Shown: positions 1 to 64,000 of the stretch, in pieces
How positions within the stretch are numbered: the first letter of the stretch is position 1
Layout of the letters: each line of letters opens with the position of its first letter
Virus record (IMG/VR): IMGVR_UViG_3300010167_000010
Coordinates: 128,001-192,000 of that record
Origin: a virus
Lineage: Duplodnaviria > Caudoviricetes
DNA: 64,000 nucleotides
Direction: 5' to 3' (one strand)
Notes under the pieces: model-generated
What the model was told of the DNA's origin: nothing
The model's input: the letters and a program-made list of their open reading frames with translations, nothing else
Database searches by the model: none
Position numbers and translations under genes: made by a program

Positions 1-23
1 AAAATACAGTACTAATTAACAGG

Positions 24-752
24 ATGATAAGCAAAAACTTATTTAAAAATTGGAGTAAAACTGAACTTAAATGGTTCGGTTTTTCTAATTTATTATTATT
101 TATTTCTATTATTTTCTCAATTCAATTTGCCGAAGGAAATATGTTTTTGTTTAGTATAATTGCTTTAGGAACTATTACAGGAACTTGGGGTGTTATTGCA
201 GCTACTAAAAGAAAAGTTTCAAATTTTATTATAAATTTTGCATCAATTTTTTTATTAAGTATTGTTTATTTTAATTTACAGCTTTATGCTATGGCTGTTA
301 CTTATGTCTTATTTTTGATACCAATGCAATTACATGGATTTTATTCTTGGATATCTTTTAAAAATACGCAAAACGATGAAATAATGGTAATTAGAACATT
401 AAATTCGAGACATAGAATTTGTATATTTTGTATGTTTCTTATAGGTATTATTGCTTTTTATTTTGGTATATATTTTGTTATTGAAACATTTAATATTAGA
501 GATACTTATACTTTAGTACCATTTTTACAATATTTAGATGTAACTTCTGCATCTAGTAATGTTACTGGTCAATTTTTATTAAATTTAAGATATCTTTTAA
601 ATCAAAGTATTTATTGGAAAATAGTAAACTTAGTTCAAATACTTACTTTTGGATATATTATTTTTGTTTTAAATGAATTGATATATTTTCCAGTATTTGT
701 TATGTATATAATCTGGTTTATAAATTCGATGTGGTTTTCTCAAAAAAGTTAA
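24..752 (+). CDS. pnuC: Nicotinamide riboside transporter PnuC-like
   Basis: Multi-TM 242 aa protein with 'QLHGFYSW' and 'YLDVTSASSNVTGQFLL...YWKIVNLVQI' segments typical of PnuC; directly upstream of a NadR-like gene. Confidence 0.8.
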   Translation: MISKNLFKNWSKTELKWFGFSNLLLFISIIFSIQFAEGNMFLFSIIALGTITGTWGVIAATKRKVSNFIINFASIFLLSIVYFNLQLYAMAVTYVLFLIPMQLHGFYSWISFKNTQNDEIMVIRTLNSRHRICIFCMFLIGIIAFYFGIYFVIETFNIRDTYTLVPFLQYLDVTSASSNVTGQFLLNLRYLLNQSIYWKIVNLVQILTFGYIIFVLNELIYFPVFVMYIIWFINSMWFSQKS

Positions 753-761
753 TTTAATTAT

Positions 762-1730
762 ATGACAGTTGGTCTTTTCGAAGGAAAATTTTTACCATTT
801 CATAATGGTCATTTATTTAGTATTATAAAAGTCTCACAAATAGTAGATAAATTATACGTTATATTAAATTTTAATAGAAAAAGAGATTTATATGAATGTA
901 CTAAAAGTAATTGTAAAGAAATATTTCCAGAAAATCGTTTATCTTGGTTATATCACGAATTAAAGTATTATAAGAATATTAAAATTTCAGCAATAGAAGA
1001 TTTTGATGATATTTATGATTATGAAAAAATGTTACCACAACATATAAAATTATTTGGAAATACTTTAACACATATTTTTTCTTGTGAGCAAAACGATATA
1101 TATCAAAAATTATACCCTAATGCAAAACTCTATATTTTAGATAAATTTATAAATATTAGTTCTTCTCAAATAAGAGAAAATCAATTTAATTATTGGGATC
1201 AAATACCCAATATAGTTAAATCTTATTTTGTTAAAAAAGTTTTAATTACTGGAACTAAAGGTACTGGTAAAACTATATTAGCCCGTAATTTAGCTAAATA
1301 TTTTAATACAAAATATATAAAAGATACAAATTATTTATTTTATAAAAAATATAAATTATTATCACCTGGATTATATGATAATATAGCTATGCAACATCAA
1401 TTAAACATAGAAAAAGCTATTAAACAATCTAATAAATTTTTATTTATAGATACTGATGCTATAATAACTCAATATAATTTAGGAAGAAAATATAATGGAT
1501 TAATGTCAGCAAATATTGATAGAATTATAGATCTTCAAGAATTTGATTTAATAATTGGATTAAGCCCTGAAATGATTAAAGATGATCAAGAAAATGCTTT
1601 AAATGATACTGCATATTTATTTCAATTATATACAAATTTTTATAAAAAGAAAAATATTGTAACTATTGAAGGTGATAATTATCACGATAGATTTATAAAA
1701 TCTATAAATATAATTAAGTCTATAATCTAA
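762..1730 (+). CDS. nadR: NadR-like NMN adenylyltransferase / ribosylnicotinamide kinase, no HTH
   Basis: GKFLPFHNGH (HxGH), ISSSQIR, P-loop GTKGTGKT, FIDTDAIIT. Confidence 0.9.
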   Translation: MTVGLFEGKFLPFHNGHLFSIIKVSQIVDKLYVILNFNRKRDLYECTKSNCKEIFPENRLSWLYHELKYYKNIKISAIEDFDDIYDYEKMLPQHIKLFGNTLTHIFSCEQNDIYQKLYPNAKLYILDKFINISSSQIRENQFNYWDQIPNIVKSYFVKKVLITGTKGTGKTILARNLAKYFNTKYIKDTNYLFYKKYKLLSPGLYDNIAMQHQLNIEKAIKQSNKFLFIDTDAIITQYNLGRKYNGLMSANIDRIIDLQEFDLIIGLSPEMIKDDQENALNDTAYLFQLYTNFYKKKNIVTIEGDNYHDRFIKSINIIKSII

Positions 1731-2820
1731 ATAAAGTTGAAAATTGATCATTTGTTGGAATAAGAATAGATTCTAATCCACCAAAAGTTAATGTTCCTTG
1801 ATATGGAAAACCATATTCATCAACTTGAGTAAAATCAAAACTCCAATCTACATTATTTACTACTGCTGGTCCCCATGTCATTCTACCCATTCGTATACAC
1901 AATGCACGAGAATCATTTGCTAAAGTAGTTCTAATAACTGTTTCAGTAGTTCTAATTAAATTAGCTTCTATATCAGTAACACGTCTAACTATACCACCAG
2001 CTGCTTCACCATCTTCACCCATTGATCTAGAGTCTGACATAATACCTCTTAGACCAACATCACTTAATGTGGTTAAAAAACCAGCTAAATAAGCTGGTGG
2101 TGTTGGTATCGGGCCCTTGAAATAGTTTTGTTCAGCTTCTAATGGTCTAAATAATCTAGCTAGGGTAATAATTGGACGAACAACTTCATGTTCACCAGAA
2201 AATATTCCTGCCTGCCCAAATTGAAAAGTAAACTTAAGAGATGATGATAGCGATATTGGATTGACTCCTGTCCATGCTGGTGCTTCTTTATATCGAGACA
2301 TAAATCTACCACCTGCTGGAATTGTTCCACCACCAGAACCAGATAACATTGCTACAGCTCTGGCTGCTTCTGCTAATTGTTGAACTTTACTTAATAATCC
2401 CTTATCACTTAATTCGGCCCAAGCTTTTGTATAATTATGTTTATAACCAAATGTAAATGATTTTTCTTCTGGATATAAAAATATATTAGGTGATACTTCA
2501 TTACCTCTCCATGAACCCCAAGCTGAATCATTTGGTTCTGGAGGAGTAGTTCTACCAGCCGAAACTACTGCTAGATCACAAATTTTAAATTTATTTATAA
2601 ATTCGTAAACATGACCTTTTTCATCTGAATAAAGACTACTCTCAAATGTATCGTGTAAAGGATTTTTAGTTCCTACTAATGTTGGGAAATTTTCTCTAGT
2701 ATGTGTATCAGTAGAGTATACTCTTTGAGATATTGTACCAGCTCTTTCTGTTGCTGCTACAGATGTATTAGAATTGGGTGTTCTTCTTAATTCACTATAA
2801 TTTACTCTTCCTATTGCCAT
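1720..2820 (-). CDS. Putative tail/baseplate structural protein
   Basis: Downstream of the tape-measure-like gene; C-terminal 'VNNVDWSFD...GFPYQGTLTF' resembles tube/baseplate beta folds (inference). Confidence 0.4.
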   Translation of the reverse strand: MAIGRVNYSELRRTPNSNTSVAATERAGTISQRVYSTDTHTRENFPTLVGTKNPLHDTFESSLYSDEKGHVYEFINKFKICDLAVVSAGRTTPPEPNDSAWGSWRGNEVSPNIFLYPEEKSFTFGYKHNYTKAWAELSDKGLLSKVQQLAEAARAVAMLSGSGGGTIPAGGRFMSRYKEAPAWTGVNPISLSSSLKFTFQFGQAGIFSGEHEVVRPIITLARLFRPLEAEQNYFKGPIPTPPAYLAGFLTTLSDVGLRGIMSDSRSMGEDGEAAGGIVRRVTDIEANLIRTTETVIRTTLANDSRALCIRMGRMTWGPAVVNNVDWSFDFTQVDEYGFPYQGTLTFGGLESILIPTNDQFSTLFRL

Positions 2821-2830
2821 TTAATTCTCC

Positions 2831-5800
2831 TTACGATGACCTAGATGGTGGTGCTGTCCAAGATTGTGGTTTTACAGCTAAACCTTTTAATATTTCACCA
2901 ACATCAGTTCTAATATCTTTTAATATTTCAGATGATTCACTTCCTTGTGCTCCTGGTCCTGCCGCACCTCCCATATTACTTACTGTATTTACTAATTTTA
3001 ATACTGAATCAGCATTTCTACCAAGATTACTTAATGTAGTTAGTACGTTACTTCTTCTATTTAATTTATCTAATTCACTAGCTGTTTCACCTAATCTTCT
3101 ATTTAATTGATTTAATCTATTTATAGCTGGATCTAATTCAGTCATTGGTTTGATTATATTTGTTCTGAAGTTTAAACTGAATTCACTAATAGCATCTGCT
3201 CTATTAGTTAATTCTTGAACTTTAATCATTGCAGCTAATAATGCATCGCTAGCAGTTTTTAAACTACTTGCTCCTCTAACTAAACCAGTAATAAAATTGT
3301 TTTGTTTTTGAGCTTCTTCACCAACTTTTCCTAAAGCTTTGAATACAGTTCCAATAGCCATAATTTTAGCTTCTGCAGCTGCAGTATCTTGTCCTTGCCA
3401 TAATCCTCTAAAGAATTGTCTAGCTCCGCCGCCGCCAGTATTTGCTTCTGCTAACATATTACTTGTCATATTTATTACTCTTTGTAAACTTGGTAGTGCA
3501 TTAGCTAAGGCTGTCATAGATTCTTCGATTGCTGCTGAAGTTCTAACTAAAGACATAATTGGTCTCTCTGCTGCTAATGCAACTAAACCTAGTGCACCTA
3601 ATGCTGCAATAATAAATATTAAAGACATTATTTTCCCCATTGCATTTAAGGCGCCCGACATTCCAGGTGCAATTTTTCCAATTAAACCCAATAATCCACT
3701 TGATGGTGCTTGATCATCTAAAAATACTCCAACAGCTGCTAATGCTCTACTAATAGCTGGCATTGCGGCCGCTAAAGAGTCCATTGCTGCAGGAACTGCT
3801 TCTGCAAATTTCTTTAATCCATTCATAAATGGCCATGCTACTGTTGCAACTATACCTAAAACTGCAATTAAAGCAATTATAATTATTAAACCAATAAGTC
3901 TACCTAAAAGCGAAATCATATTTCCAATTGGTTTCAAGTTAGGGTTTATTAAACCTAAGAAAGTTCCAAGTGCACTTTGCCCTTCACCTAATGCTGCCCA
4001 TACCGCATCAACACCTGAAACTATATCTCTCATAGCTTGTGCTAACATTCCCATTGCGATCGGAACAGCTTCAGCAAATTTCTTTAATCCTAACATTAAT
4101 GGCCAAGCAATAGTAGCTACTAAACCTAATACTGCTACTAATGCAATTATAATTATGAGACCAATAAGAGATCCTAAAATATTTATAACGCCGCCTAATG
4201 GTTTTAAGTCATCACTTAATGCACCTAATAATCCACCAATACCACCTTCACTATTTTCACCTAAAACAGCTGATACTTGTTTCATAGTTTCAGCAATAGA
4301 TTTTATAACGTTAACTAATAATGGAATAGCAACTAGAGCTAATAATCCAAATAATAATAAACCAAGCATTGGTAATACAGCAATTAAAGCAATAAAACCT
4401 ATAATTGCAAAAGCTAATATAACGAGAGCAATTGGTAATAATGCAAGAGCTACAGCAATAAACGCTCCAAAAGGTTGTGGAACGCCAGATAACCATTCGG
4501 GCGTTTCTACTCCTGCTAAGAAATCTCCCATTATAAAGTCCATTAATTTCAAAGTTTCTTTTAATGCTAATCTTAAGAAAATAACAGCAATAAAAATAAG
4601 TAATGAAACTAAAGTTAAAGCTAATACTGGAAATACTGCCATTTTAGCTAGAAAACCTAATATAGCGAATGCTACTAAAATTAAAGCCATAGTTATTACA
4701 CCAATTAAAATTGGTAATAATAATTTTGGATCAAAATGTCGTTGAATTAAAATTAAAGATATAGTCATTAAAATAACTGCAACAGCTATTTGAATGGCAA
4801 TGTCAGCAAAAAATTTCAATGGTATTTTTAATAAGAATGCAATTGTACCAAGAACCATTACACCTAATAAAAATAATGCGATTCCTAAAAGACCTTGTAA
4901 GGCTATTGGAATAACTATACTTGCAACTGCAGCTAACGCAGCGGCAATTAATAATCTTAAAAATACATGTGCCATATCCCCCATTGTTCTAACAAATAAA
5001 GGGGTTGGAAATTTTGATAATAAAAGTAATCCAAAAAACATCGGAATACATGCAATAATAAATAGAACAGATAATAATGCACCTAATGCTGCTGGTATTG
5101 CAAGAACGCCTGCTGCTATAGCAAATATAGCAGCAAATGTAATAGCTTTATATAATATAGCTAAATTTTTTGCTGTTTCACTCCCCATTTTCGCTAAAGG
5201 AGCAATTTTTGGCCAACCTAAAAGAGCAGCTAATAATAAAGAAATTAAAACGAATGGAATTAAGAGCATTGTAAAAACAGTTGCAGGGATTGCTAATGCT
5301 CCAGCAGCTATCGCATAAATTGTTGACCACATTAAAGATTTAAATATAATACCAATTGCAGCTGCACTTTCACTAGCTATTTTAACAGCCGCTGGATTAA
5401 AAAATGCAATTATATTTGCAATTAAAATTACTGCTAAAATAAAAGGTATCATTAATAGGGCAAATACTGTTGCAGGTATTGCTAACGCGCCTGCAGCTAA
5501 AACAGCAAAAATCGCTGTTTTTAATGCGACAAATATTTTAGAAACCGATTCAGCAAATAAAGCAATATCTTTTGCTGCTTCAGCTTGTTCTTTACCTACT
5601 ATTGGTATTTTCCCATCTGCATCTTTAAACAGGGCCTTCTTTAATGCTAAAATAAATTTACCTAATAAAGTAGCAATTACTGGAGCAACTAATAAAAAGG
5701 CAGTTACTGGAATTACATTTTTAGATAAACTTTCTAATGACTTAAATAATTCACTTAAACCTGTCGTTAAATCTTTTAACTTTGTTGAATCTAAAGTTGA

Positions 5801-6412
5801 TGCTTGTTCCATAGCTTTTAAAACGTTTGTAAGCTCATCTAAAGATTTTAATTTTTCTTCATCAATATTTCCAGCTACAATAATTAAAGCACCTGTTTTT
5901 ATACCAGGTCCTTTTACATCGTCTTTAACAGTATTCATATTAGATAAAATTGGTCCAATAGAATCTTTTAAATCATTTAAAGAATTTAAAATATCAGTTC
6001 CTACTGTTACTAATTCATTTATTTTAGAACCTAAGAATAATGGCGGTGATGCAATCTTCGCCGGCAATTTTAAAAGATCATTTTCAGTAACATTTTCTTT
6101 AGAAGGTTCATTTTCTATTTGTTCTGTTTTTCTTTGTTCTTCTAAAGACTGTTCTTCATTTCCTAAAATTTGATTTACAGATCTTATATTTTCTACAACA
6201 ATAGAAAGTTGATTAAAAACTTTTAAAAACTCTTCTGGTAAACCTTGAACTTCTGTTTTGAGAACAGTATCTTTTATTTGATGTAAGCCTTCAATACCTT
6301 CTGCAATTCTATTTAAACCAGTAGTATTAGCGGTGTTTGCAGAGTTTATTTGAGATATTATATTATTAGATGCATTTTCAATACTGCTTGAAATTATAGG
6401 TCCATCAGCCAT
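2831..6412 (-). CDS. Tape-measure-like protein with long hydrophobic repeats
   Basis: 1193 aa, Ala/Ile/Leu-rich helical; tandem internal repeats (LKPxGxxIxxLGxLIGLIIIIALxAVLG...GLKKFAEAVP twice); late-type promoter directly upstream. Confidence 0.6.
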   Translation of the reverse strand: MADGPIISSSIENASNNIISQINSANTANTTGLNRIAEGIEGLHQIKDTVLKTEVQGLPEEFLKVFNQLSIVVENIRSVNQILGNEEQSLEEQRKTEQIENEPSKENVTENDLLKLPAKIASPPLFLGSKINELVTVGTDILNSLNDLKDSIGPILSNMNTVKDDVKGPGIKTGALIIVAGNIDEEKLKSLDELTNVLKAMEQASTLDSTKLKDLTTGLSELFKSLESLSKNVIPVTAFLLVAPVIATLLGKFILALKKALFKDADGKIPIVGKEQAEAAKDIALFAESVSKIFVALKTAIFAVLAAGALAIPATVFALLMIPFILAVILIANIIAFFNPAAVKIASESAAAIGIIFKSLMWSTIYAIAAGALAIPATVFTMLLIPFVLISLLLAALLGWPKIAPLAKMGSETAKNLAILYKAITFAAIFAIAAGVLAIPAALGALLSVLFIIACIPMFFGLLLLSKFPTPLFVRTMGDMAHVFLRLLIAAALAAVASIVIPIALQGLLGIALFLLGVMVLGTIAFLLKIPLKFFADIAIQIAVAVILMTISLILIQRHFDPKLLLPILIGVITMALILVAFAILGFLAKMAVFPVLALTLVSLLIFIAVIFLRLALKETLKLMDFIMGDFLAGVETPEWLSGVPQPFGAFIAVALALLPIALVILAFAIIGFIALIAVLPMLGLLLFGLLALVAIPLLVNVIKSIAETMKQVSAVLGENSEGGIGGLLGALSDDLKPLGGVINILGSLIGLIIIIALVAVLGLVATIAWPLMLGLKKFAEAVPIAMGMLAQAMRDIVSGVDAVWAALGEGQSALGTFLGLINPNLKPIGNMISLLGRLIGLIIIIALIAVLGIVATVAWPFMNGLKKFAEAVPAAMDSLAAAMPAISRALAAVGVFLDDQAPSSGLLGLIGKIAPGMSGALNAMGKIMSLIFIIAALGALGLVALAAERPIMSLVRTSAAIEESMTALANALPSLQRVINMTSNMLAEANTGGGGARQFFRGLWQGQDTAAAEAKIMAIGTVFKALGKVGEEAQKQNNFITGLVRGASSLKTASDALLAAMIKVQELTNRADAISEFSLNFRTNIIKPMTELDPAINRLNQLNRRLGETASELDKLNRRSNVLTTLSNLGRNADSVLKLVNTVSNMGGAAGPGAQGSESSEILKDIRTDVGEILKGLAVKPQSWTAPPSRSS

Positions 6413-6432
6413 AATAATTAGTTTAGTTTATC

Positions 6433-6831
6433 TTAGGCTCGGAGATTTTTTAATAATAATTCCTCATAGTCAGTACTTTCACTATATTTTTCTACAGCCC
6501 TATTTAATATTCTCCACCACCAATAATAATGAAGATTTAATTTAATTGGTGAACCAGATAATGGACATTGATAATCGTCCATTCTTCGATGTATAAATCG
6601 CCTCAAAGTAATTACATTTTTAACATTATATATCTGATCTGGAAAATTAGCTGCTGAAAGAATATGAGCCCTATCTAAAGTAATAGGACTACCCGTTTTT
6701 AATTGATGAAATTCTTTTGCTGTTAAACATTTATCAAATTGACAAGCTTTTTTATCTCGCTTATCAACTAATTTTTTAGTTTCGATCCAACAAGGATCGT
6801 CTGAAGACCTGCGACCGTTGCCATTGCTCAT
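6433..6831 (-). CDS. Small HNH-like endonuclease
   Basis: RDKKACQFDKC...RAHI...NVITLRRFIH pattern. Confidence 0.55.
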   Translation of the reverse strand: MSNGNGRRSSDDPCWIETKKLVDKRDKKACQFDKCLTAKEFHQLKTGSPITLDRAHILSAANFPDQIYNVKNVITLRRFIHRRMDDYQCPLSGSPIKLNLHYYWWWRILNRAVEKYSESTDYEELLLKNLRA

Positions 6832-6853
6832 ATTATTTATTTAGTAAATTAAC

Positions 6854-7129
6854 TTATTGCCACGGTTCCCAATCATCAAAACCTTTAATAAAGGCTTCTG
6901 CATCATCTGAGTCTTCTGGAAAACCGAATTCAAAACCGTATTCATTTAATGAATTTACTAATCTTTCTGCATCTTCATTATCATATCCGTTATCCATTAA
7001 ATGTTCTACTTTCTCATCGTCGGCCATATTATATTCGTACATTTCAATTAAAACTGAATTATCGTTTACATAAACAGATTCTTTTAATTTTTTAAATTCA
7101 TTATAAATTTGATCAAATGTTTTTTCCAT
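6854..7129 (-). CDS. Small acidic putative internal head protein
   Basis: MEKTFDQIYNE leader shared with other late proteins; SD AAGGA upstream. Confidence 0.45.
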   Translation of the reverse strand: MEKTFDQIYNEFKKLKESVYVNDNSVLIEMYEYNMADDEKVEHLMDNGYDNEDAERLVNSLNEYGFEFGFPEDSDDAEAFIKGFDDWEPWQ

Positions 7130-7162
7130 TTTATTTCCTTTAATAGTTAGTTACTAAATATT

Positions 7163-7672
7163 ATGAGTTTACTATTTGAAAGAATATATGCTAAATCTCT
7201 AGAAAATAAAGCTGTAATAAATGATAAAGAAATTCATTTAACTCCTTTAAGAGATGTGTTACGACAAGCTCAAAATTATTTTAAAAGAAACTTATTAGAT
7301 AAAACTATAATTACTAAAGAAAACAAGAAAATATCTATAACAGAAAAAGGGTTTAATGAATTATTTTTCTCTATTGGAGAAGCATTACGAGGTGGCTCAA
7401 AAGGGGCTGCAGATGTTTTTAAATCTAGAGCTGACGATGAAGATTATTGGTATGACATTTTATCTATTGTTGTTTCGTTAGAAGATATTCTCAAAGATAT
7501 GGAATTTGATTATAGTAAACCAAATTATAAACAAGAAAAGAAACCTAATGTAGAAAGATATGATACTTATTCTTGTGAAGTTTTGATGGATGACGAATTA
7601 CATGATACTAAAATACGAGTTGAAGTCGATAAAGATAATAAGAAAAAATATTATTTTCATTATATAGATTAG
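7163..7672 (+). CDS. Putative virion cargo protein, LPD3/MuF-C-like
   Basis: 'KKISITEKGFNE...KKPNVERY...IRVEV...YYFH' layout; leader LLFERIY..LE; late promoter. Confidence 0.4.
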   Translation: MSLLFERIYAKSLENKAVINDKEIHLTPLRDVLRQAQNYFKRNLLDKTIITKENKKISITEKGFNELFFSIGEALRGGSKGAADVFKSRADDEDYWYDILSIVVSLEDILKDMEFDYSKPNYKQEKKPNVERYDTYSCEVLMDDELHDTKIRVEVDKDNKKKYYFHYID

Positions 7673-8259
7673 TCACTTAAAGATATTCCCATATAATAAG
7701 CAACATCTTCAAACATTTCTTCTGTTAAAGTTTGAGTTCCAGCATATTGCGCAAAACGTTCATAATCTAAATCTTTTACACATTGTCGTAAAAGTGATGC
7801 TGATGCTTGTTCAGTTTTATCTAAGCTATTATCATCTCTTTGACCGGCAAGCTCTATTTCTAGCTTATCAAATTTAAAATATTCATTTTCTTTTAATCTG
7901 TCATTAAATTCTTTTATATCATTATATTTTTTAGCTGTTTGAAATTCTTTAACCCGATCACTACCACCAAATAAATAACAAACTTTATATCCCATTTTAT
8001 AAATAATTGATAATGCTTGATATAAATTAGCTGCTTGATCTTTTGAAACTGTAGTATTATCTAAGTCATTAATCATATCTTCAACAAATTTAACTTTATT
8101 GTCAAATGGAAGTGGATTCTTTTTTGGATCACAACTACTACTTAATAATAAAATTGCGTCTGCATCTAATTTTATTGCAAGATCATCCATTTGTTTGGCC
8201 ATTTTTCTATGACCAATTGTAGGAGGATTAAGTCTTCCAAAATTTATTACTGCTTTCAT
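7669..8259 (-). CDS. Cytidylyltransferase-like HxGH nucleotidyltransferase
   Basis: FGRLNPPTIGH, KKNPL, GSDR and SASLLR motifs of the T4-like phage cytidyltransferase family. Confidence 0.85.
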   Translation of the reverse strand: MKAVINFGRLNPPTIGHRKMAKQMDDLAIKLDADAILLLSSSCDPKKNPLPFDNKVKFVEDMINDLDNTTVSKDQAANLYQALSIIYKMGYKVCYLFGGSDRVKEFQTAKKYNDIKEFNDRLKENEYFKFDKLEIELAGQRDDNSLDKTEQASASLLRQCVKDLDYERFAQYAGTQTLTEEMFEDVAYYMGISLSD

Positions 8260-8693
8260 TATAATCCTTTCTCATATTCTACAACTGCTAATTTAGCTTT
8301 CATTTTAACTCTATCGTCTTCTAACCAATGAGAATAAACCGGTCTCACTTCACAATGTTTTCTTGCCCACCCACTAAAATCTCGAGGGTAAACTTTTTCT
8401 ATTACTTCATAATCTTTTCCAACACGTTCTAAAACATAATCATTGTGAACTACATATTTTGGCATACCTTTTGTTGGCTTATCAAACAATGTTCCTTCAT
8501 TTAATATATCATCAAAAGATTTTATTTTCTTTTCTTTTCTTTTTAATTTATAAACATATTTCATAGCATCTTCTTTAGTTTCAAAATAATCTATAAAGGC
8601 ATTATCCATAATTAATCCTACTTTTTTATAGCGCATATCTGGATCATAAAATAATTCATACCCTTTTCTTTTTATAAATGGTTCTCTTATCAA
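8259..8693 (-). CDS. Hypothetical protein
   Basis: Coupled ORF in the operon; internal KSFDDILNE motif. Confidence 0.6.
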   Translation of the reverse strand: MIREPFIKRKGYELFYDPDMRYKKVGLIMDNAFIDYFETKEDAMKYVYKLKRKEKKIKSFDDILNEGTLFDKPTKGMPKYVVHNDYVLERVGKDYEVIEKVYPRDFSGWARKHCEVRPVYSHWLEDDRVKMKAKLAVVEYEKGL

Positions 8694-9370
8694 AATGGTA
8701 TCTCCTTATCACCTTTCATCATTGCTAATTCTTCTTGATCTTGTTCGGCCTTTTCTAATTTATTTGAAGTTCTACGAGGATCATCATTTTCTTCAATAAT
8801 ATTTTCATCTTCGTCCCAATCAACATCGATCCATTTTTGTGATGCTAAATAATCTGCTAAGTGTAAACATTTTTCATCAAATTCTTCTGGAGCAGGTGCA
8901 CCTTTATCGAAATTACCCATGTGAGCATAGACTAATCGGGCTTCATCTTTTAAGCCAATTCGGTGTAATTCCATTCCAGCATCTTTAGCATGATATTTAG
9001 ATGTATGTTGACTATCATCAGAAGAATACTTAAATATATCATGTGCAAGAGCTGCTATTATCATAGTATCTTGATCTAATTCTGGAAATGCATTACAAAT
9101 TACTTGAACAAATCTAACTACTGCTTTAGTGTGTTTAGATAATCCAAATTCTTTATTAGCGAATTTTGGATGATATTTTCCAGTAGATGACGCGCTTCCT
9201 TGTATATTTTTATATGCTGATGTTCTTAATAAATTTTCTAATTTAGTACGTTTAGAATTATCTTTAATTAAATTTAATTGCGCTTTAAATCTAACGTTAA
9301 TTGGAGATTCAAGCATGAGTTGTTCTTCATATAAATATTGTTGGTAAATCTCTTCAAATAATTTTATCAT
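8690..9370 (-). CDS. HD-domain phosphohydrolase
   Basis: SSTGKYHP...H...ALAHDIFK...H...HMG...LHLADY. Confidence 0.85.
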   Translation of the reverse strand: MIKLFEEIYQQYLYEEQLMLESPINVRFKAQLNLIKDNSKRTKLENLLRTSAYKNIQGSASSTGKYHPKFANKEFGLSKHTKAVVRFVQVICNAFPELDQDTMIIAALAHDIFKYSSDDSQHTSKYHAKDAGMELHRIGLKDEARLVYAHMGNFDKGAPAPEEFDEKCLHLADYLASQKWIDVDWDEDENIIEENDDPRRTSNKLEKAEQDQEELAMMKGDKEIPF

Positions 9371-9380
9371 TTTATTTCCT

Positions 9381-12300
9381 TTAACTTATTTTTATATGAT
9401 CAGCAATTTTTGTAATTAAATTAGATCCTTTTTCATCTACAACTGATAATGGATATTTTGCAGCACGAGATAATAAACAAGTTAAATTAAAAATTAAATT
9501 TTGTTTAACATTCTTAGGTTTTGCTAATTGAGTTCCCTCAAACTTATTTTTTAAATTACTTAAAAAATTTATCAACTCATCTCTAAATAAAGAAGATTTT
9601 GAACCACGTGCTGTTTGTATTTCGTTTAATTTATTTAAATAATAAATTTTATAAAAAGTATTTTCTCCCAATCTTTGTAATAATTTTGCATAATTTTTTA
9701 TTTTTTCATTAGGTGAAGTTCCCGTATAGGAAGAATTTTTAAATATATTTTGAAATTTAATTAAATCTTCACCATATTCATCTAAAATTTCTCTATTACT
9801 TATATCTTTATCTTCTAATTTTTCAGCTATTTCTGTTATAAGTAAATTATCATTTTCAGAAAAATTAAATAAATTATAATTTTCAAAATCATTTTTACTT
9901 CTTGAACCTAATAAATTATTTGTATATAAAATAGAATAAAAATCTTTTAATTTATTTATAGATGATAATTCATCTTTTAATCCATTAGAAAATCTACCAA
10001 TTTTTGCACCTGTTAGTGAATCTGTTCCTGGCATAGCTTCCATTTGTTGTGCTTCATCCTCTGATTTTCTTTTAAATAATAAATTCATAGATTTTAAATG
10101 AGTACTAATATACCCATCATCAGAAGTTCTTAATGTTAATATTGCTCCGGAAGGCTGATCTGATATAGAATAATTTTCAATAAATGTACTTTTTAATCCT
10201 ATTTCAAAATAAACGAATTTTTTTAAATCATCAGTATTAAAATATTGTTTATTTTTATTATCTCCAGCTATATAAAAATTTCCTTTTATTATAGAAATAT
10301 CATATGTATTATAATCATTTTTTTTAAGTGAAATAGGAATATATTTTTTATTTAAAAATAAATTATTAGAATTTTGAATATATTTCTCTGCTGAAGTTCC
10401 ACTTTTTACCGATTTTCCAAACTCTATAACTTCTCCTATGTGATCTTTTGCAACGAAAAAAATATCAGCTGGTAATATAGAATCTCTATCTATTCTTTTA
10501 TTATTAGAAGTTATTAAAGTTACTTTTTCTAAAACATTTTTTAATTTATCTATATCTTCTCTAGAAAAACTTTTTTCTAATTGATTATATGTAATACCAT
10601 CAATATAAGAAGGATGAATTAAAAAATAATCTTCTAATTTTAATGCACCATCTTTATATAAAGTAGTTAAAGAATTAAATATTTTTCTATTATCATCAAT
10701 ACTATCAAAGGATTCGATCCAACTATCAATAAAAGATGAAATTCTACCTACGTTTACTGGGTATTTATTATTCATTTCTATTTTTTTAGGATTGTCTCTA
10801 TCAAGAATTTTATTAAATTCTTCAATACATTTTTGTTCATCTGTAATATCACCTTTTTCAGAAATATAACTATCATTAAGTGCAATTTTTACACCCTGTT
10901 TAATTATTTTTCCCAAAAAATATTCTTGTAATACAGTAATATCTGATTTTTCAAATTTTTGTTCACCTAATTCTAATCTAGCTAGGCTTTGTTTTGTTTT
11001 ACCAGCCTTTATAAAAGCTGGTATCAATTCTTTTGGTGGTGCACTTCCAGTTCCTCTTATAGCTAAACTTCCGTCATTGAAAATTGCTATTTTTTCTCCA
11101 TCAATATCTTTTTGAAAATTACTATATTTTAATAAAAAAGGTTTTAATTCTTCGTTTTTAGGTCGTGAAGCTCTATTTAATGGGTGTACACTTATTTTAG
11201 TTTCATATCCAGTTTTTGTTTGACTAGAAGTTTTATTCCAAAATAATAAATGTGAAAATTCCTTATTTAATTTTTTACATAAATCACTTAAAAGATTATT
11301 TCCTAAGTTTTCTAAAAATTCATTTTTAGGTATATTTATTATTGAAACTGGTGCAGATCTTGGATCTAATTCTTTTTTAGAAATTTTAGCAGGTTTCGAT
11401 TTTATTTTTTCTTTTGTATTTAAACTCTGAGTTAAAACTTTTTCTACTTTAGATTTAACTTTCCCATTTTTAACTATAGATTTGATTATAATAGTATAAG
11501 TACCATCTGATTTAGTTCTTAATTTTGCTTCCATAGAATTATCAGTATATTTATCTTTTATATTTTTTAAAGCTCTTTTAGCAGAATCTAAATTAGTATA
11601 AGGTTCTATTCCAGTACCAGAAGTTCCGCGCATTCCTTCTTCACGTTCTCTTGGACCAACATATTTTTCTTGTTCTAATAATTTTTCTATAAGTTGATCA
11701 TTTTCTATTAAATCATCTTCAATTTCTTCTAATGCTAACTCGGCTTCTTCTTCAGTTTCAAAAGTTAAAATTATTTCTTCTATTTCTTCACTTTCAGTAA
11801 TTCTTTCAAACCCCTTAACAACATCAGGTGAACGATTAAAATAACTAAATGCTGATCTATCTACCATCTTAACAAATTTACCATCATTATCACTAATAAC
11901 AAAACCTTCACCATTAGTAACTTTCATCCCGCCAGATCTAGTATTGACTCTTGTAATCCACTCCTGTGATTTATTAAATTGATCTATTAGAATTCCTTTT
12001 ATATGAGTAGCAAATTGAAGTCCTCTAGCTATCTCTTGAATTAAATCTTTATTATTTTCTACAATAAAATGTAATTCTTTAGATGTAGAACTAATACTAT
12101 CTCTTTTATTATCTCTTCCTTTAACTGTTTTTAATTTATCTAATCCAGAATATGCTTTATGCATTTTTTTAGTAATCCAATCATGGAGTTCTTCTATAAA
12201 AGTACTTGTTTCTATTTCTTCACCTTTGTCAACTTTATGATTTTGTAAAGTCATCATATAGAATTGAATAAATTCTTCATTACTAACTAAATTTTCATAT

Positions 12301-13070
12301 TCATCATGGTTAATTAATCTATTACAAATATTTTTTAATTCTTCGATACCATTAAATAATCCTTCAGAAGCATTTTTATCTAATGTAACTTTCCCACTTA
12401 AATCTGGTAAACGAGCATCAATAACAAAAGCCCAATCTGGAACATTTTGTAATTCATCAATTCTAACATCATTAGACTGTTGTGGAGATTTTAAACTTCC
12501 TCTATAACGAGTATGAAAAACTATTCCAATTTCTGTTGTAGCAATCCTAGCTGCTAAATTAGTATCTGCTGGAGCAGCGTAGGCTAAAGTATTGGGTTGA
12601 ACATAAACATACTTAACACCCTCAGCTTCAAATGTTTTATAGTCACCATGGGTCCAAAGCATATCACCTTGCCAAATTTCTCCAGGTGGAATAATCTCTT
12701 CTTGTGCAAGTTTAAGTGCTGCTTTCATTTTTTCTTTTAAACCTTCAGCCCTACTATCATTATTTATATCTTCATTAGAATAATAAACTTTAGGATTTAC
12801 ATTAAAAAGTGATTTTGTACTTATACCTGGGGCATTTAAGTCGGCTGTTCTTGTCCACATTGTGATTGCTGGAGCTCCGTCCCATTTAACTGTGGGGCGT
12901 GGTTGTGAAGAATCGGCCGTTCCTTCTACAATTTCTAATGCATGATTAAAAAATCCGAGCATTCTTTTAATATAATCTTGACCTAATAATAGGCTATCTT
13001 CAATATGAAGGGCATGGGTATTTGCTTCCCGTAATTTTATATTTTTATATCTTTCTTGTAATGATAACAT
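9381..13070 (-). CDS. Large protein with an N-terminal ligase-like (DUF6267-like) nucleotidyltransferase domain and an unknown C-terminal region
   Basis: NTHALHIED, TVKWDGAPAI (KxDG), WQGDMLW, PNTLAY, GIVFHTRY, EGFV, VKMVDR. Confidence 0.65.
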   Translation of the reverse strand: MLSLQERYKNIKLREANTHALHIEDSLLLGQDYIKRMLGFFNHALEIVEGTADSSQPRPTVKWDGAPAITMWTRTADLNAPGISTKSLFNVNPKVYYSNEDINNDSRAEGLKEKMKAALKLAQEEIIPPGEIWQGDMLWTHGDYKTFEAEGVKYVYVQPNTLAYAAPADTNLAARIATTEIGIVFHTRYRGSLKSPQQSNDVRIDELQNVPDWAFVIDARLPDLSGKVTLDKNASEGLFNGIEELKNICNRLINHDEYENLVSNEEFIQFYMMTLQNHKVDKGEEIETSTFIEELHDWITKKMHKAYSGLDKLKTVKGRDNKRDSISSTSKELHFIVENNKDLIQEIARGLQFATHIKGILIDQFNKSQEWITRVNTRSGGMKVTNGEGFVISDNDGKFVKMVDRSAFSYFNRSPDVVKGFERITESEEIEEIILTFETEEEAELALEEIEDDLIENDQLIEKLLEQEKYVGPREREEGMRGTSGTGIEPYTNLDSAKRALKNIKDKYTDNSMEAKLRTKSDGTYTIIIKSIVKNGKVKSKVEKVLTQSLNTKEKIKSKPAKISKKELDPRSAPVSIINIPKNEFLENLGNNLLSDLCKKLNKEFSHLLFWNKTSSQTKTGYETKISVHPLNRASRPKNEELKPFLLKYSNFQKDIDGEKIAIFNDGSLAIRGTGSAPPKELIPAFIKAGKTKQSLARLELGEQKFEKSDITVLQEYFLGKIIKQGVKIALNDSYISEKGDITDEQKCIEEFNKILDRDNPKKIEMNNKYPVNVGRISSFIDSWIESFDSIDDNRKIFNSLTTLYKDGALKLEDYFLIHPSYIDGITYNQLEKSFSREDIDKLKNVLEKVTLITSNNKRIDRDSILPADIFFVAKDHIGEVIEFGKSVKSGTSAEKYIQNSNNLFLNKKYIPISLKKNDYNTYDISIIKGNFYIAGDNKNKQYFNTDDLKKFVYFEIGLKSTFIENYSISDQPSGAILTLRTSDDGYISTHLKSMNLLFKRKSEDEAQQMEAMPGTDSLTGAKIGRFSNGLKDELSSINKLKDFYSILYTNNLLGSRSKNDFENYNLFNFSENDNLLITEIAEKLEDKDISNREILDEYGEDLIKFQNIFKNSSYTGTSPNEKIKNYAKLLQRLGENTFYKIYYLNKLNEIQTARGSKSSLFRDELINFLSNLKNKFEGTQLAKPKNVKQNLIFNLTCLLSRAAKYPLSVVDEKGSNLITKIADHIKIS

Positions 13071-13101
13071 ATTATTTAGTTAGATAGATTTACAATAATG
13101 T

Positions 13102-13130
13102 TTGAATAGCTAAATCTAATATCTTATATA
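13102..13130 (+). promoter_or_regulatory. Early sigma70-like promoter (class E)
   Basis: TTGAAT-17 nt-TATATA with TCT extension; matches four other copies. Confidence 0.65.
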
Positions 13131-13137
13131 GATTATT

Positions 13138-13293
13138 ATGAGAATTAAACAAGAAGATCTAGAAAAAACATTTAATTGTAAAATTTTCTTTAAAAATGAA
13201 AGATTTTTTGCTGAATTTTCTGATGGATTAGTTATTGCGGCAAAAAGTTTATCACAACTTAAAGCTAAACTTATAAAAGTAGATTGGAAATAG
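13138..13293 (+). CDS. Small early protein (51 aa), not in the ORF track
   Basis: MRIKQEDLEKTFNCK...KVDWK*; ATG 7 nt after the class E -10 box. Confidence 0.55.
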   Translation: MRIKQEDLEKTFNCKIFFKNERFFAEFSDGLVIAAKSLSQLKAKLIKVDWK

Positions 13294-13296
13294 ATT

Positions 13297-13327
13297 TTGA
13301 ACATGTAATCTAAGTTTCTTATATAAT
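13297..13327 (+). promoter_or_regulatory. Early sigma70-like promoter (class E)
   Basis: TTGAAC-17 nt-TATATAAT, followed by TGTAAGGGA. Confidence 0.75.
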
Positions 13328-13348
13328 ATTTGTAAGGGAGATTATATT

Positions 13349-13717
13349 ATGGGAATGTTTAAGGAAGAAGCTTATCAGTTCGAAACTCTTTATGAGAACC
13401 AACCGAACTTAGGATATAATACTGGAAATCAAAATCATTCTGGCGCACTTCAAGAAATCCGTAATTGGATGACAGAAATGAAAGATATGCGTTATAATGT
13501 TACTTATTTTTCATATATAGGTTTAGAAGTTACCGACCCAACTTTGTATCATAAACGTCAAGACACATATTTTATCGCCTGGGAAGAAGATGAAGGCATG
13601 ATTCGCGGGACAGAATATATTGTTCTTACTACAAAAAAGGCTGACGGAACAAAAACAGTAACTTTAAATGGTCGAGCCGCATCTTATACTCCAAAACAAT
13701 TTAGGATGAAAAAGTAA
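13349..13717 (+). CDS. Hypothetical early protein
   Basis: ORF with SD after the class E promoter. Confidence 0.7.
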   Translation: MGMFKEEAYQFETLYENQPNLGYNTGNQNHSGALQEIRNWMTEMKDMRYNVTYFSYIGLEVTDPTLYHKRQDTYFIAWEEDEGMIRGTEYIVLTTKKADGTKTVTLNGRAASYTPKQFRMKK

Positions 13718-13719
13718 AT

Positions 13720-14297
13720 ATGAAGAAACCAAGATGTAAACCTGAATTTTATCTTCATAAATTAAAACTTGAAGGAAATATAGAATCTTATTCAAAAAAT
13801 GATTTGATTAAATTACTTATTGAACTTTATAAGCTCGACCCAGAAATGGCAAGAGTAACTGTTGGATGTGCTTGTTTAGCATGGAAATATGACGGAATAA
13901 AATTAAGGGAAATATAATGGAATGTCGAACACGAGATCAAGTTGAAGAACAACTTGAAGGTCTTTTAAAATTACATGGAGTTCAGCCAAATTATTATGTA
14001 ATACAATGTTTAGCTGATTATGTTGAAGAAATAGTTCAAGAAGAAATTGATGAAATAGTTTATGATGTAAAAGGCATCGTAAGTTAATTTAGAATAAGGA
14101 AAATAATTATGTATACAAAAACCAAGAAAATGTCGATTTTTACCAGAATACTTATAGCAACTATTTATAGAAATAAGAAAGGACATACACATTCAAATCA
14201 AGAAGTTGATGGGACTACCAAACTTGTTCTTCATACTTTTTTAGGTGATTTTGTACGTCATGAAAATAATTTTTGGTATATAGAAAAGGGAGAGTAA
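13720..14297 (+). CDS. Three small hypothetical ORFs (13720-13917, 13917-14087, 14109-14297)
   Basis: Co-oriented, tightly packed ORFs. Confidence 0.55.
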
Positions 14298-14298
14298 T

Positions 14299-15612
14299 AT
14301 GAAATACGGATCAAGTGATATTAATGAAAAAGTTTCATCAACAGAGAAAGTTATTTCTATGTTTTATGAAATAGAAAAAACTCAAGGAACAAATAATAAA
14401 AAAGCACTTCTTAAAGAATTTGAAAATGATACTGAGTTTGTTAAGACGCTTCGTTGGTATTTTAATAATCTCATAATTACTGGAATTGCCGCGAAAAAAG
14501 TAAATAAAGAATTTTATCATGATATGGGTGATATGCCTATTGATAATCTTGGTGAACTTTTAGAATATTTAACTGTAAATAATACTGGTAGAGATTCAGA
14601 TATTGCAACTGTACAAGCTTTCGCAGTTAAATTTGATGGAGATACAGAAGAAGGAATATATCGCCTTGCAACTAAATCTTGGGATAAAGGTCTCGGTATT
14701 GGCCGTACAGTTTGTAACTCAGTTTATGGTGATGATTTTATCCCAATGCATGAAGTAATGCTTTGTCAAGATTACTTCAGTGATCCAGACTATTTTGTTG
14801 GAAAGTCATTCGCAATTCAGGCAAAGCTCGACGGCTTCCGCATGACAATATTCAAAAAAGGTAACAATGTAAAAGTTCTCAGTCGTAGTGGAAAAGACCA
14901 AACTGGTAATTTCCCTCTCATAGAAAAAGATGTGTTAAATGCATTTCCCGGAATTGATGTAGTTCTCGATGGTGAAAGAATGCCAGTCGGTTTTATGGAA
15001 ATGGATAGCAAACAGCAATATAAACTCGTTTCTGAGTCCACACGAAAAGGTGGCTCGAAGGAAGTTTGTTTAGCGGTTTACGATTTTATGCCTCTCAAAG
15101 ATTGGAATTCAAAGAAATGCAATCAAACTTATTCTGAGCGCTATGCAAATTACAATGCCGTTATTGGAAAAAAATACAAGTATCTCTTTGCACTTCCTGC
15201 TCTCTATATTGGTGACAATGTTTCTGAAATTGAAAACTGGTTGAATTGGGCGAAGGAAAATGATAAGGAAGGCGTCATTGTAAAAGATATGGACGCAATG
15301 TACGAATGGGATAGAACAATCGCATGTGCTAAAGTGAAATCATTCTTTGATATTGATTTACCAATTGTTGGATTTAACGAAGGCAAGGGCAGACATAAAA
15401 ATTCGCTTGGTGCAATTGAAGTTGAATATAAAGGGAATATAGTAAAAGTTGGAAGTGGTTTTTCTGATATAATGAGAAAAGAAATTTGGAATAACAAGAA
15501 AAACTATTTAGGAAAAATAGCAGAAATAGTTTATTTCGAAGAAACATCAAATAAAGCTGGTGGAATTTCGTTAAGATTCCCAACTTTCAAAACGATCAAA
15601 ATAGGAGATTAA
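14299..15612 (+). CDS. ATP-dependent DNA ligase
   Basis: QAKLDGFR, SRSGK, LDGE, YDF, EGVIVK, KVK, VGSGFS, SLRFPTF. Confidence 0.95.
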   Translation: MKYGSSDINEKVSSTEKVISMFYEIEKTQGTNNKKALLKEFENDTEFVKTLRWYFNNLIITGIAAKKVNKEFYHDMGDMPIDNLGELLEYLTVNNTGRDSDIATVQAFAVKFDGDTEEGIYRLATKSWDKGLGIGRTVCNSVYGDDFIPMHEVMLCQDYFSDPDYFVGKSFAIQAKLDGFRMTIFKKGNNVKVLSRSGKDQTGNFPLIEKDVLNAFPGIDVVLDGERMPVGFMEMDSKQQYKLVSESTRKGGSKEVCLAVYDFMPLKDWNSKKCNQTYSERYANYNAVIGKKYKYLFALPALYIGDNVSEIENWLNWAKENDKEGVIVKDMDAMYEWDRTIACAKVKSFFDIDLPIVGFNEGKGRHKNSLGAIEVEYKGNIVKVGSGFSDIMRKEIWNNKKNYLGKIAEIVYFEETSNKAGGISLRFPTFKTIKIGD

Positions 15613-15613
15613 T

Positions 15614-16939
15614 ATGAATATGTATCAAGTTAATGTAGGTGGGTTTATTTATTTCGCAAAGGCTACTTCACAAGAGCATGCTGAACAAAGAGTGTTTGAA
15701 ATGTTAAGTAATCCTAATATAAAACCTAGCGATTTATATGAACTTAATAACTAAGAAACAACGTGATCTAAATATAGATCCACTTATTGGAGTAATTGCT
15801 ACGTTAAAAACACAACCATATAGAATTGATGATTGCATTAGAACATTAAAAGATGTAATAATGAAGCTTTCTCTGAATACAGACGATATAGAATTAAACC
15901 AACGATATCGTAATATTCTACGAAAGAAATTATATCAAAGAAGGAGATATAAATGACAAGTTTTCTTACAGGTCTTTGTGCTGGTATAATAGCATCAATT
16001 GTTGTTACTACTATAGGGCTTCCAATATGGATGAATGTTATTATAATATTTTCCACAATATTTATTACTCGAAGTTTTTATGATGCTATAAATAGGAAAT
16101 AATTATGATGAATCAATTCGAATTTGGAAGTCAAGTTTATAAAGATATTTTTTCTCCAGCTAAAATTACTAAAGAGATGATAATAAATGGACTTCAAGAT
16201 AATAAAGTGTCATTAGGAAATGCAGAAATAAGAGAAGAAGATAATCCAAAAATATTTGAAGCATTAAAAATGTTTGTATTATTAGATGCAAAACAGAAAG
16301 CAATAGAGGCTAAAGAAAGCGAGTTATTTGACTAATGCCATCATTAAATAAATATTTTGATCAATGGATTAAAGATCATAATAGAGAATTAAATAAAAAA
16401 ATATGGGCCGCACTCGATAAGTGTGGCTTACCAAAATGTAATACTTGTATTCATAATTTATCTACTGATTCTTTATGCGATTCTTGTGAAAGATATAAAC
16501 AAAATTTAAAAACTACACAGTGGTTATTTGATGATGAAGAATATTTTAAAATATTTGGAAATAAGATATGATGCCTAACAAAAATTGGTTAGACGATTAT
16601 AAAAAATGGGTTGCAAATTATTCATATAAAGGAAAAGTCCCACCACCATTAGAAAAAATAAGAACAGGACCATGTGATAGAGGTTGTTATGTTTGTGGAT
16701 ATGCTTCTGATGTAAATAAGTGTGAAAAATATAATAATACTTTAAAAAAAGAAATTTGTATAGAACATAATGGAAGAAAAATTTATTTAAATATCCCAGA
16801 ACATATGAACTTGGATGATTATGAAGAAATAAATGGTATTAGATATTATAAAGATAATGATAGAGAAGTTGGATATCCAACACAATATTTAATAGATTAT
16901 TACTTTTTAAGAGAAGAAGAAAATATTTTATTCGATTAG
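15614..16939 (+). CDS. Run of small hypothetical ORFs, some Cys-rich and one TM
   Basis: Co-oriented packed ORFs at 15614, 15738, 15953, 16105, 16335 and 16568. Confidence 0.55.
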
Positions 16940-16964
16940 TTAATTTATATTAAAGGAATAATGT

Positions 16965-17843
16965 ATGGCAAATCATAGATATAGTGCCAGTCGTTTTGGA
17001 ACTTATAGTTCTTGTTTAACAAAATATAAACTCACTTATATTGACGAATTGGTAGTAACGGGTAGAGAATCTGACTTACAAGAAAAAGGTTTAGCGTTTC
17101 ATGAAATAGCTGAACAGATGGATTCTAAAAAGACTATTAAAAAGCTAAATAAATTAGCTGAATCTATTTTAGAAGAAAAAAATATAGATCAAGAAAAATA
17201 TCCAGTTGCAAAAGCAATTCCCAGATTTTATATGTGGTGGCATGAATATATTAAAAAATGGGAAAGTGAAGGGTATGTTCTTTTTAAAGAAAATTGGGAA
17301 TATAATTCATTATCTGGTAAAGCCCTTTGTGGTGCAATAGATATGCTTCTTGTAAAAGAAGATACTAAAGATGTAGTAATTATCGACTTTAAAACTGGCT
17401 CGAAGGCTAATATAGCTGGATATGAAAATCAATTACTTTTATATGTCTATATGGTTGGAAAAAGATTAAAAATAAAAGATAAAGATTTAGCTAATAAAAT
17501 TAAAACTTATTTATTTTTCCCATTAGCTGGGATTAAAGAAGAAGATATTGATAATCCAGAATCTACAAAAAAATTTATGAATAAAAGTTTTAAACAACTT
17601 ATCTTCACTCCAGAAGATGTAGATAATGTTATAAAACAATTTACTGATATAGTTATTAAATCTGAAGAAACAAATTGGGAAGAACTAGATTTAGAAAAAA
17701 ATGCAACTATGAGTTTTGGTTGTAGTTGGTGTCCATTTTTAGGCCATCCTACATATTGTCCTGCTTCGTATAAAAATGGATTTAAATTTCCTCGAAAAGC
17801 GAAAATAATGACCAAAACAGAATTTAAGGAACTTCAAACTTGA
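16965..17843 (+). CDS. PD-(D/E)XK nuclease, RecB/Cas4-like
   Basis: YSASR...C...GLAFHE...GAIDML...IIDFKTG...QLLLY...CSWCPF....C. Confidence 0.9.
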   Translation: MANHRYSASRFGTYSSCLTKYKLTYIDELVVTGRESDLQEKGLAFHEIAEQMDSKKTIKKLNKLAESILEEKNIDQEKYPVAKAIPRFYMWWHEYIKKWESEGYVLFKENWEYNSLSGKALCGAIDMLLVKEDTKDVVIIDFKTGSKANIAGYENQLLLYVYMVGKRLKIKDKDLANKIKTYLFFPLAGIKEEDIDNPESTKKFMNKSFKQLIFTPEDVDNVIKQFTDIVIKSEETNWEELDLEKNATMSFGCSWCPFLGHPTYCPASYKNGFKFPRKAKIMTKTEFKELQT

Positions 17844-18076
17844 TTATAAGTAGTATTATATTTTTAATAGCAATAATAATCACATCTTTTTTATTTTATA
17901 GGGTGGGTTATTCTAATGGGCGAGAGTCAGTTTTTAAATATTTTCATAATAAAAAGCCAAAAAATCCAACATCGATGCCCGGCGGAATTTTAGATTGTTA
18001 TCATCGCCCACCAAATAGTAATTGTGCAGAACATTGTTTAGAAGATTGTAAGTATTTTAATGTTTACAATAACTAA
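17840..18076 (+). CDS. Small membrane-anchored Cys-rich protein
   Basis: N-terminal TM segment, four Cys. Confidence 0.5.
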   Translation: MIISSIIFLIAIIITSFLFYRVGYSNGRESVFKYFHNKKPKNPTSMPGGILDCYHRPPNSNCAEHCLEDCKYFNVYNN

Positions 18077-18081
18077 ATAAT

Positions 18082-19311
18082 ATGAATGATTATTCTGAAT
18101 TTGATGTGTCTCGAGAACTGTTATCTGAAGCTCGAATATTAGGAAAAACAGTTGATGAAGACACTGCTTTAGGCACTTTAACACAAAACCCACATTCTAA
18201 ATTAGAATTGTTTGCTATTAATGACAAAGAAGTCGATATTATATTAAAAGAAAATATTTCCCTTCAAGAAAGAATTGCAACAAGTTATTTAGATGCAGAA
18301 AAATTTTCAGATAAATTAGCAATAATAAACCCAAATGTTGTTCATTCTGATGAACTCGATGTCAAAGAAGGTAAAGTTTATTATGATTCTACTCAGGGAT
18401 TTTTAAAAGCTGAACCAACTAAAGAAGGTTTATCAAAACTTGTATATTGGCTTAAAACATATCCACAAAAATTTAAAAGTTGTTTTATTAAGTTTATAAG
18501 GGGTGATGAAGCAATAAAGGCTCAAGTTGTAAAAGATGGTGGTAATACATACTCAGATGAAAACAAAAGAGGAAAAGGTATAGGCCAAGATTCTAAACCA
18601 GAAAATATTTTATTAAAATATATTGGCCCTTCTGGCCAAATGGTGCCAGGATTAAATAGATCTTATATTAAAGGTACAAAAGTAGAAGTTCCAGCTGAAA
18701 TGGCTGATCAATTAAGACAGACAAAATTATTTGAGGAGATAGAAATGGAAGAAAATAGAATGAGAGAAGATTTTTCAGAATGGGATGTAAGTGACGATAA
18801 TCTTAAAAAAGAAGTTTTACAAGAAGGTGGTCACAGAGTTAAAATTCCAGAAGAAGATAAAGAAAGAATTGTACATCTAATTTGTTTAATTAAAGATCCT
18901 CAAAAAAGACTATCTGAGTGGAATGATATTTTATTACGCATACAAGAAAGAAATGCAAAAGATGCAGCAAAAGCTGAAAAGAAAGCAGCTGCAATTTCTA
19001 TTAAAGAAAGTATTGATAAAACAGAAGATGATATGTTAGATTGTATAGATGCTGCTTATGGAAAATTTGGTGATAAAGTAGATGAACTTATTACTGAATA
19101 TGGTGGAAATTTACCAGATTCTGATACTTGGTGTGAAGGTGTTGAAGACATTGAAGGTCTTTATTATAAAGTTAGAGATGTAGTTAAAAAACAAGCAACA
19201 TGGGATCCTGTAACTTATAAATCATGGGGTGGTACTGAATATCTTAGAAACATTTGGGATCTCGAATGGGATAAAGCTGGTAAAACTTTAATCAATGCGA
19301 GGTATAGATGA
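18082..19311 (+). CDS. Putative virion protein
   Basis: Late promoter abutting the ATG; N-terminal DYSEFDVS motif repeated internally as DFSEWDVS. Confidence 0.55.
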   Translation: MNDYSEFDVSRELLSEARILGKTVDEDTALGTLTQNPHSKLELFAINDKEVDIILKENISLQERIATSYLDAEKFSDKLAIINPNVVHSDELDVKEGKVYYDSTQGFLKAEPTKEGLSKLVYWLKTYPQKFKSCFIKFIRGDEAIKAQVVKDGGNTYSDENKRGKGIGQDSKPENILLKYIGPSGQMVPGLNRSYIKGTKVEVPAEMADQLRQTKLFEEIEMEENRMREDFSEWDVSDDNLKKEVLQEGGHRVKIPEEDKERIVHLICLIKDPQKRLSEWNDILLRIQERNAKDAAKAEKKAAAISIKESIDKTEDDMLDCIDAAYGKFGDKVDELITEYGGNLPDSDTWCEGVEDIEGLYYKVRDVVKKQATWDPVTYKSWGGTEYLRNIWDLEWDKAGKTLINARYR

Positions 19312-19808
19312 AAACTTTTAATGAGATATTAAAAGAAAGTTCTGTTACTAATAATGGTATTATAATAGGAGATGTAAAATTTTATTGTAGAAAAAGTGAT
19401 AGTAAAGACCGATCTTGGGGTAATAATTCTCCATACTATGATTTAATTTTAGATGGACCAAAAGGAAAGAGAATTATAAAACAATGGGCTTGTTGGAAAT
19501 CAGGTAAATATGGTGGAGGTATGGGTCCGTTTGCAACTAGATCACAAAAAAGATATACTATAAATACTGCTTGTGGGTTTAATGGTGGTGGAGAATCTAT
19601 TTCTGGTCCAAATCCTAGAGAAACATCTACTAAAGCTATGGAAAAAACACCTCAATTAAAAATATGGGAAGGAAATAGTCTTAAAAATAGTATTCTCAAA
19701 AAATATGGAGAAGAATATCTTGATGTTGGTGGTGACCCATCAATTTTAGATAATTTATGGGATAAATATCCGTTTAAATCTACTTTTGAAGAGGATGATG
19801 AATTTTAA
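19308..19808 (+). CDS. Putative internal head protein
   Basis: MKTFNEILKES leader. Confidence 0.55.
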   Translation: MKTFNEILKESSVTNNGIIIGDVKFYCRKSDSKDRSWGNNSPYYDLILDGPKGKRIIKQWACWKSGKYGGGMGPFATRSQKRYTINTACGFNGGGESISGPNPRETSTKAMEKTPQLKIWEGNSLKNSILKKYGEEYLDVGGDPSILDNLWDKYPFKSTFEEDDEF

Positions 19809-20023
19809 TGAAAGAATTTAATGAAGTTTTAAATGAATCTAATGAACCCGAACTTCCTAGAATGTTAAAAACAGGAAAAACTAATGATTTGGCATACGAA
19901 TTAACACAAGAACTTATTAGGCATGTTAAAAATTATAATAATCCTCAAGAGGGATTACTTAATGCTAAAAAAGTATTAAAGTTTATATATTCAGAAATAG
20001 AATTAGAATCCTGGGGAAATTAA
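19808..20023 (+). CDS. Putative internal head protein
   Basis: MKEFNEVLNES leader. Confidence 0.5.
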   Translation: MKEFNEVLNESNEPELPRMLKTGKTNDLAYELTQELIRHVKNYNNPQEGLLNAKKVLKFIYSEIELESWGN

Positions 20024-20049
20024 AAATTACAACTCAAGAAATAAATGAA

Positions 20050-20598
20050 TTGCATATAAGAGCAGTTCAAAAACATCGTAAATTAGTATCTAAATATCTC
20101 GAAAAATTTGCTTTATCGAAATTAGGTGAAGAATTAGGATTTTCTTATTCTGACGCGGAAGATTTAGCATATACTCACGATAAAGATAAATTAGAAAATA
20201 AAGAACTTTTTGATCAATATAAATATATTTCATATCTTTATTATTGTAAAAAACATGATTTAGAATGTGAAATAGAATATACTAAAGAAATGGACGACGC
20301 TACTCAAGATCACATTATAAATAATAAACATCATGCTGAATATTGGGATAAAAATTATAGACCAGTTGAAGTTACAGATTTTAAAAATAGAGATAGCACA
20401 ACTATAAACTCTGTATCTGGAAAAAATATGCCAGATGAATCAATAATAGAAATGGTTTGTGATTGGAAAGCTGTTGGAGATTCTCGAAATAATAAAGCAA
20501 TTGAATGGGCTGATAAGGTTAAAAAAAATAAAAGATACGTTTTTACTGATGATCAGTGGGATTTTATTTACGAAATATTAGATGTTATAGATAATTAA
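20050..20598 (+). CDS. HD-like hydrolase, DUF5662-like
   Basis: H...HDKDK...HIINNKHHAEYW...EMVCDWKA. Confidence 0.7.
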   Translation: MHIRAVQKHRKLVSKYLEKFALSKLGEELGFSYSDAEDLAYTHDKDKLENKELFDQYKYISYLYYCKKHDLECEIEYTKEMDDATQDHIINNKHHAEYWDKNYRPVEVTDFKNRDSTTINSVSGKNMPDESIIEMVCDWKAVGDSRNNKAIEWADKVKKNKRYVFTDDQWDFIYEILDVIDN

Positions 20599-20602
20599 AA
20601 TC

Positions 20603-20920
20603 TTATTCATGACCAATTTGCTTATTTAATAAGAAACCTTCTAAATCTTGAGGAACAATTTTATAAATTATATCGCCTGGTCGTAAATCCATTAAATAAC
20701 GAATTCCATTGATGTTGAGCCAAATATCATCCATTTCATTCATTCCATATTGTTCATGCATACAAGCCCAAAATCTAGCTAAATCTCGTGATGTAATCTC
20801 ATATTCAGAAGGGATTTGAGAAATTGCTCCTGTATTGTAATTATGTAGTGGGTCTGGAAATAATTGACCATCTATATCTAAAACTACACTATCATCAAAA
20901 TAATCGTATCGTGATCTAAT
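20603..20920 (-). CDS. Baseplate wedge (gp53/LysM-like) protein with an ATT start, not in the ORF track
   Basis: 105-codon ORF IRSRYDYF...EQYGMNEMDDIWLNINGIRYLMDLRPGDII...; AAGGAGG 8 nt upstream of ATT, in-frame TAA immediately before, late promoter upstream. Confidence 0.65.
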   Translation of the reverse strand: MRSRYDYFDDSVVLDIDGQLFPDPLHNYNTGAISQIPSEYEITSRDLARFWACMHEQYGMNEMDDIWLNINGIRYLMDLRPGDIIYKIVPQDLEGFLLNKQIGHE

Positions 20921-20939
20921 TTAAGTATCCTCCTTTTTA

Positions 20940-20953
20940 ATTTAGTACTAAAT
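20940..20953. promoter_or_regulatory. Palindromic back-to-back late promoters
   Basis: ATTTAGTACTAAAT gives ACTAAAT on both strands between divergent genes. Confidence 0.65.
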
Positions 20954-21019
20954 AATAAGCAAAAAGGAAGCGCTAACTTCCTAATTGCTCTAACACAATG
21001 AACTGTAAGGAGTATCATC

Positions 21020-21628
21020 ATGTCTAATAATATAGTTGGAATTTATAAAGTTACAAATTTAATTAATCAGAAGTTTTATATAGGTATGTCTAAAAATATT
21101 TTTAAAAGATGGAAAGTACATAAAAATTTAAAAAGAAAACTTAAAACATATTTTGATTTTGCTTTATTAAAATATGGAACAGAAAATTTTAAATTTGAAA
21201 TTATTGAAGAATGTGAAAGTGAAAATATTAATGAAAAAGAAATTTATTGGATTGCAAAATTAAAACCAGAGTATAATCTTACAAAAGGTGGGACAGGTGG
21301 TGATACTTGGTCTTTATTATCTGAAGAGAATAAAAAATTAAAAATTGAAAAATTAAGAAAAAGTTGTAAAATAAGTCATAATACTGAATCTTATAAAGAA
21401 TATGCAAAAAAAGCCGTATTAGGTAATAAAAATCCAATGCATAAAAATAACTTTACTTTTACACCCGAATTGCTAGAAAAATGGAGGCTTTCTCATTTAG
21501 GTGAAAAAAATGGAATGTATGGAAAAAAACGATATACTAACGGAAAAGAAAATATAGTAGGAATAGAATGCCCTCGAGGATTCAGGCCAGGCATAACCCA
21601 TTCCATTATTAATAAATCCAAACTCTAA
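21020..21628 (+). mobile_element. Free-standing GIY-YIG homing endonuclease
   Basis: GIYKVTN...FYIGMS...RW..H, E..WI, YNLTKGG, NUMOD3-like GNKNPM and GEKNGMYG; leader hairpin at 20958-20989. Confidence 0.9.
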
Positions 21629-21728
21629 ACTCTGATCTCTGATTTTGTTTCCTTTTTAAATTTATCTTTAAAAACGAAAGAGATTTCGAGATCAAAATGA
21701 TATTATACATAAAAGTTAATATAATTAT

Positions 21729-21983
21729 ATGAGAGATGAATTAAGATTAAAGTTAAAAGGATTACTTCCAGAAAAATTTATAATAGACTCTGCCATTGAC
21801 TATCCTGAAGATGGTGCTTGCAAAGTTAGGGGTAAAATAGGTCAATGGGCAGTTCTTATCGAATGGCATTACTTAGAAAATGAGGAAATGTGTTGGCTTG
21901 AAACAGTTGGTTTAGATTCTCAAGGAAATAAAGGCGAATGTTTAGTAGATAATTTATATAGAGTTCTAAGTGGATTAAGTTAA
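21729..21983 (+). CDS. Hypothetical protein
   Basis: ATG 5 nt after the class M motif. Confidence 0.6.
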   Translation: MRDELRLKLKGLLPEKFIIDSAIDYPEDGACKVRGKIGQWAVLIEWHYLENEEMCWLETVGLDSQGNKGECLVDNLYRVLSGLS

Positions 21984-22013
21984 TATATTTATAAAATTAT
22001 ATTGGAGGAATAG

Positions 22014-23192
22014 GTGATAAGTTTTACAATTAAAACAGATCAATTAAGTAGAATTAAAATTTTACAAGACTACATTAAAAAAATGGAAACATTTTCTTCT
22101 TTAGATAAAAAGCAAGTTTTTGTATTAGAGAATGATAAACTTACTATTTTTGGAAAAGCAGATAGTGCCGGAGCTGGTCATATTGAAGCAACATTTGATA
22201 TTTCTAATTTAAATAAAAGTGAATCTTTTGGTTTTGAACTAGATAAGTTTATAAATTATTTAGAAAAATGTAAATCTGATGAAATAAATATCAGTATTGC
22301 AAATAATAAAATTACATTTAAAACCAAAACAAATAAATTGATAATAAATGAAGCTTTAGTATTTACAGCATTAGATCCACAAGTTTTAACTGAATTAAAA
22401 GATAATATTAAAAATAAATTGGCTCTCCCAGAATTCAAGAAACCAATTGAAATTAAATTAGATCATAGAGATTTAATTACTGAATTAGGCACTATGACCA
22501 AGCTTCAAGATACAAATCATCAAATACTTTTAGGTAAAGATTTTATTAAATCAGCTGATACTTTATGTATATTAAGTTTAAAATCTTCTTTAACTATTGT
22601 GCAAACAGATGAAGAAGTATTTATAGATAGAGATATAACTTCTATATTTAAGAATACAGATTCTTTTAAAATATCTTCTGATAAAAAATATTTTTATTTT
22701 GATATTCAGAATTATGGTATTAAATTGATATTTGTACCAAAAACATTTAATTGGTCATTTCCAACAGATCAAGATATTATTGATATTAGTCCAGAAGCTA
22801 AAAAGCTAATAACTTTAAAAATAAATACAGAAAGATTTTATGAAGAACTTTCTAAGTTTGAAGGGGTTTTTGAAACTGGAACTTGGAGATATGGTCAAAT
22901 AAAAATTAGAACACCTAAAGGTTTTAAAGATGAATTAGAATTATCTTTTGATAATAGTATAACAGAAGTATTTACTACGTTACCAATTACTATAACATCT
23001 AATACAGATAAAACAGATAATTTTGAATTTATGATCCCAACTATTCATTTTAAATCATTAAAATCTATTTTATCTAGTGAAGATACTTTTACATTTAAGT
23101 ATTCATCTTCAAAATTAAGTGACCCAAATGGTGTTGCAATAATTATAGAAAATACTAATGCTAATATTATTTTAGCCAAAATGGAGGAATAA
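22014..23192 (+). CDS. Sliding clamp, DNA Pol III beta-like
   Basis: 392 aa with repeating beta-alpha-beta units; 'FGFELDKFINYLEKCKSDEINISIANNKITFKT' resembles beta-clamp domain I; lies in the replication block; strong SD GGAGG. Confidence 0.5.
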   Translation: MISFTIKTDQLSRIKILQDYIKKMETFSSLDKKQVFVLENDKLTIFGKADSAGAGHIEATFDISNLNKSESFGFELDKFINYLEKCKSDEINISIANNKITFKTKTNKLIINEALVFTALDPQVLTELKDNIKNKLALPEFKKPIEIKLDHRDLITELGTMTKLQDTNHQILLGKDFIKSADTLCILSLKSSLTIVQTDEEVFIDRDITSIFKNTDSFKISSDKKYFYFDIQNYGIKLIFVPKTFNWSFPTDQDIIDISPEAKKLITLKINTERFYEELSKFEGVFETGTWRYGQIKIRTPKGFKDELELSFDNSITEVFTTLPITITSNTDKTDNFEFMIPTIHFKSLKSILSSEDTFTFKYSSSKLSDPNGVAIIIENTNANIILAKMEE

Positions 23193-23193
23193 C

Positions 23194-23568
23194 TTGAAAA
23201 TTAGAAATGGTTTCGTTAGTAACAGTTCATCAAGTTCATTTATTATAATTGGATTAAGAGTACAAGATATTGAAGAATCTTTAATTAAATATGCTAAAGA
23301 GTTTTGTTCTGCCGCATTTTATAATGAAAAATTAAGTATGTTTGAATTAGCTGAACACCTTGGTGTAGATTATGATTGCGACGGTGATGATAATGATGGT
23401 GTTATTGGTAGAACAATTGCATATGTAGATTATGAAGATTGTTGTATAGAAAGAGAAATGATATCTGTAAAAAATATTGTTGAAGAACCAAAATTAAAAA
23501 CTTTATTTGATATTACTGGTAAAACTAAAGATGATTTAGTAATATTATCTGGTAATGGTGAAGCATGA
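23194..23568 (+). CDS. MKIRxGFVSNSSSSSF-family phage protein
   Basis: N-terminal motif. Confidence 0.75.
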   Translation: MKIRNGFVSNSSSSSFIIIGLRVQDIEESLIKYAKEFCSAAFYNEKLSMFELAEHLGVDYDCDGDDNDGVIGRTIAYVDYEDCCIEREMISVKNIVEEPKLKTLFDITGKTKDDLVILSGNGEA

Positions 23569-23727
23569 ACAAAAAATTAATTATAGAAAGATTAAAATCT
23601 TTAAAAGTAATAGCTGATAATTTTTTAGATGAACAAGATTTTGATGAATATACAGATAGGGAAATTTATACTCAAGTAATTGAAATATATGAAGATGGTA
23701 TAAACAATTTAATAGAGGATATTGATA

Positions 23728-24015
23728 ATGAAGATTAGAATTAGTTTTGTTAGTAATAGTTCTTCTGCATCTTTTATAATAGATAAAAGAACTATATCAC
23801 AAGATCAATTAATTTTAATATTAAATCATAAAGATAGTGGTTTAGAATATGCTAATACTGATGCTTGGGAATTAGAAGATGGATTAAATTATTTAAAAGG
23901 TTCTACAATTATAGATAATTTTGATATGCGAAGATTTCTAAAAAGTATTGGGATTAAAAAGGTTCACGAGTGGGAATCAGATAATGATGATTGGGAAGGA
24001 TGGGATTTAAAATGA
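23728..24015 (+). CDS. MKIRxxFVSNSSS-family phage protein
   Basis: MKIRISFVSNSSSASF; start moved to ATG 23728. Confidence 0.75.
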   Translation: MKIRISFVSNSSSASFIIDKRTISQDQLILILNHKDSGLEYANTDAWELEDGLNYLKGSTIIDNFDMRRFLKSIGIKKVHEWESDNDDWEGWDLK

Positions 24016-24416
24016 AAATAAGAAATGGGTTTGTAAGTAATAGTTCTAGCAGTTCTTTTGTTATTGCCTTTAACGGTGATAGAATAGGATTAGAGAAAAA
24101 AATAAAAGATGTATTTGGAATGAAGTTTAAACATCCAATAAAATTCCCAGATTTATCTGGATCTATAATAAATTGTATTAGTGAAGAATATTCTGATATA
24201 GATGGAATAAAAGAATTTATGGATTATTTTGACATGGAAGATGAAAAAGATGGTCCAGATGAACATGTACAAGCAATAAAGTATCTTAAAAAAGGTTGGA
24301 TAATTTGTACTGGAGAATTTTCAGATCAAGATGATCCAGAAGAAGCACTTTTATGTAATTCAGAAATAGAATATAAAGATAAAGATTTATATATCTCTTC
24401 TCCAGAAGGCTACTAA
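24012..24416 (+). CDS. MKIRxGFVSNSSSSSF-family phage protein
   Basis: Motif begins at ATG 24012, overlapping the previous stop (ATGA). Confidence 0.75.
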   Translation: MKIRNGFVSNSSSSSFVIAFNGDRIGLEKKIKDVFGMKFKHPIKFPDLSGSIINCISEEYSDIDGIKEFMDYFDMEDEKDGPDEHVQAIKYLKKGWIICTGEFSDQDDPEEALLCNSEIEYKDKDLYISSPEGY

Positions 24417-24429
24417 GTTAATATATAAA

Positions 24430-24596
24430 TATAACCGAGGTGAACGGTTATAAATTATATTCATCGGTTCCTTAAAAAGGAACGGCGGTAGGAATATCCA
24501 AAACTGCCGCCAACTTTTTCTTTTTGCTACAAAAGAAGTAAACCTAAAATGTAGCTTACCTCCAATCCGACTCTCCCTTCGGGGAGAGTATTTTTT
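24430..24596 (+). ncRNA. Putative structured small RNA
   Basis: Class M promoter, four to five hairpins and an intrinsic terminator, with no ORF. Confidence 0.55.
24570..24596 (+). terminator. Intrinsic terminator with a cUUCGg loop
   Basis: ACTCTCCC-TTCG-GGGAGAGT-ATTTTTT. Confidence 0.85.
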
Positions 24597-24617
24597 ACTA
24601 AATATTAAGAAGGATAT

Positions 24618-24983
24618 ATGAAAAAGATATTTTTAATTTTATTAGTTTTATTTATAAGTTCTACAATATATGCACAATCAGCAAATTATCAACAATTGGC
24701 ACAAGACGCTGCAAGAAACTTATCAAGAAATGAACAAGAGTATAATAGATTATTAGCATTATTAAATGAATCACAAAATAATTCTCGTTTTATAAGTTTT
24801 CAAACTAGATTAAATGGTTTACAAAGACAGATTGAAGCACAAGAAAAAATAGTTGAAGACTTAATAAATAGACCAGCTGTTATAGTAAATATAAGAAATG
24901 CATTAGATGAGTTAGTTAGACTTAATGACAGATATAAATCAGTAGAAGCCCAATATCGTGAATGGCTTAATTCTTTAAGATGA
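24618..24983 (+). CDS. Secreted coiled-coil protein
   Basis: Signal peptide MKKIFLILLVLFISSTIYA-Q; late promoter upstream. Confidence 0.7.
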   Translation: MKKIFLILLVLFISSTIYAQSANYQQLAQDAARNLSRNEQEYNRLLALLNESQNNSRFISFQTRLNGLQRQIEAQEKIVEDLINRPAVIVNIRNALDELVRLNDRYKSVEAQYREWLNSLR

Positions 24984-25198
24984 TAATAAAACAAATAGCA
25001 TATTCAGTAGCAAAATGTTTTGAGTGCAATTCATTTATAATTTATAAACCAGGTTCAGACGGTTTTCCAAATGTTTGCGAAAAATGCGGTGTTAGATATG
25101 ATGTACATTTAACTCAAGAACAAAGAATGCAAATGGAAAGAATGAAACAACATCCCGGACATCATACAACTATGAATGTTCATACAATTAAGTTTTAG
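24980..25198 (+). CDS. Zn-ribbon protein
   Basis: CFEC...CEKC. Confidence 0.6.
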   Translation: MIIKQIAYSVAKCFECNSFIIYKPGSDGFPNVCEKCGVRYDVHLTQEQRMQMERMKQHPGHHTTMNVHTIKF

Positions 25199-25211
25199 TT
25201 AATTTAAATAA

Positions 25212-25391
25212 ATGAGTAAAAAAGCAAAAATTATATTAAAAATAATATCATTTTTATTATTTATTTTTATTGGTTCATTTATTAGTGTTCATATTCCAAC
25301 AACTGATGTTGGAATAATAGCATTAGCTTTAATAGGAACACATTTACTAACAGATCATCTTGGAGATCATAATGAAAATAATAAGTCATAG
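25212..25391 (+). CDS. Small membrane protein, not in the ORF track
   Basis: MSKKAKIILKIISFLLFIFIG...; ATG 5 nt after the class M motif. Confidence 0.5.
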   Translation: MSKKAKIILKIISFLLFIFIGSFISVHIPTTDVGIIALALIGTHLLTDHLGDHNENNKS

Positions 25392-25998
25392 TGCAGAAAT
25401 AATTTATCCAGAAACAGAAGAAGATTGGTTACGGGAAGCAAAATTTATAGAATTAGCAGCCCGTAATTGTTATAAATCTGAAGATAAAATAACAAAAGAT
25501 AGTTGGCGATCTATGGTTAAAATGCTCAAAGAAAAAGAGCATGGAGCAATGATAGAATTTGGAAATATAATTGTTAGAATTATAACTGATATTAGATCTA
25601 AACGAGATATAACACGACATCGCTTATGTAGTTTTGCAGTTGAATCAACTCGTTATTGTAATTATAGTAAAGAAAAATTTGGTAAAGAAATTACAGTAGT
25701 ACAACCAACTGAAATATGGAATAAAGAATCAGTTCAATACGAAACTTGGAAACAAGCATGTGAAAAAGCCGAATGGTTTTATTTTACAATATTAGCTGAA
25801 GGAGCTAAAGCAGAAAATGCGGCTACTACACTTCCATTAGCAACTAAATCTGACATTGTTATGAAATGTAATTGGAGAGAAATGCTTCATATATTTAAGT
25901 TAAGAGGAAAATATTCTAAAGCACATCCAGATGTTAAATTTAATTTTGAAAAATTACAAGAAAAATGTATAGAAAAAATGCCGGAGGTTTTTACATGA
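25372..25998 (+). CDS. thyX: FAD-dependent thymidylate synthase
   Basis: AARNCYKS, EHGAMIEF, RHR..SFAVESTRY, NWRE..H...LR, AHPD; start probably ATG 25372. Confidence 0.92.
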   Translation: MKIISHSAEIIYPETEEDWLREAKFIELAARNCYKSEDKITKDSWRSMVKMLKEKEHGAMIEFGNIIVRIITDIRSKRDITRHRLCSFAVESTRYCNYSKEKFGKEITVVQPTEIWNKESVQYETWKQACEKAEWFYFTILAEGAKAENAATTLPLATKSDIVMKCNWREMLHIFKLRGKYSKAHPDVKFNFEKLQEKCIEKMPEVFT

Positions 25999-26238
25999 AA
26001 GAAAGATGTGGTTATCATAATAAAAATGATACTTGTAATTGTACTCTTCTTTGTAAAGAGATAAAATGTATAGCAATTAAATCTAATCATTTAAATGTAG
26101 AAGATAAAGCTCTTAATATGATAGAAAATGGATTCGAATATTTAAAAGAAATAAAACAAGAAAGAAAAAGGTTAATTTAACTAAATAAATAGAGTCGCTG
26201 TAAAAAGGACTTACAATTCAAATAGGAGGAATTGCGTT

Positions 26239-26982
26239 ATGAATTCTAAAACTACAAAAGAAAAATTTAGAGATCTCATTAGTACTTATGAAGTACACAA
26301 AGCGAATTATTGTCATATTAGTCCATATAATAGTGGAACACTTACTGATAATATAATAAATATTGATAATACTTATGTTGGAGATAAGTTCGATTATCAA
26401 CCTACACCACACGATAATCCATTTCACAGGGGTTGGGGAGGTCACAATCCTAATATAACTCCAGTGCCTTATATTCCTGATAATAAACCATATAGAGTTT
26501 GGACTACAGATGGTAAAAATAATTCTTGGCAAAATTTTGATATGGAAGAATATGAAAAAATTTTAAGTGATTTAAATAAAAATGCACCCAATAAAGTAGA
26601 CAAAGATTTAATAAATACTAAACTACCTTATAATGTTAAAGTTGATAATTATAAAAATTTAATTTATGAAATTGCCGTAGCAGGTTTTACTACTAAACAG
26701 ATTAGATTATCTCTTAAAAAAGATGGTTTTTTATTAAGACTTTTACCAAAGAATGATGATGATGATTTAATTGGTGATGAATTTAAATATCTTTGTCAAG
26801 GATTAAAAGAAACGGAGCAAAATATAGACATATTTATAGATTGGGATGAATATGATAATAAAAGTTATAATTGTAAACTTAATTATGGAGTTTTAAGTAT
26901 TAAAGTAAATAAAAGAGAAGAACTTCTTAATAAAATAAATATTGAAGACAATACTGAAGAAGAAAATATCTTATTAGATTAA
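26239..26982 (+). CDS. Small heat-shock (Hsp20/alpha-crystallin) protein with an N-terminal extension
   Basis: PYNV...YEIAVAGF...I...NYGVLSIKV. Confidence 0.75.
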   Translation: MNSKTTKEKFRDLISTYEVHKANYCHISPYNSGTLTDNIINIDNTYVGDKFDYQPTPHDNPFHRGWGGHNPNITPVPYIPDNKPYRVWTTDGKNNSWQNFDMEEYEKILSDLNKNAPNKVDKDLINTKLPYNVKVDNYKNLIYEIAVAGFTTKQIRLSLKKDGFLLRLLPKNDDDDLIGDEFKYLCQGLKETEQNIDIFIDWDEYDNKSYNCKLNYGVLSIKVNKREELLNKINIEDNTEEENILLD

Positions 26983-26997
26983 AGTTAATTTATAATT

Positions 26998-29085
26998 ATG
27001 TTTCAATTTGGAAAAATAAAAACGACTGAAAAACCTAAACAAAATCTCGAAAAATTTGATTGTTTATTAAAAGAAAATTATCAACCAGGAGAAAAATATT
27101 TCTTATTTCTGGTTGATGATATTTTACATAAAGCTTATCTTGATCTTTTAATAAAAGATATAGAAAAATCTGGAATTAAATCGTATAATATTGTATCAGC
27201 AATTTCTATTAAAACTCCAAAAGAAGAATCTACAGAATATTTATTATCTGTAGAAAGTGATTGGAGACGGTATATAGAATTTAATTCTAAGTGTGATGCA
27301 ATAATTGCATTTGGTTCAGTAGTTCGTATATTAAATAAATCTGCAGATGTAACTTATTATGATTTTATTGAAGATAAATTTAATAAACCTCGTTATTTTT
27401 GTGGTTCAGAATTTGTAAATGGACCAGATTGTTGGATTTATCCAGTGGCAAGTGTCAAAGATTTATTTCCACTTCATCACGGCCAAAATGATCCAACAAA
27501 TTTTTTAACTCGTATTTTTAGAGAAAGATTAAAAAGAATACAAAAAGATGATTTATCTTTTAAAGATTTAGATTTAAGAGATTATAATATAATTTATGTA
27601 GATAATAAAGAAGATACTTCAAAATATTTAAGAGAATTAGTAAATGCAGATTTATTAGCTTATGATTCTGAAACAGATGGATTAGATTTTAATAAAAATA
27701 TAATTGGAACAGCTCAGTTATCGACTGATGGTATAAACGGTTATATATTTGAATGGCAAAATATAGATAGAAGATTACTTAAACAAGTTTTAATTACAGC
27801 AAAAAGAATAACAGGATCTAATTTAAAGTTTGACTGGAAATTTATGTGGAAGCATGGAATATCTCGTGATATAAATTTTACAGATGATATAACTTTATTA
27901 TCACATGCAATAAATAGTAATCGTTCTAAAGGTTTAAAACCTGGTGCAATATTTTATGTTGGAAAATTTGTAGGTTATGATTTAGAATTAGATAGAATAA
28001 GAAAAAGATTAAAAGTAGAAAACTTTTTACAAATACCAAAAGATATTTTAATTAAATATGCAGGATTAGATCCAATAGTTGCTTGGCGACTCCAAGTAGC
28101 ATTAGATAAACATGTTAAATGGATAGATAAAAATATTCCTAATGAAAAAGATTCTTCTTGGACAATAGAACGTTGGTATAAAGAAGTAATGATTCCAAAT
28201 GCTATTTGTGTAACTAATACCGAATTTGATGGAATTTATTTTAAGCCTGAGATATTTGATGAGTCAGAAAAAATTATTAAAGATAAAATAGCAGAATTAA
28301 AAGCTGAATTAGTTAAAGAGTGGAATGTACCTGAAACTTTTAAATTTGAATCTACTAAAGAATTAGGTTTATTATTTAAACATATGGGTTGGCCACTCAT
28401 TTCTGAATCTAAAGCTGGTGGTTATGCAACGTCAGATGCTGTATTAAATGAATACGAACTATTAAAATTACCTGGAATAAAACAATTAAAAGATTTACGA
28501 TCATATAATGTTGCGCTTAAAACATTTATTGAAGGTTGGAAAAAATGGATTATTAAACATCCAGATGGGACTTATAGAATACATCCATCTTGTAATACAT
28601 TTGGAACTGAATCTATGCGACATGCAATGAGAGACCCAAATTTTCAACAAATACCATCTGGTTCAGTAATGGCGAAACTTATTAAGAAATTGTTTGTAAC
28701 ACCACCAAATATTAAAGATGATTTAATTGGTGAGTCTAGTAAATCTGAATGGCTTATGGTAACTGGCGACTTTGCATCATTACAGTTTAGATTAGCATTA
28801 GCTGATAATGGTTTAAGTAAAGGTGGTGTAGATAAAATTGCATATGAAATTTATGATTCAGATACTGGTCATAAAGACGCTCACAGTGCTACAACATTAG
28901 GAACGTTTTGTAAACCAATTCATTTTCAAATTATAGAAATTGAAGATGAAGAAGGTAATAAAATAATTTTTGGTGAAGAGCAAAAAATAAAAATTAAAAG
29001 ATTGGGTTTAATTGACGATAACGAAGAAATTATTATTAAAGGAAAAGAATTTCAAGCAGATGATATATTTTTGGAGCATGTATGA
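26998..29085 (+). CDS. Family A DNA polymerase, N-terminal part (UDG-like, 3'-5' exonuclease, polymerase through motif A)
   Basis: AYDSETDGL (ExoI), NLKFD (ExoII), YAGLD (ExoIII), RIHP..N..GT...R....PNFQQIP, GDFASLQFR (motif A), DAHSATT; motifs B and C absent. Confidence 0.9.
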   Translation: MFQFGKIKTTEKPKQNLEKFDCLLKENYQPGEKYFLFLVDDILHKAYLDLLIKDIEKSGIKSYNIVSAISIKTPKEESTEYLLSVESDWRRYIEFNSKCDAIIAFGSVVRILNKSADVTYYDFIEDKFNKPRYFCGSEFVNGPDCWIYPVASVKDLFPLHHGQNDPTNFLTRIFRERLKRIQKDDLSFKDLDLRDYNIIYVDNKEDTSKYLRELVNADLLAYDSETDGLDFNKNIIGTAQLSTDGINGYIFEWQNIDRRLLKQVLITAKRITGSNLKFDWKFMWKHGISRDINFTDDITLLSHAINSNRSKGLKPGAIFYVGKFVGYDLELDRIRKRLKVENFLQIPKDILIKYAGLDPIVAWRLQVALDKHVKWIDKNIPNEKDSSWTIERWYKEVMIPNAICVTNTEFDGIYFKPEIFDESEKIIKDKIAELKAELVKEWNVPETFKFESTKELGLLFKHMGWPLISESKAGGYATSDAVLNEYELLKLPGIKQLKDLRSYNVALKTFIEGWKKWIIKHPDGTYRIHPSCNTFGTESMRHAMRDPNFQQIPSGSVMAKLIKKLFVTPPNIKDDLIGESSKSEWLMVTGDFASLQFRLALADNGLSKGGVDKIAYEIYDSDTGHKDAHSATTLGTFCKPIHFQIIEIEDEEGNKIIFGEEQKIKIKRLGLIDDNEEIIIKGKEFQADDIFLEHV

Positions 29086-29924
29086 AAATAATTAGATCTA
29101 AAATTATAGGTTTTTGTCCTGGAGTGTCTAATGCAATAAATAATTGTTTTCCTAATTCTATATGTTTAGGAGAAGTAATTCATAATAAAGCAGTTATAGA
29201 TAGATTAAAAGATTCTATAACCTTTATAGAAGAAAATAAAATTGAAGATTTTATAAAAAATGAAAATTATAAAAATAAAGAAATAATAGTAAGAGCTCAT
29301 GGTATATCTCCTAAATTAGAAGAAATATTAAAAAGTAGGGGTGCTCTTATTAGAGATAATACTTGTCAAAATATTAAAAAGGTTCAAAATATAATTTTAC
29401 AAAATAAAAGTAAATATAAAATAATTTTAATTGGAGATAGAAAACACCCAGAAATAAAAGGATTAAGAGAATATGATGATAATTGTTTAGTAGTAAATTT
29501 TGTAATGGAAATTGAAAATACTATAAAAAATATAATAAAAAGTTGTCCAGAAGATCGTCTTATGATTATAGGACAAACTACTTTTAAGAAAAGTTTATAT
29601 GATTATTTTTGTAGTTTATTTATTAAATACAAAGGAAATAAAAAAATTAAAATTATAGATTCTTTATGTTCAGAAACAGTTAAAAGACAAAAAGCTCTTA
29701 AAAAATTAGAAAAGAAAGTAGATGCTATTTTAATAATTGGTGGGCATAATTCGGCCAATACTAATCAATTAAGAAGTTTATGCTCTAAAACTTCGTGGGT
29801 TATAGAAAATAAAAATCAAATTCCATCAATGATAAAACTTTATAATACAGTTGGATTAGCTTCCGGCGCCTCGACGCCAGAATGGCTTGTAGATGAGATA
29901 GAGAATACTTTAAAGTTAATATAA
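29082..29924 (+). CDS. ispH: 4-hydroxy-3-methylbut-2-enyl diphosphate reductase
   Basis: GFCPGV, IHN, RAHG, DNTC, HPEI, QTT, LC, GGHNSANT, GASTP; all three Fe-S Cys present. Confidence 0.95.
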   Translation: MKIIRSKIIGFCPGVSNAINNCFPNSICLGEVIHNKAVIDRLKDSITFIEENKIEDFIKNENYKNKEIIVRAHGISPKLEEILKSRGALIRDNTCQNIKKVQNIILQNKSKYKIILIGDRKHPEIKGLREYDDNCLVVNFVMEIENTIKNIIKSCPEDRLMIIGQTTFKKSLYDYFCSLFIKYKGNKKIKIIDSLCSETVKRQKALKKLEKKVDAILIIGGHNSANTNQLRSLCSKTSWVIENKNQIPSMIKLYNTVGLASGASTPEWLVDEIENTLKLI

Positions 29925-29928
29925 GAAT

Positions 29929-30831
29929 ATGTATAAGATAACTAAAAGAGAAATAACTTTACAAGATTTTTTATCTCTTAAAAAATATACTCCCTTTAAA
30001 GGAATGAGATTTAATGGGAAAACTGTAGGATTAGCAACTCTTTTTGCTTGTCAGGGTCCGACTCTAGGTCGTCAAATGAAAGCAGCTGGGTTTTCTGAAG
30101 ATGATTGTGATATGGCAATGGATAGTTTTAATTTAACTACTGCATATAATACTGCAAAAAATAATCCATCAAATAAATTATCAGACGTAGACTTAAAATA
30201 TGTAATTATTGGAAATAAATTAAGAGAATTATTTTTCAAAACTTATCCCTCATTACTAGAGCGTGTAGAAAGAGAACAAAAGTTCGCAATTAAACATGGT
30301 TATGTTAGAACTTGGACAGGACCTGTAAGACATCTTCCAGAATTAAGATACTTATCTAAAAATGCACAAAATAATTTAATAGGTTTAGATAGAAAATTAT
30401 ATTCTAAAATGTATTCTGGATTAAAAAATGAAGCTAGCAACACTACAATTCAAACAGCAGAAGTTTATCATGCTGCACCAGATGTAACTTGTGTATATGA
30501 ACATCTTAAAAAATGGAATTTTAATACTCGTATTTTTAATTATGTACATGATGATATAGAATTTTATATTTATAAACCAGAGAAAGCTGTAGTATATGCT
30601 TTATTAAATGAGATTGCAAAAATATGTAGAAAACCATATTATGGAATACCAATGGAAATAGAAGTAGATGAAGCTGATCCAGATAAAAAAGAAATATTTA
30701 AGGCTGGTAGAGAATTAAATATTGGAAAATATAATTTGAAAAAAGAATTAAAAAAATGGAATGAAGAAAATGGAACTGAATTAGAATTTATAAATACAAT
30801 TCCCGGAGGCTTTTACTCTGATGAAAAATAA
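29929..30831 (+). CDS. Family A DNA polymerase, C-terminal part (motifs B and C)
   Basis: RFNGKTVGLATLF (motif B), FFKTYP, GYVRTWTG..R, NTTIQ, YVHDD (motif C); own class M promoter. Confidence 0.9.
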   Translation: MYKITKREITLQDFLSLKKYTPFKGMRFNGKTVGLATLFACQGPTLGRQMKAAGFSEDDCDMAMDSFNLTTAYNTAKNNPSNKLSDVDLKYVIIGNKLRELFFKTYPSLLERVEREQKFAIKHGYVRTWTGPVRHLPELRYLSKNAQNNLIGLDRKLYSKMYSGLKNEASNTTIQTAEVYHAAPDVTCVYEHLKKWNFNTRIFNYVHDDIEFYIYKPEKAVVYALLNEIAKICRKPYYGIPMEIEVDEADPDKKEIFKAGRELNIGKYNLKKELKKWNEENGTELEFINTIPGGFYSDEK

Positions 30832-30969
30832 AAGTTTATGTGATTCTTGTAAAAATGAATGTGAAAATAAAAATAAACTTAATATAATATCGTTTCAAGA
30901 AAATGAAGAAGTACAAGAAGAACAAACTGTATTTGTAATAGAATGTAATAATTATAAGAGGGTAAAAAA

Positions 30970-32230
30970 GTGACAAAAACTGCTTGGGAAGAAATGATTT
31001 ATGAATCAAAATTAAAATATGAAAATATTCTTCATAGATTAAATACTGAAGATTTAGATTTACCAGAAAGAACTAATTTAGTAAAAGAAATATACGATAT
31101 GGGTTTTGACCACGGTCAAAAATATGTATATTTTGCTAGAAGTGGTTTTGGTCAAACCCAAGAAGAATGGGAAGAACAACGAAAAAATCAAACAATGGTT
31201 TTAACTGGTGGAGACGGAATTTCTAAGACTTATAAATATAATGAAAAAGGTGAATTGGAGGAAATAATTGATAATTCAATCAACAAAACGGAATAAAAAA
31301 ACAGTAACTTCTTCTTTTTTTGAAGATATTAAATTATTAAGAAAATCGAGACACGATACCGATTATCGTGATCTCAAAATGAATAGTAATTTTAATGTTA
31401 TGGGATTACGTCAAGCTTATTTAGTTCAAGAAATTATATTATGGCGAAAAGGTTGTATAGAATTATCTGATTACGTTAGTAAATTACCAAATAATCAAAT
31501 TGAGGGATTACATACAATTTATATGGGTGAAAATTGGGTAGAGGATAAAGAAGATGTCATTGAAACAGCGACTACAAAAGAAATCGCAGACCCAGATAAT
31601 AACGACACCACTTAATTATCGTAAGTCTATTTTAGGAAAATTTGTCGATTTTAAATCTATTTGTGATTATTTTAAAGAATATAAAACAAATATAATACTT
31701 AAATTAGATGATTTTTTAAATAAGTCATCTAAATCAGATCGAGGTGAATTTGCTAGAATAATGAATCACGTTATTAAATATGAAGAATCTAAAGCGCCGG
31801 AAAATGAATTTCAACATAAAATATTTGAATTAGAAAATGAAATTAAAAGGTTGGGTAAAATTATAAATAGATTAGAAACAGATAGAAAACTAGAAAAAAG
31901 AAGATTAGAATTATTAGAAAAAAATATATTATTTGATTAAATATGAAAACTATAGAACAATTACAATTTGAAGTTAAAAATGCCCATAGAAAAATATTCT
32001 TAGCATTTGAAACATTATTTTCTCATGAAGGGTTTGAACGATTTGATTTAGTTTATCAAATGGATGAACTTATGGATGGTCATAAAGATAGTGATAATTT
32101 TCGTCTTACTATGGGAAAAATTTTAGATAATGAAAAATATTTTAATGAAATACTTGATTTACGGGAAGAAAATAGAGAATTGAAAAAAAGACTTATTGAA
32201 CTTCAAAAGATGAGTGATTTATTAGACTAA
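30970..32230 (+). CDS. Four small hypothetical ORFs (30970, 31268, 31554, 31943)
   Basis: Packed co-oriented ORFs; two end in LFD or LLD. Confidence 0.55.
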
Positions 32231-32790
32231 TAACCTATAATACGCCTACGCCTTGCCATATCTGCAATAGTATTTATAATTTCATCTGGAAAAGTATCTG
32301 TTGGAATTGTACATTTACATTTATTCATAATAATTTTCATAAAACCAAACGTGCCTAATAATTCTTGAACTTGAATTGGTATTATAATTGGAAACTTTTG
32401 TTTTTCATCTAACATAATACGAAATAATAAATCACCAACATTTATATTAAACTCAAATGGAACTTGTAAAGTATAAAATTTTTCTTGAGCATCATCTTCA
32501 AATGCAGATATTAAACTTGTTAATGACCAAGCATGGGTTTCGGCGTCAACATTAACTTTTCTATATGGTACATCTTCTAATGGAGGAAATACAGCTGAAA
32601 CTACATCACACATTTCTACTATCCAAGATACATCATCCCCTTCATAAGTTTTTCTAGTTCGCATTCGTACAACATCAGTCGCGTGACTAATCCAAAAAAG
32701 TGTATTATCAATACACTTACGTCGTAAATTATCTCCAATCATTGCATGACGAGCTTGAACTGTACTAATACGTGATCTACTTTGATTCAT
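32227..32790 (-). CDS. Putative virion (head completion/neck-like) protein
   Basis: Late promoter abutting the ATG; beta-rich 'FNINVGDLLFR' segment. Confidence 0.35.
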   Translation of the reverse strand: MNQSRSRISTVQARHAMIGDNLRRKCIDNTLFWISHATDVVRMRTRKTYEGDDVSWIVEMCDVVSAVFPPLEDVPYRKVNVDAETHAWSLTSLISAFEDDAQEKFYTLQVPFEFNINVGDLLFRIMLDEKQKFPIIIPIQVQELLGTFGFMKIIMNKCKCTIPTDTFPDEIINTIADMARRRRIIGY

Positions 32791-32817
32791 AATAATTAGT
32801 TTTAAAAACTAAATAAT

Positions 32818-33261
32818 ATGAACTTAGAACAGCTTAAACATAGAGAGATTGGATTATTAAATACTCATAAAACTAGATTTGAAGAATATGGTAAGGCATA
32901 TCAAAAAATTAGAGAAATGTGCGAAGTATATGCTGGTCCAAGAGTTTCAGAAGAAATGCTTATATCTGATATGGCTTATAAGTATGTCGAAGAAGAAAAA
33001 CGATTATTTGATTTAACTAAAAATGAAAAATATAAATTACATATTAAAGCTGCATCTGAACTCTTTAGAAAAGAATGTGTATCATTTAAAGACATATTAA
33101 AAGTTTTAGAAAAATATAATAGAATTATAAATTACGAAGAGGCAAGAAATATTTTAAGAAATGAATCTTTTTATGCAAAAATAAATCCTGATACTTTAAT
33201 AGATGTTTTACATTTTATAGAAAAAAGAGAGAAAAATGAAATACCAGATAACAACACCTAA
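32818..33261 (+). CDS. Hypothetical late protein
   Basis: Late promoter abutting the ATG. Confidence 0.6.
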   Translation: MNLEQLKHREIGLLNTHKTRFEEYGKAYQKIREMCEVYAGPRVSEEMLISDMAYKYVEEEKRLFDLTKNEKYKLHIKAASELFRKECVSFKDILKVLEKYNRIINYEEARNILRNESFYAKINPDTLIDVLHFIEKREKNEIPDNNT

Positions 33262-33679
33262 TGATATAGAATTAAAATATTCACCAAGTTCTTTTACTCT
33301 AGTTTGGGAATATATTGGTCCTAATAGAACTCATGGTGACTGTTATTATAATGAAAATGAATATCTTTGGTATGAATGTTCTACTGAATTATGTGATTTG
33401 ATATATTCACATGGTAAAGTTGTAGCAATTTTATGTTTATCTGAAAATAAACACATGCCTAATTCATTTCACTTATCAGTACTTGAGGTTTTTAAAGAGT
33501 TTAGAAGTCAAGGAATTGGCTCTTTAATCTTAAAAGATATGGATGATATTGCTAAATCTTTAAAATATGAAATTATCACACTTTTCCCTAGAACTGAAGA
33601 ACTTAAGAAATTCTATGCAAATTTCAATTATCACGAGACAAATATCAACGGTTGCCCAATAATGCAGAAGTTCTTATAG
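33236..33679 (+). CDS. GNAT acetyltransferase
   Basis: LEVFKEFRSQGIGSLIL...KFYANFNY. Confidence 0.85.
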   Translation: MKYQITTPNDIELKYSPSSFTLVWEYIGPNRTHGDCYYNENEYLWYECSTELCDLIYSHGKVVAILCLSENKHMPNSFHLSVLEVFKEFRSQGIGSLILKDMDDIAKSLKYEIITLFPRTEELKKFYANFNYHETNINGCPIMQKFL

Positions 33680-33681
33680 TT

Positions 33682-33712
33682 TTGAACACCTAATCTAACT
33701 TTCTTATATAAT
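33682..33712 (+). promoter_or_regulatory. Early sigma70-like promoter (class E)
   Basis: TTGAAC-17 nt-TATATAAT, then TGTAAGGGA. Confidence 0.75.
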
Positions 33713-33767
33713 ATATGTAAGGGAAACAAAAACCCAAAAATAAAACACTTTTTATAGGAGAAAGAAA

Positions 33768-34181
33768 ATGACTAAGGAACTTAGAACAAGAGTAGAAAAG
33801 GCATTTGGAGCCCTGGAAGCGGCTGTAATCAAGAATCCCAGGATTGCTGGTGAGGCCATTGCTCTTATCCGTGACCTTCAGAAGGATTTTCGTGGGAATG
33901 CCCAGGAAGCTTATAGGGCCGGCGTTGCCATGAGAAAAGCGGATCGCGATGAAAAGCGTGCGACCAAGGCTAACGCAGTTGCTGAGGCGAAGAGGATGAA
34001 GGATGAAGCAAAAGCAAAGTTTGCTGCTGCACTCGCAATTCGTGTGAATGGTAAGGTTGCTGCTCGTCGGCCCAAGAAAGATCCGATTGATGCCGCTCTT
34101 GGTCAGGTAGATCCAACCAATGATCTCGAATCTTTGGTAGATCTTCCGGCTCTTGAAACCACAGAACCTGAAATCTTTTAA
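33768..34181 (+). CDS. Monocistronic early protein, Ala/Lys/Arg-rich with an acidic tail
   Basis: SD AGGAG, own promoter and terminator, visibly GC-richer codons. Confidence 0.75.
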   Translation: MTKELRTRVEKAFGALEAAVIKNPRIAGEAIALIRDLQKDFRGNAQEAYRAGVAMRKADRDEKRATKANAVAEAKRMKDEAKAKFAAALAIRVNGKVAARRPKKDPIDAALGQVDPTNDLESLVDLPALETTEPEIF

Positions 34182-34202
34182 TTAAAAATCTAGACAAAAA
34201 TT

Positions 34203-34227
34203 AAGCCCGCGCAATGCGGGCTTTTTT
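34203..34227. terminator. Intrinsic terminator, probably bidirectional
   Basis: AAGCCCGC-GCAAT-GCGGGCTT-TTTT between convergent genes. Confidence 0.85.
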
Positions 34228-34915
34228 ATTGTTCTTTTTTAATTCTTGTTTTTGGAGATAACCATTTTCCTCTAGGTTTTTTAATATATTCAGTCCAAGT
34301 TTCTCTATTGACTGATTCAATATCAACAATTTGTTTTTTAAGAATTTGTATCTTAGAATTTAATTCATTATCAATAGTAAATAATCCAATCGCTGGACCT
34401 GCTGCATTATTATCAACTTCATAATTAAAATAACCATCATAATCTAAATTTAATAATTCAAAAATTGCACTTCTAAATGGAATATTCCAATCTGGATAAT
34501 TAATTTTAAAATTATCTAAAGCATCAATCCAATCACGATCAGATAAATCATTTACAACATATCTAGCAATATAAGGAGCTTCTTTTTGAAGATAATCTTC
34601 TGGCATTTCATCTGTATTTAATTGCATTAATTTAACTGTAAGTCTTTTTTCTAAAAATCTGGCGTCCTTATCAGATCTAGCATTAAAAATATTGAGTGAT
34701 TTTTTTAATTTGATAAAATATATTGCTGTTTTGTTTACTAAACCACTTCTAGTATAATTTAAAGCATAATCAAATGACGGTGTAAGATAAAAAATATTCT
34801 TATCTTTTACTTTATTTTTTAAGTTTAAATTTATATCTTTAGATCCATGATAATATATTCTATTAGTATTATTATATTTTTGTTCTTTTAGAATTTCTTC
34901 GAATGTTCTAAGCAT
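34226..34915 (-). CDS. ADP-ribosyltransferase-like (ART-PolyVal-type) putative head protein
   Basis: YYHGS...IFYLTP...ALNY...LNIFN...YDGY; start moved to MLRTFEEILKE at 34915. Confidence 0.6.
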   Translation of the reverse strand: MLRTFEEILKEQKYNNTNRIYYHGSKDINLNLKNKVKDKNIFYLTPSFDYALNYTRSGLVNKTAIYFIKLKKSLNIFNARSDKDARFLEKRLTVKLMQLNTDEMPEDYLQKEAPYIARYVVNDLSDRDWIDALDNFKINYPDWNIPFRSAIFELLNLDYDGYFNYEVDNNAAGPAIGLFTIDNELNSKIQILKKQIVDIESVNRETWTEYIKKPRGKWLSPKTRIKKEQ

Positions 34916-36188
34916 CCCATTCCTCTTTATATTCTGGATCTTCTTCATCCACTTTATCAATTATTCCATATTTTTTTATTAAACCACTTTCTAATTCTTC
35001 TATAGAATTATATTCTTCCCCTTGAAAAATAAATGGTGTTTGTTCTTTTTCTAATAAAAGAATGTCCATCAATTCATATAACATATGTTGTTTTAATTTT
35101 CCAGTTTCTTCATCAAAATAATTTATTAAAGAATATTGTTTTTGCTTATCTTGGGTTTTAATGCTTAAAAGATCATCAGTAACGTTTTTTAAATCTTTAA
35201 ATTCTTTTTTATTAAAAGCACCTTTTCTAGTAAAATTATCTGGAAAAGATCTAATCCTAGATTTAATTTCATCCCATTCTTGTGAAGTCCAACAACCCTT
35301 TTTTCCTAAATAAGAATCTAGCCTTAAAAGTTTTCTAGTATCTAATTCTTTATATATTTCATCATTTTTATTATCGTATGGAACGATTTTAATTAAAGAC
35401 GGATCAAATAACATTATATTACCAATATCATTTTCTTTAGAAACATACCCATCATATTCTAATCGTTTAATTATTTTAGTAACTTCCGGATTTTCCATAT
35501 AATTCCAATCATGACTAGAAAACATTAAGTCTAATTCTTTTTGAAGATTATTCATTACTGCTTTATATTGTCGTTTAGCATAATTTTCATAAAATTCTTC
35601 TGGGTTTTTTCTAACTTCTATTAAAAATTTTTCTCTATCTTTTCTATTTGAAGGGTTAAATATATTAGGTTGTTTAATAATTAAACATTTATAAACATAA
35701 AATTCATATTGATCAAATTTTGTACTTAAGTATGAATCTAAATAATGATGAATCATCGTTAAGTGTGGTGTTAAAAATACACCACCAAAAGTATCATCAC
35801 CTTTTCTAAAACTATTTCTTTTTTCAAACTGAGTAAATTTATTAGGTGATATATGATAATAAAATCTACGACTATTATAAGCCATTTCGTTTAAACGATA
35901 TATATCATCAAATGTTTTTTCTTTAAATGAACTTTTAGCATTTTCAAATCCTCTTTTATTCCCAGCTCTGAAAGCATTTGCTACCATTTTTCCAATTTCT
36001 TCATTTTTAAGATAACCATAACTATCTACAAAATTTGTAGTTTTTTGATATAAAATTGATCCATAATCATCTGGGTTTGGGCTTGTTTCCCATTCTCTTC
36101 CACCTTCTCTGGGATCCCAATTTTTTGGGAAATATTTATCTATGTCTTCTTCTGACATTGCTTCTAATATTTTTTCAAAAGATTTCAT
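34908..36188 (-). CDS. ADP-ribosyltransferase-like (ART-PolyVal-type) putative head protein
   Basis: YYHIS...F..F...GVFLTP...Y...NIFNP...YDGY...LFDPSLIK; MKSFEKILEA leader. Confidence 0.6.
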   Translation of the reverse strand: MKSFEKILEAMSEEDIDKYFPKNWDPREGGREWETSPNPDDYGSILYQKTTNFVDSYGYLKNEEIGKMVANAFRAGNKRGFENAKSSFKEKTFDDIYRLNEMAYNSRRFYYHISPNKFTQFEKRNSFRKGDDTFGGVFLTPHLTMIHHYLDSYLSTKFDQYEFYVYKCLIIKQPNIFNPSNRKDREKFLIEVRKNPEEFYENYAKRQYKAVMNNLQKELDLMFSSHDWNYMENPEVTKIIKRLEYDGYVSKENDIGNIMLFDPSLIKIVPYDNKNDEIYKELDTRKLLRLDSYLGKKGCWTSQEWDEIKSRIRSFPDNFTRKGAFNKKEFKDLKNVTDDLLSIKTQDKQKQYSLINYFDEETGKLKQHMLYELMDILLLEKEQTPFIFQGEEYNSIEELESGLIKKYGIIDKVDEEDPEYKEEWDA

Positions 36189-38302
36189 TTATTTTTTCCT
36201 AAATAAAATTTTAATTTTTTAATAATTTTATTTATATCTAATGGTTTTCCAATATGATCATTCATACCAGCATCAATACAATCTTGAATATCACTACTTA
36301 AAACACTAGCTGTCATAGCTATAATTGGAATAGTTTTAGCATTATCTAAATTTAAATTTCTAATAGCCTTTGTTGCTTCTATTCCGTTCATTTCGGGCAT
36401 TTGAACATCCATAAAAATTATATTATATTTGTCGGGATTTTTAGTAAACATTTTTATTGCTTCTTTTCCATTAATTGCTACATCGATTTTTATATTTGTT
36501 GGTTCTAATAATGTAGTAATTATTTCCCTGTTTATCTCTATATCTTCTACCAGTAAAATAGTCATATCTTTTAAATCTACGTTTTCTTCATTATCATTTT
36601 TCATTGGAATTTTTTTAGTTGTTCCTTCTTTCATTTTAACTATAAAGATAAATGATGAACCCTTTTTATATTCAGATTCTACCCAAACTATACCATTCAT
36701 CATTTCAATAATATGTTTTGAAATAGATAAACCTAATCCAGTTCCGCCAAACTTTTTATAAGTATCTCTATCAGCTTGTTGAAATGATTTGAAAAGTTTA
36801 TCTTGTTGTTCTTGAGTTAAACCAATTCCAGTATCTATAATAGAAGTTTTAATAACACAGAAGTTACTTTCTCTAGAAAGTAATTTAGATACAATACTTA
36901 TTTTTCCATTTTCTGGAGTAAATTTAACAGCATTACTTAATAAGTTTATAATAACCTGTGCTAAACGTTGTTCATCTCCTACTAAAACTTGAGGAATATT
37001 TTTATCTATATCTAATTCTAATATTTGACTTCTTTCATTTATCTTTACACTATACAAATCTACAATATTTTGTATCATGTCTCTATAAACGAATTCTATA
37101 GAATTTAATTCTAATTTATTTGCTTCTATTTTTGATAAGTCTAAAATATCATTTATAATTCCCAATAAGTGTTCTGAAGCTTCATGTATTTTATTAAAAC
37201 AATATTCTTTCTTAGTTATATCTTCAGCACTTTTTCCAATTGAAGACATTCCAATAATAATATTTATTGGTGTACGTATTTCATGAGACATATTAGCTAA
37301 GAAAATACTTTTATATTCATTTTTTAAGTTAGCTTTAACTCTTTCTTTTTCAATTTTTATTAAAATTATAATTATAAATAACGAAAAGAATAAACTACAT
37401 ACTGATAAAACTATAACAAGATTATAAGAAGCTCTATAAAAATTCATTGTTGGAACTATTGTAGTTAAAAACCAATCATTTTCCATTCTCTTTATAAATA
37501 TAATACTCTTTTCATCTCTATAATTTATAAAATTATGATTATAAATTTCATCATATCTAATTGAAGCAAAACTAATTGCTGATAAAGATTCAATTTCTAT
37601 AAAAGATAAACCTATAAATTCTTTATTATGATGAATTAAAGTTCTAGAATCTCTGTAAACTAAAGTACTATAACCTACAGAATTAACTACAATAGAATTT
37701 AAAATTTCTTCTAAATCTGTTAAATCAACTCGTATTGCAACAACGCCTAACCAATCACCAAACTTATCATATATACTTCTAGAATAAATTACAACAAGAT
37801 TATGGGTTAAGATATCTGGGAAAGATAATGTTTCTATAATTTCATTATTATTTTTAGCATTTATAAACCAATCTCTAGTTGATGGCTCTATAGTATGTGG
37901 AATATTATCTATCCCAGCAAGATGATGGAATTTACCATCAATTAAAACATACCCAAAAAAACCATCTGGTTTAATATATTCTTTTCCATAAAATAAAAAT
38001 TGAGTATTTAAATATACCATATAATTTTCAATAGTTCTTATTACATCTTCTTCTTCATTTTCAAAAAAGTGATTATTTATTATATTTTCTATCGAAATTG
38101 CAAAACCGTCTAATACATATCTAGGACTTTTAAGTGTATATTCTACTTTTGCAACAGCAGTATTTAAAATTCCTTCGGCATTTGCTACTAAAAAATAGTT
38201 TATAGTTCTATTTATAAAATTAAAACTAATAAAAGCCATTAAAAAGAATGAAACTGCCACAATAAAAATCTGCAGAGTCAGAGTTTTAAAATTTTTCAAC
38301 AT
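36185..38302 (-). CDS. Hybrid sensor histidine kinase (TM-Cache-TM-HisKA-HATPase-REC)
   Basis: FLANMSHEIRTP, NLLSNAVKFT, DTGIG, GGTGLGL, LLVED, FMDVQMP, KP. Confidence 0.95.
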   Translation of the reverse strand: MLKNFKTLTLQIFIVAVSFFLMAFISFNFINRTINYFLVANAEGILNTAVAKVEYTLKSPRYVLDGFAISIENIINNHFFENEEEDVIRTIENYMVYLNTQFLFYGKEYIKPDGFFGYVLIDGKFHHLAGIDNIPHTIEPSTRDWFINAKNNNEIIETLSFPDILTHNLVVIYSRSIYDKFGDWLGVVAIRVDLTDLEEILNSIVVNSVGYSTLVYRDSRTLIHHNKEFIGLSFIEIESLSAISFASIRYDEIYNHNFINYRDEKSIIFIKRMENDWFLTTIVPTMNFYRASYNLVIVLSVCSLFFSLFIIIILIKIEKERVKANLKNEYKSIFLANMSHEIRTPINIIIGMSSIGKSAEDITKKEYCFNKIHEASEHLLGIINDILDLSKIEANKLELNSIEFVYRDMIQNIVDLYSVKINERSQILELDIDKNIPQVLVGDEQRLAQVIINLLSNAVKFTPENGKISIVSKLLSRESNFCVIKTSIIDTGIGLTQEQQDKLFKSFQQADRDTYKKFGGTGLGLSISKHIIEMMNGIVWVESEYKKGSSFIFIVKMKEGTTKKIPMKNDNEENVDLKDMTILLVEDIEINREIITTLLEPTNIKIDVAINGKEAIKMFTKNPDKYNIIFMDVQMPEMNGIEATKAIRNLNLDNAKTIPIIAMTASVLSSDIQDCIDAGMNDHIGKPLDINKIIKKLKFYLGKNK

Positions 38303-38345
38303 TTAATATCCTTTAATAGATAGTTTGAAAATTAGAAATATTCAT

Positions 38346-40844
38346 TTAGTCCTTTCTAATACGATTTTTTAACCAATCTTCATAATTATTAAAGTCATCG
38401 TATAAATAATTATATAATTCTCTTTTAACTAAAACTGGTTCTACACGTTGATGGGCTGATAATTCTAAATTATGTCTAATAAAAAATTCTTTAGTAATTT
38501 TTTCTACATAATAATCTATCAAAAATTTAATTATAGATCTATCCGAAGCTACACCATCTCTTTCTAAAATTTGTTTTTTCGCATCATCCCAACTTTTTGG
38601 TATTTCTTCAATCATTCTAATTTTAGCAGAATTTTCTGGTTTATCAGGTTTACCATAATAAAAATTTTTTAATTTTTCAGTAACCATTTCTGATAAATTG
38701 TTTTCATAAGTTTTATTTATTTTTTCTGGATCTATATTTAATATATTTTCTGCATAATAATTTATAGTATCATCAGATACATTACAATCAGTAAAAGTAA
38801 TAGTTCCTGTAATTTCTTTTGGTAAAAAATTAACATAATGTTTGTCAAATTCACATTCTTTAAAAATTACATTTCCTGTTAGTTTATTTGGGAAAAAATC
38901 TTCATTATAATTATATTCACTTATATTAGTTAAAATAAAATTTTTACAGATAATTTCTGATATAAGTGCTGGAAATTCCGCTGTACTTTCTAAACCCGTT
39001 ACTGGACTATTATATGCATCAGCTATAGATCTTTTAAATACATGTTTTAATAATATTGGTATTTCTCTTTTACCAAATACAATTCCGTGATTACTATCAT
39101 CATTTAAGAAAACAGTATCGTGGTCTCTTATAGTTAAAGTAAATGTTTGATTACCATTATATTTTAAATCAAAACCTCCTCCAAATTCAGCTTCTATTTC
39201 ATCTAAATCTTTTAAAAACCATTCGACTGCTCTTCCAAATGCTGGTCCATGATCTTCTTTCATATAATCTTTGTTACCAGTAACATCTATAACTCGTTGA
39301 TTTCCTTTTGGAGATTTTTTATTCATTTCTTCTTTTATATCTTTAAAAATTGGATATAAATCTACTTCTTCTAATTTACCATTTGTAGACATTAATTTTT
39401 GAATATAATCTAAATTCATATTATTTCCAATTTGTGTATCTTCTTGGTCCCAAACATTTGCAGTATTTTCTATTGGATTATATTCTATCATAAATTTTTT
39501 ATTTTCAGTTCTATCATATTGCATTAGAAATAAATGACGTTTATGTTGTGTGTAGTTTTTCCAGTGAGTACCTACAGGCCCATAAGCAGTATTTGTTGTA
39601 CCAATACACCACTTTGCTCCTATACCATGTGCATTAAAAGAATTCATAAATACCGCAGCTTTATAGGTAAATGGAGCAACAAATATTTGATCTGAATCAT
39701 GATAATAAACTTTTGTTCCAGGTACGTCTTTCCAAATTGCTGATAAATCTTCACCTGATTTAGATTTTTTTATATTTTTAGACTTAGTTTTTTCAGCTGA
39801 TTCCATTACATCTGAAAAATCAGAAAATTTTAAATTTTTTTTATTCCAATCTATTTTACTTTCTGCGTGTGGATTTTTATTAAAAAAAACTATTAATTTT
39901 TCTTTTTCTTCTTGATCTAAATTAGGTAATTTTTTAATTAGGTGATCTTTCTTTTCTTGTAAATGTTTTGGTAATTCGTAGACATGAGCATCAATAAAAT
40001 CGTATCCTTTTTCGCTAGCAATAGTAGCTCTATGATTTCCATCCATTACACAATATTGATCTTTAAAATGAAAAACATCTATTGGTTTAATATCAATTTT
40101 ACCGTTTCCATCTGAAATATTATCAAATTGTTCCCAATCATAATCATCTGTATCATCATCTTCAAATTCTTGCACTATTTTATTTAATGGTATAGTTTTT
40201 AACTTAGATTTACATTTAGCTTTTATACAATCAGCCCACCATCTATATCTATCATCAGGATCCATTTCTTCAATAGGAAATCCATCCCAATCCATTGATG
40301 GAAATTCAGTATATTTTGATTTTTCATATATTTGATTAAAACTTTCTGTTATACGTTCGTCTTCAATTGGCTCTTCTAATTCATCCATCTCAGCAGCTTT
40401 GGTTTCTTCTTCAACTTCGGTATTTTCTGGAAGTGAAGGTTCTTCAATTGGTGGCTCTACTTCTTCTGGTCCTTTTTGAGCTTTAGTTTCTGCTTCAATT
40501 GGTTTTGCATCAACGTTAGATGTATTCATTTTTGGTAAATCTAAAGTTTCAGCGTGTGATTGAATATCTTCAATATCAGCAGCAACAGTTTCTTCTGCAG
40601 CTTCTGATCTAATGCTATCTTCTGTTCTAGTTCCTTCAGATGGTGTTCCCGCTGGTGCTTCAGGTGCTTCAAGTGGTTCATCGGGTTGTGTTGTTGCTGT
40701 AGCTGTAGATTGTGTACTGCCCATCATTTTTAACATTTCTGGAATATCATTATCTAAGTGCTGTAAAACAGCCCAGATATGTTTACAAATTTGGGTTCCG
40801 GGATGTGATTCTTGTAATAATTCATACTGTTCTTGAAGTGTCAT
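38346..40844 (-). CDS. Multidomain putative virion protein: C-terminal half of a SWIM finger, acidic linker, ParB-like domain and unknown domains
   Basis: ICKHIWAVL at the N-terminus; PIDV...VMDGNHR (ParB/Srx); AKWCI...HWKNY; late promoter abutting the ATG. Confidence 0.65.
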   Translation of the reverse strand: MTLQEQYELLQESHPGTQICKHIWAVLQHLDNDIPEMLKMMGSTQSTATATTQPDEPLEAPEAPAGTPSEGTRTEDSIRSEAAEETVAADIEDIQSHAETLDLPKMNTSNVDAKPIEAETKAQKGPEEVEPPIEEPSLPENTEVEEETKAAEMDELEEPIEDERITESFNQIYEKSKYTEFPSMDWDGFPIEEMDPDDRYRWWADCIKAKCKSKLKTIPLNKIVQEFEDDDTDDYDWEQFDNISDGNGKIDIKPIDVFHFKDQYCVMDGNHRATIASEKGYDFIDAHVYELPKHLQEKKDHLIKKLPNLDQEEKEKLIVFFNKNPHAESKIDWNKKNLKFSDFSDVMESAEKTKSKNIKKSKSGEDLSAIWKDVPGTKVYYHDSDQIFVAPFTYKAAVFMNSFNAHGIGAKWCIGTTNTAYGPVGTHWKNYTQHKRHLFLMQYDRTENKKFMIEYNPIENTANVWDQEDTQIGNNMNLDYIQKLMSTNGKLEEVDLYPIFKDIKEEMNKKSPKGNQRVIDVTGNKDYMKEDHGPAFGRAVEWFLKDLDEIEAEFGGGFDLKYNGNQTFTLTIRDHDTVFLNDDSNHGIVFGKREIPILLKHVFKRSIADAYNSPVTGLESTAEFPALISEIICKNFILTNISEYNYNEDFFPNKLTGNVIFKECEFDKHYVNFLPKEITGTITFTDCNVSDDTINYYAENILNIDPEKINKTYENNLSEMVTEKLKNFYYGKPDKPENSAKIRMIEEIPKSWDDAKKQILERDGVASDRSIIKFLIDYYVEKITKEFFIRHNLELSAHQRVEPVLVKRELYNYLYDDFNNYEDWLKNRIRKD

Positions 40845-40912
40845 ATTATTTAGTTAATTTTTAAAACATATTTCTGTTTACATACTTGTTAACTTAAATA
40901 TAACTAAATAAT

Positions 40913-41494
40913 ATGAATATGTTAAAATGGAAAAAAGATCTAAATAAAGATTGGACTTGGCGAAATTTAGCTGTTAAATATTTTAATTTACAAAAAGGTG
41001 AAATAATTCACCATTTACGAGAAACTGAAGAGCAAAGAGATTTTAACGATAACCATTATGAAAGATGGGGATTTGATTTTGATAGTGAAATGAAATATGC
41101 AATTAAAATGACAGCTGAAGAACATAATAAATATCATTATCAAAATGAAGAAACTAAACAAAAAAGATTAAAAACTTTAAAACAAAATAATAAAAAATGG
41201 ATTATAACAGAAGAACATAGAAAAAAATTAAGCGCAGCTTCTAAAGGGAAATCAAAATCAAAAGATCATATTGAAAATAATAAAAAAGCAAGACAATGGT
41301 ATTTTAATCAAGGTCCTTCTAAAGAAACTAATAAAAAAAGAAGCGATACAATGAAACAAAAATATACTGATGGTGAACTTTTTTCAGAAGAACATAGAAA
41401 AAATTTAAGTATTGCAGCAAAAAAAAGAACACCAATGAGTGAAGAAACTAAAAATAAAATAAGAAATACTTTAAAAAATAAAATTAAACTTTAG
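40913..41494 (+). mobile_element. Free-standing HNH/NUMOD3 homing endonuclease
   Basis: IIHH...EEHNKYH plus repeated (S/T)EEHRKxLS and SEETKNKI NUMOD3-like units. Confidence 0.75.
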
Positions 41495-41969
41495 TCCAAC
41501 CAGACGAGTCATGTCTATTTGCCCATATATCTTTTCCATGTTGACCAGTAAATGACGAATAAGTATTATCTTTTTCATCATCTTTTTCAAACATACCTTG
41601 CCAATAAAATGCGCCACAATCACATTGAACTTTTGCATCACACTTATCAAATACTTGTTGAATTATTTGTTGTTGACTACTGTAAGGTAAAGAATTAAAA
41701 TTAGGCGGAACTATATTTTGTAAGTCTTCAAATCTAATAAAAACTGCATAACCTTTATTTAATCCATGTAATGGTTGACCATTAACTGAAAAATGTGTTG
41801 GTCCGCTTTCTCCAGATGCTTCTACTTCATACAAAACAGTAAAAGAATTAGGATAATTTAATATAGTTTTTATTAGTTGGGCTCTTCCTGTTCCGCCTTT
41901 ATGTATTGCTTTATTAGTTATACCAGAAGTTACAAAATCTTTAAGAAGAGTTTCCCATAATGCATTCAT
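41484..41969 (-). CDS. Protein carrying the N-terminal half of a SWIM zinc finger
   Basis: KVQCDCGAFYWQG with no downstream CxH; late promoter abutting the ATG. Confidence 0.65.
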   Translation of the reverse strand: MNALWETLLKDFVTSGITNKAIHKGGTGRAQLIKTILNYPNSFTVLYEVEASGESGPTHFSVNGQPLHGLNKGYAVFIRFEDLQNIVPPNFNSLPYSSQQQIIQQVFDKCDAKVQCDCGAFYWQGMFEKDDEKDNTYSSFTGQHGKDIWANRHDSSGWTKV

Positions 41970-41993
41970 ATTAGTTAGTAAAACTTAAATAAC

Positions 41994-44243
41994 TTACTCT
42001 TTCTTATCTATTTCATCGTTAATCATATTATCTAAGTCTTCACGAAGTGGTTGTGAAAGCATAACATCTAAATTCATATTTTGTTTTTTAGTATCATTTA
42101 ACATATCAATAACTGTCATTTCTTTTAATCTAGATTTACCATTACTTAATGTACCTGTATCACTTTTATCTAATAATACTTGAAATGTTTCATATAATGG
42201 GTGTGATTCAGTAATTTTTGGTATAAGCATTTCATGTGCAATTCCTGGTCGTTGCCATTCTGTTAAATTTTGTTCTGCAAGCCAATTAAAATAAATATCA
42301 TTTTTACATTCTCTATATCGTTCACTTATTTCTTTTAATCGTCTTCGTGCTTCTTTTATACCATTTCGTTTAATCTTTTCTCGTAATAATTTTTTAGTTT
42401 TTAGATAATATTCACGATGTTCTTTATTCATAGACTCTGGTAATTCGCCGCCCTCTTCACCCATGTCTCCACCAGCGTCTCCACCTTCAGCAGCAATATC
42501 AATATCCATATCTCCACCACCCGCGTCATCACCGCCTTCTCCACTTTCTTCATCTGAAGTATCGGCCGCTTGAGCTGCCGCTTTTGCAATGGCGCTGATT
42601 CTAATCCATCGTTGTAAATCAGTTGGATCTAAGAATGTATATTTAGATAAAATATCAGCAACAACATCTTCTGGTAATGGTTCACCTTCTTCCATTCCGA
42701 GAACTCCTTGTAACATTTCAACAATACTATTTGCTAAATCAATTGCAGCAGTTCTAGCTTCTCTTTTATCTTGTCCCATATCTTCAGCTGGAAATCTCAT
42801 AGATAAAACAAATGGGACATTATAATCAAATTCTCCAGTAATAGCAAAATGTAATCTAATAAGCTGTCCTAAACATTCTAAAAATGATGATTGAATTGTA
42901 TAAACGTGTCTAGCAAATGGTTTATATTGTTCTGTTAATGCAATACCTGAATTACCAAAACCGCCAAATTCTTGATCTAAATAAGATTTTGGAACACCAC
43001 AAGCAATAGCAACTCTATCTTGAAACATTTCTAAATCACCAGTAAAATCCATATCAACTTTACTTTCTTTTACATCAAATTCTAATAAACCATCTGGAAC
43101 CCAAATTTTTGTATTTACAGTATATACTTCTAATGAATTACTCATTGGAGTTACACCAATATTTTCATAATCTTCTCTAACTGAATTAACTGTTTCAAAT
43201 GCTGTGGCAACACCAACACCTTCTGTTCCTTTTACTTTATATAATTGAACTGGAAATGATGATGCTCTAGCTAAACCTTGTAATGCCATGGTGCTATAAC
43301 ATTGTTTAAACGGTGCTAAGGCCATGAGTAATGGTGGTGTTCCGTATGGGAAAAATTCACTATTATCTGCTCTGTATCTAAAATGTGTAATAAGCCAAGG
43401 TGGTACAATTATTCCGTCTGCAAATTCAAATCCGAGTAATTTGGTATCGAACATATCAGCAAAATTTTCATCTAAATCGGCGAGATGATCAGTTCCTGCT
43501 CTTGTAGTTATTAAAGTAACTAATTTATTTATTTTAGACTGACGGTTTTTCATTATTTCATTTTCACCAGTCATTTGTGCAACTACTTCAGCCATGTGAG
43601 CAGCGCTGAATTCTAATCGTTCTCTTAATGATGGAACTTTTAATGGTATGATTCGTTCTACTCCACGTTCTGTAACTCTATGAGCCCAAAGTGCTTCACC
43701 ATATTGTTCGAGATCATAACATGCAGAACTAATACGCTGTTGTGTTAAACCCCATTGTGCAAATAATTCGTAACATTTATTTACAAAAGGAATAGATGGA
43801 GATTCAACTGATAATAATCTATTTTGATCATCTAATTGTGTAGCTTCATCTGAAACTAATTGACATACCCGAGATACAAATGGATCATTTAACACCATAA
43901 ATCTTAATTCATTTAATCTTTGTTGTCGTTCAGCTATATCAGAATAAACTAATGTAGTTTCATTTATATATGCATTAAAATATTTATTTAAAGAAGTTGC
44001 TAATGGTGCCGATTTAAAAACTGAACCTAAAGCAGCATGTTTAATTCTATAAACTTCATTACCTACGTCTACTTTTACAAATCGTAATCCATTAACTTTT
44101 TCAAATTCTGTTTCAGCTTTATTTTTTGTAACACCCTGCCACCCAAATATAGATGACATTCTTTTGGAAAAAGATGACTTAAATATTTCTGATTTAGGTT
44201 TATTTCCTGATGAATAAACCGTTTCTTGTAATTTATCTGCCAT
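41994..44243 (-). CDS. Portal protein, T4 gp20-like
   Basis: ITHFR...PYGTP.L, ARAS, IWVP, ACGVPKSYL, FARHVYTIQ, acidic/Gly tail; late promoter. Confidence 0.8.
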   Translation of the reverse strand: MADKLQETVYSSGNKPKSEIFKSSFSKRMSSIFGWQGVTKNKAETEFEKVNGLRFVKVDVGNEVYRIKHAALGSVFKSAPLATSLNKYFNAYINETTLVYSDIAERQQRLNELRFMVLNDPFVSRVCQLVSDEATQLDDQNRLLSVESPSIPFVNKCYELFAQWGLTQQRISSACYDLEQYGEALWAHRVTERGVERIIPLKVPSLRERLEFSAAHMAEVVAQMTGENEIMKNRQSKINKLVTLITTRAGTDHLADLDENFADMFDTKLLGFEFADGIIVPPWLITHFRYRADNSEFFPYGTPPLLMALAPFKQCYSTMALQGLARASSFPVQLYKVKGTEGVGVATAFETVNSVREDYENIGVTPMSNSLEVYTVNTKIWVPDGLLEFDVKESKVDMDFTGDLEMFQDRVAIACGVPKSYLDQEFGGFGNSGIALTEQYKPFARHVYTIQSSFLECLGQLIRLHFAITGEFDYNVPFVLSMRFPAEDMGQDKREARTAAIDLANSIVEMLQGVLGMEEGEPLPEDVVADILSKYTFLDPTDLQRWIRISAIAKAAAQAADTSDEESGEGGDDAGGGDMDIDIAAEGGDAGGDMGEEGGELPESMNKEHREYYLKTKKLLREKIKRNGIKEARRRLKEISERYRECKNDIYFNWLAEQNLTEWQRPGIAHEMLIPKITESHPLYETFQVLLDKSDTGTLSNGKSRLKEMTVIDMLNDTKKQNMNLDVMLSQPLREDLDNMINDEIDKKE

Positions 44244-44267
44244 AATAATTAGTTTAAAGAGCTATTA

Positions 44268-44921
44268 TTAAATATCATTTAATAATTTAATTGCTTTTCC
44301 TTTTACCAACCATGCTACTCCGAAAAGTACCAACATAATTGCTTCTACGATCCAGATCCACATAACGTGAAAATTAAAATATACTCCGATTGCAGTTACA
44401 GCAAACATTCCTACGATGCCCCAACCACAAATCATATAAATTTTATTTCTTTCTCTTTTTTTATGATTTGAAGTATCACCTTTTGTGAATAACCATAATA
44501 TATTTAATGCTAAAAGCCCAAAAAATACTATAGCACATATATTATGCAACATTGAGGCTACAGGAATAGGTAATGAAAATAATCCAATATGTGTTACTTC
44601 AAGTCCTTTTGGAGATGTTGGAAACAATGCAATACCCATTGCTAAAATGCCAGCACTAATATTTACTAATTTATCTCTCCAATCATACCCAGTATATGTA
44701 ATTAAAAATACCCCTGTCATCATTAATACTGCAACAAAAATATCTCTTGCATTTGTAAAATATGTTGCTGACATACTCCCATACCAAGTACTTGTGGCTG
44801 CGGGATCTAACCACCCAAATAATAAACAAGCAAAAGGTAAAACAATACCTAATACTCCAAGTGTTTGTCTATGTATAAAAAATTGTTTATTTAAGTTCTT
44901 CATTAATTCCAATCTTCCCAT
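44268..44921 (-). CDS. Multi-TM membrane protein, DUF998-like
   Basis: SMSATY...RDIFV, ALFPT, LHNICA, EAIML..FG.AWLVKG. Confidence 0.65.
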   Translation of the reverse strand: MGRLELMKNLNKQFFIHRQTLGVLGIVLPFACLLFGWLDPAATSTWYGSMSATYFTNARDIFVAVLMMTGVFLITYTGYDWRDKLVNISAGILAMGIALFPTSPKGLEVTHIGLFSLPIPVASMLHNICAIVFFGLLALNILWLFTKGDTSNHKKRERNKIYMICGWGIVGMFAVTAIGVYFNFHVMWIWIVEAIMLVLFGVAWLVKGKAIKLLNDI

Positions 44922-46027
44922 TCATCGTCTTCGTATTTATCTTCTAAATCATCTAATGAAACCGCACCATCTGAATCATATTCTGATTCATAGCCACTTT
45001 CATAATCTTCGTCATCTTCAATATCATCTCGATAAACTATATTACCCATATCATCTAGACTATCATCGTCTAAACCAGCACCTTTCCAAATATCTTGTTG
45101 ATGTCTCGAAGCATTAATAGATCCCATAACACCTCCATCAACTTCTTCACCAGTAGAGTTTAATTCTCTTTCAACATCTTCAAGCTCCCAATGATAACAG
45201 AAAACTAAAATTTTCTTTGCTGTTTCTTCATCAATTTCTCCGTCTATTAGTGCTTCAAAAACAGTTTCATCGTATTCTGGTAATTCATTCCAATCAGTAA
45301 GTTGCTGCCAACATTGATCATCTAAATCATCATGTTCCATTCTAAAACGTTCTGTTTTTTGATTACCCCATTCAACATCGTCGTCGTCATCATCACTGCC
45401 TTCCATAGCTCGATACATCATATTTTCATTATTTTCCCAAGTATCATATTCGTAATCATCATCATCTTCTAAGTTTTCTCTAAAAACGCTTTCAAAAAGT
45501 TCTTCTTTTTTAGAATCTGATTTACTATTTTTTGGGGCTTTATAAAGTGTTTCTTTTTTATCCATTTTTTCCATACATGTATTATATATTTGTTTAGAAA
45601 TTCTTCCATATTTATAAAGTGTAGCAATAATTGCCCGCTTCATACTAATAGGACCTTTTTGACTAAAAAATTCTTTAAACTCCGGATCTTTAATAGCAAC
45701 TTCATCAATATAAGCTTTCCAATCATTAGGTGATTTTAATCCTTTATAACCAGAAGCTTTTTGCATCATATCATCTATAGCCTCATCTCTTAATCTAGCT
45801 TTTTTCTTTAATGGATATAATGCTTCTTCTTCATCTCGTAATTTTAAGTCTCTTTCTTTTTTAAATGTTGCAAATTCTTCTGGATATGATTTTTCCCAAT
45901 GTTTATCAGCCCAATTTTTTGCTTTTTTATTTGGTAAATTTTGTAAAAAACTAGCAGCAGTATCACCAGCTCCTTGAATAATATTATCTAATAAACTTTC
46001 TTCTAATATATTGTCAAATGTTTTCAT
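44903..46027 (-). CDS. Highly acidic putative internal head protein
   Basis: MKTFDNILEES leader (start moved to 46027); D/E-rich C-terminal half. Confidence 0.55.
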   Translation of the reverse strand: MKTFDNILEESLLDNIIQGAGDTAASFLQNLPNKKAKNWADKHWEKSYPEEFATFKKERDLKLRDEEEALYPLKKKARLRDEAIDDMMQKASGYKGLKSPNDWKAYIDEVAIKDPEFKEFFSQKGPISMKRAIIATLYKYGRISKQIYNTCMEKMDKKETLYKAPKNSKSDSKKEELFESVFRENLEDDDDYEYDTWENNENMMYRAMEGSDDDDDDVEWGNQKTERFRMEHDDLDDQCWQQLTDWNELPEYDETVFEALIDGEIDEETAKKILVFCYHWELEDVERELNSTGEEVDGGVMGSINASRHQQDIWKGAGLDDDSLDDMGNIVYRDDIEDDEDYESGYESEYDSDGAVSLDDLEDKYEDDEWEDWN

Positions 46028-46032
46028 ATTTA

Positions 46033-46233
46033 TTACATCCAATCCACATCATCAGAACTTAAATTATCCATAATTTCTATAAAAATAACTTCCATTAAAT
46101 TATCTATATCGACTGGCAAAGTTTCAAAAATACTTTTTAAGGCAGTTTCACATTTAGATAAAGCTTCATCAACTTCGAGTTTAGTTGGGGCTGTTTCTTT
46201 TAATTTATAAATTTCTTCAAATAACTTTTCCAT
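46033..46233 (-). CDS. Small putative internal head protein
   Basis: MEKLFEEIYKLKE leader. Confidence 0.5.
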   Translation of the reverse strand: MEKLFEEIYKLKETAPTKLEVDEALSKCETALKSIFETLPVDIDNLMEVIFIEIMDNLSSDDVDWM

Positions 46234-46242
46234 TTTTATCTC

Positions 46243-46770
46243 CTATTTTAATTCCATATTTAAAGATTCAACAAATTCATCAAAAGAAGCATTAGCTAAG
46301 TTTAATCGTTTCCAAGAAGATAAAAATAATCGTACATCTTCTTGAGATATACGTAAATAAATATCTTTTTGTTTCATCGATTTATCTTTTGAGGTTTTAA
46401 TTTGAAGCATTCTTTCGTTATCTGTTTTTATATCGTTTAAATTATAAGCTTGTGGGACTGAAATAATACCTGGTAATATATGAGATTGTTGTGGTATCTC
46501 TTTAGAATATTTTGTAGTAATATCGGCACTTTCAGCTTGTAAATTTATAGAATCTACAATACATTCTTTATATATTTTTAAATTTTGAATTAAATGAGAT
46601 AATGTACCAATTGTTGATTCGATTGCTGTTATAGATGATTTAGAAATTGTTGCTAATATTGAAGCATCTTTTGGTGTTAAATTTTTAGGTGCATAGAATT
46701 CTTCTAATTTTTCTTCTTGTAATGGAGCAAGTGTTTCTTGTTCCTTTAAATCGTTAAAGTGAGTATTCAT
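46243..46770 (-). CDS. Hypothetical late protein
   Basis: Late promoter; LKE, LQE and LEE sites at the N-terminus. Confidence 0.55.
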   Translation of the reverse strand: MNTHFNDLKEQETLAPLQEEKLEEFYAPKNLTPKDASILATISKSSITAIESTIGTLSHLIQNLKIYKECIVDSINLQAESADITTKYSKEIPQQSHILPGIISVPQAYNLNDIKTDNERMLQIKTSKDKSMKQKDIYLRISQEDVRLFLSSWKRLNLANASFDEFVESLNMELK

Positions 46771-46798
46771 AATATTTAGTTACAATAAACTAATTATT

Positions 46799-48268
46799 AT
46801 GAAAGATATAGTCCTTGCAATGTTACAGCAAATACATGAAAAACTTAAAGAATATAGATTACGTGAAGGTTTTAAAACTGAAGCTGATTTTAAAGTTTCT
46901 AAAGTAGTTAATCCTGCTTCAATAAATCTTTGGTCAAATAAAACTAATAAACAACTTTTTAAAGCTGCACAAAAGGGAGATAAAACAGCTCTCGAATATT
47001 TATTTTATAAAATGGAACCAGCAATTCAAGGTGCATTCTGGAGAAGTTATTTAGGACCATCTAATAGTATTAGAAGTTATAGAATTAAACATGAAGATGC
47101 TTGGGAACAATGGTTAGGAATAGCTTGGATGGCAATGACAGAAGGATTTGCCGAACAATATAATGTTAAATATAGTGGTGGCGATGCGTATACTGGTGAA
47201 ATAGAAAAAGAATATAGAGCAAAAGGTGCTCTTAAAAGTTATGATGGAAAAATGGAATTTAATCCAGATAAACTCCCAGAAGAAAAATTAATGAACGTAT
47301 TCGCTGGCCGTTATAAACAAATACTTCATAATGCCGCAAAAAATGTTAACGTATCACAAAAATCTGGTGGAATATCAGGAAGAGAAGTTACTGGCGGAAG
47401 TGCTGGTGGAGATTCTGGTTTGTTATCAGTACATCAATATGAACCAACTTGGGTTGAAGGTAAAGATGATGCTGGTGATGATGAAATAGCTACTAGTAAA
47501 GGTCATAAAGATAATACATTTGAAGAAATGTATGAAGATGCTTTTAAAGATTCAGATGATAAAATGGAAAATGATAGCTTCTTAAAACGATGGAAAGAAT
47601 TTGCACAAGATCCAGCACTTAGACAAAATACTAAAGGTGTTACTGTTGCTGATGTTTTCTTTGAAGCTATAGATAATCCAAATGCTGAAATGAGAGCAAT
47701 GGGGACTAAATTAGGAATTGCTAGAAATTCTATTTCTACTCTTTTACATAAAGCACACGAAATATTAGGCACACATAATATTTCTGGAAGTGAATTAATG
47801 AATGCAATTAAATATAATGGTAATGACGTTGTTGCTTCTTATTTAAAATATGCTGATACAGATGTAGAAGATAAACCTGCAATGGATGATAATAGCCCAG
47901 CTGAAAAAACACAAAATGCAAATAATCCATCAACTAAACGAATACAAAAAAGTGTTCAAAATGCAGATTTTACAGAACAATTTAAACAAGCCTTTTATGA
48001 TAATAAAATGTGGGTACCTCACAAACAAGGTGCTGATGCTGCAAATTTAATTTTATGGTGGATAAATGATGATTATCCAACAAATAATGAATTAGCTTCT
48101 GAATATCAACTAAAACAAAAAGATGTAGATTATTGGATGAGAAGAGCTTGGGGCACACTTAAAAAATATGGTGTCTCAGAACAAGATATAAAAGATGCAG
48201 TAAATCAACATGGTAAAAAAGTGATAACAGATCTAATTGGAGAAGACGACCCAGATCACTGGACATAA
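46799..48268 (+). CDS. Sigma70-family-like protein with a duplicated C-terminal HTH module
   Basis: 'LFKAAQKGDKTALEYLF' (region 1.2/2-like) and two homologous modules of about 90 aa containing region-4-like HTHs. Confidence 0.5.
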   Translation: MKDIVLAMLQQIHEKLKEYRLREGFKTEADFKVSKVVNPASINLWSNKTNKQLFKAAQKGDKTALEYLFYKMEPAIQGAFWRSYLGPSNSIRSYRIKHEDAWEQWLGIAWMAMTEGFAEQYNVKYSGGDAYTGEIEKEYRAKGALKSYDGKMEFNPDKLPEEKLMNVFAGRYKQILHNAAKNVNVSQKSGGISGREVTGGSAGGDSGLLSVHQYEPTWVEGKDDAGDDEIATSKGHKDNTFEEMYEDAFKDSDDKMENDSFLKRWKEFAQDPALRQNTKGVTVADVFFEAIDNPNAEMRAMGTKLGIARNSISTLLHKAHEILGTHNISGSELMNAIKYNGNDVVASYLKYADTDVEDKPAMDDNSPAEKTQNANNPSTKRIQKSVQNADFTEQFKQAFYDNKMWVPHKQGADAANLILWWINDDYPTNNELASEYQLKQKDVDYWMRRAWGTLKKYGVSEQDIKDAVNQHGKKVITDLIGEDDPDHWT

Positions 48269-48297
48269 TTGAACTTTCTAATCATATTTCTTATATA
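48269..48297 (+). promoter_or_regulatory. Early sigma70-like promoter (class E)
   Basis: TTGAAC-17 nt-TATATA. Confidence 0.7.
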
Positions 48298-48325
48298 TTA
48301 TTATAATAATTTGGAAGGAAGAACA

Positions 48326-48976
48326 ATGACTTTTATTGGTAATTACAAAGGTTATAATTTTTTTATCACTGACAATCCTAAATTCAATCCCGAAGCCGTT
48401 TGGCTCGCTAACGAAACCAGAACTGATGGCGGCTTTGATACCTGCCTCGGCAGCATTGAAGACGCTTACAATTTTGTTAACGGAGAATAATATGAAACGG
48501 AAATATTCATTAGTTGGTGTAGATGGGAACGCATATTCTCTCATGGCCTATACTGCTAATGCAATGAAACGAGAAGGTTATTCACAAGACGATGTCAAAG
48601 CGATGTACGAACTTGCAAAATCTGGTGATTATAATAATCTAATATGTGTTTGTGATTCTTTTATTCAGCAATGTAATCAAGTGCCTGTCCGCGGGCAATA
48701 TGAATCTGAAGAAGATCATGGTAGAGCTGTTGCAGAATATTGGGAGGAATAATGAATTTACCTTGGGCTAGACCGAATAATTTTAAAGATTTTGAAATGA
48801 TTGAATCTGTTAAAAATGGTTCTCTTTCATTAACCAATTTTAAACATTATATAAAAAGTAGATTTGATAATCAACCCAGTTGGTTTGATTGTGATATAAT
48901 TGCTTATCACTGGGCATTTGGGGGACGGAATACTCTTTCAGCACAACATCATAAAAGAAAATATGGAGATAACTAA
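48326..48976 (+). CDS. Three small early ORFs (48326-48490, 48492-48752, about 48752-48976)
   Basis: SD-preceded ATGs; the second carries the common phage LVGVDGNAY motif. Confidence 0.6.
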
Positions 48977-49849
48977 ATGAAAGTACAGTCGTTATCTGTA
49001 TGTGTTCCTGGAAATAATTGTATAAATAATTGTCGTTGTTGTGTTTCCAGAATGCATAATAATGATAAACTTTATAAAAATCAACTTGAAGAGAATATTG
49101 CATTTTATGATTTATACTTAAATGATTTTATGAAGAGATTACAATTTTGTAGAGATAATGGTTGTAATACTTTAATGTTAACTGGGACAGTTGAACCGCA
49201 ACAGAATATGTCTTTCTTAAAAGATTTTGGAATAATGATGCGATTAATGAATAATCCTTTCCCAATAATCGAAATGCAAACTACTGGAGTTACAATTGAT
49301 AATCCTAAACTTCGCTTTTTAAGAAATCATGTTGGTGTGAGCACAATATCTTTAAGTTTATTTTCTTTTAATGATAAAGAAAACCAAAATTGTAGAGATA
49401 GTAAATTAGAATTAAATATAAAAGAATTTTGTGATGCTATAAAACTATATGATTTTAATTTACGATTAAGTTTGAATTTAACTAAATATTTTGAAAGATT
49501 TACTCCAGAACAATTAATTATAAGCTGTAAAATTTTAGGTGCTGATCAAATAACTTTTAGAAGACTCTATGATACAAATGATGGAAGTGAACAATCTGAA
49601 TGGACTAAACAAAATAGAGCAACCGAAAATTTTGAAAAAGAACTTTTAAAGTTTTTTGAAAAACAAACTGTCTTAAGAAGATTAGAACATGGACCAATAG
49701 TTCGTTCTATTGATGGAATAAGCACTGTTTTTGATTTAGATTGCATGGCTAAAGAAGATAAACATGATGATAAATGGAAATATTTGATTGTTAGACCTAA
49801 TGGAAAATTATACAGTTCTTGGGATGATCCTGCAAGTTTAATATTTTAG
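48977..49849 (+). CDS. Radical SAM protein
   Basis: CINNCRCC (CxxxCxxC), LTGTVEP, QTTG. Confidence 0.85.
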   Translation: MKVQSLSVCVPGNNCINNCRCCVSRMHNNDKLYKNQLEENIAFYDLYLNDFMKRLQFCRDNGCNTLMLTGTVEPQQNMSFLKDFGIMMRLMNNPFPIIEMQTTGVTIDNPKLRFLRNHVGVSTISLSLFSFNDKENQNCRDSKLELNIKEFCDAIKLYDFNLRLSLNLTKYFERFTPEQLIISCKILGADQITFRRLYDTNDGSEQSEWTKQNRATENFEKELLKFFEKQTVLRRLEHGPIVRSIDGISTVFDLDCMAKEDKHDDKWKYLIVRPNGKLYSSWDDPASLIF

Positions 49850-49864
49850 GTTAATTTATATTAT

Positions 49865-50058
49865 GGTTACGTAGTTTAAGGAAAATACTTATAATACCTT
49901 CGAGTGGGATAAGATTTAAGCCTGAAGTAGATAATACAAGAAGTAAGGTTCGCAAGTTAAATTTTTAGTATGATATGGTTTGGCGGCGCCGTTAATAAGC
50001 CACTCTGTAGAAATACGATCTTTTATAGGAGATGCTGGCTCGAGGCCAACCGTAATCA
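49865..50058 (+). ncRNA. tRNA-shaped RNA with a large insert replacing the anticodon loop
   Basis: Acceptor GGTTACG/CGTAATC+A, D arm, CTTATAA/TTATAGG stem, variable AGAT, T arm GCTGG-CTCGAGG-CCAAC; starts at the class M +1 position. Confidence 0.65.
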
Positions 50059-50060
50059 AA

Positions 50061-50330
50061 ATGAAAACAGTAGAAGAAATTTATTCTTATTTAGTTAACA
50101 TCAAAAATGAAGCATCAAAAATGAATGAAGATTCTTTCGATAAAACTAAAGCATTTAAATTTGTTTATAATCATATTCTAGATTTAATTGATGAACTAAA
50201 CTTTATTGATGAAGAAAATGAATTATTTGATGATGATAATTTTGATAGAAAACCAATAATAACTCAAAAGAAAAAAGAAGATAATGATTTATCTACTACT
50301 GGTAAAATAGATTTAGATGATCTTATTTAG
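50061..50330 (+). CDS. Small acidic hypothetical protein
   Basis: Start moved to ATG 50061; the upstream extension overlaps the RNA gene. Confidence 0.55.
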   Translation: MKTVEEIYSYLVNIKNEASKMNEDSFDKTKAFKFVYNHILDLIDELNFIDEENELFDDDNFDRKPIITQKKKEDNDLSTTGKIDLDDLI

Positions 50331-51352
50331 GACAAATAGCTCTATTTTGAAAACCAAATTTAAAAGCTTTTTCAGCTGATGATATATGTCCCTTTACATA
50401 TTTTTCTGCTGTTTCATACGGAAAATTTTTAATCCAATTTAAAGATTTTTTATAAGTATCTTTTTCTCTTTCAATTCCAATAAAATTACGATTACTAATA
50501 ATAGAAGAAATACCACTTGCACCACTACCCATAAATGGATCTAATACAGTTTCCCCTTCATTCGAAGATATCATCATTAACATTGATAATAATAAAATTG
50601 GCTTTTGGCATGAGTGAATAGCAGAATCGAATTTATTATTATATGATGGGTTTACAAAAAATGTTACATCAGAAGGATAACCATCAAATTTGAGTGGAAG
50701 TCCAGATGCAATGTCACATACCGTTCCCTTCTTTTGGGCTGTTTCTTCAAATTGGCATTCACTAGAAAATGCCATGATATTACCTAATGAAGTAAATCGT
50801 AATGGTGTTTTCCCATCTTCTCCATAGTCCCACCCTCGTTTTATTCCGCCTTTCATTTTATATGGTGCAATAACTTTTCGAAGATATTCTACAGAATTCC
50901 AAATATAATTTTTAGAATCTTTAGTAAGATGAAATATATCTTCTCGTAATGACTTTAATTTTTTAGTAGTTCCTCTTCCAGATTCTCTAGCATAAATAGC
51001 CCAATTTTCTAAATGATTAGTAAAACCTGTCATTTTAATTGCAGAAAACATTTCGTGTATTCTTGTTGGTCCAAAAAATACCCAACAAGTTCCGGTTGGT
51101 GTTAAAACTCTATAGATTTCATGTAACCATTTCGCAGTAAAGTGAATAAAATCTTCCGATGTTTTAAAAGTGTCCCAATCTGTTTCATTCTTATTGTGAT
51201 ACTTATTATTGAATTTAATTCCGTATGGAACTCACCTAAGGAGGGTCGGCTATAACACAGCCGACCGAATTATCTGGAAACTGTTTAAGAAAATGAAAAC
51301 AATCTCCATTATATAATTTTATATTAGAAGTATATAGATTTAATTCATTCAT
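50323..51352 (-). CDS. Beta-class N6A/N4C DNA methyltransferase interrupted by a 13-nt coding gap inside DPPY
   Basis: ORF1 51352-51239 (MNELNLY...GDCFHFLKQFPDNSVGCVIADPP), then TAG; the +1 frame resumes YGIKF...EIYRVLTPTG...HSCQKP...VLDPFMGSG. Confidence 0.8.
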
Positions 51353-51448
51353 AGTAATGAGTTTAAATCGTTATTTTTTAAAATCTTCTGACTATATTTA
51401 TAATTGAGGAATACTATTTTCTAGCCTCTTCCCAACAATGGAGAAAAA

Positions 51449-53269
51449 ATGAAAAAAAGAATAAGTCTATTAGTAAAAATTAATGGCATAACGTCTATAT
51501 TATTGTTAACTTCAATAATTATATTGTCAATCATAAATATACAATCATTAATTGATGCAAGCAAAGAAACATCAATAATGATGGGAGAGGATAAACTAGT
51601 AAGTTGTATGTATTCATTTGAATATAGATTAAATCAAGAATATGGAAAAATATTTTTATTGGATAATGATTTAATTTCTGAAAATGGAAATTCTATTTCA
51701 AATGATTTTGCTGTTATAGATGATATATCTAAAAATTTAGGTATTCGTGCAACTATTTATATTCGAGAAAATAATGATTTTAGAAGAATAAATACTAGTA
51801 AAATTGATTTACAAGGAAATAGACCAATAAATACAAGATTAGGAGAAAGAGAAATAATTAATTCTATTTTATCTGGAAATTCTTATATTGGTTATACTAC
51901 TATTTTTGGTAATAATTATTTAGCATTTTATAAACCTTTATTTGAATACGGAACTCAAAACGTAATTGGAATAGCTTTTGCTGGTTCTGAACTAGCTGAT
52001 ATAGAAAATTTCATTGATTCTATTATAAAAAATAAAATAATTTTATTAATTTTTAAAACTTTAGCTATTTTATTTGTATCAGTAATAGCAAATATATTAT
52101 TTTGTAGATTTATTTTACTCAAACCAATAAAAGAAACAAACAAAATTTTAAAACACATTGGTGAAGGTGATCTTACTAAAAAAATGGAAGTTAAAAATAA
52201 TGATGAAATTGGTGAAATGCAAGAATATATTAATACAACAATTCAAAATATAAAACATTTAGTAAATACTATAAAACAAGAAGTAAATAAATCTGAAGAA
52301 ATTGGTCATGATTTATCTGCAAATTTAACTCAGACTGCAGCAGCTGTAAATGAAATATCTGCTAATATGCAAAGTATTAAAGAAAGAATTATTAGTCAAG
52401 CTGCTTCTGTAACAGAAACAAAAGCAACTATGGAACAAATTGTTACTAATATTGATAAATTAGACGATAGTATTGAACACCAAGCAAACTCAGTTTCACA
52501 GTCATCTTCTGCTATAGAACAGATGCTTGCCAATATTCAATCAGTAACACAAACACTTGTGAAAAATGGTGATAACGTTAAAGCACTCTTAACTGCTTCA
52601 GATATTGGTCATAAAGGATTACAAAATGTTTCTGAAACAGTAAATGAAGTTACAAAAGAATCAGAACAATTATTAGAAATAAATAAAATTATTCAAGATA
52701 TTGCATCTCAAACTAATCTTTTATCTATGAATGCAGCTATCGAAGCTGCACATGCTGGAGATGCAGGAAAAGGATTCGCGGTTGTAGCAGAAGAAATTAG
52801 AAAATTAGCAGATAGCTCGTCGCAACAATCTAATGTAATTAAACAAGTACTAAAAAAAATTATGGGTGACATAGAATCAGCTACTAAACTTGTTGCAGAT
52901 GTTTTAACAAAATTTGATTTAGTAGATGAGAATGTAAAAACGGTTGCCGAACAAGAAGATAGTATCCGTTGTTCTATGGAAGAACAATCAGTTGGTAGTA
53001 AACAAATTCTTGAATCTATAAGTAAAGTTAATGAAGTATCTCAACAAGTTAAACATGGTTCTAAAGAGATGTTAGAAGGTTCATCTGAAGTAATACGAGA
53101 AAGTAAAGATTTAGAAAGAGTTACTCAAGAAATATCTAGTAATATAAATGAGATGGCAGCAGGCGTCGACCAAATAAATATTGCTGTTCATCAAATAAGT
53201 GAGTTAGGTACTAAAAATAAAGAACAAACTAGAATATTATTAGAAGAAATTAGTAAATTTACTGTTTAG
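51449..53269 (+). CDS. Methyl-accepting chemotaxis protein (TM-Cache-TM-HAMP-MCP signal)
   Basis: IASQTNLLSMNAAIEAAHAGDAGKGFAVVAEEIRKLA; HAMP GDLT...DEIG. Confidence 0.95.
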   Translation: MKKRISLLVKINGITSILLLTSIIILSIINIQSLIDASKETSIMMGEDKLVSCMYSFEYRLNQEYGKIFLLDNDLISENGNSISNDFAVIDDISKNLGIRATIYIRENNDFRRINTSKIDLQGNRPINTRLGEREIINSILSGNSYIGYTTIFGNNYLAFYKPLFEYGTQNVIGIAFAGSELADIENFIDSIIKNKIILLIFKTLAILFVSVIANILFCRFILLKPIKETNKILKHIGEGDLTKKMEVKNNDEIGEMQEYINTTIQNIKHLVNTIKQEVNKSEEIGHDLSANLTQTAAAVNEISANMQSIKERIISQAASVTETKATMEQIVTNIDKLDDSIEHQANSVSQSSSAIEQMLANIQSVTQTLVKNGDNVKALLTASDIGHKGLQNVSETVNEVTKESEQLLEINKIIQDIASQTNLLSMNAAIEAAHAGDAGKGFAVVAEEIRKLADSSSQQSNVIKQVLKKIMGDIESATKLVADVLTKFDLVDENVKTVAEQEDSIRCSMEEQSVGSKQILESISKVNEVSQQVKHGSKEMLEGSSEVIRESKDLERVTQEISSNINEMAAGVDQINIAVHQISELGTKNKEQTRILLEEISKFTV

Positions 53270-54231
53270 CTTTTCCCAAAAAATTGTTTAAACGGTATTC
53301 CGTAGATTGATTTATGTATCATATCATTTATAGTTTTATTTTCTGGGTTACTATGAATATATGGTTCTAAATTTTTTTCTGATAGAGAAGACCTTATTAC
53401 CCTAATATTTGTATATAATTTTTCTAATATTGGTGTTTTAAGATCTACTATTGCTAAAGTTAAATATAAAATATCAAAAGCTGTTTTATCAGTTTTCTTA
53501 TTTAATTGTTGAAAGTTAGCTGTTTTAAATTGTTGTATTGCTTCATTTAAAGTTATTTCACTTTTAGATAATTCTTGTAAATAATTACGGCACAATATTT
53601 TTATATTTGTATTAAATTTTACTTTTTTCATAAAACAGGCGCCAACAATATTATCAGATTGATCTCCCAATAATGCTTTATACATTGTATTAGCTGCAAT
53701 GGTTGGACTAAATTGAAATAATTTTTCAAATTGTTCTTTGGTAAATATTTTATCAAAGCCCTCATTAATCATATGAACATTAAAATTTATATATCTAGCG
53801 AAGTCGAGATCATTAGAAATAAGAGCTATTTTTTTATCTTTAAATTGTTCTAATAATGGTTCTATATAATCATCAGCTTCATGTTCATCTGAATATATTA
53901 ATTTTATTTTATCCCCTCTATATAAATAATATTTTCGTAATAGTTCTATAGTTTCTAAATATAACGGTGAATAAGTTCTATTAGCTTTGTAATCTGTTAA
54001 TATTTTTTTTCTTTCATTAAGAGAAAAATAAAAATTTTTAGATTCACCTAAATCTGAATAACTAATTGGATCAAATAAAATATAAATTTCACCTTCTTCT
54101 TTTAAATGACCTTTAATATCTCCCTCTATATAATTTATAATTTTTTTAATAATTTCTAATGATGTTCTTAAACTCTTTTTTAATTTATAAAATAGATTAG
54201 CTGAATCAATTACTATTACATCATATGTCAA
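53266..54231 (-). CDS. 5'-3' exonuclease / FEN-like (T4 RNase H-like)
   Basis: VIDSANL, YKANR, EADD, SNDLDF, LLGDQSDNI; probable TTG start at 54231 after AAAGGAG. Confidence 0.9.
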   Translation of the reverse strand: MTYDVIVIDSANLFYKLKKSLRTSLEIIKKIINYIEGDIKGHLKEEGEIYILFDPISYSDLGESKNFYFSLNERKKILTDYKANRTYSPLYLETIELLRKYYLYRGDKIKLIYSDEHEADDYIEPLLEQFKDKKIALISNDLDFARYINFNVHMINEGFDKIFTKEQFEKLFQFSPTIAANTMYKALLGDQSDNIVGACFMKKVKFNTNIKILCRNYLQELSKSEITLNEAIQQFKTANFQQLNKKTDKTAFDILYLTLAIVDLKTPILEKLYTNIRVIRSSLSEKNLEPYIHSNPENKTINDMIHKSIYGIPFKQFFGKS

Positions 54232-54312
54232 AATTGTAGCTCCTTTAAAACGACAATAGTGCACATCTATTGTGCACTGCTATCTTTGAGTATATATTAA
54301 CTTAAACTTTTA

Positions 54313-54516
54313 TTATCCGCGGATTTTGTTTAAAATAGTTGCCTTATCACCTTGATCATTAACTCTTATATCTTGTCGTTCTTTGAGTTGATCAACTTCT
54401 TGTCTTGTCATTTGAGATTTTTGGCCACTATTAGTTACCTCAACTAATCGTTCTTGTGTATGTTGTGGCTCCGGGCTCTTATTTTCTTGTCCTTCAATTT
54501 CTATAAGTCTTTGCAT
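54313..54516 (-). CDS. Hypothetical protein
   Basis: SD AGGAG; internal repeat RL(I/V)E. Confidence 0.6.
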   Translation of the reverse strand: MQRLIEIEGQENKSPEPQHTQERLVEVTNSGQKSQMTRQEVDQLKERQDIRVNDQGDKATILNKIRG

Positions 54517-54534
54517 ATCGTTTTCTCCTAATAT

Positions 54535-55038
54535 TTAATTAGTAATATCTTTTTTAAATTTTTGACGTTCTTTTATTACGTTAGGATCTGCCTCACCATA
54601 AATAAGTCTTAAAAGCCTATTCATATCAGTTCTAGGATCTTCTTCAATTGGCTCATCAAACTCATTATAACCAAAATAAGCCTGGTCATTTTCTGCAATA
54701 GCATCAAACATACATCTTAAATCAGTACAGTCTTGATCATCAAAATCACCAATAAGAGCACCTTTTTTCCATTGACCATTTTCTTGATAACGATATATAA
54801 CTGCAGGAGCCGATGTAATTCCTAAGTTAGAAAATATTTTTGCTGCTATAGTTTCACCTGGTTTAAATGTATACCAACCTACTGTATCTAACATATTTCC
54901 AAATGCTTTTTCTGCATTTCTTTTTAATTGTTCACAACGAATACAATTAGGTGTTTTTATTACTATAAAGTATACTTTTTCTTCAATATTTCCACCTTCT
55001 GACCAAACTTCTAGTTGTGGTGTTGTAATTTCTTTCAT
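54535..55038 (-). CDS. Thioredoxin-like protein
   Basis: TPNCIRC and cis-Pro motif GITSAP. Confidence 0.65.
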   Translation of the reverse strand: MKEITTPQLEVWSEGGNIEEKVYFIVIKTPNCIRCEQLKRNAEKAFGNMLDTVGWYTFKPGETIAAKIFSNLGITSAPAVIYRYQENGQWKKGALIGDFDDQDCTDLRCMFDAIAENDQAYFGYNEFDEPIEEDPRTDMNRLLRLIYGEADPNVIKERQKFKKDITN

Positions 55039-55547
55039 TTTTCAATCCTTAATTTTAATGTTTCTAATTCGTTTTTTATATCTACAATCTCACCTTTAAG
55101 ATGAGTATTTACTCTTTCATCAGTAATTCCGTCATATTCAGATTTATCCCAATTAGTTCCAGTTTTCCAACCTCGAATATAACCACTTTTATAAGCTTTA
55201 TCAACAAACTCTTTAGCTTGATCTTTAAAAATTAAATTATTAGTTTGCATTTGTAAAATTTCTTCTCTTCCTCGTTTAATACCTTCTTCTAAACCACGTT
55301 CATATAAAATTTCTTCTGCTTCGTCTTTACCATTTTGGTAACCTTCTTCGACACCAGATTCTTTTGCTTCGTCTATTTCATATTCATGATCTTTTATAAA
55401 TTCGTCATTGACGTCTTCTTTAAAAGACGTCAAAATTCCAATAATAATATCGTGTACTTCATCTACATTTGGGATTTGATATTTTTTACAAAACAAATCA
55501 ATCTCGTACATCCCTGAAGTAGGGATGTCGTGCCAAGTTATTCTCAT
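55035..55547 (-). CDS. Hypothetical protein
   Basis: GxxxG repeats (GVEEGYQNG, GLEEGIKRG). Confidence 0.6.
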   Translation of the reverse strand: MRITWHDIPTSGMYEIDLFCKKYQIPNVDEVHDIIIGILTSFKEDVNDEFIKDHEYEIDEAKESGVEEGYQNGKDEAEEILYERGLEEGIKRGREEILQMQTNNLIFKDQAKEFVDKAYKSGYIRGWKTGTNWDKSEYDGITDERVNTHLKGEIVDIKNELETLKLRIEK

Positions 55548-55738
55548 TTTTTAAAGTATTTTTTATATAAAACCATCGAACTAACAAATGCAGAAAATGC
55601 ACCGCTTACACAAGCTGTTATAATATTTCCCTGCACAATATCTGCTGGATTACCAAATAATAAACCAACAACCAAAAACGTGAAGATGCCGCTCATGAGC
55701 AAACTCATGAATGTGTTCATAAATATATCTTTTTTCAT
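55544..55738 (-). CDS. Small two-TM membrane protein
   Basis: Start moved to ATG 55738, 6 nt after the class M motif. Confidence 0.55.
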   Translation of the reverse strand: MKKDIFMNTFMSLLMSGIFTFLVVGLLFGNPADIVQGNIITACVSGAFSAFVSSMVLYKKYFKK

Positions 55739-55754
55739 ATAATTTATATTAACC

Positions 55755-56963
55755 TTAATTTCCACCACCACGCATAATTGCAAGTTGACCTGTAATTCCG
55801 ATAGATTTAATGATTCCTTGAACTTGTTCTTCTAATTTGTCAGCTCTATTTTGTAATACAGTTGGATCTAATTGACCAGCAATATCTTGTTTAACTAAAC
55901 TTCTAATCATTGCAAAATTGTTTAATACTTCAACTCTAGCCATTGGTCTAGCAATAGTTTCTAAATCTTCAAATTTTATATCGTCCCAATTTCTAGATGC
56001 TTTTAACCATTTAAAATTAAGATTACCGCCAATAGTGCTAAAACCATAAGCGTATAATTTACCGTCTATTTTCTTACGACTACATTTTTCTCTTCTGAAA
56101 AAATTCAAAAATCCTTGATTAGCTGCTAAAGCATCTACTACTGTATTTCTCCATTCTAAACCAACAAACCCTGGAACTTGTTTTCCTCTATATCGTACGC
56201 CTCTACCAAATCTTCCACCACCAATACCACCAGCATGCATTCCGCCCATCATCATTTGTTCATTATAAAATGCAAAAGGGCTTCCTGAGTTTCCACCAAA
56301 ACCTGCTCCACTTCCCGGAACTGTATAATATGGTACACAAGCATAAGCATCTATTGGATAAGGAACCATAAATTCAGCTCCCCTAGAAACTTGTATTCCA
56401 GATTGTTCTTCAATTATTGGTCTAAAAGTAAAATAACGTTGCATAGCTGGTTTAATACAATATTTAATTATTTCATTTTTTGCTAATTCATTATCAGCAA
56501 ATGTTACAAATGGGAAACCAATTGCAGTTAAAATAGTTTCTAATTCATCATCATCAATATTTATACAACCATTATCAATGGTAATTTGGTGATTATTAAA
56601 TGGAATAAAGTTTTTATCAGGCATAAAATTAGCACGCCATTTCGCAGGTAATACTACAAAAAATGGAACCATTATTCCTTCGATAGCTGTATATTGTCCA
56701 GTTATATCATCAATTTGCATAATTGACCAATCAATTGGAAAACGACTAACATTATCAACAACATAATTATGAGCTACATAAATAAAATTATTATGCAATG
56801 GAGATTTAGATAACCAATCACCATCTGAAGCATCAACTCTAACAACGCTATCTTTAGCATAAAATTTTGTGTCTTTATTTACTGTAACTTGGCCCATCGA
56901 CCACCATGTTTGAAAAAGTTCATTTTCATCACATTGCATCAAATATGTGTGTGCATCTTTCAT
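55755..56963 (-). CDS. Neck / head-tail adaptor protein, T4 gp13-like
   Basis: 'ILTAIGFPFV...EL...I...I..AMQRYF' resembles the gp13 N-terminal motif; late promoter; start moved to MKDAH at 56963. Confidence 0.55.
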   Translation of the reverse strand: MKDAHTYLMQCDENELFQTWWSMGQVTVNKDTKFYAKDSVVRVDASDGDWLSKSPLHNNFIYVAHNYVVDNVSRFPIDWSIMQIDDITGQYTAIEGIMVPFFVVLPAKWRANFMPDKNFIPFNNHQITIDNGCINIDDDELETILTAIGFPFVTFADNELAKNEIIKYCIKPAMQRYFTFRPIIEEQSGIQVSRGAEFMVPYPIDAYACVPYYTVPGSGAGFGGNSGSPFAFYNEQMMMGGMHAGGIGGGRFGRGVRYRGKQVPGFVGLEWRNTVVDALAANQGFLNFFRREKCSRKKIDGKLYAYGFSTIGGNLNFKWLKASRNWDDIKFEDLETIARPMARVEVLNNFAMIRSLVKQDIAGQLDPTVLQNRADKLEEQVQGIIKSIGITGQLAIMRGGGN

Positions 56964-56982
56964 CTTATTATTTAGTTCTATT

Positions 56983-57013
56983 TTGAACATATCTTACTTA
57001 AATCTTATATAAT
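56983..57013 (+). promoter_or_regulatory. Early sigma70-like promoter (class E)
   Basis: TTGAAC-17 nt-TATATAAT, then TTTGTAAGGGAGATTA as at 13297. Confidence 0.75.
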
Positions 57014-57034
57014 ATTTGTAAGGGAGATTACACA

Positions 57035-57973
57035 ATGAGAATGATAGAAAGCGATATTAAATTATTTCGTAATGAATTCGCCAGCGCAATGAGGGCTCTC
57101 GAAAAGAGATTTAATATTTCTGTAAATATTGGAAATATTTCATATAATTCTGCTGGCTTTAATTCGAAGTTAACTGTAAAATGTATCGATTCAAATGGTG
57201 AAACAATGACAGACCCACGTGCTGAAGCTAATGCAAAATGGGCTGTAAGAGGAAAAGGAATTGATCCCTGTACTTCCAATGTTATTGGAGAATTTTGGGT
57301 GACCCGTTCTGGCGAGACAGTAAAAGTTATCGATTATAAAACTAAAAATAGTCGTTATCCTCTCATTTATGTTAAAGATTCAGAACACGATAATCGTCAG
57401 TTTAAGGCGCCCGTATCTGTTTTAGTAAGGAGAGCATAATGGCTGAAAAATCTGGGTCCTTAATTACAATTAAGGCTGGTGGGCTAGGAACAATTATATT
57501 TGTTATATTTCTAATTTTGAAATTGACAGATAATGCCCCAGAATGGTTAACTTGGTTTTGGGTATTTTTCCCACTTTGGATTGGTTTTGCAATTGGATTT
57601 GGTATATTTATTTTATTTTTAGTAATAGCTGCAATTACTTTAATTATTTCAGAGAGGCTTTAAAATGAAAGATGTAAAAGTCGGAGATATATTGGCAGGT
57701 TCTTGGGGATATTCAATGCGATTGTACACATTCGCCGAAGTTGAAAAGGTAACACCCAAACAGGTTGTGCTTCGTGAATTGGACAGAGAAACTGTTGGCG
57801 GAGAAATGTGGAATTTACATGTGCGACCAATAATGGGATCAACTGGAAATCATCTTGGAACTATAAGAGTAAAGAATCAACTTGATAAGGATTATGTTTG
57901 GATTCCAAAAATTAGATGTTTGATGTATAGATATAATCCAGATGAGAAATACACAGAAGACCACATGGATTGA
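57035..57973 (+). CDS. Early cassette of three ORFs (57035-57439, 57439-57663 two-TM, 57665-57973)
   Basis: Between a class E promoter and a terminator; LILKLT...WFWVFFPLW is a common phage TM motif. Confidence 0.65.
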
Positions 57974-57993
57974 AAAATAATTTAAGAAAAAAT

Positions 57994-58018
57994 AAGCCCC
58001 TCAACGAGGGGCTTTTTT
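57994..58018. terminator. Intrinsic terminator, probably bidirectional
   Basis: AAGCCCCTC-AAC-GAGGGGCTT-TTTT. Confidence 0.85.
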
Positions 58019-58026
58019 ATTTTAAA

Positions 58027-59010
58027 TTATGGTCTTCTATGGTCTTCTTTTTCCCAAGGTTGATGGCTTCCGTGGAAACCTACCCATCTTAATGACATTG
58101 TTTCATTTGTAACTAATCCAAATGGATTATTTATAGTTATTGCTTTTACATATGCATTAAAACCAATTGCTGTTGGTGTTAATGTTAAAGTCATTACTGG
58201 TGGAACTCCTTCGCCTGTTCCTTGAATAATTGTTTTATCTGTTTCTAATACGATGTCAACTTCACCATCATTATCAGTTATTGATTCGATAGTAAAATGC
58301 CAATCTGGGAAAAGTTGTTTAGAATAAAGAACTACTTTTCCTGCAAATGATGCCCAACCATCAAATTTGAAATCAAAATACCAACCTCTTCCGAGTTCAA
58401 GGTATCTACCATTTCTTAAAGTTGGATCAAATTCAAATCTTGCTGTATAAAAAATTAATGATGTAAATGGATCATATACTTCTATTGTAGTAACTTTTTG
58501 TGTAGAAAGTAATTGTTCTCCTTTAAACCATCCGACAAATTTCCACCCAAATGGCTCATGTGCTGTAAATATTACAGAAGTTCCATTTCTTACATCTGCT
58601 TGTGCAGGTACTGCGTAAGCTCCAGATTCAGCGGCGCCGGGTGGATCTATATGTACTTGAAAGCCTGTCATTCTAACTGGTGCTGATACAGCTATTTTTC
58701 CCTTAACAAATTTAATTGTTGTTGGTTCATCTGTGTCTTCACCAAAAACTCCTGGCATTGTTAAAATTTTAGATGCTTCTGCAATAGAATTAGCAACTAC
58801 AGATACTGGAAAATCTCCTTCTGGTGTTGAAAAATATCCTGTATATTGATTAAGATGTTCTACTTGAGTTTTTTGTTTTGGTCTTCTTTGTAACATATTT
58901 GGGTCTTCGATTGGTTCAGTTGGAATATGAAATCCTGGAGGTCCTGGAAATTTTGGACCTCCTGACATATTACCTGGATGACCTCTCGATACTGGTGTTT
59001 TATGACTCAT
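58027..59010 (-). CDS. Putative virion surface protein with an InlB B-repeat-like domain
   Basis: GTSVIFTA...GWKFVGW...YTARF; Pro-rich N-terminus; late promoter. Confidence 0.55.
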   Translation of the reverse strand: MSHKTPVSRGHPGNMSGGPKFPGPPGFHIPTEPIEDPNMLQRRPKQKTQVEHLNQYTGYFSTPEGDFPVSVVANSIAEASKILTMPGVFGEDTDEPTTIKFVKGKIAVSAPVRMTGFQVHIDPPGAAESGAYAVPAQADVRNGTSVIFTAHEPFGWKFVGWFKGEQLLSTQKVTTIEVYDPFTSLIFYTARFEFDPTLRNGRYLELGRGWYFDFKFDGWASFAGKVVLYSKQLFPDWHFTIESITDNDGEVDIVLETDKTIIQGTGEGVPPVMTLTLTPTAIGFNAYVKAITINNPFGLVTNETMSLRWVGFHGSHQPWEKEDHRRP

Positions 59011-59136
59011 CTTTTTATCTCCTTATTTATTTAGTTATTTACAATAAGAGAAGTATATTCTTTTAAAGTTAAAAGAATTCTTATTGTAAAAAAATATAAG
59101 ATTTTAACTTATTGTAAAAAATACTAAATTAATGTA

Positions 59137-59421
59137 ATGAAAAATAGAAGAAGAAATGAAATAATAGATCTTAATACAGGAGAACGATATATTAATGAAT
59201 CTTTTGTTGAAAAGACTTTAAGTGTTTCTAGATATTATATTCATAAGAGTTTAAAAGAACAAATACCAGTAAAAGGTGATAATATGTTTGCTTATTACTA
59301 TTATGGAATAAATATCGAAGAAATAAAAAACATCTATATGGCAAATTACACAAATAAAATTACAAGGAGCAATAAATGGAAAATACTAGAGAAGAAATTG
59401 GGCCAACAAACCCTAATTTAA
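59137..59421 (+). CDS. Stand-alone NUMOD1-like HTH protein
   Basis: IIDLNTGERY...VEKTLSVSRYYIHKSLK. Confidence 0.5.
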   Translation: MKNRRRNEIIDLNTGERYINESFVEKTLSVSRYYIHKSLKEQIPVKGDNMFAYYYYGINIEEIKNIYMANYTNKITRSNKWKILEKKLGQQTLI

Positions 59422-60491
59422 CAAAGTTAGAAAAAGCTAGAAAAGAATATGAAAACAAGCAAGCAATTCCAGACGGTTATATTGAAGTAGAATTATCAAC
59501 TCGAGGTTTTATTGGTGCACCCGAAAGGTTCTATATTAGAAACTTTAGTCCAGAAGATTTAATGAACTTAGGATTAGCTGATAGAGAAGATATTCCATTA
59601 AAATTAATTAAAGTTTTAGATAGTTTAATTTTTAATCCAAATCATGATCCAGTTTTATCTATTAAAAACTTTCATGAAAAAGAAGTTATAGAATTATTAT
59701 TATTACTTTATGAAACATTTTATACAACTGTATTCCCTAATCAAGAATGGATTCCAACAGAAGAAGATTGGGAATTCTTAAAGGAACAATGTGGTGGACA
59801 AGAGAGTGAAGAATTTAGAGCAAAAGAAAGAGCTCTTAAAAATAAAACTTGGAAGCCAGTATTTGATATTGATATTTCTAAATTAGAATTTCATGAAATA
59901 CCAAACGACGGAATAAAAACTAAAGCTAAAGTTGATAGAAAATATGGTGATAAACATTTTAGTGCTGTATTTACTTTACCAAAATTTGGTGATTTTATTA
60001 CTTTAAAACATTTTATTGATAGTATTTATAGAGAAGAAGACAAACGATATGCTCGTATTGCTGAAACTATTAAATTTAGAAAAGAAATGGAAGAAAAATT
60101 ACAACGTGGTGAAAATATAAATATGGCTTCAATTCCAAATGTCCCAAAAGCTGAATACGATAAGTATAAAGAATATGAAGTAGATAAATCATTATTTTCT
60201 ATTACAGCTTCAAAAGCATTATATTTAGCAGAAATTGATGGTCAAGATGTTTCTAAATGGAAATTAGAAGATAAACTTGAAATGGCCAAAGATGCTAGAT
60301 TAGATTATAGTGTATTCAAAATGGTTCAAGATCATTTTGATAAGTTAGAGTTCGGGCTAAAGGAGGAAATAACTGTTCGCGACCCCATAATAGATAAAGT
60401 CGTGCAACGGAAATATACGTTTCAACTCATTGATCTACTTACCGCCATTAGAGATACAGGAACTTCTCAAACTACTATATCTTTTGTCTAG
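59376..60491 (+). CDS. Baseplate hub / tail assembly chaperone-like protein (gp26-like)
   Basis: VELSTRG...IRNFSPED, IDISKLE, FTLPKFGD, EIDG, FGL pattern; SD AAGGAG. Confidence 0.45.
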   Translation: MENTREEIGPTNPNLTKLEKARKEYENKQAIPDGYIEVELSTRGFIGAPERFYIRNFSPEDLMNLGLADREDIPLKLIKVLDSLIFNPNHDPVLSIKNFHEKEVIELLLLLYETFYTTVFPNQEWIPTEEDWEFLKEQCGGQESEEFRAKERALKNKTWKPVFDIDISKLEFHEIPNDGIKTKAKVDRKYGDKHFSAVFTLPKFGDFITLKHFIDSIYREEDKRYARIAETIKFRKEMEEKLQRGENINMASIPNVPKAEYDKYKEYEVDKSLFSITASKALYLAEIDGQDVSKWKLEDKLEMAKDARLDYSVFKMVQDHFDKLEFGLKEEITVRDPIIDKVVQRKYTFQLIDLLTAIRDTGTSQTTISFV

Positions 60492-60723
60492 AGATTGCGG
60501 TTTTGGTTATGCCGAAATGATGGCAATGCCAACACATATTTTATTAGGATTATGGAGTGCAAAAAGAGGAGTGCTTGAAGAAGAAGCTGAAGAACAAAAG
60601 AAACAGCAACAAAGTCAATCAGCTGGAGGACAGCAGGCGCCTTCAATGAGCAGCATGATGTCACAAGCAAAAGGTATGATGCCAAAAACTCCAAGTATGC
60701 CTTCTGTTAGAATGCCAGGATAA
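60430..60723 (+). CDS. Chaperone extension-like ORF (gp51/GT-like)
   Basis: LLYLLSRDCGFGYAEMMAMP...EEEAEEQKK; overlaps the upstream gene by 62 nt in the +1 frame. Confidence 0.45.
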   Translation: MIYLPPLEIQELLKLLYLLSRDCGFGYAEMMAMPTHILLGLWSAKRGVLEEEAEEQKKQQQSQSAGGQQAPSMSSMMSQAKGMMPKTPSMPSVRMPG

Positions 60724-60737
60724 ATTTAATGGGGAGA

Positions 60738-61967
60738 CTAATTTAGTCTCTTCATTAAATAATCTATTTTATTTTTTAACCAATTATTATTCCATTCAGG
60801 TGTATTTACTTCATAAATATTTTTATCCATATCTTCATAAAAATAATTATTATCATCACATATTTTTCTTAATTCGGTGTCTTTAAATGGTAATACTTGA
60901 TCTATATAAATATTATCGTAATCCCACTCTTGTCTAAGATTTTCATAAGAATCTATTTCTTCTTTTGTTTCTCCAGGATAACCAATTAAAATTTTTATTA
61001 CTACAGTAAATTTATATTGTTTTAATAAACTTATAACTTTTTTAATTTTTTTAAAATCGCCTCTTTTATGAACTATTTCTTTATAAACTCGCTCACAACC
61101 AGCATCTGGGTTTAAATTTATTGAACTATCTACATAAATCTTTTTTAGTAACATTATTTGTTCTTCAAATAAAGAATTCCATTGTAAATTTTGAATCATT
61201 ATTTTATACTTTTTTTCTACCATATATTCTAAAATTGGTTTATAAAAACTCCAATCAGTAAATGGATCATCATCGACTAAATAAAAATATTTAGAAAAAG
61301 AATTAGCATAAAAATCTAATTCCTTTTTAATTGTATCTAAAGTTTTAGTTTTAGTTTTAGTATGAATTTGTGAAACAGTACAAAAAGTACAACAACCATT
61401 ACAACCTTCTTGCAACAATAAAGTAGTCATCATAACTTTTTGTTTATATAAATAAAAATTTAAATAAGGAATATCATTTAATTCTTCTTCACTTAATTCT
61501 GAGAATATGATTTCTTTATTTATAGTTTTTGGAGTTTTCCAACTTTGATGATTTTCCATAAATTTAATTGCTTCTTCTTTATTTATTTTTAATGATTTAA
61601 GTAATTCTAAAAAAGGTTTTTCTCCTGGACCATAACAAATACCATTTATAACATTATTTTTTAATAATTTTTCATCAAAAAATTTCATCATCGGCCCACC
61701 ACCAACTAAGAGTTTACAATAATTTTTTAAATAAAGACATAAATTTTTAAATTCATTATAATCAAAAAAACAATTAGATAATGCAATTAAATCATATTGT
61801 TCATAAATTTTTGGTAATTCTATATCTATAATTTCTATATCCCAACTCATATCAATTTTATTTCTACAATATGCTTCTAAATATAATGGTGCTAATTGAT
61901 AAAATTCTAATTTTTCGTTATCTTTAAATACTAAAAATAATATTTTCATGGGTATTCCTTTAAACAA
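60738..61967 (-). CDS. B12-binding radical SAM protein
   Basis: VGGGP, GPGE, EGCNGCCTFC, DD, IGYPGET. Confidence 0.85.
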   Translation of the reverse strand: MFKGIPMKILFLVFKDNEKLEFYQLAPLYLEAYCRNKIDMSWDIEIIDIELPKIYEQYDLIALSNCFFDYNEFKNLCLYLKNYCKLLVGGGPMMKFFDEKLLKNNVINGICYGPGEKPFLELLKSLKINKEEAIKFMENHQSWKTPKTINKEIIFSELSEEELNDIPYLNFYLYKQKVMMTTLLLQEGCNGCCTFCTVSQIHTKTKTKTLDTIKKELDFYANSFSKYFYLVDDDPFTDWSFYKPILEYMVEKKYKIMIQNLQWNSLFEEQIMLLKKIYVDSSINLNPDAGCERVYKEIVHKRGDFKKIKKVISLLKQYKFTVVIKILIGYPGETKEEIDSYENLRQEWDYDNIYIDQVLPFKDTELRKICDDNNYFYEDMDKNIYEVNTPEWNNNWLKNKIDYLMKRLN

Positions 61968-62857
61968 GTATAAGCATTATTGTTTTTACAAAAATCATAA
62001 AAACTATTATAATGACCAGGTGGAGTTTTAATTAAATTAGTTTTTCTTCTTTTTAAAATATCTTCGACTGGGTCATCACCAAATTGAGTTATATGACCTA
62101 ATATATCTTTTTCAGAATCTCCAGAGCCGCAATCTGCAGATAAAATTCCATTAGGGTGTACAGCAATAGAAAAATCGCAACCAATAATATGGCGAGGCCA
62201 AATCATATATGGTATGTCGTTTTCTAAATTTTTACCCCGTCCTCCAGCTATAAGCGGTAATTGAAATTTAAAAAAATTTCTATTTAATTTAGATTCTAAT
62301 TCTGGAAAATCATTTGGATCATAAGGCGGCCAACCATCATTTTTTATAAACTTAGTATATACATCAATTTTAGAACTATCAATTATTGCAGTAGAAAAAG
62401 TTTTAATAGGTGTATCTAAAAATTCTTCCATAAGTTGATTTACTATATCAAAACTAGGTATTTGTTCTAATAAATATTTATTTAATGATACGCATAAAAA
62501 ATCTGGTTTTATTTCTTCTTTTACTAATTTAATTAAATCTTTATTTTTTGATAGTAATAATCCATTAGTAAATATACAAAAAGGTTTATTATATTTTCTA
62601 CATCGGTGACTATAATTTAACATTCTTTCTGGATATAAAGTTGGTTCACCACCTTGAAAATGTACATATTTTATATGTTTAGATTTTAAACATAAATCTA
62701 ATAATTCTGGATCTAAATCTTCTTTTTCTTCTATATAATTTTCAGTGGGTACATAACAATGTCTACATTTTAAATTACATTTATTAGTAATTCTAATTTT
62801 TAAATGCCAAAACATACTTTTAAAAGCATTAGTAAAATCTTCATTTTGTGCTAACAT
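61946..62857 (-). CDS. Radical SAM protein
   Basis: CNLKCRHC, GGEP, TNG; C-terminal Cys (Twitch/SPASM-like). Confidence 0.9.
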   Translation of the reverse strand: MLAQNEDFTNAFKSMFWHLKIRITNKCNLKCRHCYVPTENYIEEKEDLDPELLDLCLKSKHIKYVHFQGGEPTLYPERMLNYSHRCRKYNKPFCIFTNGLLLSKNKDLIKLVKEEIKPDFLCVSLNKYLLEQIPSFDIVNQLMEEFLDTPIKTFSTAIIDSSKIDVYTKFIKNDGWPPYDPNDFPELESKLNRNFFKFQLPLIAGGRGKNLENDIPYMIWPRHIIGCDFSIAVHPNGILSADCGSGDSEKDILGHITQFGDDPVEDILKRRKTNLIKTPPGHYNSFYDFCKNNNAYTCLKEYP

Positions 62858-62879
62858 ATTATTTAGTCTACTAAATATT
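62858..62879. promoter_or_regulatory. Back-to-back late promoters, each abutting an ATG
   Basis: CAT-ATTATTTAGT-CT-ACTAAATATT-ATG. Confidence 0.75.
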
Positions 62880-63866
62880 ATGCGAGCGAGACCGGCTGAT
62901 TTTGTTTCTACTTTTGCAAAAACCCTTTATTATAATAAAAATATTATTATAGCTATGACAGATGAATGTAATTTTGCTTGTAAACATTGTCAACAAGGCC
63001 AAGGATATGATTGTGTTATTTCTAAAGGAATTATGTCTTATGAAATGATAGATTTAATTTTAGATAATATATATGATAAAGATTTTTTTATCTGTATTTG
63101 TGGTGGTGAAGCCTTATTATATCCAGAAATAGTAGAATATATAATTACTAGATCTCATCAAATTGGGACGCCAATTATTTTAGGTACAAATGGCTTTTGG
63201 TATAATAATAAAGAAATTATAGATATGATAAAAAGAGTTAAACCAACTTTTATTAGATTATCAGTAGATAAATATCATCAAGACTATGTTTCTTTAGATA
63301 ATTTACAAGAACTTATAGATAATTTAGAAGATTCAGAAGTTAAAATTTTCGGTGGTTCTATTTATAATCATGAATGTCATCCAGGGGATGAAGAAAAATT
63401 TGATAGTTTAAAATTGTTACAAGAAGTTACTCCCTGTGTTTATAAAGGAAATGGAGAAGATTTTTTATATGAAAATAGAGAAATTCTTAAATCTAATCAA
63501 TACGTATTTTGTAGGGCAAGTGGGATAGTTATTATACCAAATGGTGATATTTACATGGAATGTGAAATGGAAACTCACGGATGTTATTTAGGAAATATAA
63601 GAGAAGTAAAATTTATTGATCTAATTCCTAAATTAAAATGTGGACGGCCTTATTATTATATAAACCCAGGAGAACGTATAAATAATATTTATGAAATTTG
63701 TAAAAGAGATAAACATCATTTATTAGATGATAAGTGGCAGGGTAGTAAAATATCTTTTAATGTTATGGGAAACTCAGTATATGAAAAAGCTTTGCAGTCT
63801 AATATTTATAAATATACTTTAAAAGAAATAAGAGATTATTATGATCCTTTTTATGAGGAACATTAA
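62880..63866 (+). CDS. Radical SAM protein
   Basis: CNFACKHC, GGEA, TNGFW, SVDKYHQ; C-terminal Cys. Confidence 0.9.
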   Translation: MRARPADFVSTFAKTLYYNKNIIIAMTDECNFACKHCQQGQGYDCVISKGIMSYEMIDLILDNIYDKDFFICICGGEALLYPEIVEYIITRSHQIGTPIILGTNGFWYNNKEIIDMIKRVKPTFIRLSVDKYHQDYVSLDNLQELIDNLEDSEVKIFGGSIYNHECHPGDEEKFDSLKLLQEVTPCVYKGNGEDFLYENREILKSNQYVFCRASGIVIIPNGDIYMECEMETHGCYLGNIREVKFIDLIPKLKCGRPYYYINPGERINNIYEICKRDKHHLLDDKWQGSKISFNVMGNSVYEKALQSNIYKYTLKEIRDYYDPFYEEH

Positions 63867-64000
63867 TGTTTGGGACGTTTGAAGATATTGGAAATATATT
63901 TTGTCATAATAGTTTTGGAATATTTACAGCTTTTGGATTACAATATAATTTAGGTTGTAATGCAAAATGCGCTTGTTGTTATGATTTAGATGCGCCAACA
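63866..64000 (+). CDS. Radical SAM protein, partial (runs off the window)
   Basis: MFGTFEDIG...LGCNAKCACCY; TAATG coupling. Confidence 0.7.
   Translation, partial: MFGTFEDIGNIFCHNSFGIFTAFGLQYNLGCNAKCACCYDLDAPT

Follow-up and report, generated by a model that had tools for sequence, protein, structure and literature searches.

The 64,000-nt stretch of phage DNA analysed here (the window) carries a family A DNA polymerase gene in two parts with a metabolic gene between them, and the question raised by this locus is what the extra residues on both sides of the break are and whether they hold the two halves together. The polA-N gene (26998-29085, plus strand) encodes a 695-aa protein with the N-terminal domain, the 3'-5' exonuclease, the thumb, palm motif A, the first fingers helices and a tail, and polA-C (29929-30831, plus strand; 300 aa) encodes a head, the O-helix (motif B), the remaining fingers and palm motif C. 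In Pfam searches, residues 199-373 of PolA-N matched DNA_pol_A_exo1 and residues 420-571 matched DNA_pol_A; positions 4-150 of the latter profile were covered by PolA-N and positions 239-374 by PolA-C, both halves scoring above the curated cut-offs. These domains, together with motifs A, B and C and the catalytic Asp, identify a family A DNA polymerase.

Motif A (DFASLQFR, 28768-28791), with Gln at the position of the Klenow steric-gate Glu, and the DAHSATT helix (28876-28896), the last canonical PolA element ahead of the break, are encoded on the plus strand of polA-N; motif B, of the form R..GK...L...F (30007-30057), and motif C (YVHDD, 30541-30555) are encoded on the same strand in polA-C. 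These positions bear out the first-pass annotation, which had placed the cut between DAHSATT and motif B. In an unsplit PolA without the insert (L019), only about 10 residues separate the two elements. PF00476 matched only the two PolA pieces in the complete 329-kb genome, which has direct terminal repeats, and neither PolB nor Pol III alpha was found there; the split PolA is the only recognisable DNA polymerase of this phage. The locus has the features of a fragmented gene, namely separately translated pieces of an essential gene and, on both sides of the break, lineage-specific extensions that are missing from unsplit homologues.

The gap is occupied by an intact ispH/lytB gene (29082-29924, plus strand; 280 aa). 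Its product matched PF02401 (LYTB) with an E value of 1.7e-61 over profile positions 1-266 of 267, carries the three cluster-binding Cys residues in GFCPG, NTCQN and SLCSE contexts (by eye) and shows at most 30% identity to any phage or genome match, and the earlier statement that the spacer gene is metabolic rather than a nuclease gene was correct. The gene is flanked by an 8-nt repeat, the left copy of which, ATGTATGA (29078-29085, plus strand), contains the polA-N stop and ispH start codons, and the right copy, ATGTATAA (29929-29936, plus strand), lies at the polA-C start. Four relatives have the same break without ispH. In L001, the halves overlap by 8 nt and one ATGTATAA is the polA-N stop and the polA-C start together; in L014, the halves lie in frame across a single TAA with a 30-nt gap; the gap is filled by a 52-aa ORF in L013 and by two small ORFs in L005, and these small ORFs had no Pfam matches. 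Because the same break occurs without ispH in all four, ispH did not cause the split. An intact ispH lies between the halves, but the view of polA as split around ispH is not correct, as the break is older than ispH. Judging from these sequences, ispH is a later cargo insertion at the junction with no role in the split, and it is present only in this phage among those compared. No homing endonuclease gene was found in the gap, either here or in L001, L014, L005 and L013. The only related endonuclease case was a NUMOD3/HNH-like ORF near the middle polymerase piece of another relative (G005).

A separate polA-C promoter had been proposed at 29915-29923. This AT-rich, -10-like string includes the stop codon of ispH, and its end lies 6 nt ahead of the ATG; a promoter scan gave 35 sites, compared with 34.1 expected from shuffles, and none of them lay at 29915-29923. 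The scan also found no terminator-like site between the genes. A promoter or terminator between the polA genes was rejected, as nothing rose above chance. A sequencing or assembly artefact or a pseudogene was likewise rejected because the arrangement is conserved in at least eight phages with differing junction layouts. The polA-N, ispH and polA-C genes are probably co-transcribed and separately translated, which would give a two-chain enzyme.

At the break, PolA-N ends with an acidic tail of 58 aa and net charge -7 (28909-29082, plus strand), recognised from AlphaFold2 (AF2) models, structural searches, charge and conservation, and PolA-C begins with the basic head MYKITKRE (29929-29952, plus strand), a predicted beta-strand at the place of the first C-intein strand. 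Both had been seen in the first reading, in which the tail was put at about 55 aa. The module (58 plus 8-9 residues) is directly flanked by canonical PolA helices, and a Phe precedes the first residue of the tail. Across six relatives, tail identity was 60-76%, on par with 61-67% for their remaining sequence, so the tail is not a chance extension; by this measure it appears to be under selection as strong as that on the enzyme body. The tail profile matched 34 database clusters. At the motif-B site, the module was cut at exactly one identical point in every one of the approximately 30 clusters found. The head was kept in 14 of 15 C-part clusters, and all 15 have a short head or less. Net charges ranged from -1 to -11 for tails and from 0 to +5 for heads.

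The fold of the module was approached with two AF2 models, which rest on shallow alignments (23-28 rows). One was made from the natural tail of this phage alone, and model 1 joins both chains via a read-through stop codon; in the folding alignment A5, the final three residues of the tail are misplaced. An exhaustive structural search of 48,161 chains placed both models nearest to Hint/intein structures, with inteins filling the top 16 and top 10 ranks in the two models at an rmsd of 1.5-1.9 Å over 46-50 residues. Foldseek gave no significant match, and its highest-probability matches were inteins and hedgehog Hint domains. A query of the ESM Atlas with the tail returned only PolA fragments, recognised by their features, and ATP-cone/BTB-like models at TM < 0.5. 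Five beta-strands were predicted for the tail, corresponding to the C-terminal half of an N-intein. The structural alignments start around intein residues 41-77. For the tail, the last aligned position is residue 96 in the 101-residue Npu DnaE-N chain, 86 in gp41-1 and 106 in NrdJ-1, and the alignments continue through the head, which forms a strand at residues 99-104 of model 1. The predicted structure is that of a three-dimensional Hint fold, of which about 65 of at least 125 residues are present. In these models, the break maps to the natural split-intein site, the canonical position between blocks B and F; as in natural split inteins, the N-fragment is acidic and the C-fragment is basic.

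The splicing machinery is missing. Block A (about 45 N-terminal residues) and blocks F and G (about 25-35 C-terminal residues) are absent. No consistent nucleophile was found at position 1, where about half of the family has Cys and the rest Val, Ile, Met, Tyr, Phe or Gly. The stretch equivalent to the block B TxxH motif reads GEEQ, with a conserved Gln and neither Thr nor His, and in place of a terminal (His-)Asn followed by Cys, Ser or Thr, heads such as MYKITKRE continue into polymerase sequence. The sequence agrees with the earlier description on both points. With neither blocks A, F and G nor any splicing residue present, splicing is not expected. Moreover, profile searches gave no Hint or intein signal: at E <= 10 the tail profile matched no intein among PDB sequences and no Hint family in Pfam, picking up noise alone, and PF14890 had no match in the genomes of five related phages (G000, G001, G003, G004 and G005). 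An intact C-intein or a longer C-intein-like head was seen in none of the 15 C-part clusters, and a search for fused PolA-C forms of 526-2000 aa returned none, which is weak evidence. The survey of relatives recommended by the first-pass annotation thus found neither an intact intein nor a fused form at this site.

The module had been described at this break and is present there, but it is not confined to it. Relatives have a homologous module (hhalign probability 92%, E 7e-7) at another site in the polymerase, immediately ahead of motif A, where it may be absent, uninterrupted within one chain or split. Splitting at the motif-A site gives three-piece polymerases with genes 20-150 kb apart. 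In G001 and G005, the pieces lie at such distances on different strands, and in these two phages they therefore cannot be rejoined by way of the RNA or the ribosome. The uninterrupted form was seen in three proteins (P0023, P0043 and P0034), the last of which was not located among viral or metagenome contigs. As the copy is sometimes uninterrupted within one chain, holding split pieces cannot be the only state of the module. Its uninterrupted persistence in these three proteins also counts against the idea of a clasp, because the module can exist without clasping.

With a probability of roughly 60%, we favour the explanation that the PolA tail and head form a non-covalent, Hint-derived clasp. 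Specifically, the 58-aa acidic tail and the 8-9-aa basic head would be a truncated, non-catalytic piece of a Hint (intein) domain, the tail representing the latter half of an N-intein as far as the canonical split site and the head the first C-intein strand. The two would meet by charge and fold into one small beta-domain, as the fragments of a split intein do, and this pairing would dock the chain with the O-helix onto the remaining fingers and the palm. We infer that the module is needed for assembly of the polymerase. As the module has lost blocks A, F and G together with every residue used in splicing, the chains would stay joined non-covalently. The module would then be the fossil of an intein formerly present at a conserved polymerase site, and the proposed order of events is intein invasion, loss of splicing, truncation, separation of the genes and capture of ispH as cargo. 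Such a non-splicing, intein-derived acidic/basic module in a two-subunit PolA was what the first-pass annotation had put forward, and it is supported by the AF2 folds, the position of the break at the split site, the missing catalytic residues and the charges.

One alternative is that the module serves as an accessory domain inserted into the fingers and palm, of any origin, with another job such as binding DNA, the clamp, the helicase or a host factor; the breaks would fall in an exposed loop, and the ordinary polymerase interface would hold the chains. Its conserved, uninterrupted form before motif A in P0023, P0043 and P0034 fits this explanation, as do tail selection as strong as that on the enzyme body and the formation of Aeh1 NrdA heterodimers without their tails (PMC3045599). 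We nevertheless regard it as rather unlikely: all of the approximately 30 motif-B-site clusters found are cut at the same point, which corresponds to the site at which inteins are split, tails and heads show the charge pattern of split inteins, and a known binding motif was not seen. Independently of any accessory role, the native contact surface between the halves is large and might suffice for assembly in the absence of the module, as in the case of the Aeh1 NrdA fragments (PMC3045599), which is a further point against a clasp.

The tails might also stem from mobile-element DNA, or have arisen de novo, and have reached a small beta-hairpin clasp by convergence; the likeness to Hint would then be a generic similarity of small beta-domains amplified by the predictor. 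This is distinctly improbable in view of the top ranks taken by inteins in two separate models, the low rmsd values and the fact that the alignments stop where three natural split inteins are split. In addition, both insertion sites adjoin catalytic motifs, next to which inteins typically home. Finally, the chains might still be ligated into a mature one-chain enzyme by non-canonical protein trans-splicing, or be joined through the mRNA, frameshifting or bypassing. The in-frame halves of L014 (one TAA and 30 nt) and the 8-nt overlap of L001 would allow this, and T4 gene 60, which lies beside an analogous module, uses translational bypassing according to its annotation. Such ligation or joining is highly improbable, because no conserved nucleophile follows the Phe preceding the tail, TxxH and Asn followed by Cys, Ser or Thr are lacking, the head is no longer than 8-9 aa, no two phages have the same junction architecture, and the pieces of G001 and G005 lie far apart on opposite strands.

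For the favoured clasp, the obvious structural comparison is with natural split inteins (Npu and Ssp DnaE, gp41-1 and NrdJ-1; the "fractured genes" of Dassa et al. 2009, PMC2677866), on whose central Hint fold the predicted tail and head superpose. In both, the break falls where inteins are canonically split or carry their endonuclease, the N-fragment is acidic and the C-fragment basic, the C-piece opens with an M-x-K-I-type strand, and the insertion adjoins catalytic motifs of a replication enzyme. The fragments of split inteins associate with nM or tighter affinity. Unlike split inteins, the PolA module has about 65 residues, is without blocks A, F and G, and lacks Cys or Ser at position 1, TxxH and a terminal Asn with nucleophile; it gives no Pfam or PDB profile match, has no endonuclease gene in the gap and is expected to remain unspliced in the mature enzyme.

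Among systems studied by experiment, the T4 gp39/gp60 bracket and the tails of Aeh1 NrdA come closest. The "TOPRIM insertion" of T4 topoisomerase II gp39/gp60 has about 70 aa and was seen by cryo-EM (8YO3, PMC11461880) in a paper that does not mention inteins; its gap contains the defective HNH endonuclease gene mobA, where the PolA gap here contains ispH. An hhalign comparison of the T4 gp39 tail with the module profiles was not significant, and homology is therefore not shown. In the Aeh1 arrangement NrdA-a/mobE/NrdA-b, activity depends on the tails (Crona et al. 2010, PMC3045599); they are not needed for heterodimer formation and act on the dimerisation of heterodimers. The same authors suggested, as one possibility, that the tails derive from a degenerate split intein, and left open the source of the "assembly tails" of fragmented phage genes. 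Like PolA here, Aeh1 NrdA is a fragmented essential gene with oppositely charged, lineage-specific tails at the break. In contrast, its polarity is reversed (a basic C-terminal tail and an acidic N-terminal tail), its gap holds an endonuclease gene, and its tails have no known fold and occur at one site in one phage, compared with the conserved two-site family described here. In the OM43 phages MEP401/402, compared by description, PolA also consists of two ORFs with small unknown ORFs between them; no tail/head module was described and an intron was suspected (PMC10580990).

More broadly, and with somewhat less than even confidence, we suggest that minimal, dead split-Hint modules of about 65 aa serve in this jumbo-phage clade as a heritable fastener at two catalytic-motif sites of the sole replicative polymerase, allowing it to be encoded by two or three genes 20-150 kb apart and to take up ispH as cargo. 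The T4 gp39/gp60 bracket and the tails of Aeh1 NrdA may rest on this principle as well. That a replicative family A polymerase can function as two or three chains from separate genes, cut beside motifs A and B, has a bearing on polymerase folding and engineering. The 58-aa and 8-aa parts, a natural, non-covalent, charge-steered pair that exists in a second, diverged version, would be a candidate orthogonal heterodimerisation tag, and on this reading the junction is a readable evolutionary record. If the clasp is real, it would be the first structurally argued intein fossil retained for binding rather than splicing, and the origin of the assembly tails of Crona et al. (2010) would be answered. 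If the T4 and Aeh1 cases share its principle, the decay of split inteins would be a general way for phage genes to remain functional after mobile elements have broken them.

Three adjoining open reading frames lie in one orientation at this locus. polA-N (26998-29085, +; 695 aa) matches a Pfam 3'-5' exonuclease and DNA_pol_A profile positions 4-150, ispH (29082-29924, +; 280 aa) contains a full-length LytB/IspH domain (E 1.7e-61), and polA-C (29929-30831, +; 300 aa) matches DNA_pol_A positions 239-374. As the first-pass annotation stated, the cut lies between the DAHSATT helix (28876-28896, +), here on the N side, and motif B (30007-30057, +), on the C side. In a distant unsplit PolA (L019), these elements are ~10 residues apart. 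The extra C-terminal stretch of the N chain, estimated by that annotation at ~55 aa, measured 58 residues (the tail; 28909-29082, +), and the C chain indeed opens with 8 or 9 extra residues, MYKITKRE (the head). The source record represents a complete phage genome of 329 kb bounded by direct terminal repeats, in which these two pieces were the only PolA matches and neither PolB nor Pol III alpha was found; therefore, the split PolA is very probably the replicative enzyme and must function. Its active-site motifs are unusual: motif A (28768-28791) has Gln at the steric-gate Glu position of Klenow, motif B has Leu and Phe at the positions of Klenow Phe762 and Tyr766, and motif C (30541-30555) is HDD.

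The description of PolA as split around ispH did not hold, because the same break occurs without ispH in four related phages. The break was identical in all four (61-66% identity), whereas the gap contents differed. Specifically, the N-gene stop and C-gene start lie within a single ATGTATAA in locus L001, polA-N and polA-C are in frame with 30 nt between them in L014, and the gap holds a 52-aa ORF (8080-8242) in L013 and two small ORFs (112 and 78 aa; 8057-8628) in L005, all without Pfam matches. ispH was present in the gap of the window only. This comparison of gene orders indicates that the break is ancestral, that ispH did not cause the split and that the gap serves as a landing place for cargo. 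ispH lies between ATGTATGA at 29078-29085 (+) and ATGTATAA at 29929-29936 (+), as would be expected if a cassette had landed in an overlapping stop/start with the signals of both genes kept. With small ORFs that differ between phages, the junction behaves as a gene-insertion hotspot. The window ispH is intact and full length with its cluster-binding Cys residues, and is at most 30% identical to any match in the phage or species-genome collections; ispH also occurs in a few other phages, among them Microcystis phage MaAM05 and certain gut phage contigs.

The promoter proposed for polA-C alone was not recovered. The promoter scan found 35 promoter-like sites (34.1 expected) and none at this position, where the string overlaps the stop codon of ispH and is 6 nt from the polA-C ATG; the same scan detected nothing resembling a terminator. 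A single transcript with three translation starts would be the simplest reading.

The tail is conserved: its identity in six relatives was 60-76%, compared with 61-67% for the rest of their sequence. A search of 1.84 billion representative proteins with a ten-tail profile yielded 34 clusters at E below 1e-3. All matches were at the extreme C-terminus of the protein, except in three repeat-rich proteins, apparently false positives. Most were proteins of 95-144 aa comprising an M-x-K-I-x-K head, motif A, a D-x-H-S-x-T helix and the tail, and represent middle pieces of polymerases with a second cut just before motif A. At the window's site, the module (tail plus head) was split in every cluster found, and no fused PolA-C of 526-2000 aa was detected, which is weak evidence. 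In the suggested survey of relatives for an intact split intein, none of the 15 C-part clusters had a longer C-intein-like extension, and 14 of them open with the same short head.

The complete genomes of two related phages encode three-piece polymerases, with the N, middle and C genes at ~196, ~43 and ~218 kb in G001 (386 kb) and at ~198, ~72 and ~76 kb in G005 (301 kb), where the genes do not all share a strand. The N-piece tail in these phages is related to the window tail (hhalign probability 92%, E 7e-7, 43 columns), and the piece that follows again opens with the basic head. This second-site module is absent in the window's clade and in the related polymerase P0021, uninterrupted within one chain in P0023, P0043 and P0034, and split in other relatives. 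Immediately before motif A (28699-28767), the clade has ~14 extra residues (N-I-K-D-D-L-I-G-E-S-S-K-S-E) relative to P0021 and L019, which could be the scar of a deleted second-site module. Ahead of the G005 middle piece are an N6-methylase-like ORF and an ORF that combines a NUMOD3 motif with an HNH-like H-H...H pattern, and the C piece is followed by a Cys-rich HNH-like ORF for which Pfam gave no match (L022 378-1016 and 898-1470; L023 896-1330, minus strand); the G005 pieces may have been moved by mobile endonucleases. The G001 middle piece is far from the other two and lies immediately upstream of a gene for a DnaG-type primase with Toprim and CHC2 zinc-finger domains (locus at L010 355-1491, minus strand).

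The tail profile retrieved no intein from PDB sequences at E <= 10 and no Hint (intein/hedgehog fold) family from Pfam, and PF14890 was not found in five of the related phage genomes. The evidence on fold comes from AlphaFold2 models, built from shallow alignments throughout. Model 1 follows the natural in-frame arrangement of L014 with its single TAA read through (an artificial join), and contains 28 residues of the fingers helix, the tail, an 11-residue spacer and the first 48 C-chain residues. In this model, the tail forms five strands (pLDDT 81-92) and the head a sixth. In the suggested Foldseek search, no match to this model was significant; the highest-probability matches were nevertheless inteins and hedgehog Hint domains. 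When model 1 was compared exhaustively with 48,161 PDB representatives by VIA-align, Hint domains took places 1-16 and made up 27 of the 44 matches. For model 2, built from the window's own 86 C-terminal residues and 22 homologues with no artificial join, the top ten matches were all inteins. Model 2 alignments reached residue 96 of the 101-residue Npu DnaE N-fragment, 86 of gp41-1 and 106 of NrdJ-1, indicating that the tail is the counterpart of the latter half of an N-intein and ends at the natural split point. Model 1 alignments extended 10-16 residues further through the head, which places it at the position of the first C-intein strand. Additionally, MAFFT repeatedly paired tails (28930-29010) with the PolA-C end (30646-30740), the last palm hairpin (P-M-E-I-E-V-D-E...), which may reflect either true relatedness or a chance likeness between acidic beta-hairpins.

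As previously argued, splicing is not expected from the sequence. The module departs from inteins in five defining features: domain completeness, the position-1 nucleophile, the block B TxxH, the terminal Asn-plus-nucleophile pair and a sequence-profile match. It has ~65 residues, whereas the smallest working inteins have roughly 125 or more; blocks A, F and G are missing, since polymerase helices adjoin the module directly on both sides; only about half of the family has Cys as the first tail residue; block B is replaced by G-E-E-Q with a conserved Gln; and the Asn-plus-nucleophile pair is missing after the head.

The proposed acidic/basic character was upheld: net charge is -7 for the window tail (-1 to -11 over nine junctions) and +2 for the head (0 to +5). 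This is the polarity of natural split inteins, the predicted structural relatives of the module, whose fragments associate by charge and then fold jointly, as also cited in PMC3045599. Functionally, the module comes closest to two phage enzymes, Aeh1 NrdA and T4 gp39/gp60. The NrdA tails are essential for activity, and the authors put forward a decayed split intein as a speculative origin (PMC3045599). The 'TOPRIM insertion' of gp39/gp60, resolved by cryo-EM, is a ~70-aa module shared between two chains and has been termed an assembly bracket (PMC11461880). In T4 (L024 3778-5328 and 2458-2990), the tail of gp39 and the head of gp60 (MKFVKI...) appear to form a split beta-module of the same kind, and 8yo3_C aligned at low Z with the module models over the gp39/gp60 junction. 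Split PolA genes have already been reported in other phages (PMC10580990); no description of a truncated Hint remnant as a non-covalent fastener was found in the open-access literature.

The forms that are uninterrupted within one chain at the second site show that the module is also able to persist simply as an insertion, and a reading in which it serves another function is therefore retained as a less likely rival. A needed assembly device, the most likely reading, fits the purifying selection on the tail, the constant break point and the survival of scattered-piece polymerases. In such a device, the head strand would complete the sheet of the tail, thereby tethering the O-helix chain to the chain with the exonuclease, thumb, motif A and first fingers helices, and the ordinary fingers/palm interface would then close round the active site.

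What the first reader, a model, noticed from the sequence alone, without database searches (positions are those of the whole stretch)
40780..41640. SWIM zinc finger split between two genes by an antisense homing endonuclease
Seen: 41484-41969 carries CDC (KVQCDCGAFYWQG) and stops about 35 aa later, overlapping the end of the convergent HNH gene. The next minus-strand gene begins MTLQEQYELLQESHPGTQICKHIWAVL and supplies the CxH. Each piece has its own late promoter abutting its ATG. No intron or intein features are visible, and the endonuclease is on the opposite strand. Established: SWIM is CxC-Xn-CxH, and Aeh1 nrdA split by mobE forms a composite active site. Inference: the Zn site is assembled in trans from two polypeptides, and the downstream half gained a new promoter and an LQE-ending leader.
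Basis: partly seen in the sequence, partly recalled or inferred. Interest (0 to 1): 0.75.

Follow-up and report, generated by a model that had tools for sequence, protein, structure and literature searches.

The report
Endonuclease-split zinc-finger gene in giant phage
In a 329-kb uncultured phage, a selfish endonuclease gene has landed backwards inside the gene next to the portal gene, cutting a zinc-binding motif into two separately started proteins, which adds an unusual case to the few known phage genes broken this way.

Summary
Related phages encode one protein directly after the portal gene. Its N-terminal domain of about 190 aa carries CxC, then about 46 residues, then CKH. In this window a 690-bp AT-rich cassette (40809-41498) lies between the codons for G157 and the next native Ser. 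That site is a predicted loop seven residues before the CKH helix.

The cassette carries:
- an antisense NUMOD3/HNH-like endonuclease gene;
- two divergent copies of the phage's gene-start motif;
- a stop for the first half (tail WTKV);
- a start plus a 12-aa leader (MTLQEQYELLQE) for the second half.

All 23 related viral loci and all informative database relatives have an unsplit gene. Rfam finds no intron. Across the family the three Cys switch together (C,C,C to S,D,T), so the residues on both sides of the break form one site.

Trans-reassembly of the zinc site is plausible but untested. The leader resembles N-terminal tags found on about 10 other proteins of this phage, and these look like T4 capsid-targeting propeptides. 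The second half may therefore enter the head on its own.

SWIM membership is sub-threshold in Pfam. The scan has noted this only on this same genome.

Verdict: real. It is a new variant of the Aeh1 nrdA/mobE "gene in pieces" type.

The parts
41994..44243 (-). Portal gene (749 aa), immediately upstream of the split gene
   Evidence: Weak Portal_T4 and phrog_213 hits. It is 85-86% identical over 550 aa to the portals that precede the unsplit gene in L004-L006.
41967..41979 (-). Gene-start motif ACTAACTAAT-ATG of the first half
41484..41969 (-). First half (161 aa): 157 native residues of the N-terminal domain, then the new tail WTKV and a stop
   Evidence: All invariant residues of the family are retained (compared with the translation).
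41616..41624 (-). Codons of C116-D-C118 (the CxC pair of ligands)
40809..41498 (.). Inserted cassette, 690 bp, GC 23% against 31-32% in the flanking exons. No flanking direct repeats.
40913..41494 (+). Antisense free-standing endonuclease gene (193 aa): HNH-like N-terminal module plus NUMOD3-type repeats. It is shorter at the C-terminus than its relatives.
   Evidence: Relatives are free-standing at other loci of related phages.
40903..40915 (+). Gene-start motif ACTAAATAAT-ATG of the endonuclease gene
   Evidence: It forms a 90% inverted repeat with the motif of the second half (I4).
40842..40854 (-). Gene-start motif ACTAAATAAT-ATG of the second half. An in-frame TAA lies four codons upstream.
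40809..40844 (-). New 12-codon leader MTLQEQYELLQE
   Evidence: Absent from unsplit relatives. It resembles the N-terminal tags of other proteins of this phage and of P0002 and P0003.
38346..40808 (-). Native remainder of the gene: CKH helix, acidic linker, FNQIYE motif, a module of about 115 aa with a DGNHR motif, a KWCIG-type domain and a C-terminal region
40779..40787 (-). Codons of C20-K-H22 (the CxH pair of ligands)
   Evidence: K and H are invariant in the family.

Best explanation
A free-standing homing-endonuclease cassette moved into the coding sequence of the post-portal head protein. This protein is of the 'polyvalent' type: an anchor domain followed by variable cargo domains. The cassette comprises the endonuclease gene, a bidirectional pair of the phage's gene-start motifs, and 12 leader codons. 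It inserted in antisense orientation, in the loop just before the CKH helix of a SWIM-like CxC...CKH zinc site.

Shown: the gene is now two ORFs, 161 aa and 832 aa, each with its own start motif. No native residue has been lost.

Inferred: both halves are made separately late in infection. The first roughly 30 native residues of the second half (the CKH helix plus the next helix) dock back onto the first half and complete the domain and its metal site by fragment complementation, as in Aeh1 NrdA-a/NrdA-b. The leader, which ends in L-x-E exactly at the native junction, acts as a head-targeting propeptide that a prohead protease could remove.
For: 1. Contiguous orthologues exist, syntenic after the portal. 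All 23 viral loci are unsplit.
2. The junction is exact and the 49-residue spacing is restored.
3. The insert has 23% GC and carries an endonuclease ORF. Its family shows invariant H34, N45, H71 and H75 plus NUMOD3 repeats, and sits free-standing at other places in the sister phages.
4. No intron was found.
5. The AF2 model of the unsplit domain has pLDDT 92.7 and pTM 0.87. The break lies in a coil between helix 146-153 and the CKH helix 164-172, and the helices after the break are modelled at pLDDT 96-98.
6. The ligands switch as a set, about 41 CCC+H against 25 SDT+H, so residues on both sides of the break form one unit.
7. All invariant residues are kept. The split domain is 57-66% identical to relatives, while unsplit relatives are 62-67% identical to each other, so there is no sign of faster decay.
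8. The same split ORFs appear in three assemblies.
9. Tails created by a homing-endonuclease insertion are essential for reassembly in Aeh1 NrdA (PMC3045599).
Against: There is no direct evidence that the halves meet.
- The C-terminal tail is only 4 aa.
- The insertion cannot be dated, so the intact residues may simply reflect a recent event.
- The leader resembles an autonomous targeting tag, which would make reassembly unnecessary.
- No gp21-type protease was detected (PF03420, inconclusive).
- Zn binding itself is inferred.
Confidence: 0.5

Rival explanations
1. Decoupling without reassembly. The insertion destroyed the N-terminal zinc domain. The cargo half (832 aa) is packaged or acts on its own through its new targeting-type leader. 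The 161-aa piece is either a recent relic or works alone.
For: The leader matches a class of N-terminal tags (F/L-x-x-I/x-Y, often followed by L-x-E). These tags sit at residues 3-7 of 10 proteins of this genome, against about 0.85 expected, and also on the stand-alone relatives P0002 and P0003. In T4, a 10-aa N-terminal sequence alone suffices for head targeting, and gp21 cuts after L/I-x-E (PMC9026906). Family members of only about 190 aa exist without cargo, so the domain and the cargo are separable modules.
Against: The second half still keeps the CKH helix and the following helix, with the invariant K and H intact. The first half keeps every invariant residue and its own start motif. Divergence is not accelerated. 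Both observations are also compatible with a very recent insertion.
Confidence: 0.38
2. One polypeptide is restored by RNA splicing, ribosomal bypass or protein splicing across the insert.
For: The insert length (690 nt) is a multiple of three. Phage genes hit by endonucleases are often intron- or intein-borne.
Against: A permissive Rfam scan of 40300-42100 finds no group I or group II intron. The endonuclease is on the opposite strand. Stops close the frame four codons after the junction and four codons before the new ATG. There are no intein blocks. A gap of 690 nt is far beyond known bypasses.
Confidence: 0.02
3. Assembly artefact, or a defective minority genome in which the gene is simply dead.
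For: It is a metagenome-derived genome with no read data available here. The split is unique among relatives.
Against: Identical ORFs occur on three contigs from JGI, Logan and ENA assemblies, up to 329 kb with terminal repeats. The junction is codon-exact with functional-looking start and stop signals. Both ORFs are long and open.
Confidence: 0.05

Closest known systems
Aeromonas phage Aeh1 nrdA-a / mobE / nrdA-b (Friedrich et al. 2007; Crona et al. 2010, PMC3045599)
   Same: A free-standing HNH-family endonuclease gene is inserted in a functionally critical region, splitting one gene into two. New C- and N-terminal tails arise from the insertion. No RNA or protein splicing is involved. Related phages have the contiguous gene.
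   Different: Here the endonuclease is antisense and brings a bidirectional start motif. The host gene is a virion or ejected-type protein, not a nucleotide-metabolism enzyme. The break separates two pairs of ligands of a small metal site. The tails are 4 and 12 aa. Function of the split product is untested.
T4 topoisomerase genes 39/60 with mobA, and split gene 43 of Aeromonas phages (PMC2988022)
   Same: An endonuclease is associated with fragmentation of a phage gene into separately translated pieces.
   Different: There is no bypass element here. The gene class and the orientation differ.
SWIM zinc finger (PF04434; CxCxnCxH)
   Same: It has the CxC...CxH signature with CKH at the start of a helix. 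Both halves of the Pfam model find weak matches. BFVD neighbours include phage proteins that UniProt names SWIM-type.
   Different: About 46 residues with three helices lie between the ligand pairs. No member reaches the Pfam cut-off. A third of the family has replaced the three Cys by S, D and T.
Polyvalent proteins / MuF-type head proteins (Iyer et al. 2017, PMC5512222) and T4 capsid-targeting sequences (PMC9026906)
   Same: The gene sits directly after the portal. An N-terminal conserved module is followed by variable effector domains (ART-PolyVal, GNAT). Short N-terminal tags end in L/I-x-E.
   Different: The N-terminal module is not MuF and has no Pfam or PHROG family. Packaging and cleavage are inferred only.

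Membership tests
Gene in pieces through free-standing homing-endonuclease insertion (Aeh1 nrdA/mobE type) | Related genomes carry the same gene as one contiguous ORF | tested here: met
   P0007-P0017 and loci L002-L026 are unsplit. 15 of 23 lie directly after a portal.
Gene in pieces through free-standing homing-endonuclease insertion (Aeh1 nrdA/mobE type) | The gap is occupied by an endonuclease ORF, and the junction creates new tails, a stop and a start | tested here: met
   The insert is 40809-41498, with tail WTKV plus stop and leader MTLQEQYELLQE.
Gene in pieces through free-standing homing-endonuclease insertion (Aeh1 nrdA/mobE type) | No intron or intein that would rejoin the pieces | tested here: met
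   The Rfam E-value scan found nothing relevant. The ORF is antisense, and stops flank the junctions.
Gene in pieces through free-standing homing-endonuclease insertion (Aeh1 nrdA/mobE type) | The two polypeptides reassemble into a functional protein | not testable with these tools
   No multimer prediction or biochemistry is available. Only indirect support exists.
SWIM zinc finger (PF04434) | CxC-Xn-CxH ligand signature | tested here: met
   Present in about 41 of 80 relatives, with 46-53 residues from first to third Cys. The spacer is unusually long.
SWIM zinc finger (PF04434) | Score above the Pfam gathering threshold (19.6 bits) | tested here: not met
   The unsplit L003 domain scores 13.2 bits (E 0.067). 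Across the 32 members, 7 match with best E 0.0032, and none is reported as reaching the threshold.
SWIM zinc finger (PF04434) | Fold similarity to a solved SWIM domain | tested here: inconclusive
   ZSWIM8 (9rwz_M) gives Z 3.8, rmsd 3.8 over 91 residues, tied with unrelated rows. BFVD hits to proteins named SWIM-type have E 0.019-0.077.
SWIM zinc finger (PF04434) | Binds zinc through the four ligands | not testable with these tools
   The all-or-none switch CCC to SDT, with His kept, supports a single site.
HNH (His-Me finger) homing endonuclease with NUMOD3 DNA-binding repeats | NUMOD3 repeats | tested here: inconclusive
   The window copy scores 14.1 bits against a 20.4 cut-off. 9 of 16 family members match, best E 4.8e-17.
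HNH (His-Me finger) homing endonuclease with NUMOD3 DNA-binding repeats | HNH catalytic motif on a beta-beta-alpha element | tested here: inconclusive
   H34, N45, H71 and H75 are invariant. AF2 shows strand 30-34, strand 63-67 and helix 68-77 at pLDDT 94-97. Pfam HNH_3 hits only the distant member P0103. There is no PDB match.
HNH (His-Me finger) homing endonuclease with NUMOD3 DNA-binding repeats | Mobile: found at different loci in related genomes | tested here: met
   Copies occur elsewhere in the L002 and L003 phages and in 12 other viral contigs, mostly intergenic.
Polyvalent / head-packaged effector proteins (Iyer et al. 2017) | Conserved module fused to variable effector domains, encoded among head genes | tested here: met
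   Relatives carry ART-PolyVal and GNAT. The gene is adjacent to the portal.
T4-type capsid-targeting propeptide | Short N-terminal tag shared by several head proteins and ending in L/I-x-E | tested here: inconclusive
   10 N-terminal instances of the tag motif against about 0.85 expected. The leader fits only loosely. Having two or more L-x-E in the first 16 aa is not enriched by itself (8 of 337 against a 1.9% background).
T4-type capsid-targeting propeptide | gp21-type prohead protease in the genome | tested here: inconclusive
   PF03420 was not found, but the control genomes did not ring either.

The most novel reading that the evidence does not exclude
The mobile cassette carries its own 'repair kit': a bidirectional start signal plus a head-targeting leader whose L-x-E end is cut by the prohead protease exactly at the native residue. 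The cargo half would then enter the prohead on its own, be trimmed to its native end, and complete a four-ligand zinc site in trans with the 161-aa half. This would be a metal site shared between two polypeptides, created by a selfish element.
Probability: 0.15. Interest if true: 0.75.

Novelty: new variant of a known kind. Interest (0 to 1): 0.5.

Why it matters
Only a handful of genes split by free-standing homing endonucleases are documented, and they are replication or nucleotide-metabolism enzymes of T4-like phages. This case extends the phenomenon in four ways:
- to a virion-associated, cargo-carrying protein of an uncultured giant phage;
- with the endonuclease antisense;
- with the cut placed between the two ligand pairs of a small metal site;
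- with a new leader that looks like a head-targeting tag.

It offers a compact natural test of fragment complementation across a zinc site, and of how a host gene is refitted after invasion. It also defines an unannotated protein family that follows the portal gene: an N-terminal module of about 190 aa, with either CxC...CKH or SxD...TKH.

Tried and rejected
- **GenBank phage collection.** DNA and tblastn searches with both halves, the endonuclease and two other family members found nothing.
- **Profile libraries.** PHROGs and NCBIfam have no family for either half.
- **PDB by sequence profile.** No match for the domain or the endonuclease.
- **Fold searches of the domain.** Foldseek against PDB gave E above 0.26, and VIA-wide gave a best Z of 3.8, so no known fold was found.
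- **Fold searches of the endonuclease model.** These were dominated by its helical repeats and were uninformative.
- **P0018 as a second independent split.** Rejected. This 155-aa protein ends near the same place, but it comes from a 638-bp contig, and two scans did not recover its locus.
- **Donor of the leader or cassette in the genome.** Only the 13-17-nt start motif recurs.
- **Target-site duplication or flanking repeats.** None.
- **Donor context in the endonuclease relatives.** None has a divergent neighbour with this leader.
- **ParB-like reading of residues about 200-330.** Not confirmed by PDB sequence search or by Pfam.
Full report
**What is in the sequence**

On the minus strand, a portal gene (41994-44243) is followed 24 nt later by a 161-aa ORF (41484-41969). 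This ORF contains KVQCDCGAFYWQG and ends ...RHDSSGWTKV. A 193-aa ORF on the plus strand (40913-41494) converges on it and overlaps it by 11 nt. Sixty-eight bases to the left of that ORF, an 832-aa minus-strand ORF (38346-40844) begins MTLQEQYELLQESHPGTQICKHIW. The window lies in a 329,018-bp virus record with direct terminal repeats, rated complete.

**Are the two ORFs halves of one gene?**

Yes. An exhaustive search of 1.84 billion representative proteins with the 161-aa ORF gave 80 hits.

- In nearly all hits the match covers query residues 1 to about 157 and sits at the N-terminus of a longer protein of 190 to 1406 aa.
- Those proteins continue, after about seven more residues, with CKH.
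- The closest one, P0007 (687 aa), matches the 161-aa ORF over its residues 1-158 (69% identity, E 4e-69). It matches residues 16-176 of the 832-aa ORF over its residues 162-322 (E 4e-41).
- Two related viral contigs carry this gene uninterrupted directly after their portal genes: L002 (portal 3749-5977, gene 6001-8064) and L003.
- L003 reads ...GKDIWANRHDSSG NVRGQQLCKHLW.... The window reads ...GKDIWANRHDSSG WTKV-stop, and then MTLQEQYELLQE SHPGTQICKHIW.

Placing the break between G157 (codon 41499-41501) and S13 of the second ORF (codon 40806-40808) restores the family's spacing of 49 residues from the first to the third Cys. The insert is therefore 40809-41498, 690 bp, and no native residue has been lost.

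A profile-guided scan found 23 viral loci with the domain. All have it in one ORF, and 15 lie directly behind a portal homologue. One apparent second split (P0018) is only a fragment from a 638-bp contig. The split ORFs occur identically in three assemblies.

**The insert**

- Its GC content is 23%, against 31-32% in the flanking exons and 28% genome-wide.
- It has no flanking direct repeats.
- A permissive Rfam scan finds no intron.
- The ORF it carries belongs to a family of proteins of about 190-260 aa with invariant H34, N45, H71 and H75 in the first 75 residues and repeated NUMOD3-type motifs behind them.
- NUMOD3 passes the Pfam threshold in 9 of 16 members. HNH_3 passes only in the most distant member.
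- The AF2 model shows strand, strand and helix around the conserved His and Asn residues at pLDDT 94-97. Fold and PDB searches did not name the fold.
- Relatives are free-standing, mostly intergenic, and sit at other places in the very phages that carry the unsplit gene (L027, L028) and in 12 further contigs.

I therefore read it as a free-standing homing-endonuclease gene of the HNH/NUMOD3 kind. Catalytic-class membership is likely but not proven. The window copy lacks the C-terminal module that its relatives have.

**Expression signals**

ACTAA(N)TA(A/T)T directly abutting ATG occurs 43 times in the genome, and 42 of these precede ORFs of 73 aa or more. In the window there are 18 sites against 2.25 expected. 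Genes with the motif almost never have a Shine-Dalgarno sequence (1 of 38). Of the other genes, 144 of 257 have one.

Both halves and the endonuclease gene carry the motif. The copies for the endonuclease and the second half form a divergent pair inside the insert (I4). That the motif is a late promoter giving near-leaderless mRNAs is an inference.

**The domain that was cut**

The family has no Pfam, PHROG or NCBIfam model and no relative in GenBank phages.

An AF2 model of the unsplit L003 domain is confident (pLDDT 92.7, pTM 0.87). In that model:

- the first Cys ends a strand;
- three helices follow;
- the break (G155|N156 in L003 numbering) lies in a seven-residue coil between helix 146-153 and the CKH helix 164-172;
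- a further helix runs to residue 184.

SWIM is the only recurring Pfam signal, but it stays below threshold (7 of 32 members, best E 0.0032). The ZSWIM8 match (Z 3.8) is within noise. The best BFVD neighbours are uncharacterised phage proteins of similar size (E 1.9e-4 and 4.7e-4). Two weaker ones are named SWIM-type, and some hits come from the jumbo phages BcepSauron and Erwinia Y3. "SWIM-like" is a fair label, but membership is not established.

Across 80 relatives the three Cys positions are either C, C, C (about 41) or S, D, T (25), with three C, D, C intermediates. The Lys-His pair is invariant. This all-or-none switch is good evolutionary evidence that residues on both sides of the window's break form one site.

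**What the protein is**

The domain heads proteins whose C-terminal parts vary. Examples are ART-PolyVal in P0011, GNAT in P0039, and a KWCIG-type domain in the window and in P0007. The gene sits right behind the portal. This matches the logic of polyvalent head-packaged effector proteins (PMC5512222), with this domain in the positional role of MuF. Packaging and injection are inferred.

**The new leader**

A motif of the type F/L-x-x-(I/x)-Y/F-x occurs 35 times in the proteome. Ten of these lie at residues 3-7 of a protein, against about 0.85 expected. Examples are MKDFNQIYE, MKTFKQIYE, MSLLFERIYAKSLE and MLSLQERYKNIKLRE. The motif also marks module boundaries inside the 832-aa protein (ESFNQIYE) and in its relatives. 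The KWCIG domain is always preceded by L-x-E. Stand-alone relatives begin MHLFEQILLQE-KKD and MNLLEQFLRE-KKD, which is close to the window's MTLQEQYELLQE.

In T4, the first 10 residues of internal protein III suffice for head targeting and are removed by gp21, which cuts after L/I-x-E (PMC9026906). The leader may thus be a targeting propeptide whose removal would expose the native Ser. This is suggestive only. The double L-x-E is not itself enriched, and no gp21-type protease was detected (inconclusive).

**How it most likely works**

- **Shown:** a mobile endonuclease cassette split the gene, leaving two intact, separately started ORFs.
- **Inferred (about 50%):** the halves reassemble. The CKH helix pair of the large half completes the fold and the metal site of the small half, which tethers the cargo as in the unsplit protein. 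The precedent is Aeh1 NrdA, where insertion-derived tails are essential (PMC3045599).
- **Main rival (about 38%):** the cargo half now travels by its own leader and the zinc domain is lost or idle.

Retention of all invariant residues and unaccelerated divergence (57-66% identity, against 62-67% among unsplit relatives, with portals at 85-90%) fit continued constraint. They equally fit a recent event.

**Novelty**

The kind is known: the T4 and Aeh1 split genes (PMC2988022). The variant features shown here are the antisense orientation with a bidirectional start motif, a cut between the ligand pairs of a small metal site, and a virion-type host gene in an uncultured giant phage.

Noticed in passing
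whole genome (G000); window examples 13068-13080, 44241-44253, 62855-62867: The gene-start motif ACTAA(N)TA(A/T)T abuts the ATG of 43 genes. These genes almost never have a Shine-Dalgarno sequence (1 of 38, against 144 of 257 for other genes), which suggests a class of near-leaderless, probably late, transcripts. Several other endonuclease-like genes also carry it, including GIY-YIG-like N-termini at genome positions 30677 and 105066.
   Followed up: partly
window 6854-7129, 7163-7672, 8690-9370, 9381-13070 and genome-wide: N-terminal tags of the type M-x(1-3)-F-x-x-I-Y-E occur on about 10 proteins, and the same motif occurs at internal module boundaries. They resemble the T4 capsid-targeting sequence and L/I-x-E cleavage sites. 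In the 1229-aa protein the DUF6267 domain starts right after such a leader, at residue 17.
   Followed up: partly
protein family of window 41484-41969 (alignment A1, proteins P0006-P0085): The three Cys ligands are replaced together by Ser, Asp and Thr in about a third of the family, while Lys-His stays invariant. Three members show a C, D, C intermediate.
   Followed up: yes
window 36185-38302 (-): A complete hybrid histidine kinase (dCache, HisKA, HATPase_c, receiver) is encoded directly downstream of the split gene, inside the head-gene cluster.
   Followed up: no
window 39960-40320 (-), residues about 177-292 of the 832-aa protein: An extra module of about 115 aa with a DGNHR motif (ParB-like by eye) lies between the FNQIYE motif and the LQE-KKDH boundary. 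In P0007 these two boundaries are adjacent. Pfam and PDB sequence searches did not confirm ParB.
   Followed up: partly
L030:2938-3531 and L033:2938-3507: Relatives of the endonuclease sit between the same two neighbour genes in two contigs, but the orientation relative to those genes differs. The cassette can therefore invert at one locus.
   Followed up: no
window 40997-41012 (-): The only terminator-like hairpin in 40600-42100 lies antisense inside the endonuclease gene, between the end of the first half and the start motif of the second half (1 found against 0.4 expected).
   Followed up: no

What the first reader, a model, noticed from the sequence alone, without database searches (positions are those of the whole stretch)
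49864..50059. tRNA-shaped RNA with a structured domain of about 128 nt in place of the anticodon loop
Seen: acceptor GGTTACG (49865-71) pairs with CGTAATC (50051-57) plus A. It is followed by TA, a D arm GTTT-AAGGA-AAAT, a stem CTTATAA (49888-94)/TTATAGG (50023-29), variable AGAT and a T arm GCTGG-CTCGAGG-CCAAC (one mismatch, non-canonical loop). No CCA is encoded. The insert has its own helices: GAGTGG/CCACTC, AAGATTTAA/TTAAATTTT, TTGGCGG/CCGTTAA and a GTA-GAAA-TAC tetraloop. The class M promoter places +1 at T49864; including that base gives an 8-bp acceptor with G-U at the third pair, the AlaRS determinant position. The RNA is short for a tmRNA or a group I intron-containing tRNA. I see no splice that restores a 7-nt anticodon loop and no canonical tag peptide (one internal frame reads EVDNTRSKVRKLNF*). 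Inference: a mini-tmRNA-like RNA, a tRNA decoy against anticodon nucleases, or a new class of tRNA-scaffolded RNA.
Basis: partly seen in the sequence, partly recalled or inferred. Interest (0 to 1): 0.85.

Follow-up and report, generated by a model that had tools for sequence, protein, structure and literature searches.

The report
New tRNA-shaped phage leader RNA
A 329-kb phage from termite-gut spirochaetes carries a roughly 195-base folded RNA with a tRNA-like junction, which matches no described RNA family, is kept by compensating mutations in four diverged phage lineages, and always sits directly in front of the same small acidic protein gene.

Summary
Window 49864-50058 (+ strand) lies in a 211-nt non-coding gap and folds as described: paired ends, small D-like hairpin, long stem, 4-nt linker, 3' hairpin.

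I found three diverged homologues in other termite-gut phage contigs (L122, L298, L300). On the four-sequence alignment, 97% of 168 pair cells are standard pairs. 22 of 46 pairs changed on both sides, against 1-3 in slid controls. It is therefore a real, selected RNA structure on the + strand.

ARAGORN and Rfam (4227 families) find nothing in any member. It is not a tRNA, an intron-containing tRNA or a tmRNA:
- there is no restorable anticodon loop;
- the G-U pair is not conserved;
- the candidate tag frame is not conserved;
- the 3' arm is usually 7 bp with a 6-nt loop.

Comparison also corrects the inner domain. It has two arms (P4-P5 and PA-PB-P6') joined by conserved unpaired bases.

All four copies follow a GTTAAT promoter-like motif, have no terminator and end 2-6 nt before the AUG of one small acidic protein family. 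In two copies the 3' strand of the closing helix is itself Shine-Dalgarno-like. Six other contexts of that gene family gave no match.

Best reading: a new structured 5' leader RNA with a tRNA-like scaffold. A released tRNA-mimic small RNA is the main rival. Function is untested.

The parts
49850..49858 (+). Promoter-like motif GTTAATTTA (phage class GTTAATWTA), directly after the stop codon of the upstream gene
   Evidence: 14 matches in the window against 6.6 expected. 75 in the genome, 27 with an ATG 5-6 nt downstream. The same motif precedes the RNA in L122 and L298, and a variant in L300. Inference only: no transcript start was mapped.
49864..50058 (+). Structured RNA element, about 195 nt: 9 conserved helices, + strand
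   Evidence: Covariance models find homologues at 92.7, 96.6 and 70.5 bits. 97% of pair cells are paired and 22 of 46 pairs changed on both sides. Each member has 3-8 G-U pairs, which fixes the strand. Gap lengths in the alignments are not multiples of three.
49865..49871 (+). P1 5' strand (acceptor-like, 7 bp; T49864-A50058 adds an 8th pair in this phage only)
   Evidence: All 7 pairs covary across four sequences: GGUUACG, UGAUUAG, UAUCCUU, UGCCUCU with matching partners.
50051..50057 (+). P1 3' strand; it ends 3 nt before the AUG at 50061
   Evidence: In L298 (AAGGAUG) and L300 (AGAGGCA) this strand is Shine-Dalgarno-like.
49872..49887 (+). UA linker, D-like hairpin GUUU-AAGGA-AAAU, and A linker
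   Evidence: The stem is present in all four (G-U or G-C plus three U-A), with one one-sided change and no double change. Sequence is highly conserved. RNAalifold does not predict it, so it is the weakest helix.
49888..49894 (+). P2 5' strand (7-bp stem in place of an anticodon stem)
   Evidence: Pairs with 50023-50029. 3 of 7 pairs changed on both sides and 100% are paired.
49895..49910 (+). Conserved unpaired junction (GAGUGGGAU core)
   Evidence: GAG.G.GA is conserved in all four. Its pairing to CCACUC 50000-05 is window/L122-specific and absent in L298.
49911..49965 (+). P4-P5 arm: P4 49911-19/49957-65, P5 49920-23/49946-49, 22-nt loop GAAGUAGA...AAGAAGUA
   Evidence: All 4 P5 pairs covary in three members. 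L300 has its own 6-bp hairpin there and lacks the conserved loop. P4 is shortened in L298 and L300.
49968..50016 (+). PA-PB-P6' arm: PA 49968-71/50013-16, GA/GAA internal loop, PB 49974-78/50005-09, P6' 49981-84/49999-50002, GC-rich palindromic end loop
   Evidence: PA and PB were not in the model that made alignments A6 and A7, yet they pair in 95-100% of cells with double changes. RNAalifold predicts them independently. P6' has a different sequence in each member.
50023..50033 (+). P2 3' strand plus 4-nt linker AGAU (variable-loop position); together they read GGAGAU
   Evidence: The linker is AGAU, AGAU, AAAU, AGAU in the four members.
50034..50050 (+). P7, the 3' hairpin (T-arm position), abutting P1 with no spacer
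   Evidence: 5 of 6 pairs changed on both sides. The form varies: 6 bp/5 nt here, 7 bp/6 nt in L122 and L298, 5 bp/7 nt plus 12 extra nt in L300. The loop always holds U(G)CGA.
50061..50330 (+). Downstream ORF, 89 aa, acidic (pI 4.3), family with an SFDK motif; the gene the RNA is always attached to
   Evidence: Homologues follow the RNA in L122, L298 and L300. 17 family representatives in 1.8 billion proteins. The model is a two-helix hairpin with a disordered acidic tail, pLDDT 70. No Pfam or PHROG match.
48977..49849 (+). Upstream radical-SAM ORF (context only, not part of the element)
   Evidence: Pfam Radical_SAM E = 1.2e-5. The RNA is absent after its 83%-identical homologue in L121. The upstream gene is an unrelated 81-aa ORF in L300.

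Best explanation
This is a member of a previously undescribed family of structured phage RNAs. It is about 195 nt long.

The core is a tRNA-like four-way junction:
- a 7-bp closing helix;
- a small D-like hairpin;
- a 7-bp stem;
- a 4-nt linker;
- a 3' hairpin stacked on the closing helix.

The 'anticodon' stem opens into a three-way junction with two further arms and many conserved unpaired bases.

I infer that it is transcribed from the phage's GTTAATWTA-type promoter as the 5' part of the mRNA of a small acidic protein, and that it acts in cis on that gene. When the closing helix P1 forms, its 3' strand ties up the ribosome landing site. That strand ends 2-6 nt before the AUG and is itself the Shine-Dalgarno sequence in two members. 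Translation would then depend on whatever stabilises, opens or cuts the fold: a ligand, a tRNA-binding protein, or a tRNA-processing nuclease.

Shown: the conserved structure, the strand, the non-coding nature, the fixed position before one gene family, and the absence of a terminator. Inferred: the promoter use, co-transcription and the regulatory action.
For: Structure:
- Four diverged members keep 46 pairs at 97%. 22 pairs changed on both sides, slid controls give 1-3, and 0 of 500 shuffles reach this.
- Helices PA and PB covary although they were not in the model that aligned them.

Selection:
- RNA identity between the window and L122 is 69%. Fourfold-degenerate sites of the flanking radical-SAM gene are 46% identical and third codon positions 57%.

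Non-coding:
- Gap lengths are not multiples of three, and no frame is shared.

Link to the downstream gene:
- The RNA lies directly 5' of a homologue of the 89-aa gene in all four members, while the upstream gene differs.
- Two of the homologues (L298, L300) were found only by searching for that protein.

Expression signals:
- There is no terminator-like site between the RNA and the ORF.
- The P1 3' strand ends 3, 3, 6 and 2 nt before the AUG. It reads AAGGAUG in L298 and AGAGGCA in L300, both Shine-Dalgarno-like.
- A promoter-like motif with a fixed spacing to start codons elsewhere in the genome precedes each copy.
- In relatives without the RNA, the ORF's start overlaps the upstream gene's stop (TAATG or ATGA) and no promoter motif was seen there. 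So the RNA arrives together with its own promoter.

Size and number of conserved junction bases resemble large riboswitches and protein-binding leaders. This last point rests on general knowledge and was not tested.
Against: - No transcript ends, ligand, binding protein or alternative 'ON' fold were shown.
- The window's copy and L122 have no Shine-Dalgarno-like sequence in or after P1. Masking would have to act on an A-rich, SD-less start.
- The conserved GGAGAU lies 28 nt before the AUG, too far to serve as the ribosome-binding site unless P7 bridges the gap.
- A regulator that is missing from six of ten known contexts of the gene is clearly dispensable.
- Co-location with the gene would equally follow if a stable small RNA were simply cut from the 5' end of this mRNA.
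- Only four sequences exist, all from termite-gut metagenomes. Two alignments were fitted to a model, which favours the modelled pairs.
Confidence: 0.45

Rival explanations
1. A stable tRNA-mimic small RNA. The element is cut out of the primary transcript by the tRNA-processing enzymes (RNase P at the 5' side, RNase Z or an equivalent after the unpaired A that follows P1). It is possibly extended with CCA by the phage's own nucleotidyltransferase, and then acts in trans as a decoy, sponge or cofactor. The cut would also leave the downstream mRNA almost leaderless, which is the form this phage seems to favour.
For: - The cloverleaf-like linker lengths 2/1/4/0, the 7-bp closing helix and an unpaired A after it are kept in W, L122 and L298.
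- ARAGORN calls the window's scaffold a tRNA when the insert is replaced by a 7-nt loop.
- None of the phage's 22 tRNA genes encodes CCA, apart from a possible CCA at the end of tRNA-Ile(GAT), and several start with U1-A72.
- The phage encodes a CCA-adding-type enzyme (PF01743, 120 bits).
- 27 of 75 GTTAATWTA motifs sit 5-6 nt before an ATG, which suggests leaderless mRNAs are common here.
- T4 makes two stable RNAs of unknown role, RNAC and RNAD, from its tRNA region (PMC3014915).
Against: - The 3' arm is 7 bp with a 6-nt loop in two members. The stack P1+P7 is then 14 bp rather than the 12 bp that RNase P, RNase Z and CCA-adding enzymes measure on tRNA (established knowledge of those enzymes).
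- ARAGORN rejects the L122 scaffold.
- L300 has 12 extra nt between the hairpin and P1.
- There is no hit to the Rfam tRNA model even at E = 10, and no sequence likeness to the phage's own tRNAs.
- A free-standing small-RNA gene would not need to stay glued to one protein gene.
Confidence: 0.3
2. A self-cleaving or otherwise catalytic RNA that trims its own transcript, so that the downstream ORF gets a defined, nearly leaderless 5' end.
For: - The fold is complex, with many invariant unpaired bases (GA/GAA loop, GAG.G.GA junction, U(G)CGA loop).
- Its position is immediately before an AUG that has no Shine-Dalgarno sequence in two members.
Against: - No Rfam ribozyme model matches.
- To my knowledge, known small self-cleaving ribozymes do not cut at their extreme 3' end.
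- No cleavage data exist.
- Two members do have an SD-like sequence inside P1.
Confidence: 0.06
3. A miniature tmRNA: a tRNA-like domain charged with alanine plus a short tag frame.
For: The ends are paired, a hairpin stacks on them, and there is a long stem in place of the anticodon arm. In this phage only, a G-U falls at the third pair if T49864 is counted.
Against: - The G-U becomes A-U in L122, and the helix has unrelated sequences in L298 and L300.
- The candidate frame stops after EVD in L122. The loop that holds it is absent in L300.
- ARAGORN and Rfam tmRNA models give nothing.
- No SmpB in the phage.
- At 195 nt it is below the length I recall for known bacterial tmRNAs.
Confidence: 0.01
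4. A tRNA gene interrupted by an intron in the anticodon loop.
For: The scaffold is tRNA-shaped, and the phage lacks tRNA genes for Gly, Val, Trp and Tyr.
Against: - No splice restores a 7-nt loop with U33. The bases after the stem are AAUA in all members.
- The insert (about 128 nt) is shorter than any group I intron I know of, and no Intron_gpI or gpII hit appears.
- ARAGORN in intron mode finds nothing here.
- The stem is 7 bp, not 5.
Confidence: 0.01
5. A DNA-level feature (a miniature inverted-repeat mobile element), or a neutral spacer whose apparent helices are chance.
For: The element is present in some related phages and absent in others. Its ends are inverted repeats.
Against: - Nine internal helices are kept by compensatory changes, with 3-8 G-U pairs per member. 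These would be A-C mismatches on the other strand or in DNA.
- There is a single copy per genome.
- No target-site duplication is visible at the borders.
- Conservation is above that of synonymous sites.
Confidence: 0.02

Closest known systems
Canonical tRNA (and tRNA-like domains in general)
   Same: A 7-bp helix formed by the two ends. U-A linker, a 4-bp D-like stem with a purine-rich loop, a 1-nt linker, a stem in the anticodon position, a 4-nt 'variable' linker, and a hairpin with a U(G)CGA loop stacked directly on the closing helix. An unpaired A follows, and no CCA is encoded, as in this phage's own tRNA genes.
   Different: There is no anticodon loop; a 120-130-nt two-armed domain sits there. 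The anticodon-position stem is 7 bp. The 3' arm is 6-7 bp with a 5-6-nt loop in three of four members. The D loop is only 5-7 nt. There is no hit to tRNA models and no sequence likeness to tRNAs.
tmRNA (SsrA) tRNA-like domain
   Same: The ends pair into an acceptor-like helix with a stacked T-like hairpin, and a long helix replaces the anticodon arm.
   Different: There is no conserved G3-U70, no shared tag frame and no recognisable pseudoknot set. It is about half the usual length and lies inside an mRNA leader.
tRNA-mimicking translational operators, such as the E. coli thrS leader that binds ThrRS (from general knowledge, not tested here)
   Same: A tRNA-like fold in a 5' leader next to the ribosome-binding site. 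Occupancy of the fold could decide whether the ribosome can land.
   Different: The thrS operator mimics an anticodon arm and controls a synthetase gene. Here it is the anticodon loop that is missing, and the controlled gene encodes an 89-aa acidic protein of unknown role.
Large riboswitches and structured leaders with a closing helix that holds the ribosome-binding site
   Same: It sits in a 5' leader and has a multi-junction fold of about 200 nt with invariant junction bases. The closing helix's 3' strand abuts or contains the Shine-Dalgarno sequence.
   Different: No known class matches. No ligand or alternative fold has been identified. Two members lack any SD.
Phage T4 stable RNAs RNAC and RNAD
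   Same: Phage-encoded small RNAs tied to the tRNA world whose role is unknown (PMC3014915).
   Different: The T4 RNAs lie in the tRNA gene cluster. This RNA lies far from the phage's tRNA clusters and is attached to a protein gene. I had no T4 sequences to compare, so there is no test of kinship.

Membership tests
tRNA | Recognised by tRNA detectors or models | tested here: not met
   ARAGORN with and without introns finds nothing at the locus. The Rfam tRNA model gives no hit at E <= 10.
tRNA | 7-nt anticodon loop on a 5-bp stem | tested here: not met
   The stem is 7 bp and is followed by a 120-130-nt domain in all four members.
tRNA | 7-bp acceptor helix and cloverleaf linker lengths | tested here: met
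   P1 has 7 bp in all four and every pair covaries. Linkers are 2/1/4/0 in W, L122 and L298. L300 deviates at the 3' arm.
tRNA | T arm of 5 bp with a 7-nt T-loop | tested here: inconclusive
   This form is possible in W (GCUGG-CUCGAGG-CCAAC, one mismatch) and in L300 (ACUAG-UGCGAUU-CUAGU). It is 7 bp + 6 nt in L122 and L298. ARAGORN accepts the W scaffold but not L122.
tRNA | 3' CCA and aminoacylation | not testable with these tools
   No CCA is encoded, and the phage's tRNA genes encode none either, with the possible exception of tRNA-Ile(GAT). A CCA-adding-type enzyme is present. Charging needs an experiment.
tmRNA | G3-U70 in the acceptor helix | tested here: not met
   G-U occurs in W only. 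It is A-U in L122 and other pairs in L298 and L300.
tmRNA | Conserved tag reading frame with resume codon and stop | tested here: not met
   The frame stops after three codons in L122. The loop is absent in L300.
tmRNA | Detection by ARAGORN or Rfam tmRNA models | tested here: not met
Group I intron in a tRNA | Group I core, and a splice that restores the anticodon loop | tested here: not met
   No Rfam intron hit. No junction gives a 7-nt loop with U33. The insert is about 128 nt.
Bacterial Y RNA (YrlA type) | Ro/Rsr (TROVE) partner gene and a Y RNA model match | tested here: not met
   No TROVE domain in the phage. No Rfam hit. The host gene was not examined.
Cis-regulatory 5' leader (riboswitch-like) | Fixed position directly upstream of one gene family, on the same strand, with no terminator between | tested here: met
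   Four of four members. No terminator-like site.
Cis-regulatory 5' leader (riboswitch-like) | Ribosome-binding site held in a helix of the element | tested here: inconclusive
   SD-like AAGGAUG (L298) and AGAGGCA (L300) form the P1 3' strand. W and L122 have no SD there.
Cis-regulatory 5' leader (riboswitch-like) | Effector (ligand or protein) and mutually exclusive folds | not testable with these tools
   Conserved complementary segments exist (AAGAUU with GAUCUU/AAUCU), but no switch was shown.
T4 RNAC / RNAD | Sequence or structure kinship | not tested
Only the statement that their roles are unknown was read.

The most novel reading that the evidence does not exclude
The element is a new class of tRNA-mimicking regulatory RNA. 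Its cloverleaf-like core recruits a tRNA-handling factor (a processing nuclease, the CCA-adding enzyme, a synthetase, or a host anti-phage protein that senses tRNA). Binding or cleavage there switches on a small acidic phage protein, for instance by converting the transcript into a leaderless mRNA. Alternatively, the two-armed domain is the aptamer of a new riboswitch class found only in phages.
Probability: 0.3. Interest if true: 0.8.

Novelty: new variant of a known kind. Interest (0 to 1): 0.62.

Why it matters
Few structured RNAs are known from phages, and almost none from jumbo phages of uncultured hosts. This one has nine covarying helices and a tRNA-like core. It appears or is missing between close relatives, and it has a fixed partner gene. 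That makes it a well-defined new RNA family that can be tested directly by end mapping, probing, nuclease assays and reporter fusions.

If the tRNA-like core is read by tRNA enzymes, it would be a bacterial-virus example of tRNA mimicry used to shape an mRNA. That principle is so far documented mainly in eukaryotic and plant-virus RNAs. If the element binds a small molecule, it would be a phage-specific riboswitch class.

Tried and rejected
- **Pattern scans of viral contigs.** Six DNA patterns from the RNA gave either only chance hits (100 of those loci were then re-scored with model R1 and none matched) or nothing.
- **Radical-SAM route.** 28 metagenome loci and several look-ups of the upstream gene's homologues yielded only L122 and its duplicates. 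Most homologues have no gap after the gene.
- **Model searches.** R1-R3 found no second copy in the phage's own genome. They found nothing in five related jumbo-phage records that are 1-79% complete. Nothing turned up in 5 + 151 + 151 spirochaete genomes of the likely host family and order. This means 'not found in those searched', not absent.
- **Thermodynamics.** Single-sequence folding is not informative.
- **P3.** The helix GAGUGG/CCACUC was first modelled, then tried as a pseudoknot, then dropped because L298 lacks the partner strand.
- **RNA library.** In one termite-gut metatranscriptome run, a 223-nt contig lies on 50058-50278, a second lies on 50387-50566, and none lies on the element. 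This is one low-depth run kept as contigs. It shows neither a transcript end nor absence of the RNA, and DNA carry-over cannot be excluded. I draw nothing from it.
- **Kinship with the phage's tRNAs.** No sequence likeness was found.
- **Mini-ORF.** An AUG overlaps the 5' end of P1 in three of four members (MVT*, MISSL*, 29 codons). There is no conservation of length or sequence, and it lies upstream of the start predicted from the promoter spacing. It remains unexplained.
- **Flanking proteins.** NCBIfam, PHROGs and PDB searches gave no usable name. The fold model of the 89-aa protein is a plain helical hairpin, so no fold search was run.
- **Literature.** Searches found no described phage RNA of this shape.

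Full report
**Setting.** The window is bases 128001-192000 of a 329,018-bp virus record with direct terminal repeats. The record is AT-rich and carries 22 tRNA genes elsewhere in the genome. Its chemoreceptor gene is closest (58% identity over the C-terminal part) to genes of termite-gut Treponema genomes. All sequencing runs that hold the stretch are termite-gut metagenomes.

The finding lies in a 211-nt gap between a radical-SAM ORF (48977-49849) and an 89-aa ORF (50061-50330), both on the + strand.

**Check of the observation.** ARAGORN (with and without introns, plus tmRNA mode) and Rfam find nothing, either at gathering thresholds over the window or at E <= 10 over the locus. The minimum free energy is no better than that of shuffled sequence (z = 0.04). 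A single sequence therefore cannot decide whether the shape is more than chance.

**Homologues.** Contexts of the radical-SAM gene's relatives gave the first comparison:
- The closest relative (83% protein identity, L121) has no gap at all. The two ORFs overlap in TAATG.
- A more distant one (68%, L122, with L123 and L127 as duplicates) has a gap of the same size, about 70% identical.

Three further assemblies of the same phage were identical to the window. The decisive step was to search by the downstream protein instead:
- A 47%-identical homologue lies on a 500-nt contig whose first 214 nt have no called gene (L298).
- A profile search of 1.8 billion representatives gave 17 family members.
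- One of these (P0128, L300) is again preceded by a 211-nt gap.

**Structure.** On the four-sequence alignment, eight helices (46 pairs) are paired in 97% of 168 cells. 22 pairs changed on both sides. No shuffle of 500 reaches any of the measures. Sliding the partners by 1-3 columns gives 38-47% pairing and 1-3 double changes.

- The closing helix P1 has four unrelated sequences (GGUUACG, UGAUUAG, UAUCCUU, UGCCUCU), each with its exact partner.
- Two helices, PA and PB, were not part of the models that produced alignments A6 and A7. They still pair in 95-100% of cells with double changes, and RNAalifold predicts them independently.
- A ninth helix, P6', is present in all four with different sequences but is not column-consistent in the alignment.
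- Each member has 3-8 G-U pairs, so the RNA is read from the + strand.
- Alignment gaps are of 1, 2 and 4 nt and no frame is shared, so the stretch is non-coding.
- Identity between the window and L122 (69%) exceeds that of fourfold-degenerate sites (46%) and third codon positions (57%) in the neighbouring gene.

**Corrected anatomy (window coordinates).**
- P1: 49865-71 / 50051-57.
- UA linker.
- D-like hairpin: 49874-86. This is the weakest helix: no double change, and RNAalifold does not predict it.
- A linker.
- P2: 49888-94 / 50023-29.
- Conserved unpaired junction: 49895-910.
- P4-P5 arm: 49911-65, with a 22-nt loop carrying GAAGUA twice. That loop is conserved in three members and replaced by a short GC hairpin in L300.
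- Rod-like arm PA - GA/GAA internal loop - PB - P6': 49968-50016, ending in a GC-rich palindromic loop.
- Short junction: 50017-22.
- AGAU linker.
- P7: 50034-50, which abuts P1.

**How tRNA-like is it?** In favour:
- The linker lengths around the junction (2, 1, 4, 0 nt), the 7-bp closing helix and the unpaired A after it are those of a cloverleaf in three members.
- ARAGORN calls the window's scaffold a tRNA when the insert is replaced by an artificial 7-nt loop.

Against:
- It rejects the L122 scaffold.
- P7 is 7 bp with a 6-nt loop in two members.
- L300 has 12 extra nt between P7 and P1.
- The stem in the anticodon position is 7 bp.
- There is no sequence likeness to the phage's own tRNAs.

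The resemblance is therefore one of junction topology, not membership.

The tmRNA reading fails on its defining features: G3-U70, a tag frame and model detection. The intron reading fails because no splice restores an anticodon loop and no intron model matches. The phage has no SmpB and no Ro/TROVE protein, but it does have a CCA-adding-type enzyme. Its tRNA genes, with the possible exception of tRNA-Ile(GAT), encode no CCA.

**Context and likely action.** Each copy follows directly on the stop codon of the upstream gene with GTTAAT(T/A)T(A/T). This motif occurs 75 times in the phage, and in 27 cases an ATG starts 5-6 nt after it.

There is no terminator-like site between the RNA and the ORF. 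The P1 3' strand ends 3, 3, 6 and 2 nt before the AUG. In L298 and L300 it is Shine-Dalgarno-like.

The upstream gene is a radical-SAM gene in two members and an 81-aa ORF in L300. The downstream gene is always a homologue of the 89-aa acidic protein. That protein has pI 4.3 and is modelled as a helical hairpin with an acidic tail.

Of ten known contexts of this gene family, four carry the RNA:
- In four others the ORF's start overlaps the upstream gene's stop.
- In the remaining two (L299, with only 103 nt available upstream, and L301) the model found no match.

I therefore read the element as a promoter-plus-leader module attached to this gene, most likely controlling its translation through P1. 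The main rival is a tRNA-mimic small RNA released by tRNA-processing enzymes, which would also leave a near-leaderless mRNA. The two readings are not exclusive.

**Limits.**
- There are only four distinct sequences, all from one habitat.
- The alignments were fitted to models.
- No transcript ends are known.
- The only RNA-library data are low-depth contigs and are not interpretable.
- Function is inferred from position and anatomy alone.

**Verdict.** It is a new family of structured phage RNA with a tRNA-like core, not a tRNA, an intron-containing tRNA or a tmRNA. It most likely acts as a cis leader of a small acidic protein gene.

Noticed in passing
window 24417-24598 (+): A second non-coding RNA candidate. 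The same GTTAATATA motif is followed by a 165-nt multi-branched fold (closing helix GAGGUGA/UUACCUC) and a clear intrinsic terminator (GACUCUCCC-UUCG-GGGAGAGU plus a U run). z = -5.4 against shuffles, no Rfam hit. It shares AAGAAGUAA with the L5 loop of the element studied here. Only its promoter and terminator ends gave short matches in related phage records.
   Followed up: partly
window 51449-53269 (+): The phage encodes a full-length methyl-accepting chemotaxis protein (Cache, HAMP and MCP signalling domains). Its closest genomic relatives are in termite-gut Treponema genomes (54-58% identity), which also points to the host.
   Followed up: partly
window 36185-38302 (-): The phage encodes a hybrid sensor histidine kinase (dCache, HisKA, HATPase and a receiver domain). 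This is a second host-type signalling gene in the phage.
   Followed up: no
window 50323-51352 (-): The DNA methyltransferase ORF here is only 242 aa, whereas the syntenic gene in related contigs is 338-342 aa. A 38-codon ORF lies just upstream on the same strand. I did not examine it.
   Followed up: no
whole genome (G000); e.g. window 748, 21715, 25198, 26984, 29915: GTTAATWTA occurs 75 times, 62 of them on the + strand. In 27 cases an ATG begins 5 or 6 nt after it, which suggests a phage promoter class that makes leaderless or near-leaderless mRNAs.
   Followed up: partly
G000:C1:57598-57960 (outside the window): A CCA-adding-type nucleotidyltransferase gene (PF01743, 120 bits, 479-aa frame). 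It sits in a phage whose 22 tRNA genes, apart from a possible CCA in tRNA-Ile(GAT), encode no CCA. Eight of those genes start with U1-A72.
   Followed up: partly
G000:C1:27747-27861 (outside the window): ARAGORN in intron mode calls an extra tRNA-Cys(GCA) with a 35-nt insert, right after tRNA-Ser. It may be a false call or an interrupted tRNA gene.
   Followed up: no
window 49863-49874; L122 2381-2398; L300 1305-1394: An AUG overlaps the first bases of P1 in three of four members. It opens frames of 3, 5 and 29 codons with no shared sequence. It could be a relic of the promoter's usual leaderless start or a leaderless mini-ORF. Unexplained.
   Followed up: partly
window 48977-49849 and L124 4001-6134: The radical-SAM family upstream of the RNA has more than 1400 relatives. 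In another phage-like contig it is followed by a DUF5131 gene. It has no NCBIfam, PHROG or PDB sequence match, so its chemistry is unknown.
   Followed up: partly

Follow-up and report, generated by a model that had tools for sequence, protein, structure and literature searches.

A 13-nt insert in the catalytic motif of a phage DNA methyltransferase gene: a candidate site of short translational bypassing

Here we describe a phage gene for a beta-class N6/N4 DNA methyltransferase in which the catalytic (D/S)PPY motif is not contiguous: its DPP and its Y lie 13 nt apart with a stop codon between them, and only skipping of the gap would make the motif whole. The insert is genuine, yet it is a single case, private to one strain. 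Judging from the layout of the sequence, we give about even chances to a functional gene read by a short translational bypass that is programmed, or at least selected. A recently broken gene is almost as likely as a functional hop, and what probability remains falls to removal of the 13 nt from RNA or DNA, to an enzyme made in two pieces, or to an artefact. The window analysed (64,000 nt) comprises bases 128001–192000 of an IMG/VR virus record of 329,018 bp, which is complete, has direct terminal repeats and has a G+C content of 28.5%. The features of the locus are the following.

51239–51352, minus strand: ORF1, the first 38 methyltransferase codons (M...VIADPP), with its ATG at 51352; aligns with residues 1–38 of the intact homologues P0002, P0003 and P0006
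51244–51266, minus strand: GC-rich hairpin of 10 bp with a 3-nt loop, within codons 29–37, its 3′ end 2 nt before the putative take-off codon
51239–51241, minus strand: putative take-off codon CCT (Pro38, the second P of DPPY)
51226–51238, minus strand: 13-nt coding gap ending in CCA, a clean 13-column gap against all relatives
51236–51238, minus strand: in-frame TAG right after the take-off codon
51232–51237, minus strand: AGGTGA, Shine–Dalgarno (SD)-like, separated by 3 nt from the landing codon; would match the complement of the 16S 3′ tail over 6 nt
51226–51228, minus strand: putative landing codon CCA, the sole CCN between the stop and the resume codon
51218–51231, minus strand: weak 5-bp hairpin in the centroid structure, whose loop and upper stem take in the landing and resume codons; may be due to chance
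50323–51225, minus strand: ORF2, 300 codons from TAC (the Y of DPPY) to TAA, matching PF01555

Read along the minus strand, the junction is GAC CCT CCT TAG GTGAGTT CCA TAC GGA, in which GAC CCT CCT (51247–51239) are codons 36–38 of ORF1; ORF2 lies in the +1 frame relative to ORF1 and resumes at Y-G-I-K. A preliminary description, made from the letters alone, had proposed a ribosomal hop at this point, and the anatomy on which it relied was borne out: the 38-codon ORF starts at ATG 51352 and ends D-P-P-stop, Pro codons CCT and CCA stand at take-off and landing with AGGTGA in the gap, and skipping the 13 nt (51238–51226) gives a 338-aa protein with a contiguous DPPY whose two halves align end to end with homologues. 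ORF2 matches PF01555 (N6_N4_Mtase; E = 9e-31, 107.9 bits against a cut-off of 26.7) and is 82% identical to the intact proteins P0002 and P0003. A search of 5.8 billion proteins returned intact homologues of 336–340 aa at 76–82% identity, all with a contiguous ...DPPYGI... (or DAPYGI). In a joint alignment ORF1 and ORF2 abut between DPP and Y with zero residues missing or extra, and together they retain every column that is identical across eight aligned homologues; no second lesion (further stops, frameshifts or lost invariant residues) was found in the gene beyond the 13-nt gap. The relatives in the PDB, found via P0002, include MboIIA, CcrM and RsrI, and the rejoined protein is an ordinary member of the beta-class N6/N4 DNA methyltransferases (M.MboIIA 1G60, CcrM 6PBD, M.RsrI 1EG2; PF01555), with DPPY near its N-terminus and the SAM-binding motif near its C-terminus as in that class. 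Unlike in its relatives, the coding sequence here is interrupted within DPPY. It is the sole PF01555 gene of the phage, and the genome has no PF02086 (Dam-type) gene.

Public protein catalogues hold the gene only as a 242-aa fragment (P0005), called from the internal ATG at 51051 and present on 7 contigs from at least three samples. Besides this call of the phage's own gene, the protein search revealed no other split form among close homologues; two short homologues considered as further interrupted genes (P0030, P0041) proved to be intact genes with mis-called starts.

The preliminary description had also raised the doubt that the gap was an assembly error. A stretch of 251 nt including the gap is 100% identical in a megahit contig from ENA (329,032 bp) and in the Logan contig of SRR5215140, and since the insert sequence is thus identical in three assemblies, an assembly slip is unlikely. 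All carrier contigs represent one strain (0 differences over 6.7 kb and 5.0 kb), so the three assemblies give no evolutionary information. Such information comes from the six relatives with DNA (L004/L005, L006/L007, L008, L011, L012 and L014; 74–82% protein identity), every one of which lacks the gap and reads CC(G/T) CC(T/G) TA(C/T) GG contiguously where the insert sits, directly before TA(C/T). The Pro–stop–gap–Pro layout whose conservation had been looked for is therefore found in none of them. A metagenome scan added only one further relative, also without the gap. The relatives were found with P0002 as the query; searches of viral contigs with the window protein or with a ten-row alignment returned nothing, and there were no cultured relatives in INPHARED. 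Pattern scans of IMG/VR for the same layout (D-P-P-TAG/TAA, a gap of 4–30 nt, then P-Y-G-I/M) gave chance matches only, outside methyltransferase genes. As for the source of the 13 nt, no copy, near-copy or template was found in the genome or the window. The boundaries of the insert can be slid by three bases, so that the 'matched codons' amount to a CC direct repeat, which could be indel microhomology.

Conventional ways of reading through the interruption are closed. Stop usage in 275 long ORFs (TAA 183, TAG 48, TGA 44) shows TAG and TGA to be normal stops, and none of the 22 phage tRNA genes encodes a suppressor, so an alternative code or a suppressor can be rejected; recoding of TGA as tryptophan would not restore DPPY. 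Read-through of the TAG does meet a TAA, as had been claimed, after six more codons rather than the five first given. A plain +1 frameshift fails, again in line with the earlier claim, and so does a −2 shift, since the target frame reads AGG TGA and this TGA (51234–51232, contained in the SD-like AGGTGA) sits past the zero-frame TAG. With frameshifting and read-through closed, a hop from Pro(CCT) to Pro(CCA) is the only translational route to the full enzyme. Both codons are readable by tRNA-Pro(UGG), with TAC next in line, and the phage carries a gene for this tRNA at genome 119551–119623, outside the window. CCA is the perfect Watson–Crick partner of its anticodon and accounts for 61% of phage Pro codons. 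At the take-off position four relatives have CCT as well (L004, L006, L012 and L014) and L011 has CCG. Within ORF2 the first possible start (ATG, GTG or TTG) comes only after 58 codons, at 51051; six long frames in the genome are without an early start codon, and ORF2 is the only one among them that looks like a real gene, which argues against general decay of the genome.

The rarity of the layout can be gauged from two million random 13-mers drawn from the genome. Of these, 7.4% have a stop as their first codon and 2.5% have CCN as their last three bases; the two coincide in 0.19%, and in 0.002% a 6-nt match to the 16S 3′-tail complement is present as well, figures to be read with the caveat that these bypass-like features were singled out post hoc from a very large scan. 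As for SD usage in the phage, AGGAG lies upstream of 21% of starts against a background of 0.8%, and GGTGA never serves as a start SD among phage genes, which counts against the hop.

The strongest item among the unusual features is the hairpin, which lies just ahead of the take-off codon as first described. With 8 of its 10 bp perfect Watson–Crick and six G–C pairs, it folds at −16.7 kcal/mol (z-score −3.2 in its 111-nt context); in five relatives the corresponding stretch of the alignment gives 0 to −4.8 kcal/mol. The hairpin is specific to this lineage and came into being with the gap, which favours a hop. The changes that build the stem relative to the closest relative, L011, are TCA to TCG, ATA to GTC, AAC to GGC and GCA to GCC, and each of the four resulting codons makes up 3–8% of its own codon family in the phage. 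The five GC3 codons in a run of eight at the hairpin are not unusual for this gene, and clustering of such rare codons was discarded as independent evidence. Neither arm recurs in the genome. The 329 kb contain 21 GC-rich perfect 8-bp hairpins, where shuffles yield ~0.1; a T tail of the terminator kind follows about 14 of them, and several of the others overlap possible ORFs. The hairpin described here lies inside a gene and has no T tail, for which reason a role as a terminator was rejected, and the hairpin and insert region has no Rfam match. A perfect palindrome can form in a single template-switch step.

If ribosomes do cross the gap, the following course of events could account for it. 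Having translated the 38 codons, a ribosome would hold peptidyl-tRNA-Pro on CCU in its P site while UAG occupied the A site. The C-terminal Pro-Pro would make release slow, and the tRNA with anticodon UGG, pairing weakly with CCU, would detach; termination after a C-terminal Pro is especially slow, and near-cognate tRNA-Pro dissociates easily from the P site (PMC3082878). At that moment the 3′ arm of the hairpin, at −12 to −3 from the take-off codon, would be inside the ribosome, with the 5′ arm and loop out or nearly out, such that each nucleotide of forward slip would permit one more pair and the stem would be complete after ~10–13 nt. The zipping of the hairpin arm would in this way pull the mRNA through ~10–13 nt between take-off and landing, a distance that matches the gap. 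Given this agreement between the length needed to complete the stem and that of the gap, the refolding model would fit a published proposal on unidirectional forward bypassing, in which the driving force is base pairing in the mRNA as it exits and is spent at the landing site (bioRxiv 10.1101/2024.12.09.627546). Pairing of the anti-SD tail with AGGUGA could then keep CCA in the P site; landing is aided by an SD that precedes the landing site, and the mini-SD of T4 lies 6 nt before it (bioRxiv 10.1101/2022.08.31.505936). The same tRNA would then re-pair, exchanging a U:U wobble on CCU for a perfect match on CCA, and decoding would restart at UAC, restoring DPPY and yielding the 338-aa beta-class N6/N4 DNA methyltransferase. 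The hop product would carry the tryptic junction peptide QFPDNSVGCVIADPPYGIK.

More tentatively, and with somewhat less than even confidence, we suggest that one phage lineage may have evolved, de novo, a minimal bypass module complete in itself. Its parts would be a stop after Pro-Pro, a better-fitting landing codon and a 5′ hairpin that meters out ~13 nt, neither a take-off stem-loop nor a special nascent peptide being needed, and the insert may persist by breaking a conserved DNA target of roaming GIY-YIG endonucleases without loss of the enzyme.

Like the 50-nt bypass of T4 gene 60 and its MobA-cassette homologues (Manning & Atkins, bioRxiv 10.1101/2022.08.31.505936; Wills et al., bioRxiv 10.1101/2024.12.09.627546), the site has a UAG right after the take-off codon, a next codon that resumes in another frame, a 5′ stem-loop that would form as the mRNA exits the ribosome and an SD-like element shortly before the landing codon; in both cases the insert splits a conserved motif and is absent from relatives. 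The differences are considerable. The gap is 13 rather than 50 nt and the codons are Pro rather than Gly; the hairpin lies 2 nt from take-off where that of T4 lies 9 nt away, and the SD-like string 3 nt from landing rather than 6; the gene encodes a methyltransferase instead of a topoisomerase (Topo2L). Two absences count against a hop: there is no take-off or A-site stem-loop, no stem in the fold including CCT-TAG, and there is no nascent-peptide signal of the KKYK type that precedes take-off by ~30 residues in T4, the 38-aa N-terminus being an ordinary methyltransferase N-terminus common to relatives that lack the gap. Nor does the site resemble the T4/MobA cassette in having an adjoining homing endonuclease or any sequence homology, the GIY-YIG genes of the phage lying elsewhere. 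Since gap length, take-off stem-loop, nascent peptide, host gene and endonuclease linkage all fail to agree, the site falls outside the T4 gene 60/MobA cassette family, alike as the core grammar is.

The nearest precedent is the type of 7–10-nt gap seen in the large terminase gene of Streptomyces phage phiHau3, which has two 10-nt gaps, and in two prophages with 7-nt gaps (Antonov et al. 2023, PMC10732093; Atkins et al. 2016, PMC5009743). The phiHau3 gaps, for which a role of a 5′ stem-loop and an SD was suggested, were put forward in 2013 and received partial support in 2023; a UAA version in E. coli gave the junction peptide by mass spectrometry (PMC10732093). The two have in common a short frame-breaking insert (~7–13 nt) between sequences that adjoin each other in homologues, a slowly decoded codon where the insert begins, and a 5′ stem-loop and SD nearby, although in different positions; the phiHau3 gaps, too, occur in only a few family members. 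There, however, the trigger is a rare sense codon, UUA, tied to the bldA tRNA of the host, whereas a genuine stop following Pro-Pro would take that role here; the SD precedes the gap in phiHau3, and the SD-like string is inside it in the methyltransferase gene; and host and gene family are unrelated. The description of the methyltransferase locus as a new bypassing site holds in part: the layout is far from random and a hop is the only route to the full enzyme, but no conservation is seen. Nor is the site wholly new in kind, 7–10-nt gaps with a 5′ stem-loop and an SD having been proposed, on some experimental evidence, for the phiHau3 terminase (PMC10732093). Shorter counterparts of gene 60 with matched landing codons have long been expected (PMC5009743). 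The mitochondrial 'byps' of Magnusiomyces capitatus and synthetic stop-hops in E. coli are similar in that short inserts are skipped between matched or near-matched codons at an undecodable or slow A-site codon (PMC5009743). Unlike the methyltransferase insert, byps are numerous, mobile and largely context-independent and are read by a specialised mitochondrial ribosome, and E. coli stop-hops, unlike the hop proposed here, are low-level and unselected (PMC5009743).

The main rival of a functional bypass, to which we assign a substantial probability that still falls short of even, is that the 13-nt insertion recently killed the methyltransferase of this strain and that the bypass-like features are coincidences or by-products. 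The CC would then be indel microhomology, the stop and SD-like string could be left over from a gene junction or from an endonuclease cassette since lost, and the hairpin could be the product of a single template switch at a quasi-palindrome or have a function unrelated to recoding. Such a break fits the absence of the gap from every relative and the derivation of all carriers from one strain. Methyltransferases are often dispensable, and free-standing GIY-YIG genes are mobile in this phage group, which makes scars plausible. Nor does the good state of the gene tell against it: the two halves are indeed intact, as had been put forward against decay, but intact halves are also what a young break would leave. 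The substitution record shows no detectable signal of continued constraint. Pairwise dN/dS is ~0.1 with dS saturated, a value that mostly reflects time before the insertion, and the 16 synonymous and 18 non-synonymous changes specific to the window phage are within the range of its relatives and compatible with either kept or relaxed constraint; a young break would look the same. What speaks for the bypass over a chance break is the joint rarity of a stop-first and CCN-last insert (0.19%), to which a lineage-specific hairpin of −16.7 kcal/mol 2 nt before the break adds a further coincidence, estimated at ~1e-4 to 1e-3. In addition, a break would have had to arise from an insert with no local or genomic template, in a genome that contains no other clear frame-broken gene in 329 kb.

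Two further readings are far less probable. The 13 nt might be removed or absent at the level of the nucleic acid, through cutting and religation of the mRNA (a micro-intron) or through a subpopulation of insert-free genomes, which we regard as quite improbable: 13 nt cannot form a group I or II intron, Rfam offers no match, three assemblers give the same sequence, and no flanking repeat longer than CC is available for precise excision. Slightly less probable again is re-initiation, in which the 38-aa peptide and a separately initiated C-terminal protein would assemble into a two-piece enzyme, AGGTGA acting as the SD of that C-terminal protein. Phage genes in pieces are known and the SD-like string does lie within the gap, but no ATG, GTG or TTG follows for 58 codons past it, the cut would fall inside the catalytic DPPY loop, and GGTGA is never a start SD in this phage.

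What a functional insert might be good for is a matter on which the surroundings of the gene in related phages may bear. In L012 a GIY-YIG/NUMOD1 endonuclease gene (2135–2953, minus strand) lies 33 nt upstream of the methyltransferase start, filling the slot between a 5′-3′ exonuclease gene and the methyltransferase gene. L008 is of the same phage type: its protein P0007 also occurs on a 50.7-kb contig, where a GIY-YIG gene adjoins that of the methyltransferase. The methyltransferase genes of L004 and L011 adjoin the same 5′-3′ exonuclease gene; the slot holds an MCP gene in the window phage and in L004 and is empty in L011. It is thus variable, being occupied by GIY-YIG, MCP or nothing in different phages. 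The window phage has three GIY-YIG genes elsewhere, at window 21026–21430 (plus strand) and, outside the window, at genome 30680–31012 and 36636–37211; they are 40–46% identical to that of L012, and the copy at 36636 has two TAA stops in its match. In T4 the bypass insert protects gene 60 from the phage's own homing endonuclease. By analogy, it is possible, if speculative, that the insert breaks a conserved DNA target of free-standing GIY-YIG endonucleases, the DPPY-coding stretch being conserved at the nucleotide level. A sliding-identity scan showed no sign of a co-conversion tract around the gap; a stretch of low identity at nt 46–105 was considered as one and rejected, as it is common to comparisons among the relatives themselves. 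Throttling of methyltransferase output, the purpose first suggested for the hop, found no support.

Natural translational bypassing has been documented in very few systems, of which the best studied, T4 gene 60, is elaborate. If the hop occurs, a 13-nt site with four short parts (Pro-Pro-stop, matched landing codon, 5′ hairpin and SD-like string) would be a compact test bed, and would permit testing of whether refolding of the exiting mRNA drives forward sliding and sets its distance. If the gene is merely a fresh pseudogene, the site is of little interest. For annotation, genes with short gaps are invisible to standard gene calling, and conserved phage genes with gaps of this kind may be routinely discarded as pseudogenes.

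Several minor observations concern the locus and the genome at large. The methyltransferase gene has the MCP gene and a small ORF as its neighbours; the latter, a 116-aa ORF at 49980–50330 (plus strand) without a Pfam match, overlaps the methyltransferase 3′ end tail to tail by 8 nt (50323–50330). At the other end of the gene no SD precedes the ATG (region 51353–51375, and the same place in relatives). The string TTTAAACT(C/T)A(T/C)TA(T/C) lies there instead (51353–51375, minus strand), 2–4 nt 5′ of the ATG; it also occurs in L004, L006, L011, L012, L014 and L009, and persists where protein identity falls to 51%. It could act as an early promoter common to these phages, as a leader, or as a start signal that works without an SD. 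The phage tRNA genes lie outside the window, at genome 25080–42142, 119551–120384 and 224695, with tRNA-Pro(UGG) and tRNA-Gln(UUG) apart from the main cluster; they include two tRNA-Lys(UUU) and three tRNA-Arg, and there is also one tRNA-Ile(UAU)-like gene. Another GC-rich hairpin, at window 58937–58962, has an 8-bp perfect stem that includes GGAGG, folds at −14.6 kcal/mol and has no T tail. It falls within the first ~25 codons of a 327-aa ORF (58027–59010, minus strand), where it may conceal a more internal start site or have a regulatory role.
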